A stretch of DNA of 64,000 nt, from the NCBI GenBank assembly GCA_964641245.1, contig CAZXML010000001.1, positions 229,460-293,459 of the forward strand. Direction: 5' to 3'. The position numbers and the translations under genes are program-made. Within the stretch, counting starts at the first letter, position 1. Each line of letters begins with the position of its first letter. This DNA comes from an uncultured Gammaproteobacteria bacterium. Lineage in GTDB: Bacteria; Patescibacteriota; Patescibacteriia; Magasanikbacterales; GWA2-37-8. Shown here piece after piece: positions 1-64,000 of the stretch. Below the pieces are notes generated by a model. The model had not been told where the DNA came from. It worked only from the letters and a program-made list of their open reading frames with translations, and ran no database searches.

Positions 1-1474
1 TGCGGGTGGGCGGAACATTTTTAATTTCTGTTTTTAATACCTCAAATGGCAGTAAACCTTTGTAAACATAACCAACTTCTCCTTCGGCGCAGGAAACAGT
101 AACTTCTTCTCCGTTGGAAATAACCTGGCGGGCTTTGGCGGCGCCCACAATGCAAGGCGTGCCCAGTTCCCGGCTAACAATGGCCGCATGCGAGGTTTTT
201 CCGCCTTGCTCGGTAACGATGGCGCTGGCCATGCGCATAATTGGCTCCCAATCCGGATCGGTAATGCGGGTTATTAGAACCTCACCAGGCTTGAATTGCT
301 TCATTTGCTTGGGCGAACTTATAACTCTGGCCCGTCCCTGGCCGATTTTTTGACCAACACTGGTACCGGTGAGCAAAACCTTGCCTTTTTGTTTTTGTTT
401 TAAATGGTATTGTTCTATTACATTTACTTTAACCCGGGAACGCACGGTTTCGGATCTGGCTTGCACAATAAATAACTTCCCGGTAACGCCGTCTTTGGCC
501 CATTCCATATCCATAGGGTGGCCATAATGTTCTTCTATGATTACGCCCCACTTGGCCAATTGCAAAACTTCGTCATCGGTTAGACAATACTTTTTTTGAT
601 CCGGCATTTTTACTTTTTCCTGTTTTGTTCCACCTGTTACCACCGCCGAGGCGGGGTGCCGCTTCATAGCGGCATAAACTAATTTTACTTCCTTACTTCC
701 CAAACGCCTGCTGATGATAGATTTAAAACCATTTTTTAGGCCATCTTTGAAAATATAAAATTGATCCGGAATAACCTGGCCCTTTACAACATATTCGCCC
801 AAACCATAAGCGGCATTTATTAAAACTACACCCTTAAAACCGGATTCGGTGTCTAGAGTAAACATTACCCCGCTGGCTCCAACATCGGAACGAACCATTT
901 CTTGCACGCCCACAGATAAAGCAATGGCCGTGTGTTCGTAGCCTTTGTCTTCGCGGTAGGAAATTGCGCGGTCGGTAAATAACGACGCGATACATTTTTT
1001 ACAGGCGAGCATCAATTCTTCTTCGCCACGAACATTTAAATATGTTTCCTGCTGACCGGCAAAACTGGCATCCGGTAAATCTTCAGCGGTAGCGCTACTG
1101 CGTACGGCAACGTCTACATTATGCTTTTTAGATGTTTTACAAAGTTGTTTATAAGAATTTCTGATTTCTTTTTCTATGTCTTTGGGAAAGGTGGCGGCCA
1201 AAATCATTTTTCGCACTTTATCGCCCACTCTTTTTAATTCGTTGATATCTTTCTTATTCAAACCTTTTAATGTTTCCTTAATTTTTTTATCCAATTTATT
1301 GGCGCGCAAAAAAGACCAGTACACATCGGCAGTTAACGCAAAGCCGTTTGGTACAGGCACTCCTTTAGATTTTAATTTAGCGTACATTTCTCCCAATGAA
1401 GCGTTTTTTCCGCCAACGGAAGGGATGTCTTTGATGGTGAGGTCTTTGAACCAAGAGATGTAATTGGGACTCAT
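1..1474 (-). CDS. ppsA: Phosphoenolpyruvate synthase (PEP-utilising enzyme), 3'-truncated by the window edge; N-terminal ~491 aa present.
   Basis: Minus-strand translation from the ATG at 1474 gives MSPNYISWFKDLTIKDIPSVGGKNASLGEMY, which matches the PpsA N-terminus. Downstream motifs SVGVQEMVRSD and TEQGGKTSHAAIVSRELGTPCIVG (phosphohistidine domain) are present. No stop is reached before the window edge, which is why the ORF track omits it. Confidence 0.85.
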   Translation of the reverse strand, partial: MSPNYISWFKDLTIKDIPSVGGKNASLGEMYAKLKSKGVPVPNGFALTADVYWSFLRANKLDKKIKETLKGLNKKDINELKRVGDKVRKMILAATFPKDIEKEIRNSYKQLCKTSKKHNVDVAVRSSATAEDLPDASFAGQQETYLNVRGEEELMLACKKCIASLFTDRAISYREDKGYEHTAIALSVGVQEMVRSDVGASGVMFTLDTESGFKGVVLINAAYGLGEYVVKGQVIPDQFYIFKDGLKNGFKSIISRRLGSKEVKLVYAAMKRHPASAVVTGGTKQEKVKMPDQKKYCLTDDEVLQLAKWGVIIEEHYGHPMDMEWAKDGVTGKLFIVQARSETVRSRVKVNVIEQYHLKQKQKGKVLLTGTSVGQKIGQGRARVISSPKQMKQFKPGEVLITRITDPDWEPIMRMASAIVTEQGGKTSHAAIVSRELGTPCIVGAAKARQVISNGEEVTVSCAEGEVGYVYKGLLPFEVLKTEIKNVPPTR

Positions 1475-1489
1475 AGTGCGATAATTATA

Positions 1490-3580
<2,091 letters not shown>

Positions 3581-3589
3581 TTATTCTGG

Positions 3590-3751
3590 TTTGTCATTGC
3601 GACCCGTCAAGCGGGGAAGCAATCCTATCCACAGCTCACTCACTCTCTCCCCTACAAGGGGAGAGATAAAGAGAGGGGTTTATCGTTAAAATGTTAGCTT
3701 AACAACAACCAAAACCCCCTCTACTGTTCTCCCCCTTATAGGGGGAGAAAC
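3590..3751. repeat. Composite of repeat-element fragments (family B end, GC-hairpin fragment, two family C GGGGAGAG hairpins).
   Basis: The region contains tgtcattgcgac...gcaatcc and caagcggggaa. It also contains ctctctcccctacaaggggagag...gaggggtttatcg and cccctctactgttctcccccttatagggggagaaacc, which match pieces found at 36272, 32251 and 47041. Confidence 0.6.
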
Positions 3752-4540
3752 CTACTTCAAAAAACCTATATACCATTGTAAAATCCGCTCTCCCCACAAC
3801 ATAGCTACAAACGTACCAAGCGCGAGGTACGTTCCAAACGGAATGGCGCTGGAAAGATGCTTTTTGCGGGATGCCAGGAGTAATAAGCCGACAAAAGCTC
3901 CGACTACATACGCGATAAATAAAGCCACCAGCGTTACCGGCCAGCCCAACCAAATGCCCATCATGACACCAAGTCTAACATCTCCTCCTCCTATCCATTT
4001 TCCGCTGGAAATGACGTATTGTAAAAAGAAAAATCCTCCGGCGATTAGCGCGCCGATTAGCATTGATAACAAGCTATGTCCCAAGAAAATATTAAAAAAT
4101 AATCCGGCCAGAGCGCCAAACCAAATTACCTGGGGTAAAATTTCCTGATACAAATAATCGTAGATAAAAATTACAATGAGCAAGGATACAAAGGTAAAAT
4201 CCCGCAAAAAAAGCGCAGGCTCAACTGCCCCGCTGTTTAAATTTTTCCAGGCCACAAGCACAAAAATTAAGGCCGTGCCAAACTCTACAAAAGAAAAGTG
4301 TTTGGGAATTGCCGCTTTACATGTTCGGCATTTCCCCCATAACACTAAATAACTCAAAACCGGAATATTTTCGTACCAGGTAAGCTGACGCCGGCAGGCG
4401 GGGCACATACTGCGGCCGTTAACAATTTTAAAATTTTCGTGAGCGCGCCAAATCCAGGAGTTTAAAAAACTGCCCAGCGCGAGGCCGAGGAAAAAAATTA
4501 TAAAGTAAAAAAATTGCCCGATATCGTCCAAGTAATTCAT
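3752..4540 (-). CDS. pilD: Type IV prepilin peptidase (A24 family, PilD-like).
   Basis: 262 aa polytopic membrane protein with an N-terminal CPxC...CxxC zinc motif (MCPACRR...CRTC) and a conserved A24 layout. It lies adjacent to the pilin gene. Confidence 0.8.
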   Translation of the reverse strand: MNYLDDIGQFFYFIIFFLGLALGSFLNSWIWRAHENFKIVNGRSMCPACRRQLTWYENIPVLSYLVLWGKCRTCKAAIPKHFSFVEFGTALIFVLVAWKNLNSGAVEPALFLRDFTFVSLLIVIFIYDYLYQEILPQVIWFGALAGLFFNIFLGHSLLSMLIGALIAGGFFFLQYVISSGKWIGGGDVRLGVMMGIWLGWPVTLVALFIAYVVGAFVGLLLLASRKKHLSSAIPFGTYLALGTFVAMLWGERILQWYIGFLK

Positions 4541-4571
4541 ACGGACTAATTATATCATAATCAATAAAATC

Positions 4572-4604
4572 CACAACAAAAAACCCATCTTGCGAAGGGT
4601 TTTT
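4572..4604 (-). terminator. Intrinsic terminator downstream of the pilin gene.
   Basis: On the minus strand the hairpin aaacccttcgcaagatgggttt is followed by a T-run, directly after the pilin stop. Confidence 0.55.
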
Positions 4605-4624
4605 TGTTTTAAACTAAGTTTAAA

Positions 4625-5065
4625 CTATTGTTGAGCTATACCGGATGGGCTAAGGGAAATTCCTCCGCTCAATCCGTTAACTGTTGTTTCTAAGTTAGCA
4701 GTTACGATGTAAGAACTGGAAGTTGCTAATGTGTAAACGTAAGATTGGGTTGCTAAAGGATCTGACGGGACTTGACCCATATACGGGCTGCCACATCCGA
4801 CGGTTGTAAAGCCAGAAGCGTTTAAACAAGCTTGGCCAGTGGCTCCCAATGTGACGCCAGCACCTGCCGGGTAGGCAGTTTGATCAGTATAGTAAAGTTC
4901 CAAAGCGGTTTGTAATTGTTTTAAGTCGGACAAACGGCGCGCATCGCGGGCTTTTTGTCTGGCGTTTCCTAAGGCTACTACAGCTAAGGTTGATAATAAA
5001 CCAATAATAGCTATAACCACCAACAATTCAATCAAAGTGAAACCTTTCTTGTTCATGTTTTTCAT
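4625..5065 (-). CDS. Type IV pilin (prepilin with class III signal peptide).
   Basis: N-terminus [32 protein letters not shown] is a canonical G|FTLIELLVV prepilin cleavage and hydrophobic segment. A GGAGGGGG RBS lies upstream. Confidence 0.85.
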
Positions 5066-5152
5066 AGTTTCACCCCCTCTCCATAATTAATTCTGACATC
5101 ATTTTGCATACTTGGATTACATTAGACACGTCGCCATCATTTCATCACTGTG

Positions 5153-5236
5153 GAGTATTAAGTATTAGGTAGTAAGTATTATGCGACAATTTCGACTTGT
5201 ACGCTTAATACATAATACTTGATACTTAATACTAAA
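5153..5236. repeat. Family D element: inverted arrays of the heptamers (AAGTATT)n ... (AATACTT)n.
   Basis: Sequence gagtattaagtattaggtagtaagtatt...cttaatacataatacttgatacttaatact. Near-identical elements lie at 20182-20270 and 50955-51031. Confidence 0.7.
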
Positions 5237-5263
5237 ATTGCGTTTCTATTATATCACATTAAA

Positions 5264-5662
5264 CTATTTTTTATGCAAGACCGCCCGAACTTTATCCACA
5301 ACCTCTGATGGTTTAAAGTGGGTTTTTAGTAAATAACCGGCGGCGCCTTCGTCCAACCCGCGCTTAACATCATCTTTTTGGCCAAGGTTAGTAAGTAAAA
5401 TTATAGGGATATTTTTTATGGATGCGTCCGCCTTGACCGCTTCTAAAACCGCAAATCCGTCTAATTTTGGCAAGAGAATATCCAGCAAAACGATATCGGG
5501 CCTCTTTTTTTTGATATCGCTCAACCCCTTTTCACCATTATTGGCCATACTTACTTTAAACCCCTCCATTTCAAATTTTTTCTGATAAATTTCCGCCAGG
5601 AAAACGTCGTCTTCCACAATTAAAACATGGGATTGATTGTCTGACATAATTAAAATTAGCAA
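5264..5662 (-). CDS. Stand-alone response-regulator receiver (CheY-like REC) protein.
   Basis: 132 aa with the acidic pocket (VEDD...DIVLLDILLP), conserved T/S (LLTN) and K (GAAGYLLK) of REC domains. It sits inside the pilus gene cluster (PilH-like position). Confidence 0.75.
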   Translation of the reverse strand: MLILIMSDNQSHVLIVEDDVFLAEIYQKKFEMEGFKVSMANNGEKGLSDIKKKRPDIVLLDILLPKLDGFAVLEAVKADASIKNIPIILLTNLGQKDDVKRGLDEGAAGYLLKTHFKPSEVVDKVRAVLHKK

Positions 5663-5712
5663 TTAACAATTAGCAATTAACAATTGTTGGTTGTTAATTG
5701 TTTTTTGTTCAT
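5663..5712. repeat. Family F hairpin element (caattaacaattg palindrome plus ttgttaattgttttttgtt).
   Basis: Tandem agcaattaacaatt units form a CAATTAACAA/TTGTTAATTG stem followed by T-runs. The same motif lies at 26402-26470. Confidence 0.55.
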
Positions 5713-5715
5713 TAT

Positions 5716-6867
5716 TTAAACAATATTCCGTAACGCCAAACCAATGGCCACGGACATGCGCGGCCCTATTTGGCGCAAAATCGGTTTCAACCCCTCCTGA
5801 TATACGACTCTGGCCCAAGAATCTCCTACATATGTTTTAATTTTAAATTTTTCTTGAATATACTTTGCCAGAAACGGCATCAAGGCCATTCCGCCGGTTA
5901 AAATAATTTTTTCGGGGCGCTTGCCTTCATTGCCGGTTTGACGCAAATATAATTCCAAACTGACTTCTACCTCCTTCATTATAGGATCTACCACCGGCAT
6001 TAAAATGTCCAGCCATTTTTGTTCGGTTAATATATTATTACTGGTCGCGGCCAGATAGTCAAATAAATCATGCTTAGCCTGCTCAACTAGATCGCGTTCA
6101 ACCCCTAAAATATTTTGTAAAACCTTGTCTATTTTATCGCCACCCGATTCTATGCTTTGATGAGTAATTGGCATGCCCTGGTCTATTATAAAAAAGTTTG
6201 TGCGTTCGGAACCGATGTCTATTATCATAGATAACGCCTGATCCCTGCCAACCAAACATCGAGACAAGGCCGTTGATTCGGGTTCCAACGCCTCTAAAGA
6301 CAATCCGGCGCGCTGGAAAATTTTGGAATAAAATTCTATGAGTTTATGCGGTACGGCATTTACCAAAACCCGCTGTGATTTATCTTCGGGCAAACCTTTT
6401 AACACCTGATAATCCAAGGCCATTTCTTCTAAAGGCATGGGCAATAATTTTTTTACTTCCGCTTTAACAATATGATCTAGTTCTTCTTTCTTTAATATAG
6501 GAAGCGTAACCACCGCGTGAAAAACAGATGAAACCGGCAGGCTGACAACCGCAGTTTTGGATATTATTCGAGACGATTTGCAAATCGCCTTAAGAGTGTT
6601 CGCGTATTTTTCTATTTGCGCCTCGTTGTCACCCTCCCCTTTTAGGGGAGGGACAGAGGGTGGGGTATTCGCGGAGTTTTGTTTCTCTAAAAGACCGGCG
6701 ATATTTTTTTCTTCATTGGCCGCAAGTTTATGGATATCCTGTTTGCCGGATGTTAAACCGTACGAAAACAAAACCGGCCTGTTTTTTTCCAGGCGTAATT
6801 CTACTAATTTTATTCCCCCGGACCCGATGTCTACTCCGAGAAAGGATTTTGGTTTATTCCAAAACAT
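5716..6867 (-). CDS. pilM: Type IV pilus assembly ATPase-fold protein PilM.
   Basis: N-terminus FLGVDIGSGGIKLVELR has an actin-like/PilM fold with acetate-kinase-like phosphate loops. It contains an in-frame ~45 nt repeat-derived insertion (NTPPSVPPLKGEGD). Confidence 0.75.
   Translation of the reverse strand: MFWNKPKSFLGVDIGSGGIKLVELRLEKNRPVLFSYGLTSGKQDIHKLAANEEKNIAGLLEKQNSANTPPSVPPLKGEGDNEAQIEKYANTLKAICKSSRIISKTAVVSLPVSSVFHAVVTLPILKKEELDHIVKAEVKKLLPMPLEEMALDYQVLKGLPEDKSQRVLVNAVPHKLIEFYSKIFQRAGLSLEALEPESTALSRCLVGRDQALSMIIDIGSERTNFFIIDQGMPITHQSIESGGDKIDKVLQNILGVERDLVEQAKHDLFDYLAATSNNILTEQKWLDILMPVVDPIMKEVEVSLELYLRQTGNEGKRPEKIILTGGMALMPFLAKYIQEKFKIKTYVGDSWARVVYQEGLKPILRQIGPRMSVAIGLALRNIV
6628..6675. 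repeat. Family C (GGGGAGRG hairpin) element copy lying in-frame inside pilM.
   Basis: ccctccccttttaggggagggacagagggtggggtattcgcgg aligns with 47050 (ctctccccttttaggggagagacagagagaggggtatcgcgg). Confidence 0.65.
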
Positions 6868-7009
6868 AGTAACCTTAATTTCTAATAAGTTAAGTATACC
6901 ATATATGGGACTATTTGATAACTGGGGATAAATGATGTAAACTAAAGAAATAATGAAATTAGAAAATAAAGAAATTTCTTAATTTCGCAATTTCTCAATT
7001 TCCGTTTCT

Positions 7010-8389
7010 ATGAAACTATACAATACATTATCCAGAAAAATAGACGACTTTAAGGAAATAAAACGTGGAAAAGTAGGTATCTACGCTTGCGGACCAACTG
7101 TTTATAATTTCGCGCATATTGGCAATCTGCGGACTTTTCTTTTTGAAGATATTTTGAAAAGGACACTTCTATATAATGGGTACGCTGTGAACCTGGTAAT
7201 GAATATTACCGACGTTGGCCATTTAACCGGCGACGGCGATGAAGGTGAGGACAAAGTGGCTAAGAGCGCGGAGCTTATGGGAAAAAGCGCGTTACAAATT
7301 TCTAAGTTTTATACGCTGGCGTTTAGAAAAGATTTAAAAAAACTGAACATTCTGACACCAAATAAACTGCCCAAGGCCACAAGCAACATAAAAGAACAAA
7401 TTGCTTTAATAAAAAAATTGGAAACAAAAGGCTTCACTTATAAAACAAAAGACGGAATTTATTTTGATACATCCAAATTACCGGATTACGGAAAACTGGC
7501 GCAACTGGCCAAACAGGAATTAAAAGCCGGGGCCAGAGTAAGTATGGGAGAGAAAAAAAATACGACAGACTTTGCGTTGTGGAAATTCTCAACCGGAACG
7601 GAAAAACGCCAGATGGAATGGAAAAGTCCGTGGGGTGTTGGTTTTCCGGGCTGGCATATAGAATGTTCGGCCATGTCCGTAAAATATTTGGGCCAGCCGT
7701 TTGATATTCATTGCGGCGGCATAGATCTGGTACCTGTGCATCACACCAACGAAATCGCGCAAAGCGAAGCTGCCGAAGGCAAACCGTTAGCTAATTATTG
7801 GTTGCATGGCGAATTCGTGTTGATGGGTGAAGATAAAATGGCTAAATCCACCAACAACTTTATAACTTTACAAACTTTAAAAACTAAGAACTTCTCCCCC
7901 CTCGCCTATCGCTACTTATTACTGCAAACTCATTACCGGAAACAGTTGGCATTTTCTTGGGACGCTTTACAAGCCGCTCAAAATGGTTTGAATCATTTGT
8001 ATAATATAGTACGGACATGGGATAAATCCGGACCAAGTTGTACCGATTATGAAAAAAAGTTTTTGGAGGCCATAAATAATGACTTGGATATGCCCGCGGC
8101 CACAGCTATTATGTGGGAATTAATTAAAGACCCAATGTACCCGGGTTCCGCCAAAAGAAAAACAATTTTAAAGTTTGACAAAGTGCTCGGACTCGGTTTA
8201 AGTAAACTGAAAAAACAAAAAATTTCTGTCCCTGCGGAAATCCTGGCTCTGGTAGCCGGAAGAGACGGCGCCCGTTTTTCCAAAAACTGGGCAAAAAGCG
8301 ATGAGCTAAGAAAAAAAATAGAATCGGCCGGTTATTCGGTTGAGGATACGCCGGAGGGGTCAAAAATTACACCCATTTCTTCAATATAA
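7010..8389 (+). CDS. cysS: Cysteinyl-tRNA synthetase.
   Basis: 459 aa. [16 protein letters not shown] (HIGH motif) and KMAKS (KMSKS) are present. Confidence 0.95.
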
Positions 8390-8402
8390 AAAGATAAAAC
8401 AA

Positions 8403-8432
8403 AAACAGCCTTTGAAAAAGCTGTTTTTGTAT
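8403..8432 (+). terminator. Intrinsic terminator after cysS.
   Basis: Hairpin aaacagcctttgaaaaagctgttt followed by ttgtatt. Confidence 0.6.
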
Positions 8433-8531
8433 TGCCCCGTCGAAATTTCCTTGTGGAAATTCTTTGGGGCGAGTTGAACCGGAACGTGGTTACGTTACCG
8501 GGCGTTTTTGACGGGAAAGAGCGGGGTTGTG

Positions 8532-9074
8532 TTACTTTCCGGGCAACACCTCGGGCGCGTCATCGTCCTTCAACTTGAAGGGCGCCACGATGATCCGCGG
8601 CTCGACGTAGACTGACTTGACGTCCTTGCCGTTGGGATCCTTGCAGAGCACCCACGTTCCTTCCGCCGAAGCCGGTGAGAACAGGCCGTTGGGGTCCGCT
8701 TGCGCAATGACCTGATACGTATACCCATTTCGCCCGCTTTGGTTCTCGTACACGATCTTCTGCGGATTGGTGAACTGCGTGGCGTACGGGATGCCGTACC
8801 CAACAGAGTTGCAGAAGAACATTGCCTTCCCGGTCATCTCGTTGTACAGGTAGGTGTAGGTGACCAGACCATCCTGATCACGCAACTCCATGATGTCCTT
8901 CAGGATCTTCCGCTCGCGGAAGTTGTGGATGGCCGGCATGCCCACTTGGGCGGTTGCCTCGGCCAGCATTGTCTCCTGCTGTTGCTGCTGCACACTGTCA
9001 GAAGACTTGCCTCTGTCGGTGCACGAGCCCAGCAGAACAACCGTCGCAATCAGAACCACCGTTGTCGTCTTCAT
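8532..9074 (-). CDS. Putative lipoprotein encoded in the GC-rich foreign islet.
   Basis: The internal start MKTTTVVLIATVVLLGSC gives a signal peptide plus lipobox (LLGSC), preceded by a GGAG RBS. GC is ~58% versus ~42% in the flanks. The longer upstream extension in the ORF track is a probable GC-rich artefact. Confidence 0.5.
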   Translation of the reverse strand: MKTTTVVLIATVVLLGSCTDRGKSSDSVQQQQQETMLAEATAQVGMPAIHNFRERKILKDIMELRDQDGLVTYTYLYNEMTGKAMFFCNSVGYGIPYATQFTNPQKIVYENQSGRNGYTYQVIAQADPNGLFSPASAEGTWVLCKDPNGKDVKSVYVEPRIIVAPFKLKDDDAPEVLPGK

Positions 9075-9111
9075 GGCTTTTCTCCGTTTTCCTGCGTTGG
9101 GGGTTGAAGAG

Positions 9112-9492
9112 CTAGTACTTCTGACCGAGCCGTTCCTGCTTGAGCTGGTGGACGAACGCCCGCAAATCCGCGGGCATCTTCTCCTCCGGGTAGTCCGCGG
9201 CGCGATGCAGGATGATGGACGCAAGCGCATCCTTCTCCTCCTGAGACTTGGCCTGCACGTACTGGAACTGCATGTTCTGCAATTCCTGGATCATGCCCTG
9301 GTTGTAAGCCTTGGACTCCTCGAAGGTCTGCCGGCGCACCTTCTCGTACTTCGGCGCGAACGCCTTGTACAGAAAGAAGTCACTGCCTTGGACCAGCCAC
9401 ACGGATGCCAGCGCCAGAACCAGCACGCCGAGCACGCTCGCCACAGCCACCTTCACTCCCGACACGTCGGAACTTGTCACTTCAGGTCGCAT
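9112..9492 (-). CDS. Small membrane protein (hypothetical) in the GC-rich islet.
   Basis: The start MRPEVTSSDVSGVKVAVASVLGVLVLALASVWLV (single TM) has a GGAGG RBS 7 nt upstream. The GC-rich codon usage is shared with the neighbouring lipoprotein gene. Confidence 0.4.
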   Translation of the reverse strand: MRPEVTSSDVSGVKVAVASVLGVLVLALASVWLVQGSDFFLYKAFAPKYEKVRRQTFEESKAYNQGMIQELQNMQFQYVQAKSQEEKDALASIILHRAADYPEEKMPADLRAFVHQLKQERLGQKY

Positions 9493-9640
9493 TTGACACC
9501 TCCGAAAAAATCCACCACGAATCCTCCGTGGCCAAGGTTGGGCAAAATACCCAATGCATAATTGTAGCATTATAAATGTAATTTGTCAACCTTTTACAAA
9601 AGGCTATTTTGGCGTATATTACGCGTAGAATGGAGGACAA

Positions 9641-9794
9641 AATGGGCTTCAACAAGAAGCATTGGTTGTTTCATTTGGCGGCGATTAGGGCTGTTCTTTA
9701 CCTGGCTCCGGCCAATTGCGGCCACGCCAGGGTGGATAAAAAGGCTCTACCTATAGCGGACGTTGCCACGACGAGTCGTGGCTTTTTTATTTAA
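9641..9794 (+). CDS. Small hypothetical ORF (50 aa) with its own promoter-like and terminator-like signals.
   Basis: ttgtca...tatatt precedes a GGAGGA RBS and the ATG. The C-terminus overlaps a hairpin (ccacgacgagtcgtgg) followed by a T-run. Confidence 0.25.
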
Positions 9795-9842
9795 AAAAAA
9801 AGCCCTCATGCGTTCGCGGCTTTAGCGTGACCGTTCGAGGGC
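9793..9842 (-). terminator. Candidate intrinsic terminator for the 9864-10412 gene.
   Basis: On the minus strand, gccctcgaacgg...gcatgagggc is followed by a 9-nt T-run. Confidence 0.45.
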
Positions 9843-9863
9843 GACAGAATTCCTGCTGATTTA

Positions 9864-10412
9864 TTATTTTCCGTGCTCGGGCAACGCCTTCGTTTCTCCG
9901 GCTGTTGCAGTCATCTGAAGAGAAATACCGAAAATTCTCTCGGTTGATTCCGCCATTATTCGGACACAACTTTCGAACTCATCACCATCTATTTCACGAT
10001 AAGCCAGATTACAACGCAATGAATTAAGCTTATCCATCCAAATCCTGAACGGTTGGTTTCGCGCCTCAACTAAAGCAATTTGTTGCTTATGCTCCAACTG
10101 CTTGATTTTGAGCGCTTCCTTACCTTGCATCTGACTGGCAATCACCTCGACTAGCGGCTTCAATGCCTCAATAGCCGCCGGCTGACCATCAATTAAGCTG
10201 TCGGTCATAATCTCGCGAATCTTGTCATACCGCTGGGCGTCAATTGCCAGTTGAGACTGCTTTTCAGCCTCGATGACCTTGAGTTCTCGCCGGCCGTCAA
10301 GAATCTTAATACCAAAGACAAGTCCCAACAGACCCGCAATTCCCATCCCGATTAGGATCACCATTGTATTCCTCCTTGGGCCGACTATAACAAAAAACAA
10401 CCATTTTGTCAA
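9864..10412 (-). CDS. Hypothetical membrane-anchored coiled-coil protein.
   Basis: An N-terminal TM (ILIGMGIAGLLGLVFGI) is followed by a helical region. No recognisable family. Confidence 0.4.
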   Translation of the reverse strand: MTKWLFFVIVGPRRNTMVILIGMGIAGLLGLVFGIKILDGRRELKVIEAEKQSQLAIDAQRYDKIREIMTDSLIDGQPAAIEALKPLVEVIASQMQGKEALKIKQLEHKQQIALVEARNQPFRIWMDKLNSLRCNLAYREIDGDEFESCVRIMAESTERIFGISLQMTATAGETKALPEHGK

Positions 10413-10440
10413 TGGCTATGTGCGGGGAAAAAAATAATTC

Positions 10441-11370
10441 CTACATCCACTTCTTCTTTTTAAACACCAAAAACATCAGCATCGCGCCGATGACGATTAG
10501 GCCGGTTATTTTCCAAAAACCAAATGGGGTGGCGACGATAGGAGTGCCGGCGGCTTGAATGCTAAAAAGGGTGGCCACCAGGGTGAGCGGGAAGGTAATT
10601 ACGGAAATTATGGTGAGGGTGCGCATTATTTCGTTCATGCGGAGGCCGACGACGGATTCGTTGGTTTCGTGAAGCGCATCTACACTTTCTTTTTGGCTTT
10701 CCAGCGTGTGCCAAATTTCGTTTACGTGTTCACGTACAGTATTTATATAACTTTGATAAGATGATAAATCCAAATCTCTGCCACCGCTGGTAATAAGATG
10801 ATCCAAAACGGTTTTGTGGCCTTGCATGGCCCGACGGAATGTGACCACGTTGGTTTTAAGGCGCAAAATTTCTTCGGCCATTTTCCGGTCCGGCATTTTG
10901 GTAAATAAAATTTTATCTACGGAATTGATGTCGTCGTTAACATGTAAAAGAATGGGGAATACCGAATCTAAAAGACGGGTTAAGAGTTCAAAAAAAATCT
11001 TGGCGGCAGTGCCCTGAAAATATTTAGACGCGGTAGCGGTGTCTTTTTGGCATTCATTAAAAAAATTCTCTATTACAGGTAAACTGTTGTTGTGAATCGT
11101 TATTAAACTTTGACCGTTTAAAAAGAAATCCACTTCGGTAAAGCCCAGCCGGCGGGTTTTACGGTCAAAAACCGGAAAATGCAGAACCAAAAAATAATAC
11201 CCCTCGCGTTTTACAAATTTAGGGCGTTGAAATGCGGGCAGACTTTCTTTTATTTCCTGGTCTGCTAGATTAAATCTTTTTTGCACGGCGCGCAAGACTT
11301 TTTCTTCCGGCTGGGTGACGTTTACCCAGAGCAAACCGTTGTTTTGAATTTCGTTGGAGTTTTTGTGCAT
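10441..11370 (-). CDS. CorA-like divalent cation transporter family protein (GMN motif degenerate).
   Basis: 309 aa with a cytoplasmic alpha/beta domain and two C-terminal TM helices, ending in a basic KKKKW tail (CorA/ZntB architecture). The canonical YGMNF is not present, so function is uncertain. Confidence 0.5.
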   Translation of the reverse strand: MHKNSNEIQNNGLLWVNVTQPEEKVLRAVQKRFNLADQEIKESLPAFQRPKFVKREGYYFLVLHFPVFDRKTRRLGFTEVDFFLNGQSLITIHNNSLPVIENFFNECQKDTATASKYFQGTAAKIFFELLTRLLDSVFPILLHVNDDINSVDKILFTKMPDRKMAEEILRLKTNVVTFRRAMQGHKTVLDHLITSGGRDLDLSSYQSYINTVREHVNEIWHTLESQKESVDALHETNESVVGLRMNEIMRTLTIISVITFPLTLVATLFSIQAAGTPIVATPFGFWKITGLIVIGAMLMFLVFKKKKWM

Positions 11371-11422
11371 AGATTACACGGATTTTTAGCTGATTACGCG
11401 GATTAAAGAAATAGACGCTTAT

Positions 11423-11535
11423 TTGTCATCCTGAACGTAGTGAAGGATCTCTGTCCGTCGTTTTTTTGCAAACCAGACAGAGATTCTTCTCCGTCCCGCC
11501 TAGGCAGGCGGATCAGAATGACAATTGACGAAACC
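11423..11535. repeat. Family A TGTCAT-type palindromic element (MITE-like).
   Basis: ttgtcatcctgaacgtagtgaaggatctctgtc...gacagagattcttc...cagaatgacaa. Confidence 0.8.
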
Positions 11536-11604
11536 CTGTATGAGTTATGGGTAAATACATTATACCACATTGTTGGCATACTTAAAATATGTTATAATAA
11601 TAAC

Positions 11605-12090
11605 ATGGCAATTGAACCTAAGGAATCAAATTTATCACCAATAACGGAAACAGAAATTAAGGCTCCACCCGAAGAGCTTGATTTGCAATTGGAAAAAGAG
11701 AGCGCCGAGGAAACAGAACCGGCGGAAGAAAAATTACCTCCGAAGCAAGTTAGCCCGCAACCGGCGCGGCCAATGCCAAAGCCAAGACCGGCCATGCCAC
11801 TGCCCGCCAAAGACGCAGTCATGGTCAAAATAGAAAAAATAATGGAAGAGGGGCTGAACGATTCTTTTCAACGTTTATCCCCTGTTGCCAAGCAGGAATT
11901 TAAATTAAAGGGCGAACAAGCGGCTTCTCAAATCAGAGAACTATTAAAAAGCACCCACGTAAAGGTTAAAAAAATCCTGCGTCTTATTTTGGATTGGTTA
12001 AGAATTCTGCCGGGCGTAAATCATTTTTTTCTAGAACAGGAGGCAAAAATAAAAACAGACAAAATTATCGCTTTAAAAAACAAAGTCTAA
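11605..12090 (+). CDS. Hypothetical Pro/Glu-rich protein.
   Basis: Probable true start MAIEPKESNL at 11605. The ORF-track start at 11440 lies inside the repeat element. No recognisable domains. Confidence 0.45.
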   Translation: MAIEPKESNLSPITETEIKAPPEELDLQLEKESAEETEPAEEKLPPKQVSPQPARPMPKPRPAMPLPAKDAVMVKIEKIMEEGLNDSFQRLSPVAKQEFKLKGEQAASQIRELLKSTHVKVKKILRLILDWLRILPGVNHFFLEQEAKIKTDKIIALKNKV

Positions 12091-12096
12091 TTCAAC

Positions 12097-12164
12097 TGTC
12101 ATGCTGAACTTGTTTCAGCATCTACACACAAGACTAAAGATCCTGAAACAAGTTCAGGATGACA
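12097..12164. repeat. Family A' twin-hairpin element (TGTCATGCTGAA...TTCAGGATGACA).
   Basis: tgtcatgctgaacttgtttcagcatct...agatcctgaaacaagttcaggatgaca. A direct copy lies at 14725-14790 and a third at 34243-34304. Confidence 0.85.
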
Positions 12165-12168
12165 AAAT

Positions 12169-14718
12169 ATGGATATTACTGTTATAACAGATTTTCTCAA
12201 CAATTTGCTGGCGAACAGTCTTTTTCTTTTATTATTTCCTCCCGCTTTTGGCCTAATTATTTTAATTTCTTTTTTATTTATTTTAAAATCAGTCTTTACG
12301 GCAAAAGGGCGCGAAAGCAAGGCTTTTCATAAAACAGTGCTGTTAATAAAAGTTCCTAAAGAAAAAAAGGGTGAAAAACCGGATTCAACCAGCGCGGAAG
12401 CCAATCTTAATCAAACCCGCGAAGAAGTAGCCGTGGCCGAAACTCTTTTCTCGGCCATAGCCGGTTTAAAAAGAGAAAGCGGTTTTATGGCCTGGTTGCG
12501 AGGCCGGAACGATCATGTTTCATTCGAAATTGTGGTAAAGGACAGCAAAATATCTTTTTATGTGGCCATGCCGGATAAAATTAAAGGTTTTCTGGAACAG
12601 CAAATTCACGCTCAATATCCTCATGCCGAAATCACCGAAGAACCGGACTACAATATTTTCAAACCGCAAAGCCATATTGTCGGCGCTTATCTTTGGTTAA
12701 AACACAAATCGGCTTTCCCGATTAAAACATACAAAAATCTGGAAGGAGACCCTTTGATTTCTCTGCTCAATCCGCTAAGTAAAATTCTGGAAGACGAAGG
12801 AGCTATAATTCAGGTTGTAGCGCGTCCGGCTACCACTAAATGGCGCAGTCAGGGTGTCCGCATGATTCGTGATATTAAAAAAGGAGAAAAATTTGAATAC
12901 GTTGCCAGACGCGGCAAAATAGGTCGCGCTATGGCCGGGTGGACAAAGGTAATTTTCCCAAAAAAGAAAGAGAACAGCGAACATCAAGGTGAAAAACAAT
13001 ACCAACTCACCCAAATGGAAGAAGAGATGGTGAAAAACATGGAAGAAAAAATAAGCCGGGGGGGACTGGAAACCACTATTCGATTGATAAGTTCGGCCAA
13101 CAGCAAAGAAAAGGCTGTGCTTAATCTGGAAAACATTATCAACGCTTTTAGTCAATATAATTTGTACCGCTACGGCAATACTTTTGCGGCCGCTGTTCCC
13201 CGCAAGCCCAACGCTCTCATCCGCGATTCTATTTACCGCACCATGCGTGAGGATAAATATATGGTTTTGAGTACGGAAGAAATGGCCGGTTTGTGGCACT
13301 TGCCTACTCCCAGCACCGAAACTCCCAACATCAACTGGCTGGGCGCGCGCAAGGCTCCGCCACCAACAAATATGCCCAAAGAAGGCATTATTTTGGGCCG
13401 GGCCGTATACCGCGGCGAAGAAACAGTCGTGCGCATGAAACGCGACGACCGGCGCCGACATTTATATACTATTGGTAAATCCGGTAGCGGTAAATCCGTA
13501 TTTATTCAAAATTTAGCTGTTCAGGATATTATTAACGGCGAAGGCGTTTGCGTTATAGACCCGCACGGAGATTTCGCCGAATATGTTTTACAGCACGTGC
13601 CAAAAGAAAGAGCCGAAGATGTTATTTATTTCAATCCTTCCGACACCGAACGTCCGATTGGTTTAAACATGCTGGAAATAAATACCGAGGAACAAAAAGA
13701 TTTTGCCACCCAGGAAATGATTGCAATTTTTTACAGACTGGTAACGGACCCAAGCATGATTGGCCCGATGTTTGAACACAATATGCGCAACGTAATGTTG
13801 ACTCTGATGGCCGACATGGTAAACCCAGGCACAATTGCCGAAATTCCCCGCATGTTTACCGATGATGATTTTGTAAAAGAATGGAAAGCGAAACTTACGG
13901 ACCCGATGGTACTGGCTTTCTGGGATAAAGAAATGGCCAAAACATCCGACTTCCATAAATCGGAAATGCTGGGTTATTTGATTTCTAAGGTGGGACGGTT
14001 TGTGGAAAACGCCATGATCCGCAATATCATCGGCCAGTCACACTCCGGGTTTAATTTCCGCGAAATAATGGATAAGAAAAAAATTCTGATTGTAAATTTG
14101 GCCAAAGGTTTGGTGGGAGAAATAAACTCCAACCTATTGGGTTTAATAATTGTTTCCAAACTGCAGATGACCGCATTGGAGCGCGCATCTATGCCGGAAG
14201 AACAACGCAATGATTTTTATTTATACATAGATGAGTTCCAAAACTTTATCACCGAATCTATTGCCACTATTCTTTCCGAAGCGCGCAAATATCGTTTGGA
14301 GCTTATCATTGCGCATCAATATATGAAACAACTGGAAGACAATAAAGGTAAAACCACTGTGCGTGATGCCGTTTTGGGAAATGCCGGCACCATAGTTTCT
14401 TTCCGTATTGGCGTAGAAGACGCGGAAATTTTGGCTAAAGAATTCGCTCCGGTGTTTAGCGCCTACGATTTGGTGAACGTGGAGCAATATACCGCTTACG
14501 CCAAACTTTTAATTGACAATACCGCCGCTAAGCCGTTTAATATGTTTACCTATCCGCCCCGTGCCGGCAACAAAGAGCTGGCTGCAGCCATCAAAGAACT
14601 CTCCAGGCTGAAGTACGGACGGCCCAGAGAAATTGTGGAAGCGGAAATAAATGAACGCGCGCAGTTGGGTGTAGCTGTGTCTGAAGGAGAAACGACTACG
14701 AGCGAGGCGACACTTTAA
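12169..14718 (+). CDS. Membrane-anchored type IV secretion-like ATPase (VirB4/TraC-VirD4 superfamily, AAA_10/TraG-D_C-like C-terminal half).
   Basis: 849 aa with N-terminal TM helices. Walker A TIGKSGSGKS falls near residue 447 and Walker B is YLYIDEFQNF. The post-Walker-B motif ARKYRLELIIAHQYMKQL fits the (A)RK...hhhh(T/H)Q...QL signature of T4SS ATPases. The N-terminal ~440 aa are paralogous to 18610-20013. Confidence 0.6.
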   Translation: MDITVITDFLNNLLANSLFLLLFPPAFGLIILISFLFILKSVFTAKGRESKAFHKTVLLIKVPKEKKGEKPDSTSAEANLNQTREEVAVAETLFSAIAGLKRESGFMAWLRGRNDHVSFEIVVKDSKISFYVAMPDKIKGFLEQQIHAQYPHAEITEEPDYNIFKPQSHIVGAYLWLKHKSAFPIKTYKNLEGDPLISLLNPLSKILEDEGAIIQVVARPATTKWRSQGVRMIRDIKKGEKFEYVARRGKIGRAMAGWTKVIFPKKKENSEHQGEKQYQLTQMEEEMVKNMEEKISRGGLETTIRLISSANSKEKAVLNLENIINAFSQYNLYRYGNTFAAAVPRKPNALIRDSIYRTMREDKYMVLSTEEMAGLWHLPTPSTETPNINWLGARKAPPPTNMPKEGIILGRAVYRGEETVVRMKRDDRRRHLYTIGKSGSGKSVFIQNLAVQDIINGEGVCVIDPHGDFAEYVLQHVPKERAEDVIYFNPSDTERPIGLNMLEINTEEQKDFATQEMIAIFYRLVTDPSMIGPMFEHNMRNVMLTLMADMVNPGTIAEIPRMFTDDDFVKEWKAKLTDPMVLAFWDKEMAKTSDFHKSEMLGYLISKVGRFVENAMIRNIIGQSHSGFNFREIMDKKKILIVNLAKGLVGEINSNLLGLIIVSKLQMTALERASMPEEQRNDFYLYIDEFQNFITESIATILSEARKYRLELIIAHQYMKQLEDNKGKTTVRDAVLGNAGTIVSFRIGVEDAEILAKEFAPVFSAYDLVNVEQYTAYAKLLIDNTAAKPFNMFTYPPRAGNKELAAAIKELSRLKYGRPREIVEAEINERAQLGVAVSEGETTTSEATL

Positions 14719-14724
14719 TTAATT

Positions 14725-14790
14725 GTCATGCTGAACTTGTTTCAGCATCTGCTTAAGAACGAAAGATCCTGAAACAAGTTCAGGATGACA
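14725..14790. repeat. Family A' element, direct copy of 12097-12164.
   Basis: tgtcatgctgaacttgtttcagcatct...agatcctgaaacaagttcaggatgaca. Confidence 0.85.
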
Positions 14791-14796
14791 TTGCGT

Positions 14797-16383
14797 ATGA
14801 GTACGATCTACCGTAAATACCGGCCTCAATTATTTAGTGATATTGTTGGGCAACAGCATATTATAAAAACGGTTATTAACGAAATAACTGCCGGTAAGAT
14901 AGCGCACGCCTATCTTTTTTGCGGTCCCCGCGGAACGGGGAAAACCACTTTGGCCAGATTGCTCGCCAAGTCCATAAATTGCGCAAACAGAAAAGAAAAA
15001 GACAGCGAGCCGTGCGGTACGTGTTCGTCGTGCGCGGAGGTTACAGACGGCCGCAATATAGATGTGATAGAAATAGACGCGGCGTCGCACACGGGCGTAG
15101 AAAATATGCGCGAAAATATTATAGAAAACGCGCAATTTAAACCCACCAAATCAAAATATAAAGTATTTATCATCGACGAAGTGCACATGCTTTCCACCGG
15201 CGCCTTTAACGCGTTACTTAAGACGCTGGAAGAACCGCCCGCCCACGTAATTTTTATTCTGGCCACTACCGAACAACAAAAACTACCGGCCACCATTATT
15301 TCCCGCTGTCAGCGTTTTAATTTCAAAAGAGTCGGCTATGAAGATATGATGAAACGTCTGGGCGAAATTTGTAAAAGTGAAAAAGTAAAAGTAGACAAAG
15401 AAGTTTTGGAACGCGTTATAAATAAAAGCGATGGCTGTATGCGCGACGCCGAAAGTTTGCTAGGGCAAGTATTAAGTTTGGATTTGAAGAGCATTAGCCC
15501 GGAAGACGCGGAAATGATTTTGCCCACCTCCGGCATTCAAACAGTGCTGGAGTTTATAAATTTTATTTTAGAGAAACAAACCGCGGAAGCCATAAAAATG
15601 ATTCAAAATCTGGTTTCAGACGGCGTGAACCTGGAACAATTTGCTTACGATACACTGGAGGCTCTGCGACTTCTTATGATTCTACAGGTTGATCCACAGG
15701 CCAAAAATATCAACACCGATTACAGCGATGAGGCTCTAAAATCACTCAAAAAAACCGGTCTTAAAATTTCCGCCCAACATTTGGTAAAAATGATTGAAGC
15801 GTTAATTATCCGACGTCGGGATATTAAGTCATCGCCAATGCCGCAATTGCCGTTGGAGCTGTTTGTGGTGGAGTTTACGTGCGCTCCTGACCGCCACTTC
15901 GACGACACACCGATTGTCATTCTGACGAAGGAAGAATCTATACCGATAAAAAAAAATAGTATAGATCCCTCGTCGGCTACGGCCTCGCTCGGGATGACAA
16001 ACAATACAATCACCCAAACCATAAAAGACACCATCTCCAACCTTACCCACAAGCAAATTAAAACCACTTTAGAGGACATAAAAGCAAAATGGAATGACGT
16101 TATCCGGGAAATTTCCAAGGAAAACCATTCCCTTAGTTTCATTTTAAAAATGAGCAATCTTTTGGCTGTAGACGATGATGGTCTTAAAATCTCCGTCCCC
16201 TACTCTTTCCACAAAGATAAGCTGGAAGAAAATAAAACCAAAAAAACCATAGAACAGACCCTGACGAACTTTTTTTCGGAACGCATATTTTTACAATGCG
16301 AGGTTGTAGAAAGCCGGGTACAAACAAATAACGATGACGACTTAAATAAATTGGCTGCGGACTTTGGAGGGAATGTTGTATGA
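14797..16383 (+). CDS. dnaX: DNA polymerase III subunit gamma/tau.
   Basis: MSTIYRKYRPQLFSDIVGQQHI is followed by the Walker A GPRGTGKTT, the zinc module CGTCSSC and the DEVHML box. The ATG at 14785 lies within the repeat (ggATGACA), so the second ATG at 14797 is preferred. Confidence 0.9.
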   Translation: MSTIYRKYRPQLFSDIVGQQHIIKTVINEITAGKIAHAYLFCGPRGTGKTTLARLLAKSINCANRKEKDSEPCGTCSSCAEVTDGRNIDVIEIDAASHTGVENMRENIIENAQFKPTKSKYKVFIIDEVHMLSTGAFNALLKTLEEPPAHVIFILATTEQQKLPATIISRCQRFNFKRVGYEDMMKRLGEICKSEKVKVDKEVLERVINKSDGCMRDAESLLGQVLSLDLKSISPEDAEMILPTSGIQTVLEFINFILEKQTAEAIKMIQNLVSDGVNLEQFAYDTLEALRLLMILQVDPQAKNINTDYSDEALKSLKKTGLKISAQHLVKMIEALIIRRRDIKSSPMPQLPLELFVVEFTCAPDRHFDDTPIVILTKEESIPIKKNSIDPSSATASLGMTNNTITQTIKDTISNLTHKQIKTTLEDIKAKWNDVIREISKENHSLSFILKMSNLLAVDDDGLKISVPYSFHKDKLEENKTKKTIEQTLTNFFSERIFLQCEVVESRVQTNNDDDLNKLAADFGGNVV

Positions 16384-17210
16384 AGGTGAAATTGATTATT
16401 TTTATTTTTTCCGCAATGTTTTTAGTCCACCCTGTCATAATCGCCCGTGCGGCTGATTTTGTTAATCTTTCCGTGCCTTATGTGCCGGAAGCCCCGGATG
16501 GTTTAATGGTAAAACCGTGGAATAATTCCTGCGAAGAAGCTTCCACAGTTATGCTTGATGAATACTATTCCGGAAACAATGATAAGAGGCTTGCTAACGT
16601 AAAGGCAAAAAAATCAATTTTATTTTATATAGACATTGAAAATAAGCTTTTTGGATATAACAGCAACACTAACGCCGCCGAAATGACAAAAGTAATAAAC
16701 GGATACTCCAAATACTTTGAAGCTAAAATAAAAACCGACCCGACCCTGGATGAAATAAAAAATGAACTAAATTTAGGCCGTCCGGTGATTGCTCTGCTTT
16801 ACGGAAAAAACCTGAATAACCCCCGCATTCAATTTGCCCGGAGCGGTTCTTATTATCATACATTTGTAATAAAAGGCTTTGATGACGCCACCGAAGAATT
16901 TATTGTAAATGATAATGGCGACCTGAAAAAAGGCCTTGACTTGCGCTATAAATATGATACAATCTTAGGCGCTTTACGTGATTACAATCACAAGACGAAA
17001 TTAACGGAAAAGCCCGCAACTGCGCTGTTTACCAGTCAGAGAATGCTGGTAAAAACAAAGGATAGCGGACGAATTTATCTTATCAATGACAACAAAAAAC
17101 ACCATGTTTCTTCTCCACAATTGTTTAAAGACCGCAAATGGAAATGGAGCTTTGTGATGACGGTGGATAAATCATGGCTGGAGAAATTCCAATCAGGACC
17201 GGCAATATAG
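16380..17210 (+). CDS. Secreted C39-like (papain-fold) peptidase domain protein.
   Basis: A signal peptide is present. The motif NNSCEEASTVMLDEYYSG resembles the Peptidase_C39_2 catalytic Cys region. The start overlaps the dnaX stop (ATGA). Confidence 0.5.
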   Translation: MKVKLIIFIFSAMFLVHPVIIARAADFVNLSVPYVPEAPDGLMVKPWNNSCEEASTVMLDEYYSGNNDKRLANVKAKKSILFYIDIENKLFGYNSNTNAAEMTKVINGYSKYFEAKIKTDPTLDEIKNELNLGRPVIALLYGKNLNNPRIQFARSGSYYHTFVIKGFDDATEEFIVNDNGDLKKGLDLRYKYDTILGALRDYNHKTKLTEKPATALFTSQRMLVKTKDSGRIYLINDNKKHHVSSPQLFKDRKWKWSFVMTVDKSWLEKFQSGPAI

Positions 17211-17212
17211 AC

Positions 17213-17283
17213 TCCGAGGTGGTCTAATGGTAGGACAGCAGACTCTGAATCTGCTTATCTTGGTTCGAATCCAAGCCTCGGAA
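17213..17283 (+). tRNA. tRNA-Gln (anticodon CTG).
   Basis: Cloverleaf with acceptor tccgagg/cctcgga, anticodon stem gcaga/tctgc, loop ctCTGaa and T-arm cttgg-ttcgaat-ccaag. No CCA is encoded. Confidence 0.85.
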
Positions 17284-17286
17284 CAT

Positions 17287-18138
17287 ATGTCTCAAATTAT
17301 CGACGGAAAACTCATTGCGGCAAAAATAGAGACGGAAATTGCTTCGCGCATTGAAGCTCTAAAACAAACGGGTATTACTCCAAAGTTGGCCGTTGTTTTG
17401 GTTGGCGAAGACCGGCCATCTCGGATTTATATCAAAAGAAAGAAAGAAGCGGCGGAACGTGTGGGTATTAATTTTGAATTACATGAATTACCGGAAGATA
17501 TAGAAAAAAACGAGCTTATTAAAACCGTACAAAAAATACAGCAGGATCCCCTGCTTACCGGACTGATAATTCAGCTTCCCCTGCCGGAGCGTTTGTATGT
17601 GCCGGAAGTACTTAACGCAATTAATCCAAATATAGACGTTGACTGTCTGACGGATTGCAATATCGGCAAGCTTGTAATGAAAACAAATTTGATTGAACCA
17701 CCAACTCCTTGGGCTGTCATTAAAACTTTAAAAGAAATTAATTTTGACTTGGCCGGAAAAAATGCCATTATTATCGGCACCGGCGCGCTGGTGGGCAAAC
17801 CTCTGGCCATAATGCTGGTAAACGAACTGGCCAGTGTAACCACCTGTAATAGCCGGACTAGAGATATAAAAAATAAATGCCTAAACGCGGATGTGATTAT
17901 TTCCGCTGTGGGCAAAAAAGATATTGTTACGGCCGATATGGTAAATGATGGCGCTGTGGTAATTGATACCGGTATTGTTTACGACAACGGAAAAATGCGC
18001 GGCGATGTTGATTTTGCCAATGTTTCTTCAAAAACCAGCTTCATCACTCCCACCCCGGGCGGAATCGGCCCCATTACCGTTGCCAAACTTCTTCTAAATA
18101 CCACTATTTGCGCGGAAAAGATAAACGGTATACTATAG
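17287..18138 (+). CDS. folD: Bifunctional methylenetetrahydrofolate dehydrogenase/cyclohydrolase FolD.
   Basis: MSQIIDGKLIAAKI...YIKRKKEAAERVGI plus a GxGxxVG Rossmann region. The ORF-track start at 17227 overlaps the tRNA and is rejected. Confidence 0.9.
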   Translation: MSQIIDGKLIAAKIETEIASRIEALKQTGITPKLAVVLVGEDRPSRIYIKRKKEAAERVGINFELHELPEDIEKNELIKTVQKIQQDPLLTGLIIQLPLPERLYVPEVLNAINPNIDVDCLTDCNIGKLVMKTNLIEPPTPWAVIKTLKEINFDLAGKNAIIIGTGALVGKPLAIMLVNELASVTTCNSRTRDIKNKCLNADVIISAVGKKDIVTADMVNDGAVVIDTGIVYDNGKMRGDVDFANVSSKTSFITPTPGGIGPITVAKLLLNTTICAEKINGIL

Positions 18139-18152
18139 ATAAGGAGGCTGGT

Positions 18153-18350
18153 ATGGCGACAAAAAACTTGCCTTGCGGCAAAAAAGTTGGAATTGAGAAA
18201 GGCAATTGTGACGGCGAACTCATTCTAATTGACGGATCGCAGTCGCGCACTCGTGTGCGTTGCAATAAGTGCGGTAGGGTAGTTATTTTAAAAATGTCGT
18301 TACTGCAATTTGCCCAATTTTTGAAAGAAAAACAGGATTTAAAAAAGTAG
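18153..18350 (+). CDS. Small 4-Cys zinc-ribbon protein (hypothetical).
   Basis: A strong RBS (aaggagg) precedes MATKNLPCGKK...NCDG...RCNKCG. Confidence 0.45.
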   Translation: MATKNLPCGKKVGIEKGNCDGELILIDGSQSRTRVRCNKCGRVVILKMSLLQFAQFLKEKQDLKK

Positions 18351-18372
18351 GCCCAAAGGCAAGGAGCTAACC

Positions 18373-18576
18373 ATGAAACCATGGCAAACAGACTGGCAGA
18401 TTGAAGTTCTTTTAGGAAAAGTGGTGATGCACGATTGCCTGTATTGCAACCAAAGAACAGTTTACCATCTGACCATAATTCTGGATGGAAAAACAAATTT
18501 TAAGCGCTACAAATGGCTGTGCAGTGTATGTGGAGGCGTGATCTATGAAAAGCTTGGATTATTTGAGCCAAATTAA
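18373..18576 (+). CDS. Small 4-Cys zinc-ribbon protein (hypothetical), in tandem with the previous one.
   Basis: An RBS (aaggag) precedes CLYC...CSVCGG. Confidence 0.45.
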   Translation: MKPWQTDWQIEVLLGKVVMHDCLYCNQRTVYHLTIILDGKTNFKRYKWLCSVCGGVIYEKLGLFEPN

Positions 18577-18581
18577 GAGTT

Positions 18582-18612
18582 GACGGACTCTCCAAAACCG
18601 TCATTTTTTTTA
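18582..18612 (+). terminator. Intrinsic terminator.
   Basis: gacggactctccaaaaccgtc followed by attttttttagg. Confidence 0.55.
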
Positions 18613-20013
18613 GGCGAAAGGCAATTCTGCCAGCGGTGTTTCTTTCGGCTCTTCTTCCACAGCCTGTTGAACCCTTCTTTTTAACGGACTCTCGGTCATT
18701 TCTTCTATAGGCAAATTAATAGGCGGCTCGGCGCGTTTGCTGGCCGTTTTTTGTAATAGAGGGGCTTTAACCAACGGCAACGGGAAGTGCCACAAAGTAG
18801 CCAGCTCTTGGATATTTAATATATACGGATTTTTACCGGTTCTGATTTTTCTCTTTTTAAACGCGCTGACGAATCTTCTTTTAATTTCCAACGTGCGGTA
18901 ATCTCCAAAAGCATAATGAGCCTTGGTGGCCAGTACGGGTATGATAGCGTTGCGTCCGCTATAATTAAATTGATTCATAGCACCGATGAGGCCGTCCAGA
19001 CAACGGCTGGGATTGAATATTTCCTTTGGCGCGGCATATAAAACCCGGCACTTTATTTTGAAGCCGATTTTGGAAATTTTTTCTTCAATGGCCGCAACGG
19101 TATCTCTTACACCCGGAGTAAGGTCGGAAATTTTTCCGGGCATTTCTTCTTTTTTCTTAATAACCGGCCCCTCGGCCGGCGGACGGATGGCGTTTAAAAG
19201 CTCTTCCACGATAACATTAATAATTTTAAACAGAAAAAACTGCTCGGACACGTGCTTTTTATTGGTAATGATTTTTTTGATGAGCTCTATGCCTTTGGCT
19301 TTCCATGCTTCCGAAATCGGCTCTACAATAATTTGAAACCAAAGATTTTCTCCGGCGCCAATACGCGTAAAATTTTCCAAAATAGCGGCCATGGGGTCAT
19401 TGAATGTATAGTCGGGAGTAATACTGTGTTCAAATTCCGAGTAGGTTCGGATTGGGTATGGATCCGGAGCCGCTAGGCCAAATTCTAAACCGAAAATTTC
19501 GTGGGTTTCGTTTGGGTATTTGCCGGGAATAGCGCCGACATAATCCTCTACTTCGGTGATTTCGGCCATTGGATACTGGGCGTAAATGGCTGCTTCTACC
19601 AAATCTCGGTAATTGGCTTCGGTATAAATTAAAAATTGAATATAACCTTCTAAACTTATAATTTCCAAACTAAACCACCGCTGTTTTACTCCCTGCCAGT
19701 ATTTTTGCCCGATATTTGGCTCAAAAAGAGCGCCGCTAAGATGAGAAAAAATCTGTTCAACCGCTTTTGGGCTTTGAATGGTGTCTGTGGGAACATCAAC
19801 GGCCAGCACAATCCATTCCCATGTGCTTGTGTATTTTGCCTGCCGTACTTTAACCCAAAGTTCCATGCCCATAAAAAAGAAGATTAGGGCCACAATCGCC
19901 CACCCGACAATAGCAAAAATAGCCGACACTCTTTGGTCTGTTGGCAAATTTAAAATTTGGCTCCACAAGGAAAAATCTATAACAATGCCAAAAGGCAGTT
20001 CCGAAACCGGCAT
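18610..20013 (-). CDS. Membrane protein paralogous to the N-terminal (non-ATPase) half of the 12169-14718 T4SS-like ATPase.
   Basis: 467 aa. Blocks align with the ATPase N-half: SLEIISLEGYIQFLIYTEANYRDLVEAAIYAQYPMAEITEVEDY matches SFEIVVKDSKISFYVAMPDKIKGFLEQQIHAQYPHAEITEEPDY, and NIQELATLWHFPLP matches STEEMAGLWHLPTP. There is no Walker motif. Confidence 0.7.
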   Translation of the reverse strand: MPVSELPFGIVIDFSLWSQILNLPTDQRVSAIFAIVGWAIVALIFFFMGMELWVKVRQAKYTSTWEWIVLAVDVPTDTIQSPKAVEQIFSHLSGALFEPNIGQKYWQGVKQRWFSLEIISLEGYIQFLIYTEANYRDLVEAAIYAQYPMAEITEVEDYVGAIPGKYPNETHEIFGLEFGLAAPDPYPIRTYSEFEHSITPDYTFNDPMAAILENFTRIGAGENLWFQIIVEPISEAWKAKGIELIKKIITNKKHVSEQFFLFKIINVIVEELLNAIRPPAEGPVIKKKEEMPGKISDLTPGVRDTVAAIEEKISKIGFKIKCRVLYAAPKEIFNPSRCLDGLIGAMNQFNYSGRNAIIPVLATKAHYAFGDYRTLEIKRRFVSAFKKRKIRTGKNPYILNIQELATLWHFPLPLVKAPLLQKTASKRAEPPINLPIEEMTESPLKRRVQQAVEEEPKETPLAELPFA

Positions 20014-20014
20014 A

Positions 20015-20176
20015 TTATTTTTTTACAATGCTAAATACACCGCCGTAAATTATAAGGACACCAAAAATAGTCCACCACCAGCCGTATTGGCTGGATACCC
20101 AACCGCTATAATAGGCTAACGCGCAAATAATAGCCGCGCATAGCGCTACCATGTGTCGAATTGCATTATCGGACAT
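20015..20176 (-). CDS. Possible 53-aa membrane peptide translationally coupled to the downstream gene.
   Basis: MSDNAIRHMVALCAAIICALAYYSGWVSSQYGWWWTIFGVLIIYGGVFSIVKK, with the stop overlapping TAAtATG. No clear RBS. Confidence 0.3.
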   Translation of the reverse strand: MSDNAIRHMVALCAAIICALAYYSGWVSSQYGWWWTIFGVLIIYGGVFSIVKK

Positions 20177-20181
20177 ACAAC

Positions 20182-20270
20182 TAAGTATTAAGTATTAAGT
20201 ATTACGTATAAAGTATTATGAATCAAATATCGCTTTTACCTTAATACTTAATACATGATACTTGATACAA
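20182..20270. repeat. Family D heptamer inverted-array element.
   Basis: ctaagtattaagtattaagtattacgtataaagtatt...ccttaatacttaatacatgatacttgataca. Confidence 0.7.
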
Positions 20271-20348
20271 GTAACTTTTATAATTATACCACACCCCATA
20301 AAACAAAACAAAACCCGCTTTTGGCAGGTTCTGCTATGAAATAAGGTA

Positions 20349-21263
20349 TTATGCTCTTCTGCGTTCTTGCCAATTATACACCACCACCAGGAGCGGGCTG
20401 GCGATGAAAATAGAAGAATAGGCGCCGCTGGCGATACCGATTAGTAAAGCTAGGACAAAATAATGGATACTGGCTCCGCCGATAATAAATAAGGCTATGA
20501 GCGGTAATAGAGTCTTGAAGGTTGTGTTAATGGAGCGCATTAAGGTTTGGTTTAAACCCATATTGACCACATCGGAAAAATTATCTCCGCCGTGTCTTTG
20601 CAGGTTTTCACGGATGCGATCGTACACCACGATTGTATCGTTAACAGAGTACCCCAGCACCGTAAGGATTGCGACTATGAAAGCGGTGTCTATCTCTACG
20701 CCTAAATATCTGCCCAACACGGCAAACACGCCCATTACCAGCAAAACGTCATGAAAAAGGGCCACAATGGCCAGCACGCCGTATTTCCAGCTGGCTACCG
20801 GCCGGGATACTTTTCTGAAGGCGTAGGCGACGTAAATGATTATACCCAGAAGAACAAATACAAAGGCATAAGACGCTTTTGACTTTAACTGACTGCTGAT
20901 AGAAGCGCCGATGGTTTGAAAACTGCCTTCATTAATTTGGTTGTCTTGTGTTTGTAGCTTGCTTTTGACTTCACCTAAAACGCGCTGATGTTCTTCTTCA
21001 GATAGAAAGTTTGTGCGGACAATAATTCCGTTATCCCCTGTTTTTTGAATGGAAGTATTTTTTAAATCCAACTCATCAAACACTTTTTGAATTTCAACTG
21101 TTTCCGGTCTGGTGGTAAAGGATAGTTCCAACAACGAACCGCCGGTGAAATCAATTCCCGGTTTTAAACCCCACATCGCCAGAAATACCACACAAACAAC
21201 GGTAATCAGTCCGCTGACTACCAACCACAACTTGGAATATTTTATAAATGGAATGTTTCTCAT
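20349..21263 (-). CDS. secF: Protein-export membrane protein SecF.
   Basis: 304 aa with SecF topology and motifs. It immediately follows secD. Confidence 0.9.
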   Translation of the reverse strand: MRNIPFIKYSKLWLVVSGLITVVCVVFLAMWGLKPGIDFTGGSLLELSFTTRPETVEIQKVFDELDLKNTSIQKTGDNGIIVRTNFLSEEEHQRVLGEVKSKLQTQDNQINEGSFQTIGASISSQLKSKASYAFVFVLLGIIIYVAYAFRKVSRPVASWKYGVLAIVALFHDVLLVMGVFAVLGRYLGVEIDTAFIVAILTVLGYSVNDTIVVYDRIRENLQRHGGDNFSDVVNMGLNQTLMRSINTTFKTLLPLIALFIIGGASIHYFVLALLIGIASGAYSSIFIASPLLVVVYNWQERRRA

Positions 21264-21272
21264 AGGGGCGAA

Positions 21273-23033
21273 TTATTTAGTAACTGTTAATTCTTCTTTT
21301 TTTCTGTGTCCCAAAAACAATATATTCCCCCGTTCGTTCATCCACGGCAAAACAAGTCTCATAATTGTTCTTGTTAAAATGATGGCGGAAAACATACTTA
21401 CCAGCACGCCGATTGCCAGCGTGACGGCAAAGCCCTGTACAAATCCTGTTCCCATCCAGACCATAAAGAAACAACTAATAAGCGTGGTGATGTTGCTGTC
21501 TCTGATGGACGGCCAGGCCCGAACAAACGCCTCTTCAGCGGCAGATTTAAGACTTCGTCCTTCTCTTAGTTCTTCTTTAAGCCGCTCAAATATAAGCACG
21601 TTGGCATCTACGGCCATACCTATAGATAAGATGAAGCCGGCCATACCGGACAATGTAAGGGTTACGCCGATTAATTTGAATAAAGCAAGAGTTAATAAAG
21701 TGTAAATACATAAAGCAATAGAAGCCAGGAATCCAGGCAATCTATAATACAATATCATATATATAAGTACGGCAATTAAACCATAAATACCGGCCAAGAG
21801 GCTTTTTTGCATGGATTCGGCTCCTAATGTAGCGCCTACTTTTTGCTGGCTGATTAAATCCACCGGGACCGGCAAGGCGCCGGAGTTTAAACGCTGGGCC
21901 AAAAGTTTGGCTTCTTGGATAGAAAAACTGCCGGAAATTACGGCGCTACCGTTTAAAATCGGCTCATTAACTCGCGGGATGCTAACCGGGGTTCCGTCCA
22001 AAAATATGGCAACCAACTTGCCGGTACTGCGCTTGGTGATATCGGCAAATAATTGTGTGCCTTCGTCATTGAATTGCAAAGCCACTTGAACCTGACCGGT
22101 GCGGGAATCCTGACTTACTTCAGTTCTTTTTAATTGTTTGCCGGATAAACCGGTTTCCTTCCATTGTTCGGATGGCGGTACGATATCTATCGGTTGTTTT
22201 GTTTGTACAAAAATTCTGGCAATAGTATAAAGAGTCGTGCTGGCGGATACTGACCCGCCGTCTCCTTGTTGTGAAGAAATTCTTTGTACTATATTCAAAC
22301 CGTCAAAACTTTTTACCAGTTCTGTGCTGACATCGCCGTCTTTGTGAAGACCTGCCCATTTATAAATATCCGGGAAAACCGAATTGTCTATTAAACCAAC
22401 CACTCCGGCTTCGGCTTTAGATTTTTCGTCTTCGGAATATTGTGTTACCGCATCGGCAAAACTCATACCGCCTTTTATAGCGACAAGCGCTTCATTGGCT
22501 TTCTTTTGCGCCGCGGCGTTATAATCGTTCATTTCTTTTGTCTCTGCGGCTGTAAGCGGTCTTAAAGGTTCGTTATTTTCTTCTTTAAATTCTAAAATAG
22601 GAGTTTCACCAATCATTTTTATGGCCTGATTAACGTCGGTAATGCCCGGCAATTCTACAATTACCCGATAATCATTGCCGACTTTGGTTGTTTGCACCAA
22701 CGGCTCGGACACGCCCAAACCACCGCGCACCCGGCGTTCAATTACATCGCGCACGCCTTCTACGGCGCTGGCTCTGTCCGCGTCCGGAATCAATGCGGTA
22801 TCAGCCTGATATATAAGATGGGCGCCACCTTGTAAATCCAGCCCCAAATTAAACCCGGCTGACGGAAAATTAGGAATGCCTAAGTTCGCTTTTTTATTAA
22901 CCCAATCTATGCCTCGGTTAGCGTAAACCGGAAATACTATTAGCAGACAAAAGACAGTTAAAACAAAAATAGCAAAAACACGCCATTTCAGGTTTTCTCT
23001 GGACAAAGGTTTTGGTTGGTTTCTTACGGCCAT
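21273..23033 (-). CDS. secD: Protein-export membrane protein SecD.
   Basis: 586 aa with a large periplasmic domain and a C-terminal 6-TM RND-like domain. Confidence 0.9.
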   Translation of the reverse strand: MAVRNQPKPLSRENLKWRVFAIFVLTVFCLLIVFPVYANRGIDWVNKKANLGIPNFPSAGFNLGLDLQGGAHLIYQADTALIPDADRASAVEGVRDVIERRVRGGLGVSEPLVQTTKVGNDYRVIVELPGITDVNQAIKMIGETPILEFKEENNEPLRPLTAAETKEMNDYNAAAQKKANEALVAIKGGMSFADAVTQYSEDEKSKAEAGVVGLIDNSVFPDIYKWAGLHKDGDVSTELVKSFDGLNIVQRISSQQGDGGSVSASTTLYTIARIFVQTKQPIDIVPPSEQWKETGLSGKQLKRTEVSQDSRTGQVQVALQFNDEGTQLFADITKRSTGKLVAIFLDGTPVSIPRVNEPILNGSAVISGSFSIQEAKLLAQRLNSGALPVPVDLISQQKVGATLGAESMQKSLLAGIYGLIAVLIYMILYYRLPGFLASIALCIYTLLTLALFKLIGVTLTLSGMAGFILSIGMAVDANVLIFERLKEELREGRSLKSAAEEAFVRAWPSIRDSNITTLISCFFMVWMGTGFVQGFAVTLAIGVLVSMFSAIILTRTIMRLVLPWMNERGNILFLGHRKKEELTVTK

Positions 23034-23089
23034 AGTGGGAAATGTTAAGTACTAAGCGCTAAGTAATTAAGATCTAAGTTTGTTTAATC

Positions 23090-23395
23090 TTAATGTATTT
23101 TGATATTTTTGGCAAGGCCTGCCCGCGTTGAAGGCAATATAATTTTTTCCTTTTCAACCAGCTGAGCGGGCGTTTCCCGGCCTAAAATACTATTAAGTTG
23201 TTTTTTTATATCATCATATTTAAATTTTTCCTTATTTTCACTCGTCACATCAAAGCCGCCATTTTTTTCCACTATAATAACATTTGATTTTATCCGTAAT
23301 TTTTGGGTTTTTCTTCCTACCTCCAAAACAAATAGGCCGCGCAAAGAACCGATTTTATTTTCCACCGCTACCTTGCCTCCTGCTTGCAACAGCAA
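23090..23395 (-). CDS. Hypothetical protein.
   Basis: The ORF continues upstream without an ATG, so the start is uncertain. No recognisable domain. Confidence 0.35.
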   Translation of the reverse strand: MLLQAGGKVAVENKIGSLRGLFVLEVGRKTQKLRIKSNVIIVEKNGGFDVTSENKEKFKYDDIKKQLNSILGRETPAQLVEKEKIILPSTRAGLAKNIKIH

Positions 23396-23518
23396 ATTAA
23401 GCTTTCTTTCTGCCTCCTCTATATCTTTGGCAATGGTCGCGCCGGTTTCTACCCGCTTTATCGCCTTTAAGTGTTCCTTTATTTTATCCTCTTCAGTACT
23501 GTTTGGAGAAATTTGTTA

Positions 23519-23624
23519 GGAACAGCCACTTAAGCGAGTTGGGATGTGTCATATGCCGGTACTTTACCCTGCTTCAGGAGCTTTACCGAGAAGCGCGGGG
23601 TGTTACCGATGTATCTCATCTTCT
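23519..23624. mobile_element. Solo left-end remnant (~106 bp) of the IS481-family element, inverted relative to the full copy at 36961.
   Basis: Its reverse complement matches 36961-37070 at ~93% identity, including the first 12 codons of the transposase (MTHPNSLKWLFL). No transposase body follows. Confidence 0.75.
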
Positions 23625-23631
23625 GCATTAT

Positions 23632-23690
23632 CCACAACTAAAACCTCCCCGGTTAAATCAGGGAGGTTTTAGTTGTGGCTCTATTTTTTA
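23632..23690 (+). terminator. Perfect 18-bp-stem hairpin followed by a T-run.
   Basis: ccacaactaaaacctccc cggttaaatca gggaggttttagttgtgg ctctatttttta. It abuts the IS-end remnant and the GGDEF gene stop. Confidence 0.55.
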
Positions 23691-24742
23691 TCTGGCTTTG
23701 TGTGTTTTTTATATTCTCCGTCTTTTTTGTCGTAATACCAAACCTGATTTCTATTCGGCTCACCCTCATGCTTTTCCGTAACTTTGACGCCTTCTTGAAG
23801 TTTAGTTTTTTCTCCCTTAGATAAATACAATCCTGTGTCGGATATTTTTTTCATTTCTTCAAAATTTTCATCATAGGGGGAAACACCGGCGCTGATAGTT
23901 ACTTTAATTTCTTTGCCATCATAAACCATTTTTTTATTCTCAATCTCCTTGCGTAAACGTTCCGCGAACCCAGGAGTATCACCATTCGCGTTTGGTGCTA
24001 TAATTACCATTTCTTCACCACCATAACGAGCCAAGGAGTCCCCTTTACGCATATTGGCTTTTAATGTTTTTGCAACCTCTTTTAGAACATAATCGCCGGC
24101 CTGGTGTCCATAAGTATCATTTACTTTTTTAAAATGGTCAATATCTATCATAATCATAGAAAACTCACCGCGATGTTTTACTTCTTTTTGACGTCGCTCC
24201 ACATCTTTGTCAAAATGTACGCGATTATTAATGCCGGTTAACGAATCTGTTCCGGCTTTAACTTTAGCTACAATAGTTTCTTTTATTGAATCTTCCAACA
24301 CATCACTGCCTTCGCCTGTTTCGTATATTTTAGTAGATGATTTTTTAGATTTTTTTTGTTTTGATTCGCGCAAGGCATGTTCTTCCTGGGCATAATCTTG
24401 CATAAAATCTTCTATAGGCACACCAAGATTTTCTGCCTCCTGGGCCAAGCGCTGATCAAAAGACTCACGCAGTAAATCTGTGATTTCGCCTTTAAATCTA
24501 TTTAGATCCTGTGCCGCCTCGCCTTCCGGATTTTTTGCCAACTCTTCAACGATTATATTATTTATCTCTTCCAAATCAGATTCTAAATCAGGGTCTTCAA
24601 GACCGGATTCTGCCAATATTTTCTGTATGTGGGGGGATGTCTCTATTAATTTTTTAATGTTTCCAAAATTCGGCCCAACCACGGCTTCGGCTTCGCCTTC
24701 TTGATTTTCTCTTTTTTCCGCCAGCTCATTAGTCTTGGTCAT
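23681..24742 (-). CDS. GGDEF-domain diguanylate cyclase with an acidic coiled-coil N-terminal region.
   Basis: DIDHFKKVNDTYGHQAGD...RYGGEEMVI is a GG[DE]EF variant (GGEEM). The RxxD I-site region is present. Confidence 0.75.
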   Translation of the reverse strand: MTKTNELAEKRENQEGEAEAVVGPNFGNIKKLIETSPHIQKILAESGLEDPDLESDLEEINNIIVEELAKNPEGEAAQDLNRFKGEITDLLRESFDQRLAQEAENLGVPIEDFMQDYAQEEHALRESKQKKSKKSSTKIYETGEGSDVLEDSIKETIVAKVKAGTDSLTGINNRVHFDKDVERRQKEVKHRGEFSMIMIDIDHFKKVNDTYGHQAGDYVLKEVAKTLKANMRKGDSLARYGGEEMVIIAPNANGDTPGFAERLRKEIENKKMVYDGKEIKVTISAGVSPYDENFEEMKKISDTGLYLSKGEKTKLQEGVKVTEKHEGEPNRNQVWYYDKKDGEYKKHTKPDKK

Positions 24743-24743
24743 A

Positions 24744-25070
24744 CTATATAGATTTCATCTTATTTAAAATAATTTCCATTTTTTTGCGATCTGCATCGTT
24801 CAATTTTTGTTTGTATAAACTTATTATTTTCTGATCAAGTTTTTTTCTGGCGGCGGCAATTTTATTATAAAAACCAGGGTCTTCTTTCATTTTTTTTGTC
24901 AAAACTTTTTTTTGCCACTCGTTTACTTCCAGTAAAGTATTTTTTAACTTATTTAATTTTACTTCACTTAAATCTTTTGTCTTTGTCAAAACCTCTTCCT
25001 TGAATTTTGTTTCAAAAACAAGAATCTCTTCAAGCAAACCGGTAATTTCTTTTTGCGGGTCTACTGGCAT
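24744..25070 (-). CDS. Hypothetical coiled-coil protein.
   Basis: 108 aa, Lys/Glu-rich helical protein with no recognisable domain. Confidence 0.45.
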   Translation of the reverse strand: MPVDPQKEITGLLEEILVFETKFKEEVLTKTKDLSEVKLNKLKNTLLEVNEWQKKVLTKKMKEDPGFYNKIAAARKKLDQKIISLYKQKLNDADRKKMEIILNKMKSI

Positions 25071-25075
25071 ATTTT

Positions 25076-26401
25076 TTACATCAATTGATAGCTTTTGGTT
25101 GGTTCTTTTACCCCCTCAAAGACGACGTCCTTAATATTATAAACGCCAAACTGCCGGCCATCCAAGAAACCAGCCATCGCCGATTCGGCTAACCAGCCGC
25201 TGTCTACCCAGTCAAACAACCATTCGTGGGTGTATTTGGGATTGTTTTGAGAAATGCCGGCGCCAATAGTTTTTAGCCAGGTACGGTTGTAGTTTTCTTG
25301 CGCGCCGACAGACGGAGCCATAATAAGGGGTAGGCCCAAACCAGCATAAAATACCAGCTCGCTTGGTTTGCTCCAAAGGATGTCGGTGGTACGCAGGGCT
25401 TTATTAAACTGATTAAAATAATCGTCCTTATCGATGGCGAATATAATTTGAATATTTTTGCCTAATAGTTTTTGGAGTCCACATTCTTTAATTTTTTCTT
25501 GGAAATACAAATAAACATCGTTGCGCGTGCCGGCCACTAAATTGAGGTGTAAATCTTCTTTGAGAAGCCTCTTTTTTAAACTATTCAAAATATCAGTGGC
25601 CATCATTTTTTGGGCCCCGGCGCCACCCACAGCAAAGGTAAGAGTAAGCGGATGAGTCCCGGTTGTTTTCTGGGCGTCAACTTTTAAAAAGTGGGAAACG
25701 GTATCGGAATATTTTTGCCTATATCTTTTTTGCGGATCCAAATTATGAATTCTGACCACTAAGTCGGATTTCAAAACTCCCAAATCGGCGCCGCCCAAAT
25801 TTTCTTCGGGCAAGGGGAAACCGGTAAGAAAAATGTTTTCGTCTTTTACGCCGTAAAGTTTCAACCTGTCTACCACCCGCCGGCAGGGAGCCAAATATTT
25901 TATCCGGCTTTTTTTCGGGTTAGAGGCAACCCATGTACGGCTGATATCCGCGTCGCACAATACCAAATAAATATCATTTTTCAAACAATGTTCTTCCGCC
26001 ATAAAAGAAACGGCGAAGAATGTGGTGATGAGTGGAATGTCTTTGGTGTTAAGAAATTTTATTAAATCTTCTCCCCAGCCTTTGTGTATAAGCGAATACA
26101 TTTCCCGGATCTGTAAATTTGGTTTTGACAAATCGCGGCGCGGGTAAAAATCTTTAATGCTTTGCAGTTTGTCGTATAAATTAAACAAATACTTGCCGAT
26201 TAACGGGAAATTTATCAAGCGCGAAACAAAGCCATAAAAAACTTCGGATTCATGCCAAATACGAAAATCTTTTTCGGGGATTCCCTGATAATTGTTGGCG
26301 CTGATAACTTTGCCCGTAGGAGAAAGGTGGCGCAAAGGATAGGCCGCGCGCTGATGCCCGTAGCCCATATCGACCGCCACTATCCAGGCTTGTTTGTCCA
26401 T
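25076..26401 (-). CDS. GT28-like glycosyltransferase (MGDG-synthase/UgtP/MurG-like).
   Basis: The N-terminal DMGYGHQRAA resembles the GGHxxAA motif of MGDG_synth/GT28 N-domains, and a C-terminal GGAGAQKM glycine loop is present. Start assigned to MDKQAW at 26401. Confidence 0.5.
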   Translation of the reverse strand: MDKQAWIVAVDMGYGHQRAAYPLRHLSPTGKVISANNYQGIPEKDFRIWHESEVFYGFVSRLINFPLIGKYLFNLYDKLQSIKDFYPRRDLSKPNLQIREMYSLIHKGWGEDLIKFLNTKDIPLITTFFAVSFMAEEHCLKNDIYLVLCDADISRTWVASNPKKSRIKYLAPCRRVVDRLKLYGVKDENIFLTGFPLPEENLGGADLGVLKSDLVVRIHNLDPQKRYRQKYSDTVSHFLKVDAQKTTGTHPLTLTFAVGGAGAQKMMATDILNSLKKRLLKEDLHLNLVAGTRNDVYLYFQEKIKECGLQKLLGKNIQIIFAIDKDDYFNQFNKALRTTDILWSKPSELVFYAGLGLPLIMAPSVGAQENYNRTWLKTIGAGISQNNPKYTHEWLFDWVDSGWLAESAMAGFLDGRQFGVYNIKDVVFEGVKEPTKSYQLM

Positions 26402-26470
26402 ATAAATAATTAACAAATAACAATTAGCAACTAACAACCCGCCAATCGATTGTTAATTGTTTTTTGTTAA
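26402..26470. repeat. Family F hairpin element.
   Basis: taattaacaaataacaattagcaactaacaa...ttgttaattgttttttgttaattgttaatt shares ttgttaattgttttttgtt with 5663-5712. Confidence 0.55.
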
Positions 26471-27261
26471 TTGTTAATTTTTCTCTTGTTGTTTGCCCAG
26501 ATAAAACCCATGGTCTTATCAAAATGAGAAGGAAATACCTGAACACCAAAGCCGTTGGCTCTTAATTTTTCGGCAATATCCTTGTGCCTAATACCCATAT
26601 GATACTCCAAAATGACAAAATTTACCATCGCAAAATCGCTGGCAGACATACTTTCAAACAACTCGTACTCCCCTCCTTCAATATCCATTTTTAAGAGAGA
26701 TATCTTTTTAATTTTATTTTTTTTACAAAAATCGGCAAAAGAAAAAGCGTGAACCGCGATGGTTTTCTCGGCGGTTTCGTCTGCACCGGTGTAATCCGCG
26801 AATAAGCGGCCGGATGATGAACCGCCGGCCTCTGTCAAATGATGGTTATGGCTGTCGGCGGATAAAACCAGCTGTCTTTCGCCGCTTTCCGAAGCTAACG
26901 CCCCGGCAACAACCTCCACTCCCAAAATTTTATTCTCGTCCAAATGTTGTTTAAGCAATTTTAAATTTTCCGGCTCCGGTTCTATGCCAAATATTTTTAC
27001 TTTTTCATTTAAAGCCCGGCAATACATACTAAAAAATCCAGCATGCGCGCCCACGTCTACTATTGGGTGCTTAGCGGTTTTTATAGTTTCATCCGCGGCT
27101 CGGTATTCTTTGAGCTTAAAAATTTCGTTAAAAACACTCTGATCCGCTTCGTCGCGCAGATACACCTGCCAATTGTGCCCGTTTAATTTTAGGTTTACTT
27201 TTTGCATTGATTTAACGTAATCACGCCGGGTAGCGTCCATTGAAACCCGGCGCTTAATCAT
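26467..27261 (-). CDS. FkbM-family SAM-dependent methyltransferase.
   Basis: VVDVGAHAGFFSMY glycine-rich SAM motif in an FkbM-like layout. Confidence 0.65.
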   Translation of the reverse strand: MIKRRVSMDATRRDYVKSMQKVNLKLNGHNWQVYLRDEADQSVFNEIFKLKEYRAADETIKTAKHPIVDVGAHAGFFSMYCRALNEKVKIFGIEPEPENLKLLKQHLDENKILGVEVVAGALASESGERQLVLSADSHNHHLTEAGGSSSGRLFADYTGADETAEKTIAVHAFSFADFCKKNKIKKISLLKMDIEGGEYELFESMSASDFAMVNFVILEYHMGIRHKDIAEKLRANGFGVQVFPSHFDKTMGFIWANNKRKINN

Positions 27262-27328
27262 TTTAGCTTAAAAACAAACAAAAGACAATCCTTGGTTTAT
27301 TAGGATGTTAGGATGATAAAACTATTCG

Positions 27329-27399
27329 TTCCGAGGCTTGGAATCGAACCAAGATAAACAGCTTCAAAGGCTGCTGTCCTACCTTTAGACGACCTCGGA
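27329..27399 (-). tRNA. tRNA-Gln (anticodon TTG).
   Basis: The reverse complement tccgaggtcgtctaaaggtaggacagcagccttTTGaagctg...ttggttcgattccaagcctcggaa is nearly identical to the CTG isoacceptor at 17213. Confidence 0.85.
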
Positions 27400-27402
27400 G
27401 TA

Positions 27403-28311
27403 TCAGGCCCGCAATTGCTTGCGCATCGCTAAACCGCTGGATGAAACCGTGAGAAGCAACACTGCCAGAGCTTGAGCTCCGAACAGCATCAGCATATTGG
27501 ATTGAAAGTAATTTGTCAAGGAAAAACCGTTTGGCAAAACCACGGCCAAGTACGGATCTATCCATTTTAGACCAAGAAAAACAATGGCCATTGTAATGAG
27601 TACGCTTATAATTGTAAACAATAAAGACTCAATAAAATAGGGGCCACGAATAAACCAGTTACTGGCTCCCACCAATCTTTTGATATTGATTTCCATTTGT
27701 TGGGTATTGATGGCGACACGGATGGTGTTGAAAATAATAAGGAAAGAAATAAGGGCGAACAAAATTGTGAGGCCGAAACCTATTCTTTCTATACGATTGG
27801 TGATGTTCTGCAGTCTTTCGATGGCGTCTTCATGATTATCAAAACTTTTTGCCTCAATTAATTTTTCGTATTCCGGCACATTTAGGGCATCAATTATTTT
27901 CTTGTAATCTTGCGGCTCTTTTGTTTTGATAATCATAGTGGGACCAAAAGGGTTTTTACCCAGCTCGGACAAAGCGTCCAGCGCTTCTATCTGCAGTTTG
28001 TGTTGTTCGCGAAAAGAGGCCAGCACGTCTTCCTTGGATTGCAATTTTATCTCGGTGACTTCCGGAAACATTCCTACGTAAGCTTTAATTTCATTAACGT
28101 TTTTGTCTGTCGCGTCTGGCACAAAATAAATACTGATGTCTATTTGTTTTTTTACGGCTTCTACCGCGGCCTTGGTAAGCACGTCCAGCGACCATAAGGT
28201 ATTTACGGATAAAAGCATTAAAACCAAAATAAAAACCGTCATAAAAGACAGGCTGAAGTTCCGGCCGATATCCTGAAACGCAAATTTTATTACGCGTAGA
28301 AATGATTGCAT
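27403..28311 (-). CDS. ftsX: Cell-division ABC transporter permease FtsX.
   Basis: 302 aa with 4-TM FtsX topology and a periplasmic loop. It lies downstream of ftsE. Confidence 0.85.
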   Translation of the reverse strand: MQSFLRVIKFAFQDIGRNFSLSFMTVFILVLMLLSVNTLWSLDVLTKAAVEAVKKQIDISIYFVPDATDKNVNEIKAYVGMFPEVTEIKLQSKEDVLASFREQHKLQIEALDALSELGKNPFGPTMIIKTKEPQDYKKIIDALNVPEYEKLIEAKSFDNHEDAIERLQNITNRIERIGFGLTILFALISFLIIFNTIRVAINTQQMEINIKRLVGASNWFIRGPYFIESLLFTIISVLITMAIVFLGLKWIDPYLAVVLPNGFSLTNYFQSNMLMLFGAQALAVLLLTVSSSGLAMRKQLRA

Positions 28312-28357
28312 ATCTTGAAAATTTCTAATTATTAATTTCTAATAACCAGTGTCAAAT

Positions 28358-28460
28358 TGTCATCCTGAATGTAATGAAGGATCTCTGTCTCAATCGCCAA
28401 ACGGACAGAGATTCTTCGCTTCACTCAGAATGACAAATGACGTGTGACCTGAATGACAGT
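28358..28460. repeat. Family A TGTCAT-type element.
   Basis: ttgtcatcctgaatgtaatgaaggatctctgtctcaatcgccaaacggacagagattcttcgcttcactcagaatgacaa differs by 1 nt in the core from the copy at 60740. Confidence 0.85.
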
Positions 28461-28468
28461 TAAAAAAT

Positions 28469-29149
28469 TTACAACTTGTACTTTCCTTCATTTTCATCGT
28501 TAATTATTTCTCCGCCATGCAAGGTGATAACGCGGCGGCGCAGATGATTAACAATTTCGCGGTTGTGTGTTACCAAAATAATAGTGGTGCCAAATTCGTT
28601 TATTTTTTTTAAAATAGAAACAATTTCGGCGGCGTTGATAGAATCCAAGTTGCCTGTCGGTTCATCTGCCACAATAATTTTTGGTCTGTGCACCAATGAC
28701 CGGGCGATGGCGGTGCGCTGTTGCTCTCCACCGGATAATTGAAACGGATAACTGTCGGCCTTGTGCGCCAGATTTACAATTTCCAAAACTTGCGGAACTA
28801 CCTGGCAAATGCGATCTCTGTGTTCTCCGGCCACTTCCAGGGCGAACGCAATATTTTCGTAAACAGTTCTTTTTGGCAATAATTTAAAATCCTGAAACAC
28901 GACGCCGATTTGCCGGCGTAAAAAAGGAACGTCGTTAGAGTCTATATTGGTAATATCCCAACCCCCGATTTCTATAGTACCTTTGTTGGGGCGCTCTTCG
29001 GCGATAAGCATTTTGACTAACGTTGTTTTGCCTGTGCCACTCTGACCGACAATAGACACAAACTCTCCCGCGTTTATGTGCAGATTTAAATGGCGCAAGG
29101 CGGGCGTGCCGGTGGGATAAATTTTGGTGACGCCGGTTATTTTTATCAT
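28469..29149 (-). CDS. ftsE: Cell-division ATP-binding protein FtsE.
   Basis: Walker A GQSGTGKTT, ABC signature LSGGEQQRTAIARS and Walker B IIVADEPTGNLD. Confidence 0.9.
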   Translation of the reverse strand: MIKITGVTKIYPTGTPALRHLNLHINAGEFVSIVGQSGTGKTTLVKMLIAEERPNKGTIEIGGWDITNIDSNDVPFLRRQIGVVFQDFKLLPKRTVYENIAFALEVAGEHRDRICQVVPQVLEIVNLAHKADSYPFQLSGGEQQRTAIARSLVHRPKIIVADEPTGNLDSINAAEIVSILKKINEFGTTIILVTHNREIVNHLRRRVITLHGGEIINDENEGKYKL

Positions 29150-29201
29150 ATACAGTTACCGATTCATTATACCACGATTTATGGTAAACAAAAATATTAA
29201 C

Positions 29202-29315
29202 TTGTCATCCTGAATGAAATGAAGGATCTCTGTCCGTTTAGCTGTCATTCCCATAACAATGGGAATCCAGACAATCATCGATTCGACTGGATTCCCGCTT
29301 TGGCGGGAATGACAA
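29202..29315. repeat. Family A half-element fused to a family E element (TGTCATTCCC...GGGAATGACAA).
   Basis: cttgtcatcctgaatgaaatgaaggatctctgtc is followed by tgtcattcccataacaatgggaatcc...ggattcccgctttggcgggaatgacaa. Confidence 0.75.
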
Positions 29316-29321
29316 TTACCA

Positions 29322-29861
29322 TTACATAAACACCGCTTTAAGTTTGCGGCGGCGGGCTTTATAGTCCGGCACAGCTTTGGCCACCAAGGCCCAGAACCGG
29401 AAAGAGTGATTTAGCTCTTTTAGATGACAAAGTTCATGAACAACAATATATTCGGCCAATTCTACGGGCAGATGAATGATTTTGTAATTAAAATTTAGAT
29501 TGCCTTTTTTGGAACAACTGCCCCACCGGCTCTTGTGATTTTTTATGCAGACGCGGTTGAAAGAAAAATTGTAAAATTTATTTATTTCCGCAATTTTTTC
29601 TTTTACAAATTCGCGCGCCTGCTCTTTTAACTGTCGATATTCACGAACGCCGCCGCGACGCCCTTCACGAAATACCGGACCCAACTTTTGAAAGTGGGCT
29701 ACTTTTTTTAATACCCAGCCGGCTTTGTCGGCCAAAAATTTTTCCACTTTATTTTGTGAAAAAAAATGCGGCACGGTTACCACTACGCTGGCGTCGCAAC
29801 GAACTGTGATGCGCATGTGTCTGGCACGGGCGCTTTGTTTGAGGGTATAGGGTAAATTCAT
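29322..29861 (-). CDS. DUF45/YgjP-like HExxH metal-dependent hydrolase (WLM/SprT-like fold).
   Basis: HELCHLKELNHS zinc-binding motif with a YgjP-family size and layout. Confidence 0.65.
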   Translation of the reverse strand: MNLPYTLKQSARARHMRITVRCDASVVVTVPHFFSQNKVEKFLADKAGWVLKKVAHFQKLGPVFREGRRGGVREYRQLKEQAREFVKEKIAEINKFYNFSFNRVCIKNHKSRWGSCSKKGNLNFNYKIIHLPVELAEYIVVHELCHLKELNHSFRFWALVAKAVPDYKARRRKLKAVFM

Positions 29862-29919
29862 TGTGTAAGGGATTCCTCCACTACGGTCGGAATGACAATG
29901 CTAAAGTGATGCGTAAAAT

Positions 29920-30792
29920 TTACAAAAGAAGTCCGTCTCGGTTTTCTTCTTTATCGTAATTCAGGATATAAACATCGGCTTTGTATTCGTCCATGCCCAC
30001 ATATTCGGCTTTTTTGTCCAAAATTGCCTGCATGGGGCGGCAGGAACCGCAACCTTCTTCGCCGGACGGACATTTGAAACGTTCCAATTGGCGGGCTAAT
30101 TTTACCTGTTGAGCCACATCCATAATATTTTTTCGCGCGGTTTCCAAGTCGGGCAATTCTTTTGGCGTTAAGGTGTCACTGCTGTCTAAATACCAATAGC
30201 TGGCTTTGCTTACTTTGCGTTTTTGGCAGTTATGAACAAGCAGGTGGTAAATCGGCAATTGCAAAGATTCCGGATCTTCTTCGGACCGGCCGGTTTTAAA
30301 ATCTATAATATGAACACTGTCGGTTTCGGGCAGATACTCCAGCCAGTCTATTTTTCCGCATAAAATAATATTATCTTCTTCAGATAACCAAAATTGCGGC
30401 AAATCCATTTGGATTTTTACGGCCAAACCGGAAAGCGGGGCGGAATTGTTCATTACCCGGCGTAACATATCCTGCCCGCGCGTTTTGTATTTGTGTTCCG
30501 TATCGCCATTGGTAAAACCGCCGTTTTTGCCCGATACTTTTGCCCAGACTTTTTCAAACTTGGCGATAAGAGATTCGGAAAAGCGGGAGTGTTTAGGCAA
30601 AACCGACAAAGACTCCAAAACTTCGTGCACAGCCGAGCCTAAAGAAAGCGCCGGGCTGACAAGTTTTATTTTATGATTTGTTTTGGGATCGCGGTAAACA
30701 TTTTTTAGATAATACGCGCGCGGACAACGCAAAAAATCACTCATTGAAGAATGCGAAACCCAGGTGGCCGTGTATTTGTCGGGCATACACAA
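29920..30792 (-). CDS. PD-(D/E)xK nuclease of the RecB/Cas4 family with a 4-Cys cluster.
   Basis: GKIDWLEY...VHIIDFKTG...QLPIYHLL are RecB-nuclease motifs II/III/QxxxY. An N-terminal Cys (FLRCPRAYYL) plus a C-terminal C-x6-C-x2-C (CPSGEEGCGSC) gives a Cas4/AddB-type Fe-S arrangement. Confidence 0.7.
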   Translation of the reverse strand: MCMPDKYTATWVSHSSMSDFLRCPRAYYLKNVYRDPKTNHKIKLVSPALSLGSAVHEVLESLSVLPKHSRFSESLIAKFEKVWAKVSGKNGGFTNGDTEHKYKTRGQDMLRRVMNNSAPLSGLAVKIQMDLPQFWLSEEDNIILCGKIDWLEYLPETDSVHIIDFKTGRSEEDPESLQLPIYHLLVHNCQKRKVSKASYWYLDSSDTLTPKELPDLETARKNIMDVAQQVKLARQLERFKCPSGEEGCGSCRPMQAILDKKAEYVGMDEYKADVYILNYDKEENRDGLLL

Positions 30793-30844
30793 AAAATTTA
30801 TTTATAAATTTTTTTCAATTTCCAAATCCCAATTTCCAAACCAC

Positions 30845-30877
30845 TTGTCATCCTGAATGAAATGAAGGATCTCTGTC
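30845..30877. repeat. Family A half-element.
   Basis: ttgtcatcctgaatgaaatgaaggatctctgtc. Confidence 0.7.
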
Positions 30878-31041
30878 TACTCTTGCGCCTTTGCCACTGC
30901 GTCTTCTTCGTCGTAGCCTTCGTCTTCCAATTTCTCAACCTTTTTGGCTTCTTTTTCGTCTAAATCAAATTCGTCCATTAATTCGTGGACATCTTCGGCC
31001 AAATCGTCGGCTGGTTTTTTGTCGTCGTCGTCATTTTGCAT
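30878..31041 (-). CDS. Possible 54-aa highly acidic protein.
   Basis: MQNDDDDKKPADDLAEDVHELMDEFDLDEKEAKKVEKLEDEGYDEEDAVAKAQE. The stop abuts the repeat half-element. Confidence 0.3.
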
Positions 31042-31113
31042 ATAACTTAATTTAATGAATTAGAATTTAACACTATAATTCTACTATGTTATTTGTTTGT
31101 TGGCAAACTTAAA

Positions 31114-31223
31114 TTGTCATTCTGAGTGAAACGAAGAATCTCTGTCTGGTTGGCCAACGCGATACTGACAGATATCCTTCACGGAGTTTACACTGAACGC
31201 AGTGAATGTGTTCAGGATGACAA
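31114..31223. repeat. Family A-related TGTCAT element (divergent).
   Basis: ttgtcattctgagtgaaacgaagaatctctgtc...tgttcaggatgacaa. Confidence 0.7.
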
Positions 31224-31232
31224 TCGATGATG

Positions 31233-32198
31233 TTATACGTCCCACTTAAAACCATTGCCGTAGCTACCCCACTCGGCGGTTTTTTCGAATTGGGGTTGGC
31301 GGAGTTCCAGGAAATCTATTATTCCCTGCGGGGATAAATCATAACCGGATATGGAAAAATCTACAGCTTCGTTGGTGGTTGGGCGGGTGACGGAAACCAT
31401 AACCGGTTGTTTTTTGCCGATGGCGTAAGCCAGCTTAACCATCACTTCTCCGCCAACTTTTTTCACCGCGTCTACCGCTATTTTGCGCGCCATATAGGCG
31501 CCACTGCGGTCTACTTTGGTGCCGTCTTTGCCGGAATAGGCGCCACCGCCAACCGGAACTTGCGGGCCATAAGCGTCACAAATAATTTTTCGGCCGGTGA
31601 CGCCGGTGTCCGCGTCAAATCCGCCGATGTCCCAATCGCCGGCCGGGTTGGCGTAGATGGATAATTCGGAATCCACTTCTTTGCCTTTAAACCATTCAAA
31701 AATTATATCGCGCAGTTCGGAAGATTTTGCTTTGTGAAAACTGGCCACCACGCTGCAGATTTTTCCGTCGCGCAATGTGATTTGAGTTTTTCCATCATTG
31801 GGGAATTTGGCATAGATTAATTTGTTTAAATTCCGCGCCAAATATAATTCTTGTGGAACGAATTCTTCGTTTGCGTCGCAGGCATAGCCAACCATTATTC
31901 CCTGATCGCCCGCCCCGCCTACATCCACTCCTTGGGCAATCTCTGAACTCTGTTGAACAATATTTGTATTCACCTGATATTGTTCGCCGGCCACGCGCTT
32001 GGCAATTTGCGCGGCGTCGATTTTTGCGTTAGTGGTAAGTTCGCCGGTAAGAGTGATAAGTCCGTGACCGCCCATGCTTTCCATAGCCACCCGGCTATGC
32101 GGATCCTGTTCTAAACAAGCGTCTAAAATAGCGTCCGATATTCTGTCGCAAATTTTATCCGGGTGACGCGGCGAAACCGATTCGGCTGTGATGAGCAT
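31233..32198 (-). CDS. metK: S-adenosylmethionine synthetase (compact, 321 aa).
   Basis: ESVSPRHPDKICDRISDAILDA, GAGDQGIMVGYA, TGRKIICDAYG and GGGAYSGKDGTKVDRSGAYMAR are present. Confidence 0.9.
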   Translation of the reverse strand: MLITAESVSPRHPDKICDRISDAILDACLEQDPHSRVAMESMGGHGLITLTGELTTNAKIDAAQIAKRVAGEQYQVNTNIVQQSSEIAQGVDVGGAGDQGIMVGYACDANEEFVPQELYLARNLNKLIYAKFPNDGKTQITLRDGKICSVVASFHKAKSSELRDIIFEWFKGKEVDSELSIYANPAGDWDIGGFDADTGVTGRKIICDAYGPQVPVGGGAYSGKDGTKVDRSGAYMARKIAVDAVKKVGGEVMVKLAYAIGKKQPVMVSVTRPTTNEAVDFSISGYDLSPQGIIDFLELRQPQFEKTAEWGSYGNGFKWDV

Positions 32199-32250
32199 AT
32201 GCGTTGATTTATGAATTAGGATTTATAATTTAAGAAACGGCCTTTTGTAT

Positions 32251-32351
32251 TCCCCGCTTGGGCGGGGCAAGCCTCAAGGCCAGGGGTGGGTTGGGAGTGC
32301 GTTGATTTACGACGAACCGGCCAACCCACCCCTACCCCGCCCAAGCGGGGA
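32251..32351. repeat. GC-rich ~100-nt perfect hairpin element.
   Basis: tccccgcttgggcgggg...aggggtgggttgg...ccaacccacccct...ccccgcccaagcgggga. A partial copy lies in-frame inside ligA (2237-2318). Confidence 0.7.
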
Positions 32352-32569
32352 ATTGACCTCGACCGAACAAATAAATTAAACAAAAAAACTTTCCTTGGCA
32401 GGAAAGAAAGTCGACCTTTATCTTTCCCCGTTGGGGCTAGATTTGGCACCTTATCCCGACTAAGTCGGGACAGGTTGTCGGCAGGTCTTAGGGCTAGTTC
32501 CCTCGCTGCACTCTTGATAACTATATCGTACCAGGTATTTCTTAATTATCAAAAAATACCTGGGGATAA

Positions 32570-32920
32570 CTATGCCGCCCCCGCTGTCTTTAAATCTGAC
32601 AGCACTTCCTCGGCGTGAGTATTCGGTTTAACATCCGGATAAGATTTATATATTTGGCCTTGCGGATCTATTAAATACGAAATGCGTTTGGTAAAAATTC
32701 CTTCCGCTTCGTATTTTTTTATCACTTCTTTTTTATCGTCCGATAATAATGTAAAATTTAATTTATATTTTTCCGCAAACCGAAAATGGCTGCTGGTGGG
32801 GTCCGCGCTGATGCCTAAAATTTTGATATTTAGTTTATCAAGGTAGTCGGATAATCTATGATTCACCGCATTTTGATCCGGTAATTCAAAATCCGGCGCC
32901 GTGGTTTTTTCCGCCAACAT
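32570..32920 (-). CDS. Bcp/peroxiredoxin-like protein lacking the peroxidatic Cys segment (degenerate or pseudogene).
   Basis: APDFELPDQNAV...LGISADPTSSHFRFAEKYKLNFTLLSDD aligns to Bcp. The ~30-aa VYFYPKDxTPGCT block is absent. Confidence 0.55.
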   Translation of the reverse strand: MLAEKTTAPDFELPDQNAVNHRLSDYLDKLNIKILGISADPTSSHFRFAEKYKLNFTLLSDDKKEVIKKYEAEGIFTKRISYLIDPQGQIYKSYPDVKPNTHAEEVLSDLKTAGAA

Positions 32921-32947
32921 ATATTAAAAATTAAAAATTCGTTTTAG

Positions 32948-33018
32948 AGCCCCCTGTCAGAATCGGACTGACGTTTGTGGTTTACGATACCACCGTTCTG
33001 CCACTGAACTAAGGGGGC
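32948..33018 (-). tRNA. tRNA-Thr (anticodon CGT).
   Basis: The reverse complement gcccccttagttcagtggcagaacggtggtatCGTaaaccac...gtcagtccgattctgacagggggct folds as a cloverleaf. The T-loop is atypical (TCCGATT). Confidence 0.7.
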
Positions 33019-33028
33019 ACTCATCTTG

Positions 33029-33099
33029 AGCGGGATACCGGAATCGAACCGGCCTCTCATCCTTGGGAAGGACGTATACTACCGATGTACTAATCCCGC
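33029..33099 (-). tRNA. tRNA-Gly (anticodon CCC).
   Basis: The reverse complement gcgggattagtacatcggtagtatacgtccttCCCaaggatgagaggccggttcgattccggtatcccgct folds as a cloverleaf. Confidence 0.85.
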
Positions 33100-33176
33100 A
33101 CTTGTCCCGACCGTGAGCGCCGGGATACACAAGGGGGTTCTCTGAAAACCAGAGAACCCCCTTGTAAAAAACCTAA

Positions 33177-34235
33177 CTATTTAGTTGTTGAAGTCAGTTC
33201 CGCAAACGGGTTATGAACGTTGATATATAAACGAATGTTGCCGTCTTTAGCCTGTTTGTCAAGATAGCTCATCAAGTCTTGGAATCGGAAAAGAACCTGG
33301 CTGGCACGGACCATCTCCTTATTCACCATTCTTCCCAGCTCATTCTTTACTCTTTCGGTTTTTTTGTCGTCTAATCTGATGATGTGGTAACCGTAAACAC
33401 TCTCTACCAGAGTCGGATTGATTTCACCTTTTTTTAAAGCGAAAGCGGCTTTTTCAAATTCCGGCACCATTTCTCCTTTTCCAAACCAGCCCAAATCACC
33501 GCCGCGTTCACCGGTACTGTCGGTATTATATTTTGTGGCCAGTGCGGCAAAATCCGAGCCGTTTTTTACCTCTTCCAAAACTTTTTCGGCTTGAGCCTTT
33601 AATTCTTCTTTCATTTTTGTATCATCTTTTAATTTTTGCGCCAATTTTGTCTGTAAAATAAACGGACGCATTACTTTTTGTTCGTAGACAGCCATTGTCC
33701 AGCCGTAACGCTTGGTTAATTCTTCGTTGGCGGCCGCTTCATCTTTAAATTGTTGCAACATTTGCGCTTTTAAAGTTTCCACATCTTTATCTTCGGCTAC
33801 CACTTCAAATTTTTTGGCGGCTTCTTGCACCAATAAATTATTTACCAAACGCCACAAAACTTGGTCGGTCATTTGCTCTTCGGTAAGATCGGCTCCGGGA
33901 CTTCTGTCCGGGGCAATACCGGCTTCTCTTTGCGCTTTATCATAATCGCGCATGACGGTGATGGCTTTTAAATCTTCCACGAATGCGACGTAAGGAATTT
34001 TTTCATTTCCTACTTTTAGAACCGGCAAATTTAACGCCTTGGCAACGGCCAGACTGAATTTATCGGTAGCTGTTTTGGCGTATACTTTATAAATACCCAA
34101 ACCGGCAATTGCGCCAACCACAACTACGGCCACACCCAGCCAAACATAACGCTTCATAGAAGCATTTAACGTTTTTGGGCTCTCCGGTGTGTTTTTAATT
34201 TCCACATTTCCTCCTGCCAAATTTTGCTCGTCCAT
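33177..34235 (-). CDS. PpiC/parvulin-type peptidyl-prolyl isomerase (PrsA/SurA-like), membrane anchored.
   Basis: The C-terminal parvulin domain DLGWFGKGEMVPEFEKAAFALKKGEI...YGYHIIRL follows an N-terminal TM helix. Confidence 0.8.
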   Translation of the reverse strand: MDEQNLAGGNVEIKNTPESPKTLNASMKRYVWLGVAVVVVGAIAGLGIYKVYAKTATDKFSLAVAKALNLPVLKVGNEKIPYVAFVEDLKAITVMRDYDKAQREAGIAPDRSPGADLTEEQMTDQVLWRLVNNLLVQEAAKKFEVVAEDKDVETLKAQMLQQFKDEAAANEELTKRYGWTMAVYEQKVMRPFILQTKLAQKLKDDTKMKEELKAQAEKVLEEVKNGSDFAALATKYNTDSTGERGGDLGWFGKGEMVPEFEKAAFALKKGEINPTLVESVYGYHIIRLDDKKTERVKNELGRMVNKEMVRASQVLFRFQDLMSYLDKQAKDGNIRLYINVHNPFAELTSTTK

Positions 34236-34242
34236 ATTTATA

Positions 34243-34304
34243 TCATAGTTGTCATGCTGAATTTATTTCAGCATCTAATCGGTATAGATCCTGAAACAAG
34301 TTCA
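34243..34304. repeat. Family A' twin-hairpin element.
   Basis: tgtcatgctgaatttatttcagcatct...agatcctgaaacaagttcaggatgac. Confidence 0.8.
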
Positions 34305-34312
34305 GGATGACG

Positions 34313-34699
34313 TTAGTTAGTAAAATACTGCCACCATTTTTTATAATTTGAAATATTGCTTAATCCTATCATACTGTTATTTTCTTGTCTATTGCCTTTG
34401 ACTTCGGCTTTCGGCACCACCAAAACCTGCTCGCCAGGCTTCACCATATTTAATTCCGTGCGCGCTTTTTCTTCCGCAAAACTGTCGGACTTTACATATT
34501 TAAGCACTTCCAATAATTCCATTTTTTTGGCCTGCAAATTTTTGGCCTGATCCTGCAAGTTCCGTATTTCCTGCGTCACCAAATAATCCTGATAATACGC
34601 CCGCGCGTATCCAAACATCACCATCATGGCAATAATGGTGGCCGCAAACATAAATAATCGGGAGCCTAAAATAATTTTCCAACCGGCGTCTTTTGCCAT
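34313..34699 (-). CDS. FtsB/DivIC-like septum formation initiator.
   Basis: TM helix, coiled coil and ARTELNMVKPGEQV (FtsB signature). Start MAKDAGW at 34699 is preferred. The ORF-track extension to 34750 is encoded by the repeat element. Confidence 0.6.
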   Translation of the reverse strand: MAKDAGWKIILGSRLFMFAATIIAMMVMFGYARAYYQDYLVTQEIRNLQDQAKNLQAKKMELLEVLKYVKSDSFAEEKARTELNMVKPGEQVLVVPKAEVKGNRQENNSMIGLSNISNYKKWWQYFTN

Positions 34700-34713
34700 T
34701 GATTTAAAGTTAC

Positions 34714-34795
34714 TTGTCATCCTGAATGAAATGAAGGATCCCTGTCTCAATCGACAATGACGGACAGAGATTCTTCGCTTTGCTCAGAATGACAA
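34714..34795. repeat. Family A TGTCAT-type element.
   Basis: ttgtcatcctgaatgaaatgaaggatccctgtctcaatcgacaatgacggacagagattcttcgctttgctcagaatgacaa. Confidence 0.85.
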
Positions 34796-34808
34796 AGGAC
34801 AATTGATA

Positions 34809-35429
34809 TTATACCATGTCCGAACCCAATTGATCCTCAATCAACTTCTTAACTTCCACCAAATCTCCATCCGTTAAATCCGGAATTATTTTGATAAAAT
34901 TATTGTAAATAACTTTCATGTTAGCCACTTTAATATCTTGCTTATACTGCTGACTGATATCGGAGAGCAGGAGTTGAGTTTTGGAAGGGCTGGCGATATT
35001 TAAAATTTCCAGAACAAACTGCTGGCTTTTGGTTTGAATGGCGATGCCGCCAAAATTAAATAAACTTTGGGCGATACCTTTTTTTCTGACGACCACATCT
35101 TTTACATCCAAATAACTGACGGATGAAATAATTTCATCAAACCAGCCCAGCCGGTGAATATCCACCACCCGGTCGCTGGTGATAACCAAAACATTTACGT
35201 GGTTTAAAAACCAGGTGCGTAAAATTATATAAAGTCCAATAAACATTCCCAACCCGTAAACTATATTCCCCCACCAGCCATAGAAAAAAAGGCGGAACAT
35301 AAAAAAAGACGAGGCAAATAAAAATATCAGACCGAGTAAATACTTCCAGGCATAAGCCGCCACGTGGGGCGCGATTACGGAAATAATTTTTTCATCTTCT
35401 TTCAGGTGGATTTTTTTGGCAATGGACAT
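34809..35429 (-). CDS. Membrane protein with a bacterial PH-like domain (YdbS/YdbT-like).
   Basis: Two N-terminal TM helices are followed by a ~100-aa beta-rich domain, matching the bPH_2 architecture. Confidence 0.5.
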   Translation of the reverse strand: MSIAKKIHLKEDEKIISVIAPHVAAYAWKYLLGLIFLFASSFFMFRLFFYGWWGNIVYGLGMFIGLYIILRTWFLNHVNVLVITSDRVVDIHRLGWFDEIISSVSYLDVKDVVVRKKGIAQSLFNFGGIAIQTKSQQFVLEILNIASPSKTQLLLSDISQQYKQDIKVANMKVIYNNFIKIIPDLTDGDLVEVKKLIEDQLGSDMV

Positions 35430-35472
35430 AAGTAAATTCTAATTTCTCAATTTCCTAATTTCTAATCTCGAA

Positions 35473-35577
35473 TTGTCATCCTGAACGGAGTGAAGGATCT
35501 CTGTCCGTATAGTTTTCACCAACCAGACAGAGATTCTTCGCTTTGCTCAGAATGACAGTTACGTACGGGATGACAAT
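35473..35577. repeat. Family A TGTCAT-type element plus an extra terminal fragment.
   Basis: ttgtcatcctgaacggagtgaaggatctctgtc...gacagagattcttcgctttgctcagaatgacag, followed by ttacgtacgggatgacaatgc. It supplies the last 6 codons and the stop of the Mur ligase gene. Confidence 0.8.
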
Positions 35578-36896
35578 GCGGATAACACTTCTCTGGCAAC
35601 ACGGCGGTCATCCCAAACAATTTTCTTTCCCCCGGCCACCGCAATATACGGCTCCGTGCCTTTGGCGGTAATAACCACCACGTCTCCGGCTTGAGCCAAG
35701 GAAACGGCTTTAATTATTGCCTGACGACGGTCCACAATCACAAACAAGTCTGCATTGTCTTTTTTTCCGGACGAACGCGCGCCAACCGCCAGCATTTCGG
35801 CAATTTGTTCCGGATCTTCATCGTAACAGTTCACATCTGTAATTATAACATAATCGGTTAATTTACCTGCTATTTGCCCCATAGATTCTCTTTTGCTTTT
35901 GTCGCGACCGCCGCCGTCGGACCCAACCACCGCAATAATTTTGTGGTCATGACCAACCATTTCACGCAAACTTTTAAACAATTCGGTTAAACTTACGGGT
36001 TCGTGCGCATAATCTACTATCACCTTAAAATTTTGTCCTTCATCAATTAATTCCATTCTGCCCTCCACTAATTTTACGCTCGCCAACCCTTCGGCAATTT
36101 TCTCATCGGAAATTTTCTGCGCCCTGCCCACCGCAATCGCAGCCAGCGCGTTGTAAACGTTAAACCGGCCGATTATATTTAATCTGAATTTTTTGCCACC
36201 GACTGTAAAATCAGAACCATTCTGATCGGAAACGATATTTTCTCCGCTTAATAATTTTGTCGCGCTGTTTTTGTCATTGCGAGGAGCTAAAAGCGACGTG
36301 GCAATCCCATTGTTGGCACTACCAGTACTGTGGGATTGCTTCGCTTTGCTCGCAATGACAGAAAACGCCCACTTCTCCACCGCCGGAAAACTCAAAAAAT
36401 AATCCGCATGCTCATCATCCGTATTAGCAACAATTGTTTTTGCTTTCGCAAAAATTTTGGCTTTGTCTTTTTTTAGATTATCAAATCCACCGTGGCGTTC
36501 CGAATGTTCGGTTCCTAAATTAGTAAACACCGCCGTATGGTAATTCAATCCGATATGCCGGTACTGCAAAATTCCTTCCGAAGATGTTTCCACCACCGCG
36601 TATTTGCACCCGGCTTTTACCATTTGTTTTAATAAACTCTGAATTTTCCCTCGCCCTAGCATGGTCATTTTTTTATCGTTCAGCCAGCGCTTATTGGCCA
36701 CCTGAAATTCTACGGTGCTTAGTAGCCCAACTTTATTTCCTCCCGCTTCTAAAACAGACGCAATAAGCCGGCAAGTGGTAGACTTGCCCTTGGTGCCGGT
36801 TACCCCAATCACAGTTAATTTTCGGGCCGGCCGGCCATACCACCAATAAGCGGACCAGGCCAATAAAAAATGAAGGATTTTCTTAAAAAAAGACAT
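35559..36896 (-). CDS. Mur ligase family protein (MurE-like UDP-N-acetylmuramoyl-tripeptide ligase).
   Basis: VIGVTGTKGKSTT (P-loop), DYAHEPVSL and AKGTEPY motifs are present. It carries a ~30-aa in-frame repeat-encoded insertion (SVIASKAKQSHSTGSANNGIATSLLAPRND). Confidence 0.75.
   Translation of the reverse strand: MSFFKKILHFLLAWSAYWWYGRPARKLTVIGVTGTKGKSTTCRLIASVLEAGGNKVGLLSTVEFQVANKRWLNDKKMTMLGRGKIQSLLKQMVKAGCKYAVVETSSEGILQYRHIGLNYHTAVFTNLGTEHSERHGGFDNLKKDKAKIFAKAKTIVANTDDEHADYFLSFPAVEKWAFSVIASKAKQSHSTGSANNGIATSLLAPRNDKNSATKLLSGENIVSDQNGSDFTVGGKKFRLNIIGRFNVYNALAAIAVGRAQKISDEKIAEGLASVKLVEGRMELIDEGQNFKVIVDYAHEPVSLTELFKSLREMVGHDHKIIAVVGSDGGGRDKSKRESMGQIAGKLTDYVIITDVNCYDEDPEQIAEMLAVGARSSGKKDNADLFVIVDRRQAIIKAVSLAQAGDVVVITAKGTEPYIAVAGGKKIVWDDRRVAREVLSALSSRT
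36272..36360. repeat. Family B element (GTCATTGCGAGGAG...GCTCGCAATGACA) lying in-frame inside the Mur ligase gene.
   Basis: tgtcattgcgaggagctaaaagcgacgtggcaatcccattgttggcactaccagtactgtgggattgcttcgctttgctcgcaatgaca. Intergenic copies lie at 52370 and 53868. Confidence 0.85.
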
Positions 36897-36960
36897 AAAA
36901 TTTATGGCTGATACCTAAAAATTATACCAAAAAAATGGCAAAATGACAAGCTGCATTATG

Positions 36961-38130
36961 TAGAAGATGAGATACATCGGTAACACTCCACGCTTCTCGG
37001 CAAAGCTCCTGAAGCAGGGTAAAGTACCGACATATGACACATCCCAACTCTCTTAAATGGCTGTTCCTGACCAAGGAAAAGCTACCACAGGTTTTTTTCA
37101 GAGACAACCAAAAGAAATTGCTTGCCCATCATGATCGTTGGCGGCGAACCGCAGGCCTCCTTAAATTATCCAAGGGCGCGAAGAGCCGCCTCGAGTGGAT
37201 GATATTTTATGAAACGAAAGGTGAGCGGAATGCTCGTTTAACTGCCAGGCATTTCGGCATCGTTCCCAAGACTTTTTATCAATGGCATAATCGCTTTGAT
37301 GAAGGCGACCTTAAAACGCTCGAAGAGCGTTCACGCGCGCCCGTTAGCAAACGGGTGCGGGAGTACACACCCCTCCAGTATGTCCGGGTAATTAAACTTC
37401 GCAAGGAACATATCCGGTGGGGCAAGATGAAGCTTTTAAAACTGTATCAAGATGACTTTCCAAAAGATGCAACAATTACCAGTTGGAAGGTTCAATGTAT
37501 TATTGAAGTATCCGGCATCTACTACCACCCTCAAAAACAAGCTAGAATCAACCGCAAACGCATATTGTCGGTGAAGCGGAAGAAGATTACTGACCTCGCC
37601 AAAAAACCACGGCAGGGTTTTTTGGTATGTCTCGACACAATCGTGCGTTATGTTGCCGGACAGAAGCGCTACATTTTGACGGCGATTGACCAATACTCAA
37701 AAATTACCTTTGGCCGAATGTACACGACACATAGCTCGGCAAACGCGAGGGACTTTCTTCACCGCCTCCACTATCTGCTTGACGGAAAGATTGAAAACAT
37801 TCAAACTGACAACGGCAGTGAATTCAAATTGCATTTTGATACGGCCTTAACGAAGTTGAATATTCCACACTACCATTCTCGGGTAAGGACACCAAAAGAT
37901 AACGCGGTGAACGAACGGTTCAATCGTACCCTAGATGAAGAATTCCTGGCTATGGGCAATCTGATGGCAGATACCGTTCTTTTTAACCAACGTCTGACTG
38001 AGTGGCTGGTAGAATACAACTTCAAACGTCCGCATCAATCTCTGGGGTATCTACCACCAATTAACTTTCATTTTAAATATCATAAAGTGTTACCGATGTA
38101 CCCGTCTAGTACAACTGATTGACACATCGC
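36961..38130 (+). mobile_element. IS481-family insertion sequence (single transposase ORF).
   Basis: Transposase 37034-38122 (362 aa) has an N-terminal HTH and an rve/DDE core (DNGSEF...RPHQSLGY). An imperfect terminal repeat core TACATCGGTAACACT lies at both ends. The left end is defined by comparison with the remnant at 23519-23624. The right boundary is approximate. Confidence 0.8.
37034..38122 (+). CDS. IS481-family DDE transposase.
   Basis: HTH, integrase core D...D...E region, DNGSEFK and KRPHQSLGYLPP are present. Confidence 0.85.
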   Translation: MTHPNSLKWLFLTKEKLPQVFFRDNQKKLLAHHDRWRRTAGLLKLSKGAKSRLEWMIFYETKGERNARLTARHFGIVPKTFYQWHNRFDEGDLKTLEERSRAPVSKRVREYTPLQYVRVIKLRKEHIRWGKMKLLKLYQDDFPKDATITSWKVQCIIEVSGIYYHPQKQARINRKRILSVKRKKITDLAKKPRQGFLVCLDTIVRYVAGQKRYILTAIDQYSKITFGRMYTTHSSANARDFLHRLHYLLDGKIENIQTDNGSEFKLHFDTALTKLNIPHYHSRVRTPKDNAVNERFNRTLDEEFLAMGNLMADTVLFNQRLTEWLVEYNFKRPHQSLGYLPPINFHFKYHKVLPMYPSSTTD

Positions 38131-38147
38131 GCCAATTATGATACACT
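38119..38147 (+). promoter_or_regulatory. Candidate outward-reading promoter created by the IS right end.
   Basis: TTGACA (38119-38124, overlapping the transposase stop), a 17-nt spacer, then TACACT. An aggaaggg RBS precedes the ATG at 38180. Confidence 0.3.
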
Positions 38148-38179
38148 CATCACAGATACAAACAGAAAGGAAGGGTCGC

Positions 38180-38662
38180 ATGAAACGATGTACATCCTGC
38201 GGAAAGTCCGATTTACGTTTGGGTACAGTGTCTCACCACCTATCGGTCGGTGGGTATAAATTTAGCGGGCGAATGCCTGGCGAAATCTGTGATACATGTG
38301 GCAGAGAGACTGTGGAAGCTAAGTATTTGGTGACATTCGAGCTGGTGGTGGCTGGACTATTCGCTGAATCGGGACTAACCTCAACACCTGAAGCGTTCCA
38401 TTTCATGCGCCATTCGCTAGGTATGACGGCTGTTGAAATGGCAAGCCTGTTCGGAGTGACGCCCGAAACAGTTTCCCGATGGGAAAATGGAAAACTCCCA
38501 ATCGAAACGCGGTCCCTCGCGCTACTTGGTTGCATGGTCATGGATGCGGTTAATCGACGCAAGAATACCATGAATTTGCTCCACGCAGTTCGTTCGCCCA
38601 CGAATATGAAGGGGATAGTACTGGTGCTTGATGGAGTCAATGTCTGGGCTGACGTGCCCTAA
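38180..38662 (+). CDS. MqsA-like protein (N-terminal CxxC...CxxC zinc ribbon plus XRE-type HTH).
   Basis: MKRCTSCGKSDLRLG...GEICDTCGRETV zinc ribbon, then MTAVEMASLFGVTPETVSRWENGK HTH. No MqsR-like toxin is adjacent. Confidence 0.55.
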   Translation: MKRCTSCGKSDLRLGTVSHHLSVGGYKFSGRMPGEICDTCGRETVEAKYLVTFELVVAGLFAESGLTSTPEAFHFMRHSLGMTAVEMASLFGVTPETVSRWENGKLPIETRSLALLGCMVMDAVNRRKNTMNLLHAVRSPTNMKGIVLVLDGVNVWADVP

Positions 38663-38725
38663 AACACCTGCTAATTAGTTAGTTCCTTTGTCGCCAAAGC
38701 GTAATGCGGAGGCGATTTTTTTATA

Positions 38726-38754
38726 TTGACAAAACCCTATTTTTAGGGTATACC
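38726..38754 (+). promoter_or_regulatory. Sigma70-like promoter overlapping a perfect palindrome.
   Basis: TTGACA, then aaaCCCTAtttttTAGGGta (17 nt), then TATACC. An AGGAGG RBS and an 11-codon ORF (MMPESIVPANT) follow. Confidence 0.35.
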
Positions 38755-38938
38755 TACTCCTAGTTTTTAGGAGGTGTTCAGATGATGCCGGAATCAATCG
38801 TTCCGGCTAATACGTGAAGGTGCGGGAAAATTCGTAATGTTGGCAGTTTGCTTTACGGATAACCGCTATCCAGGGCTTGGCTCCGGAATATATTTCGGGA
38901 TTCGCAACCCCAAATGACGGGGGTTTTTCATTTAATTT

Positions 38939-39511
38939 TTACTGTCTAATACTTACTTCGTAAAGAATCTGCTCCAACTTATGCAAAGCCTGTTTGGCCT
39001 GATCAAACTTCTGGCGATTATAGCCGGTCAAATTCATATCTACCAATTCGGTAATAATTTCATCGGCAACTTTACTGCATCTTTTTACTTCTTCGTATTT
39101 TTTTTCGGTGGCGGATTTTATGGCGTAACGCAAAAGTTCTCCGGGCACATCGCATAAACCGCTGATAAAAATATCCGAATCAACCTTGATTTTTGCTATC
39201 TTGCCGATAGTTTTCTTGTGCAGATACTGATTAAAAATAGAAGCCTCCACAAATTCTTCCAACGCCGCTTTATATGAACCCTCTTCAAAAATTCCCGGGT
39301 CTTTCTTATTTTTTAAATTTAAGTCCAGCAGTATTTTTTCCGCCTGACCCAAATAATTTTGCCCTTCGCTTGCATCGTCTCTTTGCATGGCAAATATCGC
39401 CTTCTTCGCCAGAAATTGCGCATCACCCGCTGATTTTATAATCCCCCGCCGTTTGGCGGAATAATCCAATAATTCCTGGCGTACCTGGTTGAAATATTTT
39501 TTGTCCAACAT
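38939..39511 (-). CDS. Translin-family protein (bacterial homologue).
   Basis: 190-aa all-helical protein. The C-terminus KLEQILYEVSIRQ matches translin KVEEVVYDLSIRG, with further alignable helices (LLRYAIKSA..., NLTGYNRQKFDQ). Confidence 0.5.
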   Translation of the reverse strand: MLDKKYFNQVRQELLDYSAKRRGIIKSAGDAQFLAKKAIFAMQRDDASEGQNYLGQAEKILLDLNLKNKKDPGIFEEGSYKAALEEFVEASIFNQYLHKKTIGKIAKIKVDSDIFISGLCDVPGELLRYAIKSATEKKYEEVKRCSKVADEIITELVDMNLTGYNRQKFDQAKQALHKLEQILYEVSIRQ

Positions 39512-39512
39512 A

Positions 39513-40511
39513 CTATTCTTTTTTTAACTGTTTAATATAATCCGAAATATCATTTACACCCTTACTCTCCAACCACAACCACCATTCCGCCCCCCAAAGA
39601 TACGCCCTGGGCATGCCGGTTCGCGCGGCAAATTCAACATTGCTTTTTAATCTGGCCAAGTTCATTGATTTATATTGTTCGGCGAGCGGTGTTTCGGCAA
39701 ACGGCGTATTTGGTATCCACGGTTCGGCCTGAAGTTCGGTAATAAACGCGCTGTTCGTGCCCCGACCATTAAGCCACAGCCTGGCGGTATATGCAAGCGG
39801 TGACAAAATCCAGTCATAAGTCCAATAACCGAATGTTTTATCCCAAACAACTCTGTATAAAGTAGCGCCAAACAAATCTGCCGACTTAGCCGAACGAAAC
39901 CACATACTCAATTCTCCGCTGTCGGTAACCATGGTTTGGTGCGATGAGTCAAGTTGTTTTACCAATTCCACTTCTTCTTTTAGTTCCTGTTTGGCAATCG
40001 GTCCGCAACCTCCAAAACTCAAAAATGGTTCGTTTTCCACCTGCCAAATTTCCAGCGCCGGATTATTTTTATAACGTTCCACTGTAATTTTGATAAAACT
40101 TAACACGTCGGGCTGATGACTGCCATGGCTGGAAGCGTCTACCCAGTTGGGATAATGACATTCAGGCCAGCGCGGAGTTTTGTGTCCAACTGCCAAAACT
40201 ACTTTGGCGTTTCTTTTACCCGCCTCGTTCATCATCCAGTCCAAATCATTCCAATCGTATTGGCCTTTTGTTTTTTCTATTAAATCCCACTGCGCGGATA
40301 ACCGGATATATTTAAACTGCCAGTTATCTAAAATTTTTATATATGAATCCCGCGGGTTAAGGCCCAAAAAAGATGCGTATTCCGTGTTAAAACTAACGCC
40401 GTAAATCATTTTATTATTTTTGAAGCCGGAAAATTTTATAAGATAAATCCAAGCCGCCGCAATTACGGCTATCGCAAAAATTATCCACATAGTTTTTTTT
40501 GTTTTAAACAT
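39513..40511 (-). CDS. Clan GH-A (GH5/GH113-like) glycoside hydrolase, membrane anchored.
   Basis: N-terminal TM helix, then a TIM-barrel-like sequence with the catalytic WQVENEP (NEP acid/base motif). Start assigned to MFKTKK at 40511. Confidence 0.55.
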   Translation of the reverse strand: MFKTKKTMWIIFAIAVIAAAWIYLIKFSGFKNNKMIYGVSFNTEYASFLGLNPRDSYIKILDNWQFKYIRLSAQWDLIEKTKGQYDWNDLDWMMNEAGKRNAKVVLAVGHKTPRWPECHYPNWVDASSHGSHQPDVLSFIKITVERYKNNPALEIWQVENEPFLSFGGCGPIAKQELKEEVELVKQLDSSHQTMVTDSGELSMWFRSAKSADLFGATLYRVVWDKTFGYWTYDWILSPLAYTARLWLNGRGTNSAFITELQAEPWIPNTPFAETPLAEQYKSMNLARLKSNVEFAARTGMPRAYLWGAEWWLWLESKGVNDISDYIKQLKKE

Positions 40512-40512
40512 G

Positions 40513-41445
40513 CTACTTAAATAATAATAAAAACAAACCAACACTGATGATAAATACAGCTATCGCTTTTTGAATTATTTCTTTTTTGGTAAATGATTCT
40601 TTTATTATTTTGGGGAAGAATTTTGACATAAGAGCCACAACCACGATAAGTATGGCGTATTGCACTCCGGCGAGCGCGTTTACCAGCGAAACACTGCCAA
40701 TGGCCATGGCGTATTGCAATAAAACTGACCCCATTACTCCAAACGCGAGATCCACGGCAATCAAAACAAGACGTTTTTTACTTGCCGCTTTCTCGGTTAT
40801 TGTTTGTTCTTTTTTACTAAAAATTGCGCGGATGGACGGATTTATAATTAAGGCTAAACCAAAAATACCGATTGGCAATTTGGTCAAAACAAAACCATTA
40901 TAAAAACCATACGCGTCGTAAGCATATTTTGCGGCCACATGCGAAACGGCAAAAAATAATCCGGCCACTACCCCCCACTCCAGACCGCGACGCCAACCCC
41001 GAAGGGGCCCCTTTGAGGCCAGCTGTTGCGCGCTTTGATCAAACGAAATTACTAGTGAGCCGATGATTAAAATAGTAGCCGCTAACAGGTGGTAAGGGGT
41101 TAAATTTTCTCCCAAAAAAATCCGGCTAAAAAATAAAATAAAAAAAGGCGCGGCCGCCCCAATGAGCGGTCCGATGTGGCTAATTTCGCTTTTCTGAATA
41201 CCAATATACATTGTCCACAAACCAAGGACGAAGCAGAAGCCCGATACGGCAAAAATTAAATAGTCTGTCTGGACAGCGGGCATTTTTATCCCAAATGGCA
41301 GGAGTAGAAAAAACGGCAGAACAATAATTGAGGAATAAAAAACAAAGATAATCGGTTTAACAACAGATTTGCTTAAAATGTATTTATCCATGACGCCCAC
41401 AATCGCCAGTAGCGCGTTTCCGATTAAAGCCACGAGAAGCCACAT
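40513..41445 (-). CDS. EamA/DMT-family transporter.
   Basis: 310 aa with 10 predicted TM helices as two EamA repeats. Confidence 0.7.
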   Translation of the reverse strand: MWLLVALIGNALLAIVGVMDKYILSKSVVKPIIFVFYSSIIVLPFFLLLPFGIKMPAVQTDYLIFAVSGFCFVLGLWTMYIGIQKSEISHIGPLIGAAAPFFILFFSRIFLGENLTPYHLLAATILIIGSLVISFDQSAQQLASKGPLRGWRRGLEWGVVAGLFFAVSHVAAKYAYDAYGFYNGFVLTKLPIGIFGLALIINPSIRAIFSKKEQTITEKAASKKRLVLIAVDLAFGVMGSVLLQYAMAIGSVSLVNALAGVQYAILIVVVALMSKFFPKIIKESFTKKEIIQKAIAVFIISVGLFLLLFK

Positions 41446-41740
41446 AATAATAAAAATAAAAAACTAATGATTAAGAAATTGATGACTAGGAAATTAATTT
41501 CTTTATTTCATAATTTCCCAATAATTTTATTGGTTATATTTTACCATTAAAAACAGTCCGGGACAAATATCTGACCTTCAAAAACGACCGTTTACCCCTT
41601 GACAAAACCGCTAAAATATGCTATAGTATGCGGTTCTATTTGTAAATCAAAATAGAGCAAATTTATATAGGCTACGCATATATTCTCATTCGCTCGGACA
41701 TAGTTTGGCAAGCCAACTATGCCACTCACTCATTTCAAAT

Positions 41741-42901
41741 ATGAAAATATTCATGATTGGACAAAAAGGCATCCCAGCCATCTACGGGGGCATAGAACGC
41801 CACGTGGAGGAGCTGTCGGTAGAATTGGCTAAACAGAGCCATGATGTTGTGGTATATGCCCGTGAGTGGTATACGCCAAAAAACATCGCTACCTACCACG
41901 GCGTGCGGATTGTGCACACGCCTACTTTGCGTACCAAACATTTTGACGCTATTTTTCACACCTTTACTTCTACTATCCACGCGCTTTTTCAAAAGGCGGA
42001 CGTGATTCATTATCATGGTGTTGGACCGGCATTACTCTCTTGGATTCCGAGAATTTTTTCTCCTAAAACTAAAGTGGTAGTAACCATGCATTGTTTGGAC
42101 CGCTATCACCAGAAATGGGGATTTTTGGCTCGATTCATGTTGCGTATGGGTGAATGGATGGGTTGTGTTTTTGCTCATCAGGCTATTTCGGTGTCAAAAA
42201 CAATTCAAAATTATTGTTTAAATGAATACCAAAAATCAACCGCTTATATTCCTAACGGCGTTGTGCCGGCTGAGCCGCAAAATTGTTCGCTGATTGATCA
42301 GTGGGATATTGCGCCGGGAAAATATTTACTGATGGTTTCCCGTTTGGTGAAACACAAAGGCGCCCACTATTTGTTGGAAGCGTGGCAGTTTGCGCGTCAG
42401 CAAAATCCGGAATTACTGAAGGATTATAAGTTGGTGATTGTCGGCGACGCCGCTTTTACCGATGATTACGTGGCCCAGTTGCGCCACATTGCCCGCGGTG
42501 ATAACAGCATTATCTTTACCGGCTGGCAAAAAGGCCGGGCTTTGGATGAGTTGTATGCCAACTCCACTATGTTGGTGCACCCTTCCGAAAATGAAGGTTT
42601 GCCGATTACTGTTTTGCAGGCCATGAGTCACGCGCGACCGGTATTGGTTTCGGATATTTCCGAACACAAAGAAGTTATCAGCGATGAACGTTTTTGGTTT
42701 AGCAACACCAACATTATTTCCTTGGCGCAAAAAATTACCGAACTGATGCAAAATCCGGAATTGCTGAAAGAAAAAGGAATAAAAAATAAAGCGCTGGTAG
42801 AAAAGAATTACAATTGGAAAGACATCACCAAACAAACCATCGCGCTTTACACTTCTCCCAAAACCAAAGCCCTCAAAAAATTAACGACTTTAGAGGCATA
42901 A
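41741..42901 (+). CDS. GT4-family glycosyltransferase.
   Basis: MKIFMIGQKGIPAIYGGIERHVEEL N-terminus and a C-terminal E...EGLPITVLQAMSHARPVLVSD GT4 motif. The ORF-track start at 41705 is a TTG; the ATG at 41741 is preferred. Confidence 0.75.
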   Translation: MKIFMIGQKGIPAIYGGIERHVEELSVELAKQSHDVVVYAREWYTPKNIATYHGVRIVHTPTLRTKHFDAIFHTFTSTIHALFQKADVIHYHGVGPALLSWIPRIFSPKTKVVVTMHCLDRYHQKWGFLARFMLRMGEWMGCVFAHQAISVSKTIQNYCLNEYQKSTAYIPNGVVPAEPQNCSLIDQWDIAPGKYLLMVSRLVKHKGAHYLLEAWQFARQQNPELLKDYKLVIVGDAAFTDDYVAQLRHIARGDNSIIFTGWQKGRALDELYANSTMLVHPSENEGLPITVLQAMSHARPVLVSDISEHKEVISDERFWFSNTNIISLAQKITELMQNPELLKEKGIKNKALVEKNYNWKDITKQTIALYTSPKTKALKKLTTLEA

Positions 42902-42926
42902 AAAATCCCGACTTAATCGGGATTTT

Positions 42927-44147
42927 TTAATTGTTTTTTACCTCCGCGTAAACCGCCTCCAGCCTGTCAAAGTAATCTTCCGGACGGTGGTTTTGTTCTA
43001 GGGTTTTAACCGCGTTGGCGGAAATAACGGCGGCTTCTTCGTCTGATGTGTCCATGGCGCGTTTAATGACGCGGGCCAAATCGGACGGATCTTCCGGCTT
43101 GCACAAAAATCCGCTGATGCCGTCTTTTATCAGTTCGGGATTGCCGCCGCGGTCTACAGAGACGACGATACGGCCGTAGCTGAAGGCTTCCAAAATTCCC
43201 ATGGAACAATTTTCATAAAATAATGAGGGGACAACAATTACTTTGGCCTCCAACATTGTTTTCTGCCACGAATCTCCGCCCACCCAGCCCACCCGTTCTA
43301 CGTTGGAAAGAATATTTTTGCGCGCAAATTCCGCCACCCATTCATCTTCCGGGCCGTTGCCGGCGATTAAAACTTTATAATCGCGCAGTTCTTTGGCGGC
43401 TTCCATTAAAATTTTAATTCCTTTTTCGTAATGAATGCGCCCGAGATAAACTATTTTGTTGCCCAGCGGAGGAATAACGACTTGCGGTTTAAACGGGTTA
43501 GGAACGACCCGCATTTTTTCTTCCGGAAATCCGAACTCAACCATTTTATCGGCCATAAATTGGCTGGGGCAAATATACAAATCTATATGTTTCCAGATTT
43601 TTTTAAACTGATAATAATAAGTTTCCAAAGTGCCGACAATGCTGGGCAAAAGTTTTCTGTTTATACAGCGGTAGCGGATGCAATTGTATGGTTTATTTTT
43701 ATAACAATTTTCGCAAAGAGTTTCGCCTTTAAGCAGACTATGATTGGGGCAGAGAGGAAAAACATCGTGCACGGTTAATACGGTGGGGATTTTTAATTCG
43801 TAAAGTTTGGTAAAAGTGCTGGCGGATAAATGATGATAAACATTGTGCAGATGGGCCACTTCGGGTTCCACGGCCATTACCAGCGCGCCCAATTTTTGTT
43901 CTATTTCCTGCGAATGGAATAAACGCTTAAAAATTTTCCAAGCCGTGGCCGGATCCTGCTTCCGCAAAAGTTCCGGCAGACCGGATGCAAAGTACGCCGA
44001 ATAATCCGACGGCAAATTGCTGGGATGAACCATGGAAAATTCGCTGACCTCGTGCCCGCGTTCACGAAGACCGTTGACCGTTTGAAAAAAAACAGTCTCG
44101 GCTCCGCCACGGCGGTAGAAAAATTTGTTTACTTGTAGGATTCTCAT
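42927..44147 (-). CDS. GT4-family glycosyltransferase.
   Basis: MRILQVNKFFYRRGGAETV...ENCSMGILEAFSYGRIVVSVDRGGNPELI. Confidence 0.75.
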   Translation of the reverse strand: MRILQVNKFFYRRGGAETVFFQTVNGLRERGHEVSEFSMVHPSNLPSDYSAYFASGLPELLRKQDPATAWKIFKRLFHSQEIEQKLGALVMAVEPEVAHLHNVYHHLSASTFTKLYELKIPTVLTVHDVFPLCPNHSLLKGETLCENCYKNKPYNCIRYRCINRKLLPSIVGTLETYYYQFKKIWKHIDLYICPSQFMADKMVEFGFPEEKMRVVPNPFKPQVVIPPLGNKIVYLGRIHYEKGIKILMEAAKELRDYKVLIAGNGPEDEWVAEFARKNILSNVERVGWVGGDSWQKTMLEAKVIVVPSLFYENCSMGILEAFSYGRIVVSVDRGGNPELIKDGISGFLCKPEDPSDLARVIKRAMDTSDEEAAVISANAVKTLEQNHRPEDYFDRLEAVYAEVKNN

Positions 44148-44148
44148 A

Positions 44149-44859
44149 TTATTTAACGGCTATGGCGATAAGATTCCGTCCGCCTTTTTTATCTGTCCAG
44201 TTTGTTCTCTCGCTGTAGTCAATTTTTTTTATTTTGAATCCGGCTTCTGTTAATAACCCGCTTAATTCTTCTTTGGGAAAATGATGATAATATCTTTCGG
44301 CTAATTGCTCGCCTTCAGGAGTTTTCCAGGGAACCAGAAAATCATTTTCTCCGATTTGCTTCCAACTTTTGTCTATTTTACTTTTTGCCCAATCGCTTTC
44401 CAGATTCCAAACCGTAATAATTAATTTTCCGGACGGTTTTAATTGTTTATAAACATCTTTTAATAATTCCAAACGGCTTTGTTTGTCCGGCAAATGATGA
44501 AACGAAGCAATCATGAAAACCAGATCAAAAAAATCTTTTGAGAAGCTCTTTTTTTTCTTGGCGGTGGAAAAAAATTTTATCCAACCTTCTTTTATTTCTT
44601 TTTGGTAATTTTTTTTCGCGATTTTTAATAATTCATCGCTTTGGTCCGTGCCAATATAATTCACCCGCTTCTCTTTTAACAATAAAACCAACCGGCCGTT
44701 TCCACAGCCCCAATCCAAAATATTCTGCCCGTTTTTTATAAACGGTTTAAACATTTCCAGCTCGCCGGCGTTATTTCTGGTGCTGTCAAAATACCTGGCT
44801 ATACGGTTGTAATCTTCGCGGGTTTTGTGTATAATCTTAGTTGTATCTTTTCTTAACAT
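44149..44859 (-). CDS. Class I SAM-dependent methyltransferase.
   Basis: Motif I ILDWGCGNGRLV in a Rossmann layout. Confidence 0.7.
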   Translation of the reverse strand: MLRKDTTKIIHKTREDYNRIARYFDSTRNNAGELEMFKPFIKNGQNILDWGCGNGRLVLLLKEKRVNYIGTDQSDELLKIAKKNYQKEIKEGWIKFFSTAKKKKSFSKDFFDLVFMIASFHHLPDKQSRLELLKDVYKQLKPSGKLIITVWNLESDWAKSKIDKSWKQIGENDFLVPWKTPEGEQLAERYYHHFPKEELSGLLTEAGFKIKKIDYSERTNWTDKKGGRNLIAIAVK

Positions 44860-46628
44860 GTATGTCTGTTACAGAGGAAATGATTAAATATCTGCTGGCC
44901 AATCCCCCCAAAACGGAGGATGCTTTTGGCGTGGTTTTAAGAAAAATTTTGCGTCAGACCAAAAACGCGCAGGCCAACATTCCCACCAAATCGTCGCTGA
45001 TTAAATCATATCATAAATTGTTAAAACAGCACAAGATTAAAAAGAGTCCGGCGCTGGAAAAAACCTTAATGAAGCGGGCGGTGCGCACTTTGTCCGGCGT
45101 CAGCATTATTACCGTGCTCACCAAACCATTCCCCTGTCCCGGAAAGTGCATTTATTGCCCCACCGAAGCGCGCATGCCTAAAAGTTACATTTCCGATGAA
45201 CCGGCCGCGGCGCGCGCCTTAAGTTTGGCGTTTGATCCTTACCAACAGGTTGTTCAACGCTTTAAGGCTTTAGAAAATAACGGCCACCCCACCGATAAAG
45301 TGGAGTTGATTATTAAGGGTGGAACATGGAATTCGTATCCGATTAAATACCAATACTGGTTTGTTGCCAGATGTTTTGAAGCGTGCAATAATGTAAAATT
45401 TAATGCAGCCAAGCCAAGGGGCGCGCGTTCGGCAGTAGACGAGAAATTTTCTTTGGATAAATTGCGCCAATTGAGTTTCAAAATTCAAAAAGCAAATGAA
45501 AACGGCAAACACCGCCTGATTGGTTTAACCATAGAAACCCGCCCCGATTTTATAAACGCCGGCACTATCGCGGCTATGCGGGAAATGGGTACCACCAGAA
45601 TAGAACTAGGCGTACAAAATACCAATGAAAAAATATTAAAATTAACAAAACGCGGCCATGGCACGGCCGAAGTAAAACGCGCCACCAAAATGCTAAAAGA
45701 TTACGGTTTTAAAGTTGACTACCATTTAATGCCCCAATTGCCCGGAGCGACTCCGGCGACGGATTTAAAAATGATGTTAAAAGTTTTTGACGACCCGGAT
45801 TACCGTCCGGATATGATTAAGGTGTATCCGTGCACGGTGGTGAAAACTTCCGAACTTTACGACTGGCTAAAACGGGGTGAATACAAAACGTATTCAGACC
45901 GCCATTTGATAAACATGCTGAAAAAATTTAAAGTAAAAGTTCCGCGCTACGTGCGCATTTCCCGGTTAATCCGCGATATTCCCGGTCATCATATTCAAGC
46001 CGGAAATAAAATGACAAACTTGCGCCAGGTAATCCAGGAGGAGTTAAAAAAAGAAGGATTAAAATGCAGTTGTCTGCGCTGTCGCGAGGTCGGACATCAA
46101 CACATCGAGTCAAATGTCAAAAGTCAAAAGTCAAAAGTCAAAATGTTTGTAGACAAATACGAAGCCAACGGCGGGACGGAATATTTCTTAAGTTTCGAAG
46201 ATACCAAACGCGACGTTGTTTACGCGTTTTGCCGATTGCGTGTTCTCAAGCCTGTCATCCTGAGCAAAGCGAAGGATCTCTCTCTTTCAAACAAAAGGGA
46301 TTCTTCGGTCACTTCACTCCCTCAGAATGACAACCACAACCTCCCCAACGAAGGAATTAGCGCGGCCGAATTAGTCAAAATGGGCTACCCCGCTTTTATC
46401 CGCGAACTCCATACTTACGGCCAACTTATAAACATTGGGAAAAAAGCCAAAGGGGCTAGCCAGCATATTGGCATGGGCACAAAATTAATTGTTGAAGCGG
46501 AAAAAATCTGTAGAAAAAACAAGGCCTACAAATTAGCCGTAATTTCCGGAGTGGGTGTACGCGAATATTACAAAAAATTTGGCTACAAACTGGAAAACAC
46601 CTATATGGTAAAGACTTTGAAAAAGTAG
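44841..46628 (+). CDS. elp3: Elp3-family radical-SAM/GNAT protein (tRNA uridine-34 modification homologue).
   Basis: CPGKCIYCP radical-SAM cluster motif, LIGLTIETRPDF, and a C-terminal GNAT region (HIGMGTKLIVEAEKIC). A start at 44862 (MSVTEEM) is also possible. It carries two in-frame repeat insertions. Confidence 0.8.
   Translation: MYLFLTCMSVTEEMIKYLLANPPKTEDAFGVVLRKILRQTKNAQANIPTKSSLIKSYHKLLKQHKIKKSPALEKTLMKRAVRTLSGVSIITVLTKPFPCPGKCIYCPTEARMPKSYISDEPAAARALSLAFDPYQQVVQRFKALENNGHPTDKVELIIKGGTWNSYPIKYQYWFVARCFEACNNVKFNAAKPRGARSAVDEKFSLDKLRQLSFKIQKANENGKHRLIGLTIETRPDFINAGTIAAMREMGTTRIELGVQNTNEKILKLTKRGHGTAEVKRATKMLKDYGFKVDYHLMPQLPGATPATDLKMMLKVFDDPDYRPDMIKVYPCTVVKTSELYDWLKRGEYKTYSDRHLINMLKKFKVKVPRYVRISRLIRDIPGHHIQAGNKMTNLRQVIQEELKKEGLKCSCLRCREVGHQHIESNVKSQKSKVKMFVDKYEANGGTEYFLSFEDTKRDVVYAFCRLRVLKPVILSKAKDLSLSNKRDSSVTSLPQNDNHNLPNEGISAAELVKMGYPAFIRELHTYGQLINIGKKAKGASQHIGMGTKLIVEAEKICRKNKAYKLAVISGVGVREYYKKFGYKLENTYMVKTLKK
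46109..46143 (+). repeat. Tandem heptanucleotide repeat (GTCAAAT then GTCAAAA x4) inside the elp3 coding sequence.
   Basis: gtcaaat gtcaaaa gtcaaaa gtcaaaa gtcaaaa, encoding SNVKSQKSKVK. Confidence 0.85.
46264..46332. repeat. Family A TGTCAT-type element inserted in-frame in elp3.
   Basis: tgtcatcctgagcaaagcgaaggatctctctc...ccctcagaatgacaa, encoding VILSKAKDLSLSNKRDSSVTSLPQND. Confidence 0.8.
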
Positions 46629-46643
46629 TAATATACCATTTAT

Positions 46644-47030
46644 ATGAAATTACCGATGAATTCAATTATCGCTTCCGGGCCTGTTATTATAGAAAACAAC
46701 AAGGTTTTACTTAACCGCGAACAAAAAGCAGATGGCATTACACCTTGGATGTTTCCCGGCGGAGAAGTGGAAGATTTTGATAAGAGCTTGGAAGATGCTT
46801 GCCGACGTGAAGTTATGGAAGAAATGGGAGTTGAAATAGAAATAATAAAACCGCTTAAACCGATAATGCTGAATCAAAACGGAAGAGTTATTATTTTAAT
46901 TCATTATCTGGCAAAACGAATTGGAGAAATAAAACCAGGCGAAGATATTACAGATTGGGCTTGGCATGATATAAATAATTTACCTGATAATTGCGCACCA
47001 AACGTATATGGTATAATCAGCTCTCTATAA
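46644..47030 (+). CDS. NUDIX hydrolase.
   Basis: Nudix box GGEVEDFDKSLEDACRREVMEEMGV. Confidence 0.7.
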   Translation: MKLPMNSIIASGPVIIENNKVLLNREQKADGITPWMFPGGEVEDFDKSLEDACRREVMEEMGVEIEIIKPLKPIMLNQNGRVIILIHYLAKRIGEIKPGEDITDWAWHDINNLPDNCAPNVYGIISSL

Positions 47031-47040
47031 TTTGAATCTC

Positions 47041-47150
47041 TACCCAATCGCTCTCTCCCCTTTTAGGGGAGAGACAGAGAGAGGGGTATCGCGGATGTCG
47101 AATTACAAATACCCCCACCCTGCCCTCCCCCTAAATGGGGGAGGAACGAT
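47041..47150. repeat. Family C element (two GGGGAG hairpins).
   Basis: ctctctccccttttaggggagagacagagagaggggtatcgcg...ccctccccctaaatgggggagg. Confidence 0.7.
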
Positions 47151-47199
47151 ACAAAACGACATGAATTGAATTATTTTATTCAAACTTATTATATTTTTT

Positions 47200-48447
47200 A
47201 TGCACACTCAAAATTTAAAAGACTTTGATAACAGTATCTACGAAAGTATAAAAAAAGAACAACAGCGCCAGGAGGAGGGGCTAGAAATGATTCCTTCCGA
47301 GAATTTTGTATCCCCTGCCGTACTGGAGGCTTTGGGTTCAATACTCACCAACAAATATTCCGAGGGCTATCCGGGAAAAAGATATTATGGCGGTTGTGAA
47401 TTTGTTGATGAAGTGGAGCAATTGGCCATAGACCGGGCGAAACAAATTTTTGGCGCCGAGCATGTAAATGTGCAACCGCTTTCCGGAGCGCCGGCCAACA
47501 TTGCCGTGTATTTTGCTTTGCTTAAACCTGGCGATACTGTATTGGGAATGGACTTGTCGCACGGAGGGCATCTTACCCACGGCCATCCGGTAACTTACAT
47601 GGCCAAAATATATAATTTTATCCGCTACAAAACCAACACCGAAGGCTTGATTGATTTGGATAATTTGCGTCAGATGGCTTTGGAGCACAAGCCAAAAATA
47701 ATTTTAGTCGGATATTCCGCGTATTCCAGAGAAATTGAATACGCCAAAATAAAAACCATTGCCGATGAAGTGGGCGCCATTACCATGGCCGACATTGCTC
47801 ATATTGCCGGGCTAATTGCCGGCGGAGAAATGGTTAATCCGGTGCCAATTTTTGATATTGTGACCACCACTACCCACAAAACCTTGCGCGGTCCGCGCGG
47901 GGGCATGATAATGTGCAAAGAAAAATTCGCCAAAGATATAGATAAAGCCGTGTTCCCCGGATTCCAAGGCGGACCTCACGAAAATAATATCGCGGCCAAA
48001 GCCGTGGCTTTTAAAGAAGCCATGGAACCGGAATTTAAAGAATATGTTAAACAGATAAAAAAGAATATAAAAATTTTGGAAGCCGAATTTAACCGGCTGG
48101 GCTATAAATTATGTTTTGGCGGTTCGGATAATCATTTGCTTCTTATAGATGTAACTCCCAAAGGCGTGTCTGGCAAACAAGCGCAAATTGCTTTAGACAA
48201 AGCCGGCATTACCGTAAACAAAAATATGATTCCCGATGACACCCGCTCGCCCATAGATCCGTCCGGCATTCGTTTGGGCACTCCGGCCATTACCACCCGG
48301 GGCATGAAAGAACCTGAAATGAAAATTATTGCCGGTTGGATTGACGAAGCGATTACCAATTGGCAAGACGACGCCAAACTGGCTGATATTAAAAAACAAG
48401 TAAGCGAAATGACAAAAAAGTTCCCACTATATTCGACGCTTAAATAA
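47200..48447 (+). CDS. glyA: Serine hydroxymethyltransferase.
   Basis: 415 aa. SHGGHLTHG and the PLP-Lys region [13 protein letters not shown] are present. Confidence 0.95.
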
Positions 48448-48485
48448 AAAATAGCCCCGACACACCGTCGGGGCTATTTTTTTTA
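48446..48485. terminator. Bidirectional intrinsic terminator between glyA and pyk.
   Basis: aaaaaatagccccgacacaccgtcggggctatttttttt has an A-run, a 10-bp GC stem and a T-run. Confidence 0.8.
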
Positions 48486-48527
48486 ATTGACTTTATGAAC
48501 TTTACAAACTTTAAGAACTTTATAAAC

Positions 48528-49967
48528 TTATTTAATTTCCCGCACCACCACCAAATTAACATTACCTGCCTGCCCGACCGGCTCACCGGCAACCACCACC
48601 ATATTATCGCCATTTTTGGCGATTTTGTGTTTTTTTATATAGGAAATGGAGCGCTCTACCAGTTCTTCTATACTACTGCAAGGTTCCAGAATAAATGGAA
48701 TTATACCCCATGACATATTTAATTGTCTTTGCGTTCTTTGACTGCTGGTGCCGACCAAAATCGGCAACGGCGGACGCACATGGCTGATCATCCGGCCGGT
48801 TTCTCCGGAAATGGAGGCGGCTAAAATTATTTTTGCTTTTACTTCTTCGGCCAGAATGCGTGAGAGTTCGGTGATGGCGATATCTATAGATGTGCCTTTT
48901 TTATGAATTCCCGGCAAAGCGGTATCATCATAATGAGATTTTTCCGTGCTGATAATAATATCGGCCATAGTTTCTACCACCAGAATCGGATGTTTGCCTA
49001 CGGCAGTTTCGTTAGAAAGCATTAAAGTGTCGGCGTGATCTATGACCGCGTTAGCCACATCGCTAACCTCGGCGCGAGTGGGACGGCGATTTTCGCGCAT
49101 GGAGTCCAGCATTTGGGTAGCTACAATTACCGGTTTGGCGTGAGCATTGGCCATATCTATCATTTTTTTCTGTACCAAAGGCACTTCCGCGGCCGGCACT
49201 TCCATACCTAAATCTCCGCGGGCTACCATAATACCATCGGCAACTTCCAAAATTTCTTCCAGATTATCTACGGCCACCCTTCTTTCTATTTTAGCGATTA
49301 AACGGATAGGCTGTTGATTTTTAAAACCCAACTCTTCTTCATGCTGTTTAATCAAAAACCGCAAATCCATAATATCTTTTCCGGAACGGACAAAAGACAG
49401 CGCCACCAAGTCCACCCCCTGCTCCACGCCAAATTTTACATCTTTTTTGTCTTTATCGCTTAAAGTTTCTATGTTTAAATCGCTATCCGGCAAATTTAAT
49501 CCTTTATGAGAAAAAATTAATGTTCCTTCCACCACTGTGCCGGTTATTTTTGTGCCGGTTACATTTTTTACTTTTACTTCTATGTGTCCGTCGTCCACCA
49601 ATATTCTTTGGCCCGGTAAAATAAATTTATGCAAGTCGTGATAATCCAGCGGAATTTCCTTATCCTTATATTCTGTTATGGAAGTATCAAAAACTATTTC
49701 ATCTCCTACTTTTATCGGCACGCCGGCTTCGGGCATAGCGCCCACCCTAATCTTTGGCCCTTGCAAATCTTGCATAATGGCAATAGGCTCGCCGGTCATT
49801 TCTTCCGCTTTCCGGATATTAGAAATTAAAGCGGCATGGCTAGCGTAATCGCCGTGAGAAAAATTTAACCGGGCAATGTTCATGCCGGCTTTTACCATAT
49901 CGCTTAAAACTTTGACACTATCGCAAGACGGCCCGATGGTACAACAGATTTTGGTTTTTTTAAACAT
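48528..49967 (-). CDS. pyk: Pyruvate kinase.
   Basis: MFKKTKICCTIGPS...NFSHG...MVARGDLG. Confidence 0.9.
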   Translation of the reverse strand: MFKKTKICCTIGPSCDSVKVLSDMVKAGMNIARLNFSHGDYASHAALISNIRKAEEMTGEPIAIMQDLQGPKIRVGAMPEAGVPIKVGDEIVFDTSITEYKDKEIPLDYHDLHKFILPGQRILVDDGHIEVKVKNVTGTKITGTVVEGTLIFSHKGLNLPDSDLNIETLSDKDKKDVKFGVEQGVDLVALSFVRSGKDIMDLRFLIKQHEEELGFKNQQPIRLIAKIERRVAVDNLEEILEVADGIMVARGDLGMEVPAAEVPLVQKKMIDMANAHAKPVIVATQMLDSMRENRRPTRAEVSDVANAVIDHADTLMLSNETAVGKHPILVVETMADIIISTEKSHYDDTALPGIHKKGTSIDIAITELSRILAEEVKAKIILAASISGETGRMISHVRPPLPILVGTSSQRTQRQLNMSWGIIPFILEPCSSIEELVERSISYIKKHKIAKNGDNMVVVAGEPVGQAGNVNLVVVREIK

Positions 49968-49968
49968 A

Positions 49969-50463
49969 CTACTTTAATAATGCTTTTAACTGTTCCTCTT
50001 TGGCGGGATCTAAATTAAACATCTTTAATAAACTATCCATGGATACGGGTTTGGAGTCGCTTTGCTGCTCCATGCCCAGCAAACTGCCGTATTGTTTAAG
50101 AACTCCGCTTATCATAGGCTGTAAATAAATGTAGGCCAAAATAAGCGGCACGACAATTAAAATAAGTTTTATCCAACTAAAAATAGCCGCCCACAAAAGT
50201 TTGTTATTTATTTTCCGGTTTTGTTCATAAATAATTTGGGACCATTTTAGATTTTTTTCCATAAGTTCTTTTAGGCTTGGGTCGACCTTAGGAACCTCTG
50301 GTGCAGAGGGCTTTTTTGGAACAACTCCGGCAATCTCGGCAACTCCTCCTACCTCCTCTTGGGAAGAGGAGGATTTGACCGTGTCGCTGGCTGTGGTTTC
50401 TTTGTGTCTAAACATATTATTATGGTTATTGGTGAAATTGATGAAAATGGTCAAGTTGATCAA
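49969..50463 (-). CDS. Hypothetical membrane protein.
   Basis: 164 aa with two central TM helices. No recognisable domain. Confidence 0.45.
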   Translation of the reverse strand: MINLTIFINFTNNHNNMFRHKETTASDTVKSSSSQEEVGGVAEIAGVVPKKPSAPEVPKVDPSLKELMEKNLKWSQIIYEQNRKINNKLLWAAIFSWIKLILIVVPLILAYIYLQPMISGVLKQYGSLLGMEQQSDSKPVSMDSLLKMFNLDPAKEEQLKALLK

Positions 50464-50494
50464 GCGAAGCGATTTACCATTTTTACCATCTTCA

Positions 50495-50947
50495 TCATTT
50501 ATTCGACAGCTTCTTTAGTTCTTTTTCGAAAGTGCGGACATCTCTGAAATCGCGGTAAACGCTGGCAAAACGGATGTAGGCGACTTTATCAAAACTTCTC
50601 AAATGTTTTATGACAACCTCTCCCAGTTCTTTGCTGGAAATTTCTTTGGCTTTCTTTTTTTGGATATCTCGTTCTATGGAATGAATAAGGCGGTGAAAGC
50701 TGTCGCGGGTATATGGCCGTTTGGTTAAAGCCATTTTGATACCGCCCTCTAACTTGTCGCGCATATAAATTTCCCGGTGCCCGTCGCTTTTTACCACAAT
50801 AACATCCAGCAACTCCATTTCTTCAACGGTAGAAAAACGATACTGACATTTATCGCATTCCCGGCGCCGGCGGATAGACAAGTCGTCTTCTGCCGGACGC
50901 GTATCAATCACGCTAATTTCCTTGTTATTACAAATTGGACATCTCAT
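50495..50947 (-). CDS. nrdR: Transcriptional repressor NrdR.
   Basis: MRCPICNNKEISVIDTR...CDKCQYRF zinc ribbon plus an ATP-cone. Confidence 0.85.
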   Translation of the reverse strand: MRCPICNNKEISVIDTRPAEDDLSIRRRRECDKCQYRFSTVEEMELLDVIVVKSDGHREIYMRDKLEGGIKMALTKRPYTRDSFHRLIHSIERDIQKKKAKEISSKELGEVVIKHLRSFDKVAYIRFASVYRDFRDVRTFEKELKKLSNK

Positions 50948-50954
50948 GCGACAA

Positions 50955-51031
50955 GTATAAAGTATTAAGTATTAGGTATTAAGTATTTAACAAATATTCC
51001 CATAATACTTGATACATAATACTTAATACTT
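50955..51031. repeat. Family D heptamer inverted-array element.
   Basis: gtataaagtattaagtattaggtattaagtatt...cataatacttgatacataatacttaatactt. Confidence 0.7.
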
Positions 51032-51102
51032 CAAGAATAGTGTATCACTTATTTAATAACAAAACAACCCCAATTTTATAGGGATTGCTTTGAATTCAGG
51101 GG

Positions 51103-52326
51103 TTAGATTCCCATCTTCTTCCGGATAAAAGCCGGGATTTCCAATTCTTCTTCGGGGTTGCCCTTGTCTTTTACGGGCGCGGGCTGGGTTCTGTCCGCAG
51201 ACTGCCGTAACGGCATGGCGGTGTTATTGCTTTGAATAATTTGTTTAAACTTTTTTTCTTCTTCCTCTTCATCCTTCTGCACCTTTCTCATAAAATTGCT
51301 CGGCATATATTTATTGGCCGAGAAAAATGACTGCGGTGTTTGCTCTTCCACTGCAGCCTGAATATTTTGACGGCGGTCATCGAAACCGGTGGCGATAACG
51401 GTGATACGCATACTGCCCGTCATAGATTCGTCTATATTTGCTCCGAAGATTACTTTAGCGTCATCGGCGGCTGAACTGGTAACCATTTTGGCCGCATCGC
51501 TGACTTCGCTTAACGCCATATCCGGACCGCCCGTTATGGTTAACAAAATTCCTCTGGCGCCATCAATAGAAACTTCCAACAACGGACTGGAAATTGCCGC
51601 CTTAGCCGCATCGACCGCCCTGTTTTCACCGGTACCGGTGCCGATGCCCATAAGAGCAGTGCCTGCGTCCCGCATAATTGTTTTCACATCCGCAAAATCC
51701 AGGTTAATCATGGCGTGGACAGTAATTAATTCCGCGATACCTTGTACACCTTGGCGCAAAACATCATCAACAATTTTAAAAGATTCTACCAAAGTTGTTT
51801 TTTTATCTACTATTTGCAAAATACGATCGTTGGGAATTGTAATAATAGCATCTACATTCCGGGCTAATTGTTCCCACGCTTTCTCGGCAACATCCCGTCG
51901 CTGCGGGCCTTCAAAACCAAACGGCTTTGTGACGACGGCAACCGTTAAGGCGCCGGCCTCTTTTGCTACAGCGGCAACTACCGGAGCGGCTCCGGAACCG
52001 GTTCCCCCGCCTAAACCACAGGTAATGAAAACCATATCTGCGTCTTTCACAATTTCTCTGATTTCATTTTGAGTTTCTTCGGCCGCTTTTCTGCCAACTT
52101 CCGGATCCATACCGGCGCCCAAACCACGGGTAACGCTTTTTCCAATATGTAATTTCTGCGGGGCGTTGCTGTGATGAAGCGCCTGCACATCGGTATTCAT
52201 AGCAATAAAATCCACACCGCGAATACGGCTTGCAACCATGCGATTCACCGCGGATCCTCCGGACCCGCCCACACCAATAACTTTTATTTTGGCGAATGTT
52301 TCTATATCAGGTTTTACTTGCGGCAT
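51103..52326 (-). CDS. ftsZ: Cell-division GTPase FtsZ.
   Basis: GVGGSGGSAVNRM and the tubulin signature GGGTGSGAAPVVA are present. Confidence 0.95.
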   Translation of the reverse strand: MPQVKPDIETFAKIKVIGVGGSGGSAVNRMVASRIRGVDFIAMNTDVQALHHSNAPQKLHIGKSVTRGLGAGMDPEVGRKAAEETQNEIREIVKDADMVFITCGLGGGTGSGAAPVVAAVAKEAGALTVAVVTKPFGFEGPQRRDVAEKAWEQLARNVDAIITIPNDRILQIVDKKTTLVESFKIVDDVLRQGVQGIAELITVHAMINLDFADVKTIMRDAGTALMGIGTGTGENRAVDAAKAAISSPLLEVSIDGARGILLTITGGPDMALSEVSDAAKMVTSSAADDAKVIFGANIDESMTGSMRITVIATGFDDRRQNIQAAVEEQTPQSFFSANKYMPSNFMRKVQKDEEEEEKKFKQIIQSNNTAMPLRQSADRTQPAPVKDKGNPEEELEIPAFIRKKMGI

Positions 52327-52369
52327 ACAGTAAATTTAAGATTTATGATTTCAGATTTGTGTCTAGTTT

Positions 52370-52456
52370 TGTCATTGCGAGGAGTCGTAGCGACGTGGCA
52401 ATCCCATAGTCAGTACTACTAGTATAGTGGGATTGCTTCGCTTTGCTCGCAATGAC
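52370..52456. repeat. Family B element (intergenic, ftsA-ftsZ).
   Basis: tgtcattgcgaggagtcgtagcgacgtggcaatcccatagtcagtactactagtatagtgggattgcttcgctttgctcgcaatgaca. Confidence 0.85.
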
Positions 52457-52586
52457 AGATAAAGTTCCATTGAACACATTTTGTATTCAGCATCCTCTTA
52501 AACAAAACAACGGAGTGGTCTCCGTTGTATAGTTTATAGATAATAGTTTTTACTGTCAAGAAAACAAGTGCACTCTTTGTGTACAA

Positions 52587-53825
52587 TCAGGGAATTAGCG
52601 CTTTTAGCCATTTTTTTAGCTGGCCGGAAACAGCGCCCATATTTTTAGTCCCGGATTTGCGCTTGCTTCCTCCCTGCATTTCACTCCCCCATTTTACCAG
52701 CCCTACAGCCGTGGCAAAACCCAAATCATTCACCTTATCGGTAACACTTACCACATTTAAAGGATAACCAACATTAGCCGGCAACCGTAAAACTTTTTTG
52801 GCCATTTCTACCAAGCCGGGCAATTTGGCTCCGGCGCCGGTAAACACCACGCCGGCCGGAAGTAAACCGGAACGCTGAATCTTACGAAGTTCATCATCCA
52901 CTTTCTGTAATATCTCTTCTACGCGAGCAGAAACTATCTCGCTTAAAAATTTCTTTTTTATAATCTGGTGATCTGGAGCGCCCACATCAAATAAATCTAT
53001 TGAGCTTGAATCGGAATTACAGTCTCCATATTCTACTTTTACCCGTTCCGCAACATCCACGGATACCTTCAGTCCTAGCGCGATATCATTAGTAATATTT
53101 TGAGAGCCAAAAGGAATAATTGAGGTTTGGATTAATTCTCCTTCTTCAAATACAGCCATACCGGTAGTAGAACCGCCCAAATTTACCACCATTACCCCCA
53201 GTTCTTTTTGGCGTTTGGTAACCACAATTTCGGCGGTGGCCAGAATAAACAAAACCAGGTCTTCAATATCCAGTCCGGCCCGGTAAACGGCTTTGGTTAA
53301 GTTCTTTATTTGCGAAGATGAACCTAAAATAATTTGTGTATCCACCTCTAACCGTACGCCGGTCATTGATGTGGGGTCCTTTATTCCCGTTTGTCCGTCT
53401 ACCGTATAATGGCGGGGTAATACGTGTAAAACTTCATAATTTAACGGTGTGGCAATAGACCTGGCCGCCTCGATGGCACGAGTAACATCTTCTTCGGTTA
53501 TTTCGCTGTTGGCTTTGGATACGGCCACAACCCCTTTACTGCTTTGAGATAAAATATGCAGGCCGGAGATTCCCACCCAAACGCTGTCTATGGGAACTCC
53601 CACCATTCTTTCTACCCGTTCTAAACAGGCGGAAATTGCGGACACCACATCTTCTATACTGCTGACCACTCCTTTTTGCACTCCTTCCGAAGGAACTTCA
53701 GCCGCGCCCAAAATCTGCAACTCAACATTGCCTTCTTCTTTTCCGATTAATTGTCCAACGGCCATGCGTACCGAATTTGATCCGATATCCAGCCCGCCGA
53801 TTAAATTTCCTTGTCCGTTTTTCAT
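52587..53825 (-). CDS. ftsA: Cell-division protein FtsA.
   Basis: LIGGLDIGSNSVRMAVG actin-fold phosphate loops and a C-terminal amphipathic tail. Confidence 0.9.
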   Translation of the reverse strand: MKNGQGNLIGGLDIGSNSVRMAVGQLIGKEEGNVELQILGAAEVPSEGVQKGVVSSIEDVVSAISACLERVERMVGVPIDSVWVGISGLHILSQSSKGVVAVSKANSEITEEDVTRAIEAARSIATPLNYEVLHVLPRHYTVDGQTGIKDPTSMTGVRLEVDTQIILGSSSQIKNLTKAVYRAGLDIEDLVLFILATAEIVVTKRQKELGVMVVNLGGSTTGMAVFEEGELIQTSIIPFGSQNITNDIALGLKVSVDVAERVKVEYGDCNSDSSSIDLFDVGAPDHQIIKKKFLSEIVSARVEEILQKVDDELRKIQRSGLLPAGVVFTGAGAKLPGLVEMAKKVLRLPANVGYPLNVVSVTDKVNDLGFATAVGLVKWGSEMQGGSKRKSGTKNMGAVSGQLKKWLKALIP

Positions 53826-53844
53826 ACAATAGATTACGCGGATT

Positions 53845-53955
53845 TGTCATGCCTAGCGAGGTCTTACTGTCATTGCGAGGAGCCGGAGCGACGCGGCAAT
53901 CCCACTGTCGGGACTACCAGTACTTTGGGTTTGCTTCGCTTTGCTCGCAATGACA
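53845..53955. repeat. Family B element with an extra partial TGTCAT end.
   Basis: tgtcatgcctagcgag is followed by tgtcattgcgaggagccggagcgacgcggcaatcccactgtcgggactaccagtactttgggtttgcttcgctttgctcgcaatgaca. Confidence 0.85.
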
Positions 53956-53976
53956 AAATATTCGCTTATTATAACA

Positions 53977-54342
53977 CTACTTAATCAAATTCTCCAAATG
54001 CGGATAAAAAATTATCGCTCCCACTATTAAAGCCACCAGGGATGTAAGCAATACCGCTCCGGCCATAAGATCCTTGACCACTCCTACGTAATGATGCAAA
54101 CGGGGCTTAAGCAAATCGCTAAAATTCTCAAAGGCGGTGTTTAAAATTTCTACTAATAAAACCAGCAGTACCAGCAAGATAAGCAATATTACTTCCCAGC
54201 TGCGCAACGGAAAATATGTAGCGGCCGCAAAAACTAAAAAACCCAGTAATACCTGTATCCGAAAATTCTGCTCTGATTTAAAAACATGCTTTAAGCCTCT
54301 AAAGGCGTCGGTAAAACTTTTTAACAGCCTATATAAAGACAT
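53977..54342 (-). CDS. dgkA: Diacylglycerol kinase (DgkA family).
   Basis: 121 aa, 3-TM. EILNTAFE catalytic motif. Confidence 0.75.
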   Translation of the reverse strand: MSLYRLLKSFTDAFRGLKHVFKSEQNFRIQVLLGFLVFAAATYFPLRSWEVILLILLVLLVLLVEILNTAFENFSDLLKPRLHHYVGVVKDLMAGAVLLTSLVALIVGAIIFYPHLENLIK

Positions 54343-54749
54343 ACTATTTCTTCTTGAATTTTAAACATTTTTTGCGCCTCTTTTATTTCCACGTGATCGT
54401 AACCAAGGATGTGAAGAAATCCGTGTACCAGCATTCTAGCAAATTCTTCTTTGGTTTTGATGGTTAATTCTTTTGACTGACGCACGATCTGGGGATAGCA
54501 GATATAAATTTGCCCCAGAAATTTCGATTTTACCACCCCATCTTCTCCCCAGGCAAAAGACAACACATCCGTAATTTTATTTTTACCTCTGTAGCTAAAA
54601 TTTAACTCTTTTATTTCCTTCTCCCCCACAATATTTACCTCCAGTTCGCCGTTAATTTTTAATTTCCGGTGAATTATGTTAAATACTTTTTTTACCTCGC
54701 CTTGCGTCCATGGACATTTTATCCGTTTGTTAAAATTTATTGACAACAT
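54321..54749 (-). CDS. ybeY: rRNA maturation endoribonuclease YbeY.
   Basis: HGFLHILGYDH zinc-binding motif. Confidence 0.85.
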   Translation of the reverse strand: MLSINFNKRIKCPWTQGEVKKVFNIIHRKLKINGELEVNIVGEKEIKELNFSYRGKNKITDVLSFAWGEDGVVKSKFLGQIYICYPQIVRQSKELTIKTKEEFARMLVHGFLHILGYDHVEIKEAQKMFKIQEEIVCLYIGC

Positions 54750-54780
54750 GATTGTGAATTTAGTATTTAGTATTTAGGAT

Positions 54781-55899
54781 TTAGGGATTGATGGTGGATG
54801 GCATTTCGGTCGGATAAGCGCTTGATTCGGTAACCGGCGGTATTATTTCCGGCGGAGTGAAACCGGCAGACCGGAAACTTCTGGCCATCATTACCATTAC
54901 GGACCGGAAATTAACCACGTTGGAATCGGTGGTGTGATAAACCATTACATACACATGGGCATCATCCGTAAAATAATAAGCTAAATTGTCCGCCCTATTT
55001 TGGCCGGATTCTGTAAATCTTGTTTGGAAATTTACTAAATTCTGATACTGCTCGTTGGGCGCCCACTGCGCAAACCAGTCGGAAAATGTTTGGCCGGGTA
55101 CGCGGTCAAAAACCCGCACTTCGATATTTTCACCGGTAATGGTGCTAAATAAAACATCGCGCCCACTTTCGTCTACATTGCCGATGGCCCAATTTAACGG
55201 ATAATAAACTTTATAGCCAAAAACCGGATTAATATAATCATTCATGAATCCGGAATCAATCAATTTCATTGGCTCTTTGCCGGCCGGATTATACAAGTAA
55301 AAAACTTCATGGCCGTCATTATAACCGTCTTCGTCCGTATCCGGCTTGCTTGGGTCCGTGCCAAATAATTCTTCGGCGGTGTCGGTTAAATTGTCTTTAT
55401 CCAAATCCGGACTTTCTCCCAATAGGGCGGATGGGAATTCAATTGGCGCTTCGGCTAAGGACGGCGCGGTGGTGGTTGGCGCGGGTTCCTGTACAACCGG
55501 GGTTTCCACAACCGGCTCCGTAACAACAGGCGGAGTTACCACAACTTTAGGCGCTACCGGCAAAGCTCCGGTTGGCTGTTGTCTTAATTGCAAATAATAA
55601 TAAACACTTACTCCGGCCACCAGAACCACAAAAAGCGATGACCCTAAAATTATAGCGTATTTTTTATTGGTAAGGATATTCGCCGGATGCAAAACAGACC
55701 CACTCCCCGCGGCCGTGCTTTTGTCCAGCATTTTCTTTTCCGGCGCGGTCAGTTTTGGTGTTGCTTTTAACACCACTTCTTTTTCCACTCTTTTAAACTT
55801 TATTTCCGGATTTACGCCGCCATAAAAATCCGCGGGGATTGTTTGCACGCTTATGCTTTTATCAATTTCGGTTTTTACGTCTGCTTTTTTTCCAAACAT
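54781..55899 (-). CDS. Membrane-anchored protein with a TSP3-like acidic Ca-binding repeat and a C-terminal beta-rich domain.
   Basis: Central TM helix, Pro/Thr/Val-rich linker, DLDKDNLTD...DPSKPDTDEDGYNDGHE motifs. Confidence 0.55.
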   Translation of the reverse strand: MFGKKADVKTEIDKSISVQTIPADFYGGVNPEIKFKRVEKEVVLKATPKLTAPEKKMLDKSTAAGSGSVLHPANILTNKKYAIILGSSLFVVLVAGVSVYYYLQLRQQPTGALPVAPKVVVTPPVVTEPVVETPVVQEPAPTTTAPSLAEAPIEFPSALLGESPDLDKDNLTDTAEELFGTDPSKPDTDEDGYNDGHEVFYLYNPAGKEPMKLIDSGFMNDYINPVFGYKVYYPLNWAIGNVDESGRDVLFSTITGENIEVRVFDRVPGQTFSDWFAQWAPNEQYQNLVNFQTRFTESGQNRADNLAYYFTDDAHVYVMVYHTTDSNVVNFRSVMVMMARSFRSAGFTPPEIIPPVTESSAYPTEMPSTINP

Positions 55900-55953
55900 A
55901 TAAAATGATGAATGATGCTAATGCGCTGTGGCGCCACGAATCTTGCGAATTGA

Positions 55954-56718
55954 TTAAGGCGACGTGGTGGGCGTGGTGGAAGGAGTGCTAAAAAGCTTAC
56001 CAGCCCCAAGCGGATTATAACCATTTTTAACTTCGGTTCCATCCGGATAGGTATCCCCGTCTGAATCCGGGTTTAACGGATTAGTGCGCCAAATAAGCAC
56101 TTCGTCGCCGTCGCTTAAGCCGTCGCCGTCCGTGTCCGCTTTTAACGGATCGGTTTTATAAACAATCACTTCGTCGCCGTCGCTTAAGCTGTCACTGTCG
56201 CTGTCGGCAAGTTGCGGATTGGCGCCAATTTCTTTTTCCCGCACATCGTCTAAACCGTCTTTATCGCTATCCACAGCCTGACCGAATAATATTTGATCAT
56301 TATTTTGTTGGGCAGGAACGTTGGTATTTGCCGGAGCGGTAGTTTGCGAAGTTTGATTTTGCACGGTTTGATTATCCGGTACTACGGGTAATTTAACAAT
56401 CTGATTTTTACTGGCGTAAAAATACCACCAACCACCATAACCAAGACCGCCCAATAATAAAACAATAACGAGTCCCAGTAATATTTTCCCCAAAACAGGC
56501 GCGCTGGTTTTGTATAGCTCGCCGCCTGCTGATGAATTTGACTGTAAATTAGGCATAGTTCTGACATCGTCTTTTTTCTTTAATAATCCAACGGCCAGAG
56601 CATCGGGCGCGGACGGCGGCATTGCTCCCTCGTTTTTTTCTACACCCGCAAACATATCTACCGGTTCGGTTGGTAGATTTTTTGGCGCATTTGGATTTTG
56701 ATTTTGGTCATCGAACAT
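55954..56718 (-). CDS. Membrane-anchored TSP3-like repeat protein.
   Basis: TM helix (ILLGLVIVLLLGGLGYGGWWYFY), then four DxDxDG-type repeats (DSDKDGLDD, DSDSDSLSDGDE, DTDGDGLSDGDE, DSDGDTYPDGTE). Confidence 0.6.
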   Translation of the reverse strand: MFDDQNQNPNAPKNLPTEPVDMFAGVEKNEGAMPPSAPDALAVGLLKKKDDVRTMPNLQSNSSAGGELYKTSAPVLGKILLGLVIVLLLGGLGYGGWWYFYASKNQIVKLPVVPDNQTVQNQTSQTTAPANTNVPAQQNNDQILFGQAVDSDKDGLDDVREKEIGANPQLADSDSDSLSDGDEVIVYKTDPLKADTDGDGLSDGDEVLIWRTNPLNPDSDGDTYPDGTEVKNGYNPLGAGKLFSTPSTTPTTSP

Positions 56719-56758
56719 ACTTTTTTAGAAATTAGAAATTAGAAATTAGAAATTTATG

Positions 56759-57136
56759 TCACTTTGCTTTATCAAGCGGATTTGTTCCGCGGCGAACCTC
56801 GTAACCATCGGCTTTACCATCGCCATCGGTGTCTGCTTTAAGCGGATTCGTTTTAAAAACAAATACTTCCTGACTATCTATTAAACCATCCTCATCGGTA
56901 TCGGCAGATGTAACGCTGGTTTGATATTTTGCTTCTTCGCTATCCGGTATGCCATCCAAGTCCTTGTCTGTAGCCGTTAATTTTTTTAAAGCGACATTAA
57001 ATTCTTGTTCTCTGACTGAAGTACTTGGCGCTACCGGCGCCATTGATTTTTTAATTATAACTCTATAAACCAAAACACCCGCTCCCGTCAGAGCGACAAT
57101 GATGAAAAAAAATATTATTTTTTTACTTGTTGACAT
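56759..57136 (-). CDS. Small membrane-anchored TSP3-like repeat protein.
   Basis: N-terminal TM, then DKDLDGIPDSEE, DTDEDGLIDSQE and DTDGDGKADGYE. Confidence 0.6.
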   Translation of the reverse strand: MSTSKKIIFFFIIVALTGAGVLVYRVIIKKSMAPVAPSTSVREQEFNVALKKLTATDKDLDGIPDSEEAKYQTSVTSADTDEDGLIDSQEVFVFKTNPLKADTDGDGKADGYEVRRGTNPLDKAK

Positions 57137-57142
57137 ACTTAA

Positions 57143-60100
57143 TTAAATTTCACGGTTCGGAACGGCTTCTACTTCATTAGAAGCCGCACTCTCGCCGTTG
57201 GCATTTACCGCTGTCACTTTATAACGGTACCTGGTCCCGTTAGTCAGCCCCGTGTTATTGAACGAGGTAGAACTGCCGTTTAGAGTCGTGTAAACAAGGC
57301 TGTAGAAGTCAAAAAACAAATATGTCTTTCTATATACTTTATAACTAGTTATGGCCGAACCGCCATTGCTGGCCGGCGCATTCCAGGCCATTTGAACACT
57401 TCCACTACCAACACCGGTTACCACCAAATTCTGTGGAGCGGAGAGAGCGGGAGTTAAAGTTACATATTGAAAATGCTCTGGGTCAGTAATGATTGCGTTT
57501 ACATCTATTATATCATGCAAAGATAAGGTGGTTGCCGGTTTATTGATATTAAAGACCTGCCAATAGCGGGCGTTTTGGTTATCCGAAGGAGACGCGGATT
57601 GGAAAAAATACGTTTTTGCCGGCGTACCAAAATGATACGGATTTGTGTCGGTGTCCGGTAAATATATCTCTACTTTTAATTTAACCGTGTTTTTAAAGGT
57701 TCTAATTGGATAACTGGGCGAGCGCACATAAAACGCATAGGTGTTGCCAGACATCGCAGACGTATCAATTGTAAATGCTTCAGAATCAGTTTGGCCGGGA
57801 GTGGCTGTAAAACCGTGATACCAAATTCCATACGCTTCTGAATTGGGCGTGCTGTAATAGTTTATACCGGTGGCGTAATTCTTTTGCGAAGCCTCGCATA
57901 CATTCAGGTAACAATATGACGGCCCTTCTATTTCGGGATTAACAATAAACGGATTCAAAACACCGCTATAAAAATCTCCGGAACCTACCCAGCTGGTAAC
58001 AATCCGTAAATCATGGGCGCGCAAAGTGCTGGAAATCACCGGCGATAATACCAAGTCATACTGCCAAGGTTGTGGTTCGGCTACCACTCGAAAATTTAAT
58101 GGCCGAGCCCAATCATAATTAACATACATTTGATACTTTTTTTCCGGATTAGCATCCGCTGAACAGATTGGGTCGCTGGCGATTATAGCTTTCATATAGT
58201 CGAACGTTACATCACGAGATCCTAAATTATCAGGTTTGCGTAGGGTGTAAGACATAAAATCCATGGAGGTGTCATTTTTTATATCTAAGCCCACAAGCGA
58301 TGCAAAAGTGTTGCTGCCAATCGCCAAACCAAGTGAGCCACCACCTGTTATTTTCTTGGCAAAAAGCGGATCTGGAGTAAGGCCTGTTCCGGAGAAACTG
58401 TCCCATAAGGCATTCTCCAAAACATTAACCACATTCCCATGCACTTCTACTCCATCAGAAACTACTCCGCATGTCACGCAATTTCTAACTACACCCACCG
58501 AACAATCCGCGCAGCTCTTAGCGCCTTTTTTTATAGTGCGCGGATCTTTTGACTCGGCCGAGCAGGCCAATTCTTGATAACCGTTACGGCCAGGGGTTTT
58601 TAAAACTTCTGTTCTGCCGGTAGTAGACGCGGATGAGAAAATATTTTCTTCAAACACCTCGCATTTTTCCGGACTTTGAATAACACCATCGCCACAATAC
58701 TGGCCGGGTTGAACATCGATTGTGTTTTGGCAATCAGAAGAACAATAAGAACAAGGTTTGCCATAAGCGGGAGTGCAAACGTGGCCATTATTGACCAGTC
58801 CTTGGTCGCACGTTTCACCGGCATCTACTATATTATTACCACAACTGCCGACAGGTAGAACGGGTGTTAGTGTGCTGGTGGCGGCGCAAAACCAACCACT
58901 TTGATAATTATTTTGCACTTCCGAGGCCGACAAGGCGCGATTGTAGATTTTAACTTCGTCTAAACTGCCAAAGAAGTAATTACCACTGCCAACTGGAGCA
59001 GATTTACCAATGACTAAATCCCCTGTGCCTACTGCCATTATGGCCGTATCACTACTGACAGTATTTGTATTTTCTAAAACGCCATTAACATAAATCTTAG
59101 TAATATGGCTGTTACCATTTCTTGAATATGTACCCACCACATGCGTCCAAGTATTGGTGGCGATACTGCTGTTTGAATCAACTACTGCAGTTTGTAAATT
59201 ATTATTCCACAAGTTAAAACGGATATTATGCAGGGTAGTAGAGGCATTAAATTCTAAATCGTAACTCCTAAACCCAAACGGCCCTTCCTTTTCCACAATT
59301 CTCTGATAAGGATAAAGAGCACGCTCATCTTCAGTAGGATAAATCCACGCTTCTACCGTTAATGAGCTGGTGGCTACCAAACTAAAACTAGGACTGCTTT
59401 TCGCAATTAAATATCGCCGACCAAAAGACGAACCAAACTCAAAGCCATGACCATATTTACCCGTGCCCACCACCGGACAAGCGCGGGCTTTGTTGTCGCA
59501 AATGGCATTATTGCCATTAACCGAACTGTCGTCTGTTCTATATACGCCGACCAGATCATTTTCAAACCGCCACCAAGCCACCGCGTCTCTGTCTTTTTTT
59601 AAACAATTACTGCCACAAACTTTTGTACCCGGATTTCCATCTACCGAACAAGTTTGCGAACCGTCGCATGTTTCTCCATACTGGGTTTGGATAATACTGT
59701 CACCACAATACGGTCCCCAGTTTTGGCAATCCCAACTGCAGGAATTATTTCTGGAAATTAAACTATATTTTTCCACTCCAGGCGTGACTGGATCGCAAAC
59801 TTCATAAGCCTCTTGCAAGTGACCGTCTCCACATCTGCCCGGTGTAGGACTATCGACCGGACCTGTACAGCTAATATTGCAATGATTATATTTCCCATTT
59901 AAAAAAGTTCCATCGTCACAAGTTTCACCGGCCTCCAATGCGCCATTTCCACAATGACTAAACTTGCTACACAAAGTGGTAGACGGCGGGCCCCACTTAC
60001 AACTACTATTACAAACTTTTAAATTTTTAAGAGGTGGCACCGCGCTACTGCATCCGGCCTCGTATTCTATTCTGCCGGGCGGATCGCACTGTTCGCCTTT

Positions 60101-60712
60101 ATTTAAATTTAATTTCCCGTCTCCGCAAACACCGGATTCCATTGTGGAAATTTCCTCATTATAATTACAGACACCGCTACTGTCGCTGATTTTAAAAATG
60201 GTGGTGCTAATAAAACTGGCCACAAAACTTTCGTCATTTGCCGGTGAAATTCCGTCATCTTCAAATTTGGCGCGCACAGTATAAACTCCGGGCGTGGTGG
60301 AAACTATATACCGGTAGGCGTAAGAATCTTTGGAGCAGGCAAAACTGAAGCGTCTATTCGCAACGCTCCAGCCGGTTTCCGGACTGTGCAGAACGCAGGT
60401 TTCATTAGCCGCGGTATCCGGCGGTTTGCAATCATTATCACTTAAACAAAACCGATTAGTGCTAATAACGCAGGTACCCGCCGGGGACAGTTGATTTATC
60501 GGGTCGGTAGGGAAAGCGACACCCGCGGCATTCCCTAATAATGACCATGATGGCCAGACACTTAAAGTCTGTCCGGTTAAATAGGTTCCTTCTTTTAGGG
60601 TGGGAGCGGTGGCGGCTACAACTTTTTGGTATACAAAAAAACTAAGTGTCGCCACCATTACCAAAGAAAGAAAAATTAATTTTTTTGTTTTCATACAACT
60701 ATTATACCACAA
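57143..60712 (-). CDS. Giant secreted surface protein with Myxococcus-type Cys-rich repeats, a LamG/ConA-like domain and a C-terminal FN3 domain.
   Basis: Signal peptide; at least six CxxCGDG/CGNG...GE.CD repeats (for example CGDGKLNLNKGEQCDPPG, CGNGALEAGETCDDGTF); LamG signature LDEVKIYNRALSASEV; FN3 region (PQNLVVTGVGSGSVQMAWNAP...YRYKVTAVNANGES). Confidence 0.75.
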   Translation of the reverse strand: MWYNSCMKTKKLIFLSLVMVATLSFFVYQKVVAATAPTLKEGTYLTGQTLSVWPSWSLLGNAAGVAFPTDPINQLSPAGTCVISTNRFCLSDNDCKPPDTAANETCVLHSPETGWSVANRRFSFACSKDSYAYRYIVSTTPGVYTVRAKFEDDGISPANDESFVASFISTTIFKISDSSGVCNYNEEISTMESGVCGDGKLNLNKGEQCDPPGRIEYEAGCSSAVPPLKNLKVCNSSCKWGPPSTTLCSKFSHCGNGALEAGETCDDGTFLNGKYNHCNISCTGPVDSPTPGRCGDGHLQEAYEVCDPVTPGVEKYSLISRNNSCSWDCQNWGPYCGDSIIQTQYGETCDGSQTCSVDGNPGTKVCGSNCLKKDRDAVAWWRFENDLVGVYRTDDSSVNGNNAICDNKARACPVVGTGKYGHGFEFGSSFGRRYLIAKSSPSFSLVATSSLTVEAWIYPTEDERALYPYQRIVEKEGPFGFRSYDLEFNASTTLHNIRFNLWNNNLQTAVVDSNSSIATNTWTHVVGTYSRNGNSHITKIYVNGVLENTNTVSSDTAIMAVGTGDLVIGKSAPVGSGNYFFGSLDEVKIYNRALSASEVQNNYQSGWFCAATSTLTPVLPVGSCGNNIVDAGETCDQGLVNNGHVCTPAYGKPCSYCSSDCQNTIDVQPGQYCGDGVIQSPEKCEVFEENIFSSASTTGRTEVLKTPGRNGYQELACSAESKDPRTIKKGAKSCADCSVGVVRNCVTCGVVSDGVEVHGNVVNVLENALWDSFSGTGLTPDPLFAKKITGGGSLGLAIGSNTFASLVGLDIKNDTSMDFMSYTLRKPDNLGSRDVTFDYMKAIIASDPICSADANPEKKYQMYVNYDWARPLNFRVVAEPQPWQYDLVLSPVISSTLRAHDLRIVTSWVGSGDFYSGVLNPFIVNPEIEGPSYCYLNVCEASQKNYATGINYYSTPNSEAYGIWYHGFTATPGQTDSEAFTIDTSAMSGNTYAFYVRSPSYPIRTFKNTVKLKVEIYLPDTDTNPYHFGTPAKTYFFQSASPSDNQNARYWQVFNINKPATTLSLHDIIDVNAIITDPEHFQYVTLTPALSAPQNLVVTGVGSGSVQMAWNAPASNGGSAITSYKVYRKTYLFFDFYSLVYTTLNGSSTSFNNTGLTNGTRYRYKVTAVNANGESAASNEVEAVPNREI

Positions 60713-60720
60713 AGTATTAC

Positions 60721-60845
60721 ATTGTCATCCCGAGCGAGTGGTTGTCATCCTGAATGTAATGAAGGATCTCTGTCTCAATCGCCGAACGGACAGAGATTCT
60801 TCGCTTCACTCAGAATGACAAGTGGTGTGCGGTCAGAATGACAAA
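60721..60845. repeat. Composite family A element with nested partial ends.
   Basis: ttgtcatcccgagcgagtgg is followed by ttgtcatcctgaatgtaatgaaggatctctgtctcaatcgccgaacggacagagattcttcgcttcactcagaatgacaa, then gtggtgtgcggtcagaatgacaa. Confidence 0.85.
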
Positions 60846-60866
60846 CAATAAAACAGAACGGCAGGT

Positions 60867-63800
60867 CTAATACCCGAGCAAATTTTGAATAATATTCAAA
60901 TCACGAAGTCTTCGGTAGTTTCTCTTCAACTTATCTATCTGAACAGAGCAAACTTCGGCGCTGGAACAATCTAAGTCTGTTTGACAGGTGGTGGATGCGC
61001 CGGGGTTGGCCATATCCGCTCCGCAATAACCGTAATTGGTTAAATTGGTGTTAAAGCGCAGGTTGCCGATAATTTGTTCAAATACTTTTTTGGTACTGGC
61101 TTGGGCGTTGGCGTTTATGCTGAATAAATAAATATTGGAATAAAGATTGCCGGCAACAGGCGGAACAGCGGTGGAAAAATTAATATTGAGAGCATCCACA
61201 TAAATATTATTGCCGTCTGTAAGCGCGTCGTATCCGTCTATTTTTGTGGTTTGCATTGCGCCTAGGAATCCCTGCCCGCCCAAAGCGCGATCGGTGGCAA
61301 ACCATTGCGATACGGTTAGGTGCATGGGGTTGGAGAAAACAGCCATACCGATAGCGTCGTTATTGGTGGCGCTGGTGAAAATAAATCGTTTTAAACTTGT
61401 GGTTGGAGTATCACCAACAATGGCGCCGGAAACCTGAACGGCCGGACGCAAATACGGTAAATCATCGGCTGTGCCAAAACCGCCGGCGTCCGCGCAATAA
61501 TAAGACCGGAAATTAAAGTAGCCGCCGCTTGGGGAAGGCGGTATAGAAGTGTTATCAAAAGCTCCGGCGGCTAAATTAAAGCCATCATTGTTTCCAACTT
61601 TATCTTCATAAGGAAAAATAATATAAGGACCAAGACCACCTAAAAATAAATCCTTTGGCGGCCAAGGGTTTTCACATAAAAATACAATGGCATGAGATTT
61701 ACCGGTGGCCACGGCGCCGAATTGGCCGGAATAAATATTATCGGTAATGACAGCCGAAGCGCGCACATCAATTTCACCATTGCGGTTTTGGGCGGAGATT
61801 GTATTTTTGGAAGAAGTGCTAATTTCCAAATTGACATAAGGGTTGCCGGCCGGTTGCCATAAATATTTCCAATCGTAATAACCCGGTATCGGTTGAACTT
61901 GCGCGTTATTAACATTATAAGCGTGAGCAATTAAAGTGCTGGTGGCGCCAACTTTGTTTAAATAAACTTGGGTCGGCTCTACGGCCACATGATCTATTTC
62001 ACACATTTTTGATCCGGTAATAAATTTCCAGCTGAACGGTTTACCGTTTGATTTTTTACCGATACTAATCCCCTGCTTACTGCGCAAACCGTCTTTTAAG
62101 GCCACAAAATAATCCGTGTCAAAAGCAAGCGGTTTGCTTAATTTAAAAGTAATTTTGCTTAAGGTACTGCTGGTGGTAATGATATCCGCCTGTCCCAAAT
62201 CTTCTCCGGCGCACCATTTTGCCGATTGAATTTCGGTACGCACCGCGGCCGCATTCTGGCCGATTAAATTTTTGAAGAAATCAACCACGGCCACAATTAT
62301 TTTTTTGTACCACGGTAAGTTATTATAATCGGAACCGGAAACAGCGGAAACTAAATCGGTAACTTCTTCGGTGCCGGTACAACTGGAAGTAGCGCCAATA
62401 CCGCGCGCCACAACCAAATTATTATTTAAACTGGAAAGACTGATCTCCTGATCAAAAGTGGCTTCGATGCTTGTGTTTGGACAAACATTTGATTGATTGG
62501 TGCTGGTATTGCCCGGGTAAACGCTTAATAATTTTGGCCGGACATAACAACAACCGTTGGTTGCTACTCCCCAATCACTACCCATATGCGCCTGACATTC
62601 GGCATCAGTTTTATATCCGCAGGCAATAGTAAATTGGCCCTTATCGCCCACTGCTCCGCCCACGGTTGACGAGGTGGTGTTGGCGCTGATATCTGTTTTC
62701 TGGGCCGGTGGAACTCCGGTGGCTACTCCTAAACCAACACCGGTCACCAAAGCCCACGGATTATTTCCCGAGTGTGAGTCGGGTAAAAGTGTTTCACAGA
62801 ATGCGTCCTCACCAATTCCGGCTACGCCGTCTCCGCATAATGACGGCGGTGTATATAGAAGCGAGGAACCTAAATTCTGACGGTTTACATCACAACCATC
62901 GGCACCGGCCACACATTCTGAATGAGTGCTGGTATTAATCAAACAAAAATCATTACACCAATCCGCTTTTAATCCACCACCTAAATCACAACCAACATCT
63001 TCATCCAAACTGACTTCTCCGTCTCCGCAACGGCTGATGGCGTTTCTACACGCGGAATTAAAATCAGCCTGAACAAAACCGCCGTAAGGAGCGGCATCAT
63101 TATCGGAACACCATTTAGCGGATAATTTTGTGCCTTTATGCAGACAAGTTTCCGAACAGCGCAAGGCTGAATTTGAAATTGTTGATGAGGAAGAAATTCC
63201 CGTGTCACAATCTTCACCGCTGCCAACGGAACCGTTACCGCAAATAGAGGCGCCGGTGGCGGTTGCGCCCGTAGAACGCGATGAACCGGTATGTAAACAA
63301 TTACTACCGCAACCAACTGCCGAAGTAATAAGTCCGGGGTCGCAGGTTTCTCCCAAGTCGGGCTCAATTATTCCGTTACCGCAAGTAGTTGTATTTGTGT
63401 TTCCCAAACGGCGGCAATCCAAACTGCAACCAGATAGTTTGTTTGGCGTATCGCAATCTTCACCGGCTTCTATTTTATTATTGCCACAAACCGGCACACC
63501 CACGGTAAAGCTGGCCGGAATCGTACTGCCCTTTCGCACACAACCCAAGGTGCAATAAGGATTATTTCCTACGGTGCTAAATGTTTTTACATCGGCCACT
63601 AATGGCGAGGAAGAATCCCAGTTCCAGCTTACGGTCCACGGATTTAATTTTTGGCCTTGAGCGCTACAGGTATCCGGTGAAGAATAAGGCTGGGCGCTAA
63701 ATAATTCTTTGTCGTTGATAAATTCGGCAAAATAATTTTGCGGAACAACATCTACCCGGCTAATTTTACATTTTTCTTTTTTAGTTTTGAAACGCCAGGT

Positions 63801-64000
63801 GAATTGTTTGTTGTAAGGTTTGGAATGAGTGGAGGGGTCTCCTAATACGGCCGCAGACCACAATAATTCCGGCGAACTTACATCGGTAGTGGTAACAGAT
63901 AATATCACTTGATAAATTGTATCCGGCTGTAATTCTACCGAAGCGCCGTTGGAATTGGCAATTTTTAAAATTCTAAAATCGGAACCGTCATCTAAAAATA
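60867..64000 (-). CDS. Second giant Cys-rich repeat surface protein; the 5' end probably lies beyond the window.
   Basis: More than 1013 aa with repeated CGNG/CGDG...GE.CD modules (CGNNKIEAGEDCDTP, CGNGIIEPDLGETCDPG, CGDGEVSLDEDVGCD). No signal peptide follows the first in-window Met, and the reading frame stays open to the window edge. Confidence 0.7.
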   Translation of the reverse strand, partial: FLDDGSDFRILKIANSNGASVELQPDTIYQVILSVTTTDVSSPELLWSAAVLGDPSTHSKPYNKQFTWRFKTKKEKCKISRVDVVPQNYFAEFINDKELFSAQPYSSPDTCSAQGQKLNPWTVSWNWDSSSPLVADVKTFSTVGNNPYCTLGCVRKGSTIPASFTVGVPVCGNNKIEAGEDCDTPNKLSGCSLDCRRLGNTNTTTCGNGIIEPDLGETCDPGLITSAVGCGSNCLHTGSSRSTGATATGASICGNGSVGSGEDCDTGISSSSTISNSALRCSETCLHKGTKLSAKWCSDNDAAPYGGFVQADFNSACRNAISRCGDGEVSLDEDVGCDLGGGLKADWCNDFCLINTSTHSECVAGADGCDVNRQNLGSSLLYTPPSLCGDGVAGIGEDAFCETLLPDSHSGNNPWALVTGVGLGVATGVPPAQKTDISANTTSSTVGGAVGDKGQFTIACGYKTDAECQAHMGSDWGVATNGCCYVRPKLLSVYPGNTSTNQSNVCPNTSIEATFDQEISLSSLNNNLVVARGIGATSSCTGTEEVTDLVSAVSGSDYNNLPWYKKIIVAVVDFFKNLIGQNAAAVRTEIQSAKWCAGEDLGQADIITTSSTLSKITFKLSKPLAFDTDYFVALKDGLRSKQGISIGKKSNGKPFSWKFITGSKMCEIDHVAVEPTQVYLNKVGATSTLIAHAYNVNNAQVQPIPGYYDWKYLWQPAGNPYVNLEISTSSKNTISAQNRNGEIDVRASAVITDNIYSGQFGAVATGKSHAIVFLCENPWPPKDLFLGGLGPYIIFPYEDKVGNNDGFNLAAGAFDNTSIPPSPSGGYFNFRSYYCADAGGFGTADDLPYLRPAVQVSGAIVGDTPTTSLKRFIFTSATNNDAIGMAVFSNPMHLTVSQWFATDRALGGQGFLGAMQTTKIDGYDALTDGNNIYVDALNINFSTAVPPVAGNLYSNIYLFSINANAQASTKKVFEQIIGNLRFNTNLTNYGYCGADMANPGASTTCQTDLDCSSAEVCSVQIDKLKRNYRRLRDLNIIQNLLGY

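Follow-up and report, generated by a model that had tools for sequence, protein, structure and literature searches.

A small GC-rich islet between cysS and CorA carries a conserved gene pair of a widespread, uncharacterised phage family

The window, i.e., the whole 64-kb stretch of DNA that was analysed, contains an islet of 2,059 nt (positions 8383-10441) situated between cysS and CorA, both of which are intact, and bounded by two copies of the overlap of these genes. The islet holds three genes, here designated gA, gB and gC, a truncated small ORF and a number of predicted expression signals, which together with the border copies are located as follows:

8368..8382, no strand assigned: left copy (TACACCCATTTCTTC) of the duplicated cysS/CorA 3'-end overlap, inside the last cysS codons (stop codon 8387-8389)
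8396..8433, no strand assigned: bidirectional terminator hairpin between cysS and gA (inverted repeat with 18-nt arms, 89% complementary)
8479..8501, minus strand: GC-rich hairpin CCGGTAACGT-AACC-ACGTTCCGG in the gA 3' untranslated region, inside the non-coding stretch 8440-8531, read in the sequence
8532..9074, minus strand: gA, ORF for a 180-aa lipoprotein with a signal peptide and the lipobox LLGSC, member of phrog_24725
9112..9492, minus strand: gB, ORF for a 126-aa protein with one N-terminal membrane helix, member of phrog_26268
9514..9532, minus strand: hairpin in the gB-gA 5' untranslated region just upstream of the GGAGGTG ribosome binding site (RBS), listed as terminator-like
9561..9589, minus strand: gB-gA promoter (TTGACA, 17-nt spacer, TACAAT, TG extension; 11/12 consensus positions)
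9642..9794, plus strand, divergent from gB: small ORF, the stump of a truncated gene for a 358-aa cysteine-rich secreted protein, comprising its 5' end with the signal-peptide region
9793..9842, minus strand: inferred terminator-like hairpin after gC (GCCCTC...GAGGGC, then a T run), read in the sequence
9864..10364, minus strand: gC, ORF of 166 aa, also called at this length in a JGI contig, whose product combines a membrane helix at the N-terminus with a helical region
10384..10412, minus strand: gC promoter (TTGACA, 17-nt spacer, TATAGT, TG extension; 11/12 consensus positions)
10442..10456, no strand assigned: right copy (TACATCCACTTCTTC) of the duplicated overlap, inside the last CorA codons (stop-codon complement 10441-10443)

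The initial annotation had described a composition jump to ~58% GC across positions 8440-9850. Sliding-window analysis confirms the jump as far as position ~9500, with a GC content of 0.56-0.59 in 300-nt windows across 8450-9499, 0.31-0.47 in both flanks and a mean of 0.430 (sd 0.046) for the whole 64 kb; the remaining part, 9500-9850, is of mixed composition (0.44-0.50). The GC-rich part includes a non-coding stretch (8440-8531). Nineteen 300-nt windows reach a GC content of at least 0.55, of which 18 start at 8401-9251 and one at 31351, within a metK-like gene, while the richest 1-kb window (0.582) lies at 8501 and the best outside 7-10.5 kb amounts to 0.507. The GC excess is located at synonymous positions, since the GC3 values of gA (0.80) and gB (0.83) are far above those of 34 long ORFs of the window (0.447 +/- 0.037, maximum 0.514), placing the synonymous composition of the two genes ~10 sd off the host mean. 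Long spurious ORFs in every frame, also reported at the outset, were again seen as shadow ORFs in all frames, and the downstream gene, said to be of intermediate composition, indeed has a GC content of 0.476 and a GC3 of 0.51 (9864-10364).

The GC-rich core (8440-9500) is a self-contained minus-strand operon in which gB is followed by gA. The two had been noted as plausible genes with proper RBSs, a view that is substantiated by GGAG-type sites 7-8 nt before each start codon and by hundreds to thousands of homologues. The signals of the operon can be compared with those of L145, a further relative that carries an orthologous islet between CorA and cysS. The TTGACA hexamer of the promoter is kept in L145, the 5' hairpin is retained with two changes, the gA 3' hairpin is kept with a G-U-compatible change, and the terminator between cysS and gA, which includes a minus-strand terminator-like site at 8430-8399, is likewise conserved. 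Comparison of the coding sequences with those of L145 yielded dN/dS values of 0.26 for gB and 0.36 for gA, showing that both genes are under purifying selection.

The gA product is assigned to phrog_24725 with an E-value of 4.4e-33 (residues 23-169 on profile positions 31-175 of 188) and has at least 2,974 homologous protein clusters, i.e., ~3,000. Its lipobox, MKTTTVVLIATVVLLGS-C18, is predicted from the sequence to be lipidated at Cys18, a residue shared by at least 90% of homologues, and it is followed by a domain of ~160 aa predicted to be extracytoplasmic and of the alpha+beta type. In 4 of 106 homologues a prepilin leader (GFTLIE, KRG-FTLIE) replaces the lipoprotein signal peptide, and one of the 106 has an archaeal pilin leader. 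An extracytoplasmic location of gA is thus indicated both by the lipobox of the window protein and by these leaders of its homologues. An alignment of 30 homologues contains 45 invariant columns, and the window gA has kept all family-invariant residues, while in the L145 protein one invariant motif is changed from QADPNG to QPEPNG. AlphaFold modelling from the 106-sequence alignment predicted helices and a beta-sheet at a pLDDT of 78.8, a model based on 30 close sequences being too poor (pLDDT 64), and no fold match for gA was found in structure comparisons. Furthermore, the gA and gB profiles had no match among PDB sequences, searches of gA, gB and gC against Pfam and NCBIfam returned nothing significant, and neither these three nor the small ORF matched any PADLOC anti-phage defence model.

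The gB product matches phrog_26268 (E-value of 9.6e-7, residues 22-118 on profile positions 11-110 of 116), is represented by 745 homologous clusters and possesses a conserved helical domain, QG-DFFLYK-FAPKYE-VRR-TFE-SKAYNQGMIQELQNMQF...ILHRAADY. In nearly all loci gB adjoins gA, usually directly upstream. The gB-gA cassette is a conserved pair belonging to a very widespread, uncharacterised phage gene family without a Pfam family; the pair itself is already represented in PHROGs, as families of unknown function. For example, gB and gA lie side by side in Synechococcus phage S-SRM01 (QPX48102 and QPX48103, respectively) and Clostridium phage phi3626 (Gp44 and Gp45, respectively), while Vibrio phages with gA encode an analogous membrane protein upstream. 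At least 335 IMG/VR contigs contain a gA relative, and gB was also present in all 80 examined. In viral contigs the cassette is often accompanied by a 62-aa protein, in which two membrane helices were read, and by a 135-aa protein that has a single membrane helix at its N-terminus. Among 72,556 plasmids none had a match to gA, and the cellular-genome loci of the cassette have no conserved neighbour, no integrase and no conserved ends. Across phages of cyanobacteria, Vibrio and Clostridium, CPR bacteria and archaeal contigs, gA is 40-70% identical. The window copy resembles the phage copies (phrog_24725/phrog_26268) in its near full-length homology, in adjacency and order and in its signal and anchor features; it differs in being chromosomal and solitary, in a non-phage context and of foreign composition, whereas the phage copies match their own genomes. 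A literature search, which included work on phi3626, S-SRM01, superinfection exclusion, Patescibacteria and CPR phage lipoproteins, found no publication on the gB-gA family.

The remaining genes of the islet are of a different kind. The small plus-strand ORF had been reported to carry its own signals, and a promoter-like sequence (9593-9620) and a terminator-like hairpin (9765-9782) were indeed found. It corresponds to the first 46 residues of a 358-aa protein of L145 (BLASTP E-value of 6e-7), the gene for which has the same position and orientation, and a full-length homologue of this protein is encoded in the L069 islet. gC represents a rare, lineage-restricted family outside the conserved cassette, a search of 1.84 billion proteins yielding only 13 representative clusters, and it is absent from all other cassette loci. 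Profile comparison ruled out that gC is related to gB or that it is related to the 135-aa protein next to the phage copies. The terminator-like hairpin after gC is missing from the pattern scan because of its long loop.

The borders of the islet are best understood from L065, the closest relative found, with amino-acid identities of 83% for cysS, 90% for pilM and 82% for CorA. In L065, cysS (5995-7380) and CorA (7358-8284) are convergent and overlap by 23 nt with nothing between them, and a single copy of the repeat sequence is common to the two overlapping gene ends. In the window, the two copies of this piece of the overlap are identical at 13 of 15 positions. None of the 80 cysS-relative loci examined had gA, gB or gC at the cysS site, and the content of the cysS/CorA junction varies among relatives. 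The orthologous islet, with homologous non-coding parts, is carried by L145, L146 and L147. No integrase, transposase or tRNA attachment site was found in the islet or its flanks, nor any flanking repeat or mobile-element end apart from the duplicated gene overlap, and an Rfam scan of 8300-10600 returned only a chance snoRNA-like match (E-value of 0.28). We consider it quite probable that 8383-10441 is a small, mosaic and variable islet that was inserted at the point where the ends of the convergent genes cysS and CorA originally overlapped. It shares with flexible genomic islands a variable content at one core-gene junction, an atypical composition, an empty site and short border repeats. It differs from them in having no integrase, tRNA gene or transposase, and in that its 'repeat' is the duplicated overlap of convergent genes, which is obligatory for any viable insertion.

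Horizontal acquisition, one of two origins suggested initially, is supported by the ~10-sd deviation in synonymous composition, by the absence of the genes from L065 and the 80 cysS loci, and by the finding that the family is compositionally at home in phages. Nor is the segment conserved in all relatives, the cysS/CorA junction of L065 being empty. The GC3 of the cassette lies on average 0.007 above the background in viral contigs, with a difference of more than 0.15 in 5 of 74, while in cellular genomes, mostly of CPR bacteria, the cassette-host difference is above +0.15 in 20 of 47 and below -0.15 in three. In addition, the gA tree is discordant with taxonomy. We are therefore highly confident that the cassette was captured horizontally and that it is a pair of the phage family. 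The source of the operon, most likely a phage, would have been much richer in GC than the low-GC, probably Patescibacteria/CPR, lineage that the operon entered. A donor lineage, which had been expected to emerge from lipoprotein homologues, could not be named, the nearest being 71-75% identical at the protein level; the best nucleotide identity of the cassette to any fetched locus is 71-80%, in coding regions only. The acquisition is not recent, because the cassettes of the window and of L145 have diverged at synonymous sites (dS of 0.69-1.28) about as far as the housekeeping genes have (1.03-1.57). The capture may thus be dated to around the split of the window lineage from that of L145, and the cassette would have kept most of its foreign codon composition since then.

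The second suggested origin, an assembly chimera in which a GC-rich fragment of another organism was joined into the contig, is consistent with the abrupt composition changes at 8440 and 9500, and is nevertheless contradicted by several independent data. Two further contigs, one of 31.8 kb from JGI and one built separately in Logan, reproduce the gA-cysS junction. In L145, a genome found in three other assemblies, the promoter, untranslated regions, terminator and 358-aa gene 5' end of the orthologous islet are homologous to those of the window islet, and cysS and CorA are intact in the window, each with a copy of the ancestral overlap. A chimera is consequently regarded as exceedingly improbable. 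A challenge to the capture scenario is posed by its own chronology, as passive decay would leave a cassette about as old as the window/L145 split with a GC3 near 0.8 only if the donor was nearly 100% GC at four-fold sites. Moreover, since L065 has an empty site and is nearer to the window than L145, the scenario needs a precise loss or a recombinational replacement. Alternatively, the cassette may be a long-standing resident whose GC-rich synonymous sites are actively maintained, through GC-biased gene conversion via repeated recombination with environmental alleles or through mRNA selection. This reading accords with the orthology of the window and L145 cassettes at near-housekeeping dS, their GC3 of 0.75-0.85 in two genomes of ~0.43 GC, and G<->C differences at strong/strong four-fold pairs that are as frequent in the cassette (16/54) as in housekeeping genes (33/124). 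It also accords with the 20 of 47 cellular loci in which cassette GC3 exceeds that of the host by >0.15 and with a two-state estimate by which an ancestral four-fold GC of ~1.0 is needed. That estimate is rough, being derived from only 79 four-fold sites, and by it a GC3 of ~0.8 is only borderline in its conflict with passive amelioration. In addition, viral copies with a GC3 of 0.94-0.98 exist, making passive decay possible, and a host-like or lower GC3 in many loci (L005, L008, L021, L034 and L150) speaks against a universal GC pressure. Active maintenance is considered unlikely. It is very improbable that the cassette is an inert, decaying remnant in this genome. The neighbouring 358-aa gene has been cut to a stump and the L145 gA has lost family-invariant motifs; however, neither of the window ORFs is disrupted, each having its start codon and RBS, the invariant residues of gA are kept, dN/dS is below 0.4, and promoter, 5' hairpin and terminator are conserved with respect to L145.

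With regard to function, the products of gB and gA would act outside the cytoplasmic membrane, gB as a signal-anchored helical protein and gA as a lipid-anchored globular one, and would form a two-protein complex on a conserved component of the envelope. In phages, such a complex would protect the infected cell by superinfection exclusion or by blocking entry; in the capturing cell, the pair would be a protective module resembling a moron and would have constitutive expression. Superinfection exclusion is our best guess at a mechanism, and is put forward tentatively. Known exclusion proteins are usually fast-evolving and receptor-specific. The conservation of gA across hosts argues for a universal target and is atypical of known exclusion lipoproteins. 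The pair resembles moron-type genes in having its own promoter and terminator, in occurring in accessory regions of lytic and temperate phages and in being a stand-alone unit. With Llp, Cor and Ltp (surface lipoproteins of superinfection exclusion encoded by T5, phi80 and Streptococcus phage TP-J34, respectively) gA shares being a lipoprotein of phage origin (PMC9586334, PMC3952083), yet no similarity to these proteins was detected in sequence or fold. It further differs from exclusion lipoproteins in its constant membrane partner gB, its far higher conservation and its far wider host range.

In gene order and predicted topology, with a membrane-anchored helical protein first and a lipoprotein second, gB-gA also resembles the two-component spanins of the lambda Rz/Rz1 type, a likeness that would make it a spanin-like lysis pair left by a prophage, and a frequent downstream viral neighbour weakly matches the Rz-like phrog_1152 (E-value of 7e-4). 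We judge this highly improbable. Outer-membrane spanins are short and proline-rich, while mature gA is large (~160 aa), structured and highly conserved, and no spanin PHROG was matched by gA or gB. A Clostridium phage and many CPR genomes carry the pair, and both Clostridium and CPR hosts are considered to be devoid of an outer membrane. Unlike Rz/Rz1, the pair is found outside a lysis cassette; its surroundings, in the window as in at least 50 cellular loci, are free of endolysin, holin and other phage genes, and its promoter is of a strong, constitutive type. Another reading holds that gA is a pilin-like domain and that the pair acts on the type IV pilus or pseudopilus machinery, possibly blocking pilus-dependent phage entry or DNA uptake. 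It draws on the prepilin leaders in four of the 106 homologues and the archaeal pilin leader in one, and on the location of the islet 1.5 kb from a cluster of pilM, pilin and prepilin peptidase genes; type IV pili occur in CPR bacteria and in the hosts of the carrier phages. In the window gA itself, however, a lipobox takes the place of the prepilin leader and no pilin fold match was found, and we hold this reading to be improbable. A broader proposal, which we consider doubtful, would make gB-gA a hitherto unrecognised, very widespread two-protein envelope system that both bacterial and archaeal phages encode, with a fold absent from solved structures. Its target would be a universally conserved surface machine (for example, the type IV filament/class III signal-peptide apparatus), and its effect to block the entry of DNA or of other phages. 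CPR bacteria would have captured it repeatedly, and in their AT-rich genomes it would be kept GC-rich by a GC-favouring process, either recurrent recombination with biased gene conversion or selection.

Taken as a whole, the preferred explanation, namely a variable islet at the former cysS/CorA overlap with a captured phage-family cassette, is held with considerable confidence. These findings remove the worry that the GC-rich patch is a misassembly, and they reveal a clean, datable gene capture in a CPR-type genome, by insertion into a 23-nt overlap of convergent core genes that was duplicated in the process. Being conserved, linked and predicted to be exported, gB and gA are good candidates for a general mechanism at the phage-host envelope, and the cultivated carriers (phi3626, S-SRM01 and the Vibrio phages) make the role of the pair testable.

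The islet between the cysS and CorA genes is a real, horizontally acquired segment and not an artefact. With the exception of one small ORF, its genes lie on the minus strand:

8387-8389: cysS stop codon
8396-8433: bidirectional terminator hairpin, between the cysS stop and gA
8479-8501: hairpin in the GC-rich 3' untranslated region of gA
9074-8532, minus: gA, 180-aa lipoprotein, lipobox LLGSC
9492-9112, minus: gB, 126 aa, single N-terminal membrane helix
9532-9514, minus: 5' hairpin of gB-gA, with ribosome-binding site GGAGGTG
9589-9561, minus: gB-gA promoter, TTGACA-17-TACAAT with TG extension
9642-9794, plus: small ORF, divergent from gB, with its own promoter-like and terminator-like sites
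9793-9842: terminator-like hairpin for gC, read in the sequence and absent from the scan listing
10364-9864, minus: gC, 166 aa, one membrane helix
10412-10384, minus: near-consensus gC promoter
10441-10443: CorA stop codon

The compositional jump claimed in the initial annotation is sharp and real, with a GC content of 0.56-0.59 in 300-nt windows across 8450-9499, compared to 0.31-0.47 in both flanks and a mean of 0.430 (sd 0.046) over the 64 kb. The GC-rich patch, originally placed at 8440-9850, thus stands, while its right edge moves to near 9500. Eighteen of the 19 300-nt windows with GC of at least 0.55 start at 8401-9251, the other being located in a metK-like gene (31233-32198, minus), upstream of which a SAM riboswitch is found (Rfam RF00162, 55.8 bits; 32415-32523, minus). 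The GC excess of gA and gB is concentrated at third codon positions, where their GC content (GC3) is 0.80 and 0.83, respectively, as opposed to 0.447 +/- 0.037 (maximum 0.514) for the 34 long ORFs of the window. The long shadow ORFs of the GC-rich region, both gene models, the small plus-strand ORF with its promoter-like and terminator-like sites and the intermediate composition of the downstream gene (9864-10364) are all as originally described.

Relatives of the junction were retrieved by scanning metagenome contigs with the cysS protein, and 80 loci were examined. In the closest relative, L065 (amino acid identity 83% in cysS, 90% in pilM, 82% in CorA and 78% in the following gene), cysS (5995-7380) and CorA (7358-8284) converge, share 23 nt of overlap and have nothing between them. 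In the window the former overlap is present in two copies, one retained by cysS (TACACCCATTTCTTC at 8368-8382) and one by CorA (TACATCCACTTCTTC at 10442-10456), which enclose 2,059 nt. The cysS-CorA spacing is 78 nt and 189 nt in two more distant relatives (L073 and L077, respectively), while others hold unrelated cargo of 0.9-5.2 kb, and the junction is therefore a variable hotspot. Such cargo includes several GC-rich (0.54-0.67) small genes in contigs of ~0.41-0.47 GC (L069 7372-12553, L068 1727-2664 and L072 7384-9261), among them at least one lipoprotein gene, and it seems that foreign genes of high GC content have been gained repeatedly at this site. None of gA, gB or gC was found near cysS in the 80 loci; conservation of the segment in all related genomes, which the initial annotation had named as refuting its reading, is not observed.

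An assembly chimera, the alternative raised at the outset, is ruled out. The gA-cysS junction recurs in a JGI contig of 31.8 kb as well as in a Logan contig that was assembled separately, and a further relative, L145 (78% identity for cysS, 82-84% for pilM and 78% for CorA), recovered in three assemblies, carries gB-gA at the identical site and in the same orientation, together with homologous counterparts of the window's promoter, terminator and both hairpins (5' and 3'). Horizontal acquisition is instead supported by the foreign GC3, the empty L065 site and the phage-like composition of the gene family.

The islet is a mosaic that arose from more than one event. In L145, a gene for a 358-aa cysteine-rich secreted protein is divergent from gB, and the small ORF of the window matches the first 46 residues of this protein (E 6e-7) at the equivalent position, and is thus a stump of that gene. 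Since a full-length homologue (42% identity) adjoins CorA in the L069 islet, the 358-aa gene is an older resident of the junction, the remainder of which has its place occupied by gC in the window. The gC family is rare (only 13 representative clusters in a search of 1.84 billion proteins) and was found in none of the other cassette loci; gC was also considered as a gB relative, and profile comparison showed no relation.

The gB-gA cassettes of the window and L145 are orthologous, with shared flanks and with lineage-specific traits in common, among them the gB tail QLKQERLG-KY. Between the two, dS reaches 0.69 in gB and 1.28 in gA, compared to 1.03-1.57 for housekeeping genes, while G<->C differences at strong/strong four-fold site pairs, which are expected to be blind to GC-biased forces, amount to 16/54 in the cassette and 33/124 in housekeeping genes. 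As this synonymous divergence is close to the housekeeping level, the capture is estimated to be about as old as the window/L145 split. Cassette GC3 is still 0.75-0.85 in both, and in a two-state estimate from four-fold counts (host relaxation factor ~0.54 per lineage, host four-fold GC ~0.56, cassette four-fold GC 0.80) the ancestral four-fold GC has to be near 1.0. Because viral cassette copies with GC3 of 0.94-0.98 exist, passive amelioration is just tenable if the phage donor was very GC-rich, while a GC-favouring force that keeps cassette GC3 high is possible. L065 is nearer to the window than L145, yet has a clean empty site, which would be accounted for by an exact deletion between the two overlap copies or by replacement through recombination.

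The gB-gA pair makes up a phage gene family that is uncharacterised, very widespread and strictly paired. Searches of Pfam, NCBIfam and PADLOC returned no match for either protein, while gA matches PHROG 24725 (E 4e-33) and gB PHROG 26268 (E 1e-6), both function-unknown, and homologous protein clusters number at least 2,974 for gA and 745 for gB. gB lies next to and ahead of gA in Synechococcus phage S-SRM01 (61% and 55% identity) and Clostridium phage phi3626 (Gp44, Gp45); in Vibrio phages a gA relative is preceded by a small membrane protein sharing the motif. In IMG/VR, at least 335 viral contigs carry a gA relative, with gB also present in all 80 examined; the pair was found on none of 72,556 plasmids. 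Species-representative genomes hold 57 gA-encoding loci, about half labelled as Patescibacteria/CPR classes, and gB adjoins gA in most, nearly always immediately upstream. Several of the non-CPR loci are phage contigs binned into MAGs, e.g., the 'Acidobacteria' locus L013, a 123,707-nt record identical to IMG/VR genome L153. No conserved neighbour, integrase or conserved non-coding ends surround the pair in the cellular-genome loci, and phyla are freely intermixed in the gA tree.

Variations on this arrangement include a tandem second gA paralogue directly downstream of gA (L021 10568-11128, L024 10577-11137 and L025 4661-5221) and a distant gB-like protein downstream, not upstream, of gA in L048, L050 and L062 (upstream in L053). 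A phage-like 5.4-kb Hainich groundwater contig (L150, genes 1973-3109, GC 0.33) carries gB-gA with a gA 71% identical to that of the window, preceded by genes for three paralogous small proteins with the common motif (I/C)RNGFVSNSSSSSF and by an ORF whose cysteine pattern, read by eye, is radical-SAM-like. On a CPR-like contig (L151 530-1421, GC 0.39), the cassette lies directly upstream of the competence gene ComEC, with GC3 of 0.61-0.66 versus 0.32-0.37 in its neighbours, mirroring the compositional pattern of the window.

The GC3 of cassettes in viral contigs matches the viral background (mean difference 0.007, more than 0.15 in 5 of 74), while in cellular genomes it lies over 0.15 above the host in 20 of 47 loci and that much below it in three, indicating that phages are the compositional home of the family and chromosomal copies are captures. 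A homologue search with the lipoprotein, from which a donor lineage had been anticipated, named none: the closest proteins are 71-75% identical, and similarity at the nucleotide level (71-80%) is confined to coding regions. The window probably derives from a Patescibacteria/CPR genome, judging by the labels of the MAGs with the nearest homologues and by its gene content. The latter comprises a pil cluster and, ~1.7 kb beyond CorA, an 849-aa VirD4/TraG-like coupling protein with DUF8128 (~12169-14718, plus; mapped from L003, 4357-6906), with a second DUF8128 protein further on. The coupling protein and the second DUF8128 protein are in keeping with a monoderm-type type IV secretion system that PMC12102498 describes for Patescibacteria.

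Both genes look functional in the window, given their intact ORFs, the ribosome-binding site read upstream of each start and the regulatory signals conserved with L145; dN/dS is 0.26 for gB and 0.36 for gA, and the window gA retains all family-invariant residues. The L145 gA (8200-8811) is 53% identical to it (75% for gB, 78-84% for housekeeping genes), has lost family-invariant motifs (QADPNG to QPEPNG, GYGIPY to GYPIPY) and has gained a C-terminal extension, suggestive of relaxed or changed selection. gA is a predicted exported, membrane-tethered protein, most homologues having a lipobox, while 4 of 106 begin with a canonical bacterial prepilin leader (e.g., MKRG-FTLIEF...) and one with an archaeal pilin leader. 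Prepilin-leader homologues (L059 9626-10195; P0323 and P0334) possess KRG-FTLIE and a hydrophobic helix with a 'GC' lipobox remnant behind, and the type of anchor apparently changes with the host. gB is probably signal-anchored, with an extracytoplasmic helical domain of ~85 aa, and strict co-occurrence suggests that gB and gA form a complex.

Other small membrane proteins often flank the pair in large viral genomes. In the 80 IMG/VR loci (L152-L231), a 62-aa protein (phrog_4743) with two membrane helices by reading lies upstream in 30 (e.g., L169 3246-3434), and a member of phrog_11227 (annotated 'protease'), 135 aa long with a single N-terminal membrane helix and weakly matching an Rz-like spanin family, lies downstream in 33 (e.g., L200 8489-8896); with the pair, these may constitute a larger envelope gene cluster.

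The leading candidate role, proposed tentatively, is that of a phage envelope module which would protect the infected or lysogenic cell by superinfection exclusion or entry blocking, and which a captor cell would express as a moron-like unit. That the pair is unusually conserved among such dissimilar hosts points to a universal target, which is not typical of receptor-specific exclusion proteins. That the two proteins are instead a spanin pair is disfavoured because gA is large and conserved, the pair is present in a Clostridium phage and in CPR genomes, and lysis genes are lacking nearby, while the prepilin-type leaders of some gA homologues, the one basis for a connection to type IV pilus machinery, make that connection a lead. 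The islet is ordinary in kind, and it is the gene pair it carries that merits experimental attention.

Follow-up and report, generated by a model that had tools for sequence, protein, structure and literature searches.

TGTC-tagged repeats on both sides of a conserved VirD4/TrwB-like ATPase gene in a Patescibacteria genome: dispersed elements, probably of the CGTC/TGTC-tagged REP class

A single gene encoding a membrane-anchored ATPase is enclosed, in the genome studied here, by two copies of one short twin-hairpin repeat, which we designate A'. Such an arrangement raises the question whether the repeats delimit a unit that carries the gene, serve its expression, or came to lie on its two sides separately. 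The preliminary description of the window, i.e., the whole 64-kb stretch of DNA that was analysed, had proposed a mobile single-gene cassette or, as another option, repeat-mediated regulation or termination of this gene. The features concerned are the following:

11518 to 12090, plus strand: small conserved ORF without a Pfam match, first gene of the string, with its start set as called by JGI on the near-identical locus L259
12097 to 12164, no strand assigned: A' copy 1, 68 nt, an inverted heterodimer of two TGTC-tagged hairpins with a spacer of 16 nt
12097 to 12122: left arm of A' copy 1, TGTC + ATGCTGAA/CTTGT/TTCAGCAT + C
12139 to 12164: right arm of A' copy 1, the reverse complement of which is TGTC + ATCCTGAA/CTTGT/TTCAGGAT + C
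12169 to 14718, plus strand: ATPase, 849 aa, a membrane-anchored VirD4/TrwB-like P-loop ATPase with an N-terminal DUF8128 region
14724 to 14790, no strand assigned: A' copy 2, 67 nt, with the same arms as copy 1 and a spacer of 15 nt
14797 to 16383, plus strand: dnaX (DNA polymerase III gamma/tau), true start at 14797
16380 to 17210, plus strand: Peptidase_C39_2-like gene, the last in the co-directional string
34250 to 34312, no strand assigned: A' copy 3, between two minus-strand genes, touching the stop codon of a DivIC-like gene

The presence of two near-identical elements in direct orientation on either side of the ATPase gene, as originally described, was confirmed, with their coordinates corrected: copy 2 starts at 14724, not at 14725, and copy 1 is 68 nt long. 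Copy 1 begins 6 nt past the TAA (12088-12090) that terminates the small ORF upstream. It ends 4 nt ahead of the ATPase ATG at 12169; it is thus near the start codon but does not abut it, contrary to the earlier description. Copy 2 begins 5 nt, instead of 6 nt, past the ATPase stop codon (TAA, 14716-14718). Altogether, the A' copies lie 0-6 nt past stop codons, and copies 1 and 2 additionally 4-6 nt before start codons, with the right arm providing an AGGA sequence 9-11 nt upstream of the start codons of both the ATPase gene and dnaX. The ATG at 14785, within the right arm of copy 2, is indeed a false dnaX start, as already recognised, and the conserved DnaX N-terminus (MSTIYRKYRPQ) starts at 14797. 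Elements of this kind are a hazard for gene calling, as they give rise to spurious peptides and to false starts, at 14785 in the case of dnaX and at 11440 in that of the small ORF.

Copies 1 and 2 are equal at 61 of 68 aligned positions, both 26-nt arms being identical (26/26) and the differences being confined to the spacers (15-16 nt), while copy 3 equals copy 1 at 57 of 68 positions and carries the canonical CGTC tag in its right arm, all other A' arms having TGTC. Copies 1 and 2 are thus closer to each other than either is to copy 3, and a recent local duplication or gene conversion would fit these similarities equally well as two independent insertions. No target-site duplications are present at the ends of the A' elements (flanks AAC/AAA, AAT/TTG, and AGT/TTA). 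The same bracketing arrangement is found in the independent JGI assembly L259, which differs by 2 mismatches in 8550 nt. With three A' copies and about 57 intergenic gaps, the probability that two of them fall into adjacent gaps is about 0.10; given this value and the occurrence of at least seven other flanked genes in the window, the bracketing of the ATPase gene is unremarkable.

Results of profile searches agree with the earlier assignment of the ATPase to membrane-anchored P-loop proteins of the VirD4/TraG/TrwB branch. Pfam models TrwB_AAD_bind (2.3e-11), T4SS-DNA_transf (9.3e-11), TraG-D_C (8e-7), and DUF87 (1.9e-7) all match above their cut-offs, TraD and VirD4-like models are the best NCBIfam matches, and the closest PDB sequence is that of TrwB. 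Curated equivalog models score far below their cut-offs (SXT_TraD, 51 bits vs. 366; conju_CD1115, 39 vs. 250). The VirB4/TraC half of the original assignment gained no support from sequence profiles: CagE_TrbE_VirB, AAA_10, and VirB4_CagE gave no Pfam match at E up to 1, and TIGR00929, the cut-off of which is 643, reached 13 bits (E 0.019). AlphaFold modelling of the protein gave low confidence (mean pLDDT 62, pTM 0.43), and the Foldseek search with this model recovered the VirB4/TrwB/Cag-beta/HerA group, with full-length VirB4/TrwK chains on top at a TM of only about 0.25. The signature motifs are present, namely Walker A (GKSGSGKS, residues 436-443 and not about 447, as first given), YLYIDEFQNF (684-693), and ARKYRLELIIAHQ (705-717). 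An N-terminal hydrophobic segment (residues about 13-47, Kyte-Doolittle >1.8) forms a long helix in the predicted model. As observed before, other T4SS genes do not occur nearby: relaxase, VirB4, VirB6, VirB8, and VirB11 were not found among the 58 ORFs of the 64-kb window, where type IV pilus genes only are present (3752-6867). Among 3784 homologues of the ATPase, the top 120 all belong to Magasanikbacteria or other Patescibacteria, with identities of 73-100%. We regard the ATPase as a putative orphan translocase resembling coupling proteins of the VirD4/TrwB type.

The order of the small ORF (161-244 aa in relatives), the ATPase gene, dnaX, and the C39-like peptidase gene is kept in all relatives fetched (11 loci: L001-L008 and L257-L259). 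A dnaX-anchored scan of metagenomes, which covered distant relatives only (DnaX identity up to 57%) and bears on deep synteny, not on recent excision, detected at least 21 loci in which the ATPase gene lies upstream of dnaX in the same orientation, at a distance of at most 5 kb, with ATPase identities of 42-78% as compared to 36-57% for DnaX. Judging by these values, the ATPase gene is under strong purifying selection and more conserved than DnaX, and its linkage to dnaX is ancient, reaching distant Patescibacteria.

The junctions on the two sides of the ATPase gene differ among the relatives. At 84-88% ATPase identity, they are 1-66 nt long and TGTC repeats are missing; the upstream and downstream junctions of five of these loci are as follows:

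L003: 1 nt and 9 nt, no TGTC repeats
L257: 4 nt and 18 nt, no TGTC repeats
L258: 4 nt and 8 nt, no TGTC repeats
L007: 12 nt and 36 nt, no TGTC repeats
L004: 3 nt and 66 nt, no TGTC repeats

Relatives with the gene in the same place and without flanking repeats, the observation named beforehand as refuting a cassette, are L003, L004, L007, L008, L257, and L258. Genomes that are free of the repeats at this locus include GCA_007376295.1, GCA_964541405.1, and that of L258. The two closest relatives contain other repeats in these junctions: in L005 (96% identity), a TTGCGAG-type element precedes the ATPase gene and a CCTGAGCG-type element follows it, and in L006 (91% identity), a TTGCGAG-type element is likewise located upstream, with an unrelated palindrome on the downstream side. 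Different repeats in the same junctions of such close relatives are a poor fit to simple random insertion and suggest site preference or replacement.

Each A' arm comprises an unpaired TGTC tag, an 8-bp stem that opens with A-T and T-A pairs, a 5-nt loop, and a short tail. The left and right arms differ by a flip of a G-C pair to C-G, which leaves the local hairpins intact and introduces G.G and C.C mismatches into the long hairpin that the whole element could form. In the three copies, the tail reads C and then TA or TG, so its first base fits the CCA consensus of CGTC-tagged REPs and the remainder does not. Several other subfamilies in the window have tandem G.A/A.G mismatches in place of stem pairs 6-7. 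Arms consisting of TGTCAT plus a hairpin number 34 in the window, as compared to 0-6 in shuffled sequences, and canonical tagged hairpin arms number 22 vs. 1.4; on account of the latter ratio, the A' repeat is far beyond chance. Rfam contains no family that matches it at the gathering score, and the sole match at E up to 1 is a chance miRNA; searches of the literature by peptide or DNA strings of the repeat returned nothing relevant.

At least 17 TGTC-tagged REP-like elements occur in the window, and at least eight genes, the ATPase gene included, are flanked on both sides by elements of this superfamily. For instance, ftsA lies between two direct TTGCGAG-type copies (52370-52457 and 53868-53955), which belong to another subfamily. 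Two further elements are located within or next to the gene string discussed here:

11424 to 11523, no strand assigned: TGTC-tagged REP dimer of another subfamily, with left arm ATCCTGAA and an extended right arm, between corA (minus strand) and the small ORF (plus strand)
15915 to 15999, no strand assigned: in-frame intragenic TGTC-tagged REP dimer in the hypervariable linker of dnaX, encoding ...VILTKEESIPIKKNSIDPSSATASLGMT...

The former overlaps the mechanically called GTG start of the small ORF. Other in-frame intragenic copies were found in murE and in an ELP3-like gene. Thirteen of 14 dimers share one absolute orientation, as defined per subfamily (6/7, 3/3, and 3/3); the combined P, estimated by hand, is about 0.14, and no orientation bias of the dimers is claimed.

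Outside the window, many phyla are represented among the more than 120 genome stretches with the arm pattern, and identical arms are found on phage contigs as well as in a wide range of phyla. At the two variable positions of the stem (stem position 3), G..C was found 64 times, C..G 73 times, and G..G or C..C never, so that all 137 of 137 cases are paired and the G-C/C-G covariation is perfect. Tags in 120 other loci are TGTC (229) and CGTC (34), and the dimers with tags outside comprise 61 heterodimers vs. 5 homodimers. The density of canonical arms amounts to 0.34-0.58 per kb in the window, L259, L005, and L006, and such arms are essentially absent in about 81 kb from relatives with at most 90% identity. 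The comparison of relatives shows that repeats of the A' type have expanded solely in the sub-lineage holding the source genome.

Results of these analyses argue strongly for the view that the ATPase gene is a vertically inherited, conserved chromosomal gene of Candidatus Magasanikbacteria (Patescibacteria), that the A' elements on its sides are separate dispersed copies of CGTC/TGTC-tagged REPs, and that the bracket is a by-product of repeat density; we consider this very probable. The A' elements landed in two adjacent intercistronic junctions, which in most sister lineages are 1-18 nt long and repeat-free, and no unit moving the gene would be involved. By analogy with GTAG REPs and RAYT, an enzyme that is not encoded adjacently would act in trans to mobilise repeats of the A' type, which would probably move in the form of single-stranded hairpins. 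Since the elements sit inside a likely operon, they are presumably co-transcribed with its genes, and the hairpins, predicted at about -35 kcal/mol and situated 4-6 nt ahead of the start codons of the ATPase gene and dnaX, may change mRNA decay or translation as a side effect.

The mobilising enzyme was sought in the window and near arms elsewhere. The Pfam scan of all 58 ORFs that revealed no secretion partners revealed no Y1/RAYT transposase or integrase either. The sole transposase of the window is that of an rve-type insertion sequence (37034-38122), the perfect 15-bp inverted repeats of which (36973-36987 and 38086-38100) are unrelated to the TGTCAT ends. A search based on guilt by association, in which 2417 ORFs from 168 arm-bearing loci were clustered and the families were judged by eye from representative sequences, yielded recurrent families of housekeeping proteins (ABC ATPase, response regulator, carbamoyl-phosphate synthase, and tRNA synthetases) and of phage structural proteins (portal, capsid, and terminase); no nuclease or transposase recurred among them. 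A PD-(D/E)XK nuclease gene (29920-30792), located between two solo arms in the densest repeat cluster, was considered as the mobiliser and rejected, as only a single homologue was found near an arm elsewhere, about 3 kb away.

Whether CGTC/TGTC-tagged REPs are actively mobile in this Patescibacteria sub-lineage is a separate matter, and we regard it as rather doubtful. Active mobility would fit the density of the repeats here and in the relatives of 96% and 91% identity along with their absence at 90% ATPase identity and below, the presence of different subfamilies in the same intercistronic junctions of close relatives, and the identity of arms on phage contigs and in many phyla.

Three other explanations of the bracket were weighed. 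The best surviving of them, which we nevertheless find improbable, is that the A' copies are dedicated cis-regulatory elements, with hairpins selected to terminate, attenuate, or stabilise the ATPase transcripts and to set the ratio of ATPase to DnaX. RNA hairpins of very high stability are predicted (-35 to -36 kcal/mol, z -7.6 to -9.6), their positions with respect to stop and start codons and the AGGA upstream of each start codon suit such a function, and it has been argued in print that many REPs act at the RNA level. However, the elements are missing from the same junctions in sister lineages (spacers of 1-18 nt), no Rfam family corresponds to them, the copy at 34250 is opposite in orientation relative to transcription, and related elements lie next to unrelated genes and within coding regions. 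No T-run follows the hairpin in the sense strand, and the regulation or termination specific to the ATPase gene that had been suggested is not supported. As intrinsic terminators, the elements were rejected, as no plus-strand terminator-like site was found at either of them and the minus-strand matches are weak.

Still less probable is the reading of the A' pair as a recombination substrate, in which homologous recombination or replication slippage, promoted by the two direct copies, would delete or amplify the ATPase gene and cause presence/absence variation in populations. Short direct identical blocks of this kind can recombine, and here two 26-nt identical blocks lie in direct orientation 2.6 kb apart; against this, the identical tracts are short, with a divergent spacer between them, no variant without the ATPase gene is present among the relatives, the arrangement is intact in the independent assembly, and the gene is highly conserved.

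The mobile single-gene cassette, in which the direct A' copies would be the ends of a composite-transposon-like or integron-cassette-like unit carrying the ATPase gene, draws on the identical arms placed in direct orientation tightly on both sides of one gene and on the ATPase family being typical of conjugative elements, and is nonetheless hardly credible, as the position of the gene is unchanged in all 11 related loci, most of which lack A' repeats (six have none and L005 and L006 have different ones), its linkage to dnaX extends to distant Patescibacteria, it is under strong purifying selection and more conserved than DnaX, the window holds no integrase or Y1 transposase and a lone rve-type insertion sequence with unrelated inverted repeats, target-site duplications are missing, and ftsA and six other genes are bracketed likewise.

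These results remove a false lead: the ATPase gene is most probably no mobile cassette and shares repeats of this kind with other genes. They also extend CGTC/TGTC-tagged REPs, which are known but mechanistically unexplained, to the ultra-small genomes of Patescibacteria, where the copies appear to have invaded tightly packed operons and are present in frame in the core genes dnaX, murE, and the ELP3-like gene. As these genomes are tiny and sister lineages both rich in and free of the repeats exist, the search space for the spreading enzyme is small. If the repeats are actively mobile, a trans-acting enzyme could be exposed by comparing the genes present in repeat-rich genomes with those in repeat-free ones, at genome sizes of about 1 Mb, and a site preference for junctions proximal to stop codons could emerge.

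Comparison with known systems concerns both the ATPase and the repeats. Like type IV coupling proteins (VirD4/TraG/TraD/TrwB), the ATPase has a membrane anchor at its N-terminus, followed by a P-loop domain in which the Walker A and B motifs are present. Unlike in them, about 350 additional aa (DUF8128) separate the anchor from the ATPase domain, and the gene is chromosomal, very strongly conserved, and syntenic with dnaX across Patescibacteria, with no relaxase, VirB4, VirB6, or VirB8 gene within 64 kb. In Patescibacteria, 5,713 VirD4-type homologues have been reported in 2,918 genomes, only 148 of them near virB4, and their takeover for another function has been suggested (Microb Genom 2025, PMC12102498). 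By description, the ATPase resembles these orphan homologues in having no virB4 neighbour; its linkage to dnaX, its DUF8128 region, and the flanking repeats go beyond that report.

GTAG REPs, REPINs, and BIMEs are mobilised by RAYT (TnpA-REP) Y1 transposases, the single-copy RAYT gene being flanked by its REPs. Like A', they carry a tag of four nucleotides at the hairpin foot, form inverted doublets separated by a variable spacer, are dispersed in intergenic DNA, and may have side effects at the RNA level. The tag differs, being TGTC/CGTC here and not GT[AG]G; in contrast to REPIN-RAYT systems, no RAYT/Y1 transposase is found among the 58 ORFs of the window, and no transposase family recurs near the 168 arm-bearing loci, which come from other genomes and viral contigs. 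Classical MITEs were also considered and rejected: inverted ends are present in A', but target-site duplications are missing, and the sole insertion sequence of the window has unrelated inverted repeats.

We know of no enzyme reported since 2013 to mobilise CGTC/TGTC-tagged REPs, the class to which the A' elements are most similar. Its members are defined by the tag CGTC, with TGTC or CCTC variants allowed, and the tail consensus CCA; the superfamily includes RPE-4 and RPE-6 of Rickettsia and dRS3 of Neisseria, and heterodimers, in-frame intragenic copies, and the lack of a known transposase were described in it (Di Nocera, De Gregorio and Rocco 2013, BMC Genomics 14:522). The five host phyla of that study do not include Patescibacteria/CPR (Di Nocera et al. 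2013, BMC Genomics 14:522), so the host itself is one difference; the others are the C-T-N tail in place of CCA, the G.A/A.G mismatches at stem pairs 6-7 in several subfamilies, and the sharing of one junction by different subfamilies in close relatives. The A' arms and these REPs have in common the unpaired 4-nt tag (CGTC, often TGTC), a stem of 8-9 bp with A-T and T-A as its first two pairs, a loop of 4-5 nt, and a short tail. The elements of the window resemble them further in their high copy number, mostly intergenic location near the 3' ends of ORFs, inverted dimers among which heterodimers predominate, copies placed in frame within genes, many of them for replication or repair, and the lack of an adjacent transposase. 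On these structural grounds, we assign the A' elements as ordinary copies of a known and widespread class of CGTC/TGTC-tagged REPs in a new host.

The ATPase ORF is closely bracketed by two copies of the A' element, an inverted dimer of TGTC-tagged hairpins (arms), a third copy of which lies elsewhere in the window:

12169-14718, + strand, ATPase ORF (849 aa)
12097-12164, A' copy 1 (68 nt), in direct orientation relative to copy 2
14724-14790, A' copy 2 (67 nt), in direct orientation relative to copy 1
34250-34312, A' copy 3

This confirms the flanking direct repeats reported in the preliminary description and their tight spacing, except that copy 1 does not abut the ATPase ATG but ends 4 nt before it (and starts 6 nt past the preceding small ORF's stop codon), while copy 2 starts 5 nt, rather than 6 nt, past the ATPase stop codon. 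The two copies are the same at 61 of 68 aligned positions, with identical 26-nt arms and a divergent spacer of 15-16 nt. The ATG at 14785, in the right arm of copy 2, is indeed a false start, as had been proposed, because the DnaX N-terminus common to all five aligned relatives (MSTIYRKYRPQ) begins at 14797. Since the same A' pair is present in L259, a near-identical locus of an independent JGI assembly (2 differences in 8550 positions), it is not an assembly artefact. The mechanical ORF calls starting at GTG 11440 and ATG 14785 both begin inside repeats, with true starts downstream; the FolD call at 17227 overlaps tRNA-Gln (17213-17284), and its true start is downstream as well.

Each arm comprises TGTC, an 8-bp stem opening with A-T and T-A, a 5-nt loop, and a C. 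In A', the left arm has the stem ATGCTGAA/TTCAGCAT; on the opposite strand, the stem of the right arm is ATCCTGAA/TTCAGGAT. The arms differ at two positions, which compensate each other within each local hairpin but cause G.G and C.C mismatches in the long hairpin. This long form is the minimum-energy fold of the RNA (-35 to -36 kcal/mol, z -7.6 to -9.6). The elements would be co-transcribed inside a probable operon. Since the hairpin feet are 4-6 nt away from the start codons of the ATPase gene and dnaX, decay or translation would be affected, if at all, as a side effect. Gene-specific regulation or termination, one of two functions previously suggested for this arrangement, is unsupported, as no sense-strand terminator signature was found at the A' elements.

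The window contains 34 TGTCAT-plus-hairpin arms (0-6 in shuffles), or 22 under strict geometry (1.4 in shuffles), forming at least 17 elements that fall into several subfamilies, each element with TGTCAT...ATGACA ends. Two-sided bracketing by elements of this superfamily is common here: besides the ATPase gene, it concerns the small ORF 11518-12090, ORF 34809-35429, ftsA, and the ftsE-like, YgjP-like, PD-(D/E)XK nuclease and DivIC-like genes. The chance that two of three A' copies occupy adjacent gaps among about 57 is P about 0.10. The arrangement around ftsA, a core cell-division gene, is the same as that around the ATPase gene, its flanking copies being 86% identical members of the TGTCATTGCGAGGAG... 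subfamily. Further REP dimers of this superfamily are intragenic and in frame, in three core genes; the coordinates are as follows:

52587-53825, - strand, ftsA, bracketed by direct TTGCGAG-type copies at 52370-52457 and 53868-53955
15915-15999, REP dimer within dnaX, in frame
36272-36360, - strand, REP dimer within the murE-like gene, in frame
46253-46332, REP dimer within the ELP3-like radical SAM gene, in frame

The peptides encoded by the intragenic dimers include VIASKAKQSH...IATSLLAPRNDK and VILSKAKDLSLS...SLPQNDN. In alignments to solved ELP3 and MurE structures, the breaks coincide precisely with the repeat-encoded segments (in ELP3, query residues 468 to 519 face just 401 to 416 of the target), and the dnaX copy lies within a linker that is hypervariable in every relative. 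The densest repeat cluster (28358-31222, at least 9 arms in 3 kb) encloses the ftsE-like, YgjP-like and PD-(D/E)XK nuclease genes and includes a nested or adjacent pair (29203-29314) and solo arms (29872-29897, 30846-30870).

The junctions of the ATPase gene were compared in related loci fetched through ATPase homologues (percentages are ATPase identities):

L003, 87%: upstream 1 nt, downstream 9 nt, no repeat in either
L257, 87%: upstream 4 nt, downstream 18 nt, no repeat in either
L258, 86%: upstream 4 nt, downstream 8 nt, no repeat in either
L007 and L008, 88%: upstream 12 nt, downstream 36 nt, no repeat in either
L004, 84%: upstream 3 nt, no repeat; downstream 66 nt, no TGTC repeat
L001 and L002, 90%: upstream no repeat; downstream an unrelated palindrome
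L005, 96%: upstream a TTGCGAG-type element of the same superfamily; downstream a CCTGAGCG-type member
L006, 91%: upstream a TTGCGAG-type member with a nested insert; downstream an unrelated palindrome

Orthologous junctions are thus repeat-free in most sister lineages, and where repeats are present, their subfamilies differ at the same junctions. The density of canonical arms is 0.34-0.58 per kb for the window, L259, L005 and L006, whereas such arms are essentially absent over about 81 kb of relatives with ATPase identity of 90% or less. Both this contrast and the repeat-free sister junctions indicate that the repeats arrived within one sub-lineage. They landed in junctions formerly a few nt long, the position of the ATPase gene remaining unchanged. 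The other earlier suggestion, a mobile single-gene cassette, is refuted by relatives that carry the gene without flanking repeats (e.g., L003, L257, and L258), an observation that the preliminary description itself had named as refuting. Long palindromes other than TGTC repeats occupy the ATPase-dnaX junction in L001/L002 (8550-8712, AAATCCGAATATCGAAATCCGAAACAA…TTGTTTCGGATTTCGATATTCGGATTT) and L006 (4353-4451, CGCAGATGG…CCATCTGCG), and hairpin elements in general seem to be drawn to this junction.

Eleven loci retrieved via ATPase homologues all have the order corA (- strand), small ORF, ATPase, dnaX, C39-like peptidase. Of 3784 homologues detected, the best 120 all have identities of 73-100%, and those with a named source belong to Candidatus Magasanikbacteria or other Patescibacteria. 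In a second, unbiased set anchored on dnaX, the ATPase gene is on the same strand at most 5 kb upstream of dnaX in at least 21 loci, with identities of 42-78% for the ATPase vs. 36-57% for DnaX. The two genes have therefore long been linked, and conservation is stronger in the ATPase than in DnaX, which suggests a core function tied to replication or DNA handling. In the dnaX-anchored metagenome loci (L129-L174), the DUF8128/VirD4-like ATPase gene is just upstream of dnaX across distant Patescibacteria; in L129 and L130, identities are 71-78% for the ATPase vs. 52% for DnaX.

The assignment of this ATPase to both VirB4- and VirD4-type families holds, broadly, only for the latter. Pfam matches over cut-offs are TrwB_AAD_bind (2.3e-11), T4SS-DNA_transf (9.3e-11), DUF87/HerA-central (1.9e-7), and TraG-D_C (8e-7), with no match to Pfam VirB4 models; among NCBIfam models, TraD and VirD4-like ones score best, each far under its equivalog cut-off. 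The nearest solved sequence is TrwB, the match being confined to the P-loop surroundings. Sequence profiles thus point to the VirD4/TrwB branch. Walker A is at residues 436-443, Walker B at 684-693, and a hydrophobic anchor at about 13-47; precomputed annotations place DUF8128 at the N-terminus. The AlphaFold model (50-sequence alignment) is of low confidence (mean pLDDT 62), and its Foldseek matches (TrwK/VirB4, TrwB, Cag-beta, HerA; low TM scores) confirm the superfamily, nothing finer. As had been stated, no other T4SS components, nor a relaxase, were found among the other ORFs scanned in the 64-kb window; type IV pilus genes (prepilin peptidase, pilin, PilM) are at 3752-6867. Such orphan T4CP-like ATPases are already documented in Patescibacteria: of 5,713 VirD4-type homologues in 2,918 genomes, just 148 are near virB4, and exaptation has been suggested (PMC12102498).

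The window also contains other elements. A second, unrelated palindromic family (…CTCTCCCCTxxxAGGGGAGAG…) has three copies (3637-3679, 6624-6666, 47045-47087), and the DnaX linker of L001 contains SLPLGKGE, a peptide signature resembling this repeat. A third, with AT-rich inverted arms (AGTATTAAGTATTAGGTA … TAATACTTAATACT), has intergenic copies at 5154-5236, 20191-20265, and 50961-51026. An rve-type (DDE) insertion sequence (36973-38100), whose ends are perfect 15-bp inverted repeats (TACATCGGTAACACT / AGTGTTACCGATGTA), directly adjoins the murE-like gene with the intragenic repeat; after it comes an MqsA-like antitoxin gene (38138-38662). A SAM riboswitch (32415-32523, - strand; Rfam RF00162, 55.8 bits) is upstream of the S-adenosylmethionine synthetase gene (31233-32198).

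No Rfam family matches the A' repeat. A scan with the arm pattern TGTCATSCTGAANNNNNTTCAGSATC, one genome per species, matched at least 120 genome stretches; hosts among the matches listed include Patescibacteria, Bacteroidota, Treponema, Nitrospirota, Alpha- and Gammaproteobacteria, a Rickettsia endosymbiont, Melainabacteria, Elusimicrobiota, and others. In these listed matches, the two free S positions are G..C in 64 and C..G in 73, never G..G or C..C, so that the local hairpin shows perfect covariation, and tags-outside dimers comprise 61 heterodimers vs. 5 homodimers. In IMG/VR, 48 stretches of contigs predicted to be viral (L209-L256) have the same 26-nt tagged arm, and several of these stretches contain, by eye, clusters of portal, major capsid, terminase, and prohead protease-like ORFs; phages could carry the repeats between hosts.

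In analogy to GTAG REPs and RAYT, a putative enzyme may mobilise the elements in trans, in the form of single-stranded hairpins. No candidate for it was found in the window, and no enzyme family recurs near arms across 168 other loci; the PD-(D/E)XK nuclease was rejected, with a single co-occurrence elsewhere. The CGTC-tagged REP superfamily (Di Nocera et al. 2013), whose tag is often TGTC, has no known associated transposase. Its members have stems of 8-9 bp with A-T at positions one and two and loops of 4-5 nt, families 2 and 3 form mostly heterodimers, and copies lie near ORF 3' ends, some being intragenic and in frame (e.g., Rickettsia RPE-4 and RPE-6). The anatomy of the window elements matches this superfamily, and the A' elements are CGTC/TGTC-tagged REP dimers, a known kind. 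What is new, modestly, is the invasion of a tight core operon, the turnover of subfamilies at fixed junctions, and the host: Patescibacteria, absent from the phyla listed by Di Nocera et al. 2013, are a further host phylum of these REPs.

Follow-up and report, generated by a model that had tools for sequence, protein, structure and literature searches.

Inverted doublets of self-complementary hairpin arms in a Patescibacteria genome and their probable relation to Ssn nuclease targets

Ssn nucleases, their hairpin repeats and the A' elements

In the work of Chenal et al. (Nat Commun 2025, PMC11893778), the Ssn proteins, GIY-YIG endonucleases that measure about 94 aa, bind and cut NTS hairpin repeats (CGTCATTCCCGCGMAVGCGGGAATCYRG, or the variant CGTCATACTCGGG-N5-CCCGAGTATC) solely as single-stranded DNA; they accept neither the reverse strand nor duplex DNA nor RNA as substrate (PMC11893778). 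Binding requires the palindrome and, above all, the C that immediately follows it, and cleavage, which takes place a few nucleotides upstream, requires the three nucleotides before the palindrome (GTC, within CGTCAT) (PMC11893778). The ssn genes are typically flanked by the repeats in a motif-gene-motif arrangement, and the published SRM pattern, HGTCWYN(0-2)YYVSBRHN(0-5)WNVSBRGN(0-2)RNCYNB, is an operational search string obtained from 29 genomes rather than a biochemical definition (PMC11893778).

The DNA analysed here, referred to as the window, is a 64,000-nucleotide stretch of a Patescibacteria genome. It holds three copies of an element named A', at 12097-12164, 14724-14790 and 34250-34312, all in the same + strand orientation. 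The earlier note had reported the same pattern in three copies, which stands once the start of copy 3 is corrected from 34243 to 34250, and the conserved arm, consisting of (T)GTC, a palindrome and CT, is with its 26 nt longer than that note gave. The left arm reads GTC-ATGCTGAA-N5-TTCAGCAT-C and the right arm has an equal design with one G:C pair swapped to C:G, so that the whole element can be written as (T)GTC-ATGCTGAA-N5-TTCAGCAT-CT, a centre of 9-14 nt, and AG-ATCCTGAA-N5-TTCAGGAT-GAC(A). The palindromes lie at 12101-12121 and 12140-12160 in copy 1, at 14728-14748 and 14766-14786 in copy 2, and at 34254-34274 and 34288-34308 in copy 3. A mismatch-tolerant search of the window found exactly these six palindromes, against 0.38 expected; none of 100 shuffles reached six, and all six arms hold an 8-bp stem.

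In copy 1, which runs from T-GTC to GAC-A, the left arm (12098-12123, + strand) consists of GTC, a stem of 12101-12108 and 12114-12121 (ATGCTGAA/TTCAGCAT) around the loop CTTGT, and CT. It is followed by a centre of 14 nt (12124-12137) that differs among the copies, and by the right arm (12138-12163), which on the - strand reads GTC-ATCCTGAA-CTTGT-TTCAGGAT-CT. The swapped pair is G12103-C12119 in the left arm and C12142-G12158 in the right one, confirming the claim that the G/C difference between the arms is compensated inside each of them. The arms of copies 1 and 2 agree at 52 of 52 positions, while the centres of these two copies are unrelated; the arms of copy 3 deviate from them solely at two positions of the left loop, where CTTGT becomes TTTAT.

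Copy 1 lies 6 nt past the stop codon of ORF 11440-12090 and 4 nt ahead of the ATG at 12169. Copy 2 separates the stop codon at 14718 from the true dnaX start, which alignment fixed at 14797, and copy 3 lies past the stop of ORF 34313-34750 (-), ahead of the start of ORF 33177-34235 (-). The identical copies 1 and 2 bracket, in direct orientation, a single gene for a TraG/VirD4-like type IV secretion DNA-binding protein (12169-14718), and this copy-gene-copy segment (12097-14790) resembles the repeat-gene-repeat configuration that lowers transformation in Neisseria.

A' shares with the NTS/SRM repeats an oriented 5' (C/T)GTCAT head, an AT...AT palindrome and an immediate 3' C. On its own strand, each of the six A' arms reads (T)GTC-AT..., forms a hairpin from a semi-palindrome and ends in ...CAT-C or ...GAT-C, thus presenting the upstream GTC, the palindrome and the following C. 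Both kinds of repeat are mostly intergenic and occur in hundreds of copies over many phyla, and A'-type arms outside the window can flank, as inverted repeats, a single-domain GIY-YIG gene of about 94-107 aa. Unlike NTS, the palindrome core of A' is [G/C/T]CTGAA instead of TCCCGCG, its host belongs to the Patescibacteria (CPR), and the element is a tight doublet with a short variable centre, in a window that carries no nuclease gene and with arms that are known here from sequence alone. The published SRM pattern has no matches in the window, both A' arms fail it, and the NTS and NTSvar controls match; A' and its sibling arm families therefore fall outside the published operational definition. 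Among hairpins of the kind described in 2025, A' forms a new arm family, and its host phylum is new as well.

Two further types of palindromic repeat invite comparison. The dRS3 repeats of Neisseria NIMEs are 20-bp palindromes which, like the A' arms, bracket short variable intergenic segments. However, the A' arms do not fit the dRS3 definition ATTCCC-N8-GGGAAT, as their palindrome differs, and a NIME is a long mosaic built from many repeat units, in contrast to the one doublet of A'. The Rickettsia palindromic elements (RPE) are small and lie in frame in protein genes, which by description recalls the siblings of A' found in the window within dnaX and a Mur ligase gene; unlike RPE, the A' copies themselves are intergenic.

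These siblings are numerous. A repeat search together with a simple scan counted 34 'GTCAY + stem + C' arms in the window, against about 5.5 in shuffles, and the sibling families share the TGTCAT...ATGACA ends and the twin-hairpin layout. In family A, an arm of the form GTC-ATCCT-GA-NN-GNA-NN-GA-AGGAT-CTCTGTC is joined to an ATTCT/AGAAT partner arm, the difference being again compensated within the arm. Its elements lie at 11423-11524, 28357-28467, 29202-29245, 30845-30888, 31114-31223, 34714-34795, 35473-35558, 46252-46333 and 60742-60852. Family A fills most intergenic gaps of the ftsX-murE region, with ATCCT/AGGAT as left arm, ATTCT/AGAAT as right arm and an inner CTCTGTC...GACAGAG helix. 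Six of the seven clear doublets share one + strand orientation, like all three A' copies, and the GC skew is negative over the whole window.

Another twin element, of the ATTCCC...GGGAAT type, occupies 29244-29313, with arms at 29247-29266 and 29291-29310 that fit Neisseria dRS3 (ATTCCC-N8-GGGAAT) without deviation and depart from the NTS consensus at 2 positions. This links the sibling families with the NTS/SRM class. The same element type is also present after the second GIY-YIG gene of the Magasanikbacteria MAG L248 (6581-6650). Elements of the ATTGCGAG family start at 36273, 52370 and 53868. The first of them (36273-36360) sits in frame within the Mur ligase gene (35559-36896, -), where it is translated as ...VIASKAKQSH...LLAPRNDK...; the Mur_ligase_M match, 225 residues long for a profile of 200 positions, agrees with an insertion of about 29 aa. 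Similarly, a twin element with ATTCT/AGAAT and ATCCC/GGGAT arms (15916-15998) lies in frame within the variable linker of dnaX and is translated as ...VILTKEES...DPSSATASLGMT...; at this point the relatives have unrelated sequence of other length.

Other repeats and features were also observed in the window. An inverted repeat of 123 nt, 91% complementary, has its arms 13 kb apart (23512-23634 and 36952-37074), one of them overlapping the start of ORF 37034-38122. An AT-rich repeat, AGTATTAAGTATTAGGTA ... CATAATACTTGATACTTAATACT, is present in three copies (5151-5236, 20190-20265 and 50961-51033), each internally palindromic and unrelated to the GTCAT elements, and a hairpin repeat, CTCTCTCCCCTTTTAGGGGAGAGACAGAGAGAGGGGT, in three more places (3635-3679, 6624-6666 and 47045-47087). 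A SAM riboswitch (RF00162, 55.8 bits) is encoded at 32415-32523 (-), upstream of the SAM synthetase-like ORF 31233-32198.

Selection on the hairpin of each arm

Covariation, which the earlier note had proposed to analyse over all genomic copies, was examined here in arms from public genomes. One genome per species was scanned for GTCATNCTGAANNNNNTTCAGNATC with the two questioned positions left free, which returned at least 120 loci, against some 17 chance matches calculated for the 18 fixed bases. Among the matches listed, the hosts include Sphingomonadaceae, Pedobacter and other Bacteroidota, Treponema, Saccharibacteria and other CPR groups, Nitrospirota and Elusimicrobiota, besides others. 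In the 158 arms among these matches, the free pair was G-C in 80, C-G in 53, T-A in 17, G.T or T.G in 3 and unpaired in 5; three pair types are therefore represented and the pair is Watson-Crick in 150 of 158.

The opposite arm of each element was chosen blind to structure, the first downstream RTGAC (5 nt) serving as the sole anchor. Among the matches listed, at least 7 of the 8 pairs could form in 80 of 112 partner 27-mers, with stems that include ACCCTGAA/TTCAGGGT, ATCCCGAA/TTCGGGAT, ATTCCGAA/TTCGGAAT and ATTGCGGG/CCCGCAAT. The 98 distinct partner arms among these matches show covariation at 7 of 8 stem pairs. Their cells are paired in 83.9% of cases, against 72.2% in shuffles and at most 52% in slid controls, and cells with a double change number 115, against 39 in shuffles. 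The covariation score of these 98 arms among the matches listed is 0.364, against 0.167 in shuffles, and none of 500 shuffles scored as high.

Both arms were compared in twin elements. The arms are non-identical (heterotypic) in 60 of 65 distinct twin elements, and the exact combination found in the window (ATGCTGAA with ATCCTGAA) is also present in 8 other twin elements. Of the 1040 stem positions in the 65 elements, 243 are not the same in the two arms, yet no more than 13 of 1040 local pairs are broken, and 109 pair positions are doubly compensated. So many arm differences with so few broken local pairs indicate selection on each arm's own hairpin and not on arm-to-arm pairing. The view that two stem-loops are under selection, instead of a terminal inverted repeat undergoing neutral decay, is thus borne out by the free pairs, by the covarying stem pairs and by the ratio of arm differences to broken pairs. 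Selection on two independent stem-loops is strongly supported and holds across phyla, and the swap of G:C to C:G is one among many compensated differences.

Covariation extends into the loop. Positions 1 and 4 of the loop are C..G in 106, T..A in 45 and otherwise composed in 7 of the 158 arms among the matches listed; in the unconstrained arms among these matches, C-G occurs 54 and T-A 23 times, and the two positions pair in 85.6%, where shuffles give 64.8% and slid controls no more than 14%. The loop change of copy 3, from CTTGT to TTTAT, affects exactly this pair and is compensated. A pair closing a two-residue loop is documented for DNA minihairpins, as C-G or T-A (CTTG and TTTA loops), and is unusual in RNA. 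Family-A arms, studied in 120 metagenome contigs, follow the same principle: their Y/R pair is C-G in 75 and T-A in 58 arms without mismatches, one inner pair is G-C in 102, A-T in 30 and G.T in 1, and the other inner pair is C-G in 109, T-A in 13, T.G in 5 and otherwise composed in 6. A G-N-A triloop is found in 103 of 133 family-A arms, the tandem G.A pairs are invariant, and this purine-rich minihairpin is exclusive to the GTCAT strand. A test for strand specificity based on wobble pairs on the GTCAT strand gave 8 G.T against 5 A.C, a difference that is not significant.

The terminal TGTCAT...ATGACA inverted repeats of these elements, their small size and their insertion polymorphism would also suit an ordinary MITE whose terminal inverted repeats serve a DDE transposase, the palindromes being either incidental or operator-like sites of a dimeric protein that binds duplex DNA. 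This origin is very improbable. In 60 of the 65 twin elements the arms are unlike each other, yet each is self-complementary. Furthermore, the pairing of the basal stem is kept while its halves lie 9-35 nt apart, which argues against a fixed duplex site for a dimeric protein, and the loop pair sits off the axis of symmetry of the palindrome.

Folding energies and comparative data point in different directions. Taken alone as a single strand, the whole A' reaches its energy minimum as a long arm-to-arm hairpin with G.G and C.C mismatches, calculated at -22.9 kcal/mol for DNA and -35.2 for RNA, whereas two separate hairpins amount to about -13 (the single arms of copy 1 fold as DNA at -6.7 on the left and -6.1 kcal/mol on the right). 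An artificial homotypic version of A' folds at -31.4. The mismatches that the earlier note had expected from arm-to-arm pairing are thus present, but they amount to just two 1x1 mismatches and do not make the twin fold the preferred one: a fully single-stranded A' favours the long hairpin by about 9-10 kcal/mol. Thermodynamics gives no support to the twin fold, which is favoured by the comparative data.

The level at which the hairpins act had been placed by the earlier note in RNA, as a terminator or stabiliser, or in a DNA cruciform, and neither suggestion has been sustained. According to the first, the stem-loops would work in a polycistronic transcript as a terminator, a stabiliser or a processing site. 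The three A' copies do lie within strings of co-directional genes and are probably transcribed, their RNA folds strongly (z of about -8.5), and in copies 1 and 2 the right arm supplies an AGGA 9-11 nt ahead of the next start codon. Nevertheless, an RNA-level element is unlikely. An intrinsic terminator would show, on the sense strand, a G+C-rich hairpin with a U-tract behind it, and such a site is absent at all three A' copies: no T-run follows the stems on the transcribed strand of any copy, and the terminator-like calls are antisense and of the weak-tail kind only. An Rfam search, at the gathering threshold and at E<=1, assigned no family to the elements and gave a lone chance miRNA match with E = 0.69. 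The RNA minimum-energy fold is the long hairpin and not the twin hairpins, and the covarying pair that closes a two-nucleotide loop is, as mentioned, uncommon in RNA. Orientation to transcription is not constant, copy 3 being inverted relative to copies 1 and 2, and A'-type arms occur in every genomic context across phyla, where they enclose nuclease genes. The design of the arms is moreover that of single-stranded DNA targets, and RNA is not bound by SsnA (PMC11893778). A secondary effect on mRNA is possible. As for the cruciform, Ssn-type targets are not bound as duplex (PMC11893778), and stems of eight pairs appear too short for a convincing one.

Insertion sites and association with GIY-YIG genes

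The flanking protein, of 849 aa, assigns the organism to Candidatus Magasanikbacteria. The sites of copies 1 and 2 are both empty in the relatives L243-L247, in which this protein is 84-90% identical at the amino acid level. At the junction orthologous to copy 1, the relatives (L243/L244, L245 and L246/L247) have gaps of 1-31 nt without an element, and the gap orthologous to copy 2 measures 9-161 nt in L243-L247 and has unrelated content. Both copies are therefore recent, lineage-specific insertions. At the copy 2 site, L243 carries at 12550-12711 (5076-5237 in L244) another palindromic repeat (cgaaatccgaa ... ttcggatttcg), with no GTCAT head. Arm counts in L245-L247, which are 84-87% relatives, are 0-1 and thus at chance level, against 34 in the window. 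Similarly, the family-A element located between ftsX and ftsE is missing in L241, where the gap is 4 nt compared with 121 nt in the window; the boundaries of this insertion are blurred because extra partial arms are present. The elements occupy very small intergenic gaps, reaching almost exactly from the stop codon of one gene to the start codon of the next. Comparison of filled with empty sites revealed no target-site duplication at the three A' copies or at the empty sites, which speaks against the MITE origin considered above.

Neither tblastn nor hmmsearch detected a GIY-YIG ORF in the 64-kb window, and a GIY-YIG gene is also absent from about 90 kb of orthologous DNA of the relatives, so that the cognate nuclease of this genome is unseen. 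In the loci fetched with the arm patterns, on the other hand, single-domain PF01541 ORFs, 94-114 aa long, are enclosed by inverted arm pairs or adjoin arms. At least 10 of these loci have GIY-YIG genes inside or beside arm pairs, and in an eleventh (L007) the gene is about 6 kb from its arm.

Both arm types take part in this association. Among A'-type arms, Pedobacter L108 has an arm at 610 (+), a gene at 660-950 and an arm at 1035 (-), Pedobacter aquatilis L254 an arm at 654 (+), a gene at 701-994 and an arm at 1041 (-), and in L110 and L029 the arms adjoin or flank the GIY-YIG gene. Family-A arm pairs enclose GIY-YIG genes in L145, L147 and L187, and in two Magasanikbacteria MAGs: L248, with arm 5961 (+), gene 6001-6294 and arm 6325 (-), and L251, with arm 3937 (+), gene 3980-4279 and arm 4316 (-). 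The Pedobacter arm pair (ACCCTGAA with ATGCTGAA) is also the commonest gene-less doublet (17 of 65). The top-scoring named homologues of the L147 protein come from Candidatus Magasanikbacteria and other Patescibacteria. When compared with known families, the GIY-YIG proteins gave PF01541 alone in Pfam, and their sole solved relative is 1ZG2 (UPF0213, E = 8e-7); the PDB search returned no SsnA structure that would link the arm-enclosed proteins directly to SsnA.

The neighborhoods of some of these genes were also recorded. In Magasanikbacteria RIFOXYD2_FULL_41_14 (L251 3937-5837 and L252 2633-4533), the arm-ssn-arm unit is located immediately upstream of comEC, the DNA-uptake channel gene. Two different GIY-YIG genes in tandem, followed by a PIF1-family helicase gene, are found at L147 6428-8707 and L248 6001-8340. 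This order is conserved between the two Magasanikbacteria-like contigs, and the stop codon of the first gene lies inside an arm (…TCA GGA TGA C).

The genes found between arms of this kind in the fetched loci are GIY-YIG nucleases alone, with no transposase, a further point against a DDE-driven MITE, and they also bear on the resemblance to REP sequences. Like REP, BIME and REPIN elements, A' is a gene-less, intergenic pair of inverted and slightly different hairpins (compare the Y and Z REPs), and, as in the REP/REPIN-RAYT system, it has a relative in which hairpins flank the gene of a single-strand-specific enzyme. Short hairpins set as inverted doublets, with intergenic location, high copy number and variable linker, are precisely the REPIN architecture, and a REP/REPIN-like doublet moved by a RAYT, an IS200/IS605-type Y1 transposase, in place of a GIY-YIG nuclease could be imagined. 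Such an origin has very little chance of being correct. The enzyme associated with the arms is a GIY-YIG nuclease and not a Y1 (HUH) transposase, as it is GIY-YIG genes and not RAYT genes that accompany the arm pairs in the at least 10 pattern-fetched loci, and the conserved head is GTCAT instead of the GTAG type of REPs. Likewise, tblastn with IS200/IS608 TnpA probes found no Y1 transposase-like sequence in 1.7 Mb (the window and the fetched loci), a weak negative. In IS200/IS605 elements the ends are recognised as single-stranded DNA hairpins and cleaved a short distance away, which by analogy may also apply to A'. However, their hairpins lie on one strand at both ends, whereas the A' arms are true inverted repeats with one 'sense' motif per strand. 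The REP/RAYT and DDE-MITE readings each fail a defining feature.

Proposed mode of action and significance

The explanation that probably holds is that A' is a doublet of inverted, non-identical Ssn-related (NTS/SRM-like) hairpins, the gene-less counterpart of the arm-ssn-arm units. By analogy with the Neisseria system, the level at which it acts is most likely single-stranded DNA recognised by an Ssn-type nuclease. Each arm would provide one motif, composed of 5'-GTC, an 8-bp palindrome that starts and ends in AT, and C. When the strand reading 5'-GTCAT... becomes exposed as single-stranded DNA, it would fold into an 8-bp hairpin, in which a ninth pair, C-G or T-A, closes a loop of 2 nt. A cognate GIY-YIG single-strand endonuclease of about 95-107 aa would then bind the palindrome and the 3' C and, judging from NTS and SsnA, cut a few nucleotides 5' of GTC, a point that on each strand falls immediately beyond the element. 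Since SsnA is sequence-specific, a different cognate enzyme is assumed for the A'-type arms. The doublet would stand to the arm-ssn-arm unit as a MITE or a REPIN stands to its parent, given that the same inverted heterotypic arm pairs enclose the nuclease gene, and the nuclease may drive the spread of the element. The compensated differences would preserve the hairpin of each arm and, at the same time, keep both arms from forming a perfect long palindrome.

A bolder and more doubtful proposal is that the arm-ssn-arm units are autonomous mobile elements of a mechanistic class not yet described, driven by the GIY-YIG nuclease, with no transposase or recombinase, that the A' doublets are their non-autonomous derivatives, that the difference between the arms is a functional rule, and that such elements colonise a minimal CPR genome. 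If this were true, the arm difference, seen in 60 of 65 twin elements, would mark which end is left and which is right, guard against a lethal perfect palindrome, or both, and the elements would enter the minimal CPR genome with single-nucleotide precision, in the gaps that separate a stop codon from the next start codon and even, in frame, within essential genes.

Under the probable explanation given first, the Ssn/hairpin-repeat system reported in 2025 is much broader than the published search pattern conveys: at least two more families of arms, one of CTGAA type and one of GA-bracketed minihairpin type, are spread over many phyla including Patescibacteria, and current annotation would miss them. 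Covariation gives clean evidence that what is selected is each arm's local hairpin, together with the pair that closes its loop. The filled and empty sites, together with the gene-carrying counterparts, make nuclease-linked mobile hairpin doublets a testable idea, and in the annotation of CPR genomes the elements account for many spurious small ORFs and odd in-frame insertions.

Follow-up and report, generated by a model that had tools for sequence, protein, structure and literature searches.

What is the role of a protein that has only the N-terminal half of a T4SS-like ATPase? The question is raised by gene A, whose product of 467 amino acids (aa) is encoded in the stretch of DNA analyzed here (64,000 nucleotides, referred to below as the window). 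It lies 4 kb from the gene of an 849-aa ATPase, B, from which it is transcribed divergently, with housekeeping genes between the two. Housekeeping genes prevail in the window, which is part of a Patescibacteria chromosome, and its closest public relatives bear the name Candidatus Magasanikbacteria. The features of the two genes are the following.

12169-13386, plus strand: N-terminal half of B (aa 1 to 406), transmembrane helix and paralogous DUF8128 domain (BLASTP to A, PF26449, AlphaFold2 [AF2] model)
13387-14718, plus strand: C-terminal half of B, P-loop ATPase of the VirD4/TrwB type, including an all-alpha insertion
18610-20013, minus strand: gene A, DUF8128-only protein of 467 aa (ORF and translation; identical public protein annotated as PF26449/DUF8128)
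18613-18777, minus strand: disordered C-terminal tail of A, aa 413 to 467 (pLDDT below 50 from aa 422)
18778-19827, minus strand: DUF8128 core of A, aa ~63 to 412, alpha/beta, with a predicted VirB4-N-terminal-domain-like fold
19843-19938, minus strand: transmembrane helix of A, aa 26 to 57 (sole Kyte-Doolittle segment of ≥1.6)

Gene A is a paralog of the N-terminal half of ATPase B

The preliminary description of this locus had proposed that A is paralogous to the N-terminal ~400 aa of B, and the comparison of the two proteins bears this out. Residues 86 to 437 of A aligned with residues 91 to 405 of B by BLASTP (100 bits, E value of 2e-26, 25% identity over 360 columns), while 200 residue-shuffled versions of A gave a mean of 18.5 bits against B (standard deviation of 2.2) and 26.9 bits at best. 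Both pairs of blocks that had been quoted as examples of the similarity, YAQYPMAEITEVEDY with HAQYPHAEITEEPDY and LATLWHFPLP with AGLWHLPTP, were recovered in this alignment. The protein was also said to lack any NTPase motif, and indeed neither a P-loop nor a match to an NTPase family was found in A. Within the 64-kb window there is no third DUF8128 paralog, and B is the only VirD4-like ATPase, with no second copy and no remnants of one. The assignment of A to DUF8128 relies on precomputed Pfam annotation (PF26449) of an identical public protein, P0001, as well as of the 849-aa B, since local scans of A against Pfam and NCBIfam retrieved no family.

Anatomy of the DUF8128 module

As read from its sequence, A is probably a single-pass membrane protein with the N terminus outside and the C terminus inside. 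Each of the two proteins has one hydrophobic segment (aa 26 to 57 in A and 12 to 47 in B), which in the AF2 model of A is part of a long helix (residues 24 to 61) preceded by acidic residues and followed by K55, R57, and K60. Because the charges around the helix fit the positive-inside rule, the DUF8128 domain of A is placed in the cytoplasm, where ~350 aa are predicted to lie behind the single transmembrane helix. The term "membrane domain" that had been applied to the shared region is thus misleading, as this region is a large soluble alpha/beta domain that comes after the hydrophobic segment of each protein.

The model of A was obtained with AlphaFold2 from an alignment of 109 sequences (pLDDT of 81 and pTM of 0.75). 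When it was compared to the PDB with Foldseek, the top 14 matches were all TrwK chains (E values of 1.8e-5 to 1.8e-2, below 1e-3 in 13 of them), so that DUF8128 is predicted to have the fold of the N-terminal domain (residues 15 to 400) of TrwK/VirB4. The AF2 model of B has its secondary-structure elements in the same order as that of A. At the level of these models, the likeness of DUF8128 to VirB4 is structural only: PF03135 (CagE_TrbE_VirB) did not match, hhalign to TrwK gave a probability of 0.4%, and the DUF8128 profile had no homology to TrwK, TrsD, or TrsE by the same method. Comparison of A and of the DUF8128 profile with PDB sequences gave nothing meaningful either, the best match being polyomavirus VP1 with an E value of about 1. 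EccE, from mycobacterial type VII secretion, had a much weaker score, with an alignment covering part of the domain and no sequence similarity, and belongs to a different system.

The disordered tail of A contains a linker motif, KRAEPPINLP (aa 425 to 434), followed by a terminal motif, ELPFA. Six residues of the former (K425, E428, P429, P430, L433, and P434) are nearly invariant and common to the linker of B. The terminal motif of A-type proteins, PP(A/E)(N/D/E)LP(F/Y)(G/A), comes after a disordered, acidic, and proline-rich tail and is found both in proteins linked to an ATPase gene (see below) and in orphans such as A, which would be consistent with a common partner having been retained.

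The C-terminal half of B matched PF10412, PF02534, PF12696, and DUF87. Given these matches and the predicted fold of DUF8128, B can be described as an architectural hybrid, in which a transmembrane helix and a domain resembling the N-terminal one of VirB4 precede a VirD4-like motor.

A two-gene form of the ATPase in other Patescibacteria

We compared A with its counterparts in 80 genome loci and in metagenomes. A split pair is present in L064, L066, L072, L074, and L080, which are among the more distant genome loci; in it, the ORF of a soluble VirD4/TrwB-like ATPase of 556 to 648 aa is found immediately 3' of the DUF8128-only gene and on the same strand. In these ATPases the Pfam match begins within the first 50 residues. 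PF10412, PF12696, and DUF87 were detected in all five, PF02534 in four, and a C-terminal treble-clef zinc finger in three. A metagenome scan seeded with the proteins of these five loci provided, from other Patescibacteria, 62 loci whose downstream sequence extends for 1,500 nt or more, and in 60 of them a soluble VirD4-like ATPase gene lies directly 3' of the DUF8128-only gene, on the same strand and 23 to 417 nt away. The downstream ATPases are 51 to 72% identical to the soluble ATPase P0162, and their matches start at residue 2 to 20 of the latter, mostly at 13 to 20. The two-gene form is therefore split exactly at the domain junction of B. The order of small membrane protein, N-domain protein, and ATPase is found in L066 and L072, and the same order minus the peptide in the 60 metagenome loci. 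A is 40 to 45% identical to the ATPase-linked DUF8128 proteins versus 25% to the N-terminal half of B, and the C-terminal half of B is only 41 to 44% identical to the soluble ATPases; we therefore place A in the split lineage and not in that of B.

Since a VirD4-like ATPase gene is directly downstream in 60 of 62 loci, A is best read as the noncatalytic subunit, serving as membrane anchor or adaptor, of a VirB4/VirD4-class ATPase that is encoded by two genes and widespread in the ultrasmall Patescibacteria, a reading to which we assign a probability of roughly 0.6. A would span the membrane once, with the DUF8128 domain of ~350 aa on the cytoplasmic side and, beyond it, a flexible tail that ends in a conserved short motif. 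By analogy with VirB4 of R388, it may associate physically with the soluble hexameric VirD4-like ATPase, recruiting and organizing it at the membrane, and the putative cargo of such a system would be DNA or protein. B, for its part, would do the job of A plus ATPase in one polypeptide. Of the roles considered in the preliminary description, that of a partner subunit of the ATPase is the one best supported, except that the likeliest partner is the soluble VirD4-like ATPase rather than the neighboring B. Domain fission, which had been offered as well, is right insofar as split and fused forms of one two-module enzyme coexist, and in no other sense.

In the Magasanikbacteria, no ATPase gene adjoins A, and no soluble ATPase gene was found in the 64-kb window, downstream of A or elsewhere. 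Soluble ATPases devoid of DUF8128 and 65 to 85% identical to P0162 are abundant in metagenome-assembled genomes (MAGs) named Magasanikbacteria, and this genome presumably carries one too. Two of them (L082 and L085) are located in unrelated housekeeping contexts and another (L038) 7 kb downstream of the genes for the 53-aa peptide described below and A. Synteny with L082 and L085 gave no lead to such a gene: besides folD and a weaker paralogous match of their ATPases to B, the one flanking gene recovered in the window was a PEP-utilizers-like gene (80-307, at the window edge), which has no ATPase gene next to it. In this lineage, the ATPase gene would have moved elsewhere and a 53-aa two-helix peptide would be coexpressed with A instead. 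Against A being the anchor of a soluble ATPase stand the lack of such a gene in the window, the restriction of the VirB4 likeness to structure, and the fact that B, with a DUF8128 domain of its own, is the only ATPase seen close to A here.

A small membrane peptide and the secDF neighborhood

The region upstream of A contains the following features.

20015-20176, minus strand: pep53, 53-aa two-helix membrane peptide, 1-nt spacer to A (homologs upstream of A)
20183-20263, no strand assigned: inverted AATACTT/AAGTATT heptamer array in the 5' leader of pep53-A (heptamer matches and hairpin)
20283-20335, minus strand: terminator-like hairpin after secF (20307-20335) and extended -10 TGgTATAAT (20283-20291)
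20349-23033, minus strand: secD-secF, upstream neighbors, apparently a separate transcription unit (SecD/SecF family matches)

The 53-aa peptide had been described as preceding A with overlapping stop and start codons. The ORF is real, but the codons do not overlap, as there is one base between them (TAA-T-ATG). In 67 of the 80 genome loci, a homolog of pep53 immediately precedes A, mostly with 2 to 15 nt from its stop to the ATG of A; L066 and L072 have one too, and there A is followed by the ATPase gene. The peptide has two hydrophobic segments and, like its homologs, a GWWWT motif. Both in topology and in position it resembles VirB3/PrgI, being a small two-helix protein encoded directly upstream of a VirB4-N-terminal-like gene, and it might be considered a VirB3 analog. 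This idea is weak, because pep53 has no similarity to VirB3, PrgI, or TrsC and is missing from most of the split metagenome loci (detected in 2 of 73). Pfam gave only subthreshold matches to generic membrane-helix families, hhalign indicated no homology to TrsC (probability of 0.4%) or TrwM (3.8%), and there was none to a 50-aa ORF upstream of the Bacillus plasmid homolog. A WWW string common to pep53 and TrwM was not significant as a sign of homology.

The heptamer element noted ahead of the gene was confirmed, as AATACTT repeats occupy positions 20183 to 20263. This heptamer has 22 matches in the window versus 0.9 expected, grouped at three intergenic sites, and the RNA of the pep53-A leader is predicted to form a hairpin of -26.5 kcal/mol (z score of -3.0). 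Between secF and pep53, the layout of a terminator-like hairpin and TGnTATAAT recurs in most of the related loci. From this combination of hairpin and extended -10, pep53-A appears to be its own transcription unit, as far as consensus elements can tell.

Of the 80 genome loci, 68 have SecF and 66 have SecD. Where SecF, SecD, or pep53 was not found, the contig is in most cases truncated. SecF is immediately upstream of pep53-A in most genome loci, and the order secD, secF, pep53, A is widespread. In the metagenomes, SecF was located 1.3 to 2.3 kb upstream in 43 of 63 loci. The neighbors in the window are SecDF, FolD, DnaX, and CorA, and no VirB3, VirB6, or VirB8 genes were found nearby and no relaxase or T4SS gene anywhere in the window.

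Conservation of gene A and alternative explanations

A "duplication relic" was among the possibilities raised earlier, that is, A could be a decaying, functionless remnant of a duplication or gene fission. Such a reading takes some plausibility from the missing catalytic half and from the lack of an adjacent ATPase gene in the Magasanikbacteria lineage, but it is contradicted by the conservation of the gene, and we reject it as having next to no probability. A is under purifying selection, with dN/dS values of 0.09 to 0.15 in comparisons with L002, L003, and L005, at dS values above 1.5 that are near saturation. The ORF is complete and intact in 77 of the 80 species-level loci, and intact wherever it is complete, with identities to A of 40 to 79%. 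When A-type proteins are aligned with the N-terminal half of B, 16 positions are invariant, among them some in the AQYPxAEITE and ELAxxWHxP blocks, and about 85 are nearly so. The upstream peptide, the promoter layout, and the C-terminal motif are conserved as well. In addition, A was matched by 2,015 of 8,000 candidates scored, each the representative of a cluster at 90% identity, and a profile search covering 1.84 billion representatives at 50% identity retrieved 4,269 proteins at an E value of ≤1e-3 (1,299 of them at ≤1e-30). The best 150 of these 4,269 matches were all 354 to 691 aa long and so correspond to the standalone form.

The main rival to an anchor for the soluble ATPase is a pairing of A with the fused B through contacts between their N domains, in which A might act as a catalytically dead outer subunit or as a regulator. 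The DUF8128 domain is common to both, the genes are 4 kb apart here, and 25 of the 80 genome loci have a B-type gene no more than 10 kb from A. Most of these B-bearing loci have an ATPase half that is 83 to 94% identical to that of B (71 to 92% in a few more distant ones), higher than the 50 to 67% mostly found for A. The interface of the VirB4 dimer, which provides the analogy, is made wholly by N-terminal domains (PMC9259494), and the cognate ATPase gene is no longer adjacent to A in Magasanikbacteria. Still, we consider this pairing unlikely, in view of the 25% identity, the divergent transcription with housekeeping genes in between, and the 55 of 80 loci with no B-type gene in the ~10 kb fetched on either side of A, while elsewhere the great majority of A-type genes are linked to that of another, soluble ATPase. 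A search with the N-terminal half of B gave 41 matches, mostly fragments. Less likely, and in our opinion improbable, is that A and pep53 are accessories of SecDF and Sec export, independent of any VirD4-like ATPase. The presence of SecF and SecD in 68 and 66 of the 80 loci, mostly immediately upstream of pep53-A, would fit such a role, as would the looser SecF linkage that persists in 43 of the 63 loci from more remote relatives and the fact that A and pep53 are both membrane proteins. However, the predicted location of DUF8128 is the cytoplasm, whereas SecDF works from the external side of the membrane; in most loci, secF and pep53 are kept apart by a terminator-like hairpin and a distinct promoter, and the link to the ATPase gene is far tighter and more widespread.

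Comparison with known systems

In R388, the N-terminal domains of VirB4 anchor the motor, being embedded at the membrane, are wrapped by VirB3 with its two transmembrane helices, and bind the tails of VirB8, and the protomers of the VirB4 dimer are joined only through these domains (PMC9259494; PMC12857230). The DUF8128 proteins have no detectable sequence similarity to VirB4/TrwK and, unlike it, carry their own transmembrane helix, and the ATPase fused or adjacent to them scores as VirD4/TrwB type and not as VirB4 (AAA_10/P-loop_TraG). The closest natural precedent is found in the Staphylococcus plasmid pGO1, where trsC (VirB3-like), trsD (VirB4-N-terminal-like), and trsE (ATPase) follow an order like that of pep53, A, and ATPase in L066 and L072. 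Nevertheless, TrsD is a protein of 227 aa with no profile similarity to DUF8128 (hhalign probability of 0.4%), and TrsE is a VirB4-type ATPase (P-loop_TraG/AAA_10) within a conjugation cluster, whereas A is found among housekeeping genes with its ATPase unlinked. Among the T4SS components of Patescibacteria, TrsD homologs are reported to be the most frequent and as a rule adjoin virB4 (PMC12102498), which A does not.

B and the soluble ATPases have a P-loop domain matching PF10412/PF02534/PF12696 together with the all-alpha insertion looked for in coupling proteins, none of which is found in A. In classical coupling proteins (VirD4/TrwB/TraD), the N-terminal membrane domain consists of two helices. 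Its place is taken here by a single helix and a 350-aa VirB4-N-terminal-like domain, either fused or separate, and B has no relaxase or T4SS genes nearby. Very probably, B and the soluble ATPases belong to the set of 5,713 VirD4-like/T4CP homologs described in 2,918 Patescibacteria genomes, of which only 148 were near virB4 (PMC12102498). There are thus about two of these "coupling protein" homologs per genome, almost none of them near a T4SS; exaptation was raised as a possibility by the authors, and the N-terminal module is not described there (PMC12102498).

DUF8128 is an existing Pfam entry for a domain of unknown function, and a search of the available literature for DUF8128 or PF26449 retrieved no papers; neither did a search on the absence of FtsK in CPR, made with an "FtsK substitute" in mind, provide anything relevant. 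As far as the available literature shows, what is new is the VirB4-N-terminal-like fold predicted for DUF8128, its split or fused relation with VirD4-like ATPases, which is the usual situation in Patescibacteria, and the unlinked orphan A with its 53-aa membrane peptide in Magasanikbacteria. The Patescibacteria coupling-protein homologs would thereby gain an anatomy, with a membrane-proximal DUF8128 domain in the same chain or in a separate conserved gene, and DUF8128 (>4,000 clusters at 50% identity) a testable role, as a specific protein-protein complex is predicted. The arrangement suggests, moreover, that the VirB4 and VirD4 ATPase families are bridged at the level of architecture. One could speculate further, although we regard it as rather doubtful, that DUF8128 and the VirD4-like ATPase constitute a T4SS-independent, near-universal core translocase of Patescibacteria that links both T4SS ATPase families and was exapted for housekeeping, with the Magasanikbacteria anchor independently regulated along with a small membrane partner. 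If so, a VirB4-type N-terminal domain would be joined to a VirD4-type motor for a housekeeping task, e.g., DNA uptake, segregation, or substrate delivery alongside Sec.

A fused architecture like that of B is also present in plasmids of Bacillales (NZ_CP012476 from Shouchella clausii and NZ_CP076118 from Bacillus amyloliquefaciens), whose N-terminal domains are homologous to DUF8128 (hhalign probabilities of 98%, with an E value of 6e-14, and 96%, with an E value of 4e-9). These DUF8128-like-DUF87/T4CP ATPases adjoin Replic_Relax relaxase-like genes, an association observed for these plasmid homologs only, in contrast to the chromosomal housekeeping setting of A and B. There, the fused form is located where the conjugation systems of single-membrane bacteria have their coupling protein, which hints at an ancestral role in DNA transfer. 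In Shouchella clausii, the gene is part of a Tcp-type conjugation locus, whose AAA_10 VirB4-like ATPase is encoded separately.

Family assignment and C-terminus of the A-type proteins

A local Pfam-A scan returned no family for the 467-aa protein A (18610-20013, minus strand) nor for the N-terminal half of the 849-aa fused protein B (12169-14718, plus strand), and PF26449 (DUF8128) is listed in the precomputed annotation of proteins identical to both. In the A-type proteins, i.e., A (tail at 18613-18777, minus strand) and its standalone homologues (ORFs of comparison loci L002 to L081), the extreme C terminus carries a conserved motif, PP(A/E)(N/D/E)LP(F/Y)(G/A), which is preceded by a variable acidic, proline-rich tail. 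One subclade has a ...TDSG...(E/K)(Y/F)G terminus in its place. ELPFG was also found in the N terminus of A. A treble-clef zinc finger (PF23477) is frequent at the C terminus of the soluble partner-type ATPases (ATPase ORFs of L064, L072, and L074), which in most loci of other Patescibacteria are encoded directly downstream of the DUF8128-only gene. In L085, this finger is found on a separate 97-aa gene (13506-13799) two genes downstream of the ATPase.

Fused proteins and their neighbors

Fusions of a DUF8128-like N-domain to a DUF87/T4CP-like ATPase in one protein (883 and 938 aa) were also found in two Bacillales plasmids:

L169 (NZ_CP012476), 8860-12407, plasmid fusion-protein locus
L087 (NZ_CP076118), 8588-12392, plasmid fusion-protein locus

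The next gene after each fusion is Replic_Relax, and MOB-suite classed both plasmids as non-mobilizable. The Bacillus plasmid (L087) also has a 50-aa ORF that overlaps the beginning of the fusion gene. Directly upstream of B lies a 216-aa ORF (11440-12090, plus strand), without a match in Pfam or NCBIfam. Its middle part is charged and rich in proline, and its C-terminal end is hydrophobic. The ORF is conserved at this position in 10 related loci, and its product could be a partner of B.

Surroundings of A

Two small ORFs separate folD from the 3' end of A:

18108-18350, plus strand, cysteine-rich (CxxC-type) ORF
18373-18576, plus strand, cysteine-rich (CxxC-type) ORF

Neither matched Pfam, and homologues were found only in L002, the closest genome. 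AATACTT/AAGTATT heptamers (22 matches in the window versus 0.9 expected) form inverted arrays at three intergenic sites:

5153-5234, inverted heptamer array
20183-20263, inverted heptamer array, upstream of the 53-aa membrane peptide gene pep53
50953-51031, inverted heptamer array

For the array 5' of pep53, folding gives a long hairpin in the leader (z -3.0). In related genomes (e.g., L042, L014, L030, L040, and L048), the secF-pep53 spacer has its own, different heptamer palindromes. The SecD_1st and P1-head subdomains of SecD (21273-23033, minus strand) are separated by an inserted PPIase domain of the parvulin type (PF00639 Rotamase, aa 166 to 251), also present in the JGI annotation of this gene; it would be a foldase integral to the export motor's periplasmic portion.

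Pilus and surface proteins

Epibiotic Patescibacteria such as Saccharibacteria have a described repertoire of pili and adhesins. The type IV pilus genes (prepilin peptidase A24, PilM) and two very large surface-type proteins encoded in regions 3752-6867 and 57143-63908 (both minus strand) fit this repertoire. One of the two proteins (1,189 aa) contains Laminin_G_3 and fn3 domains, and the other (1,013 aa) contains Big_5.
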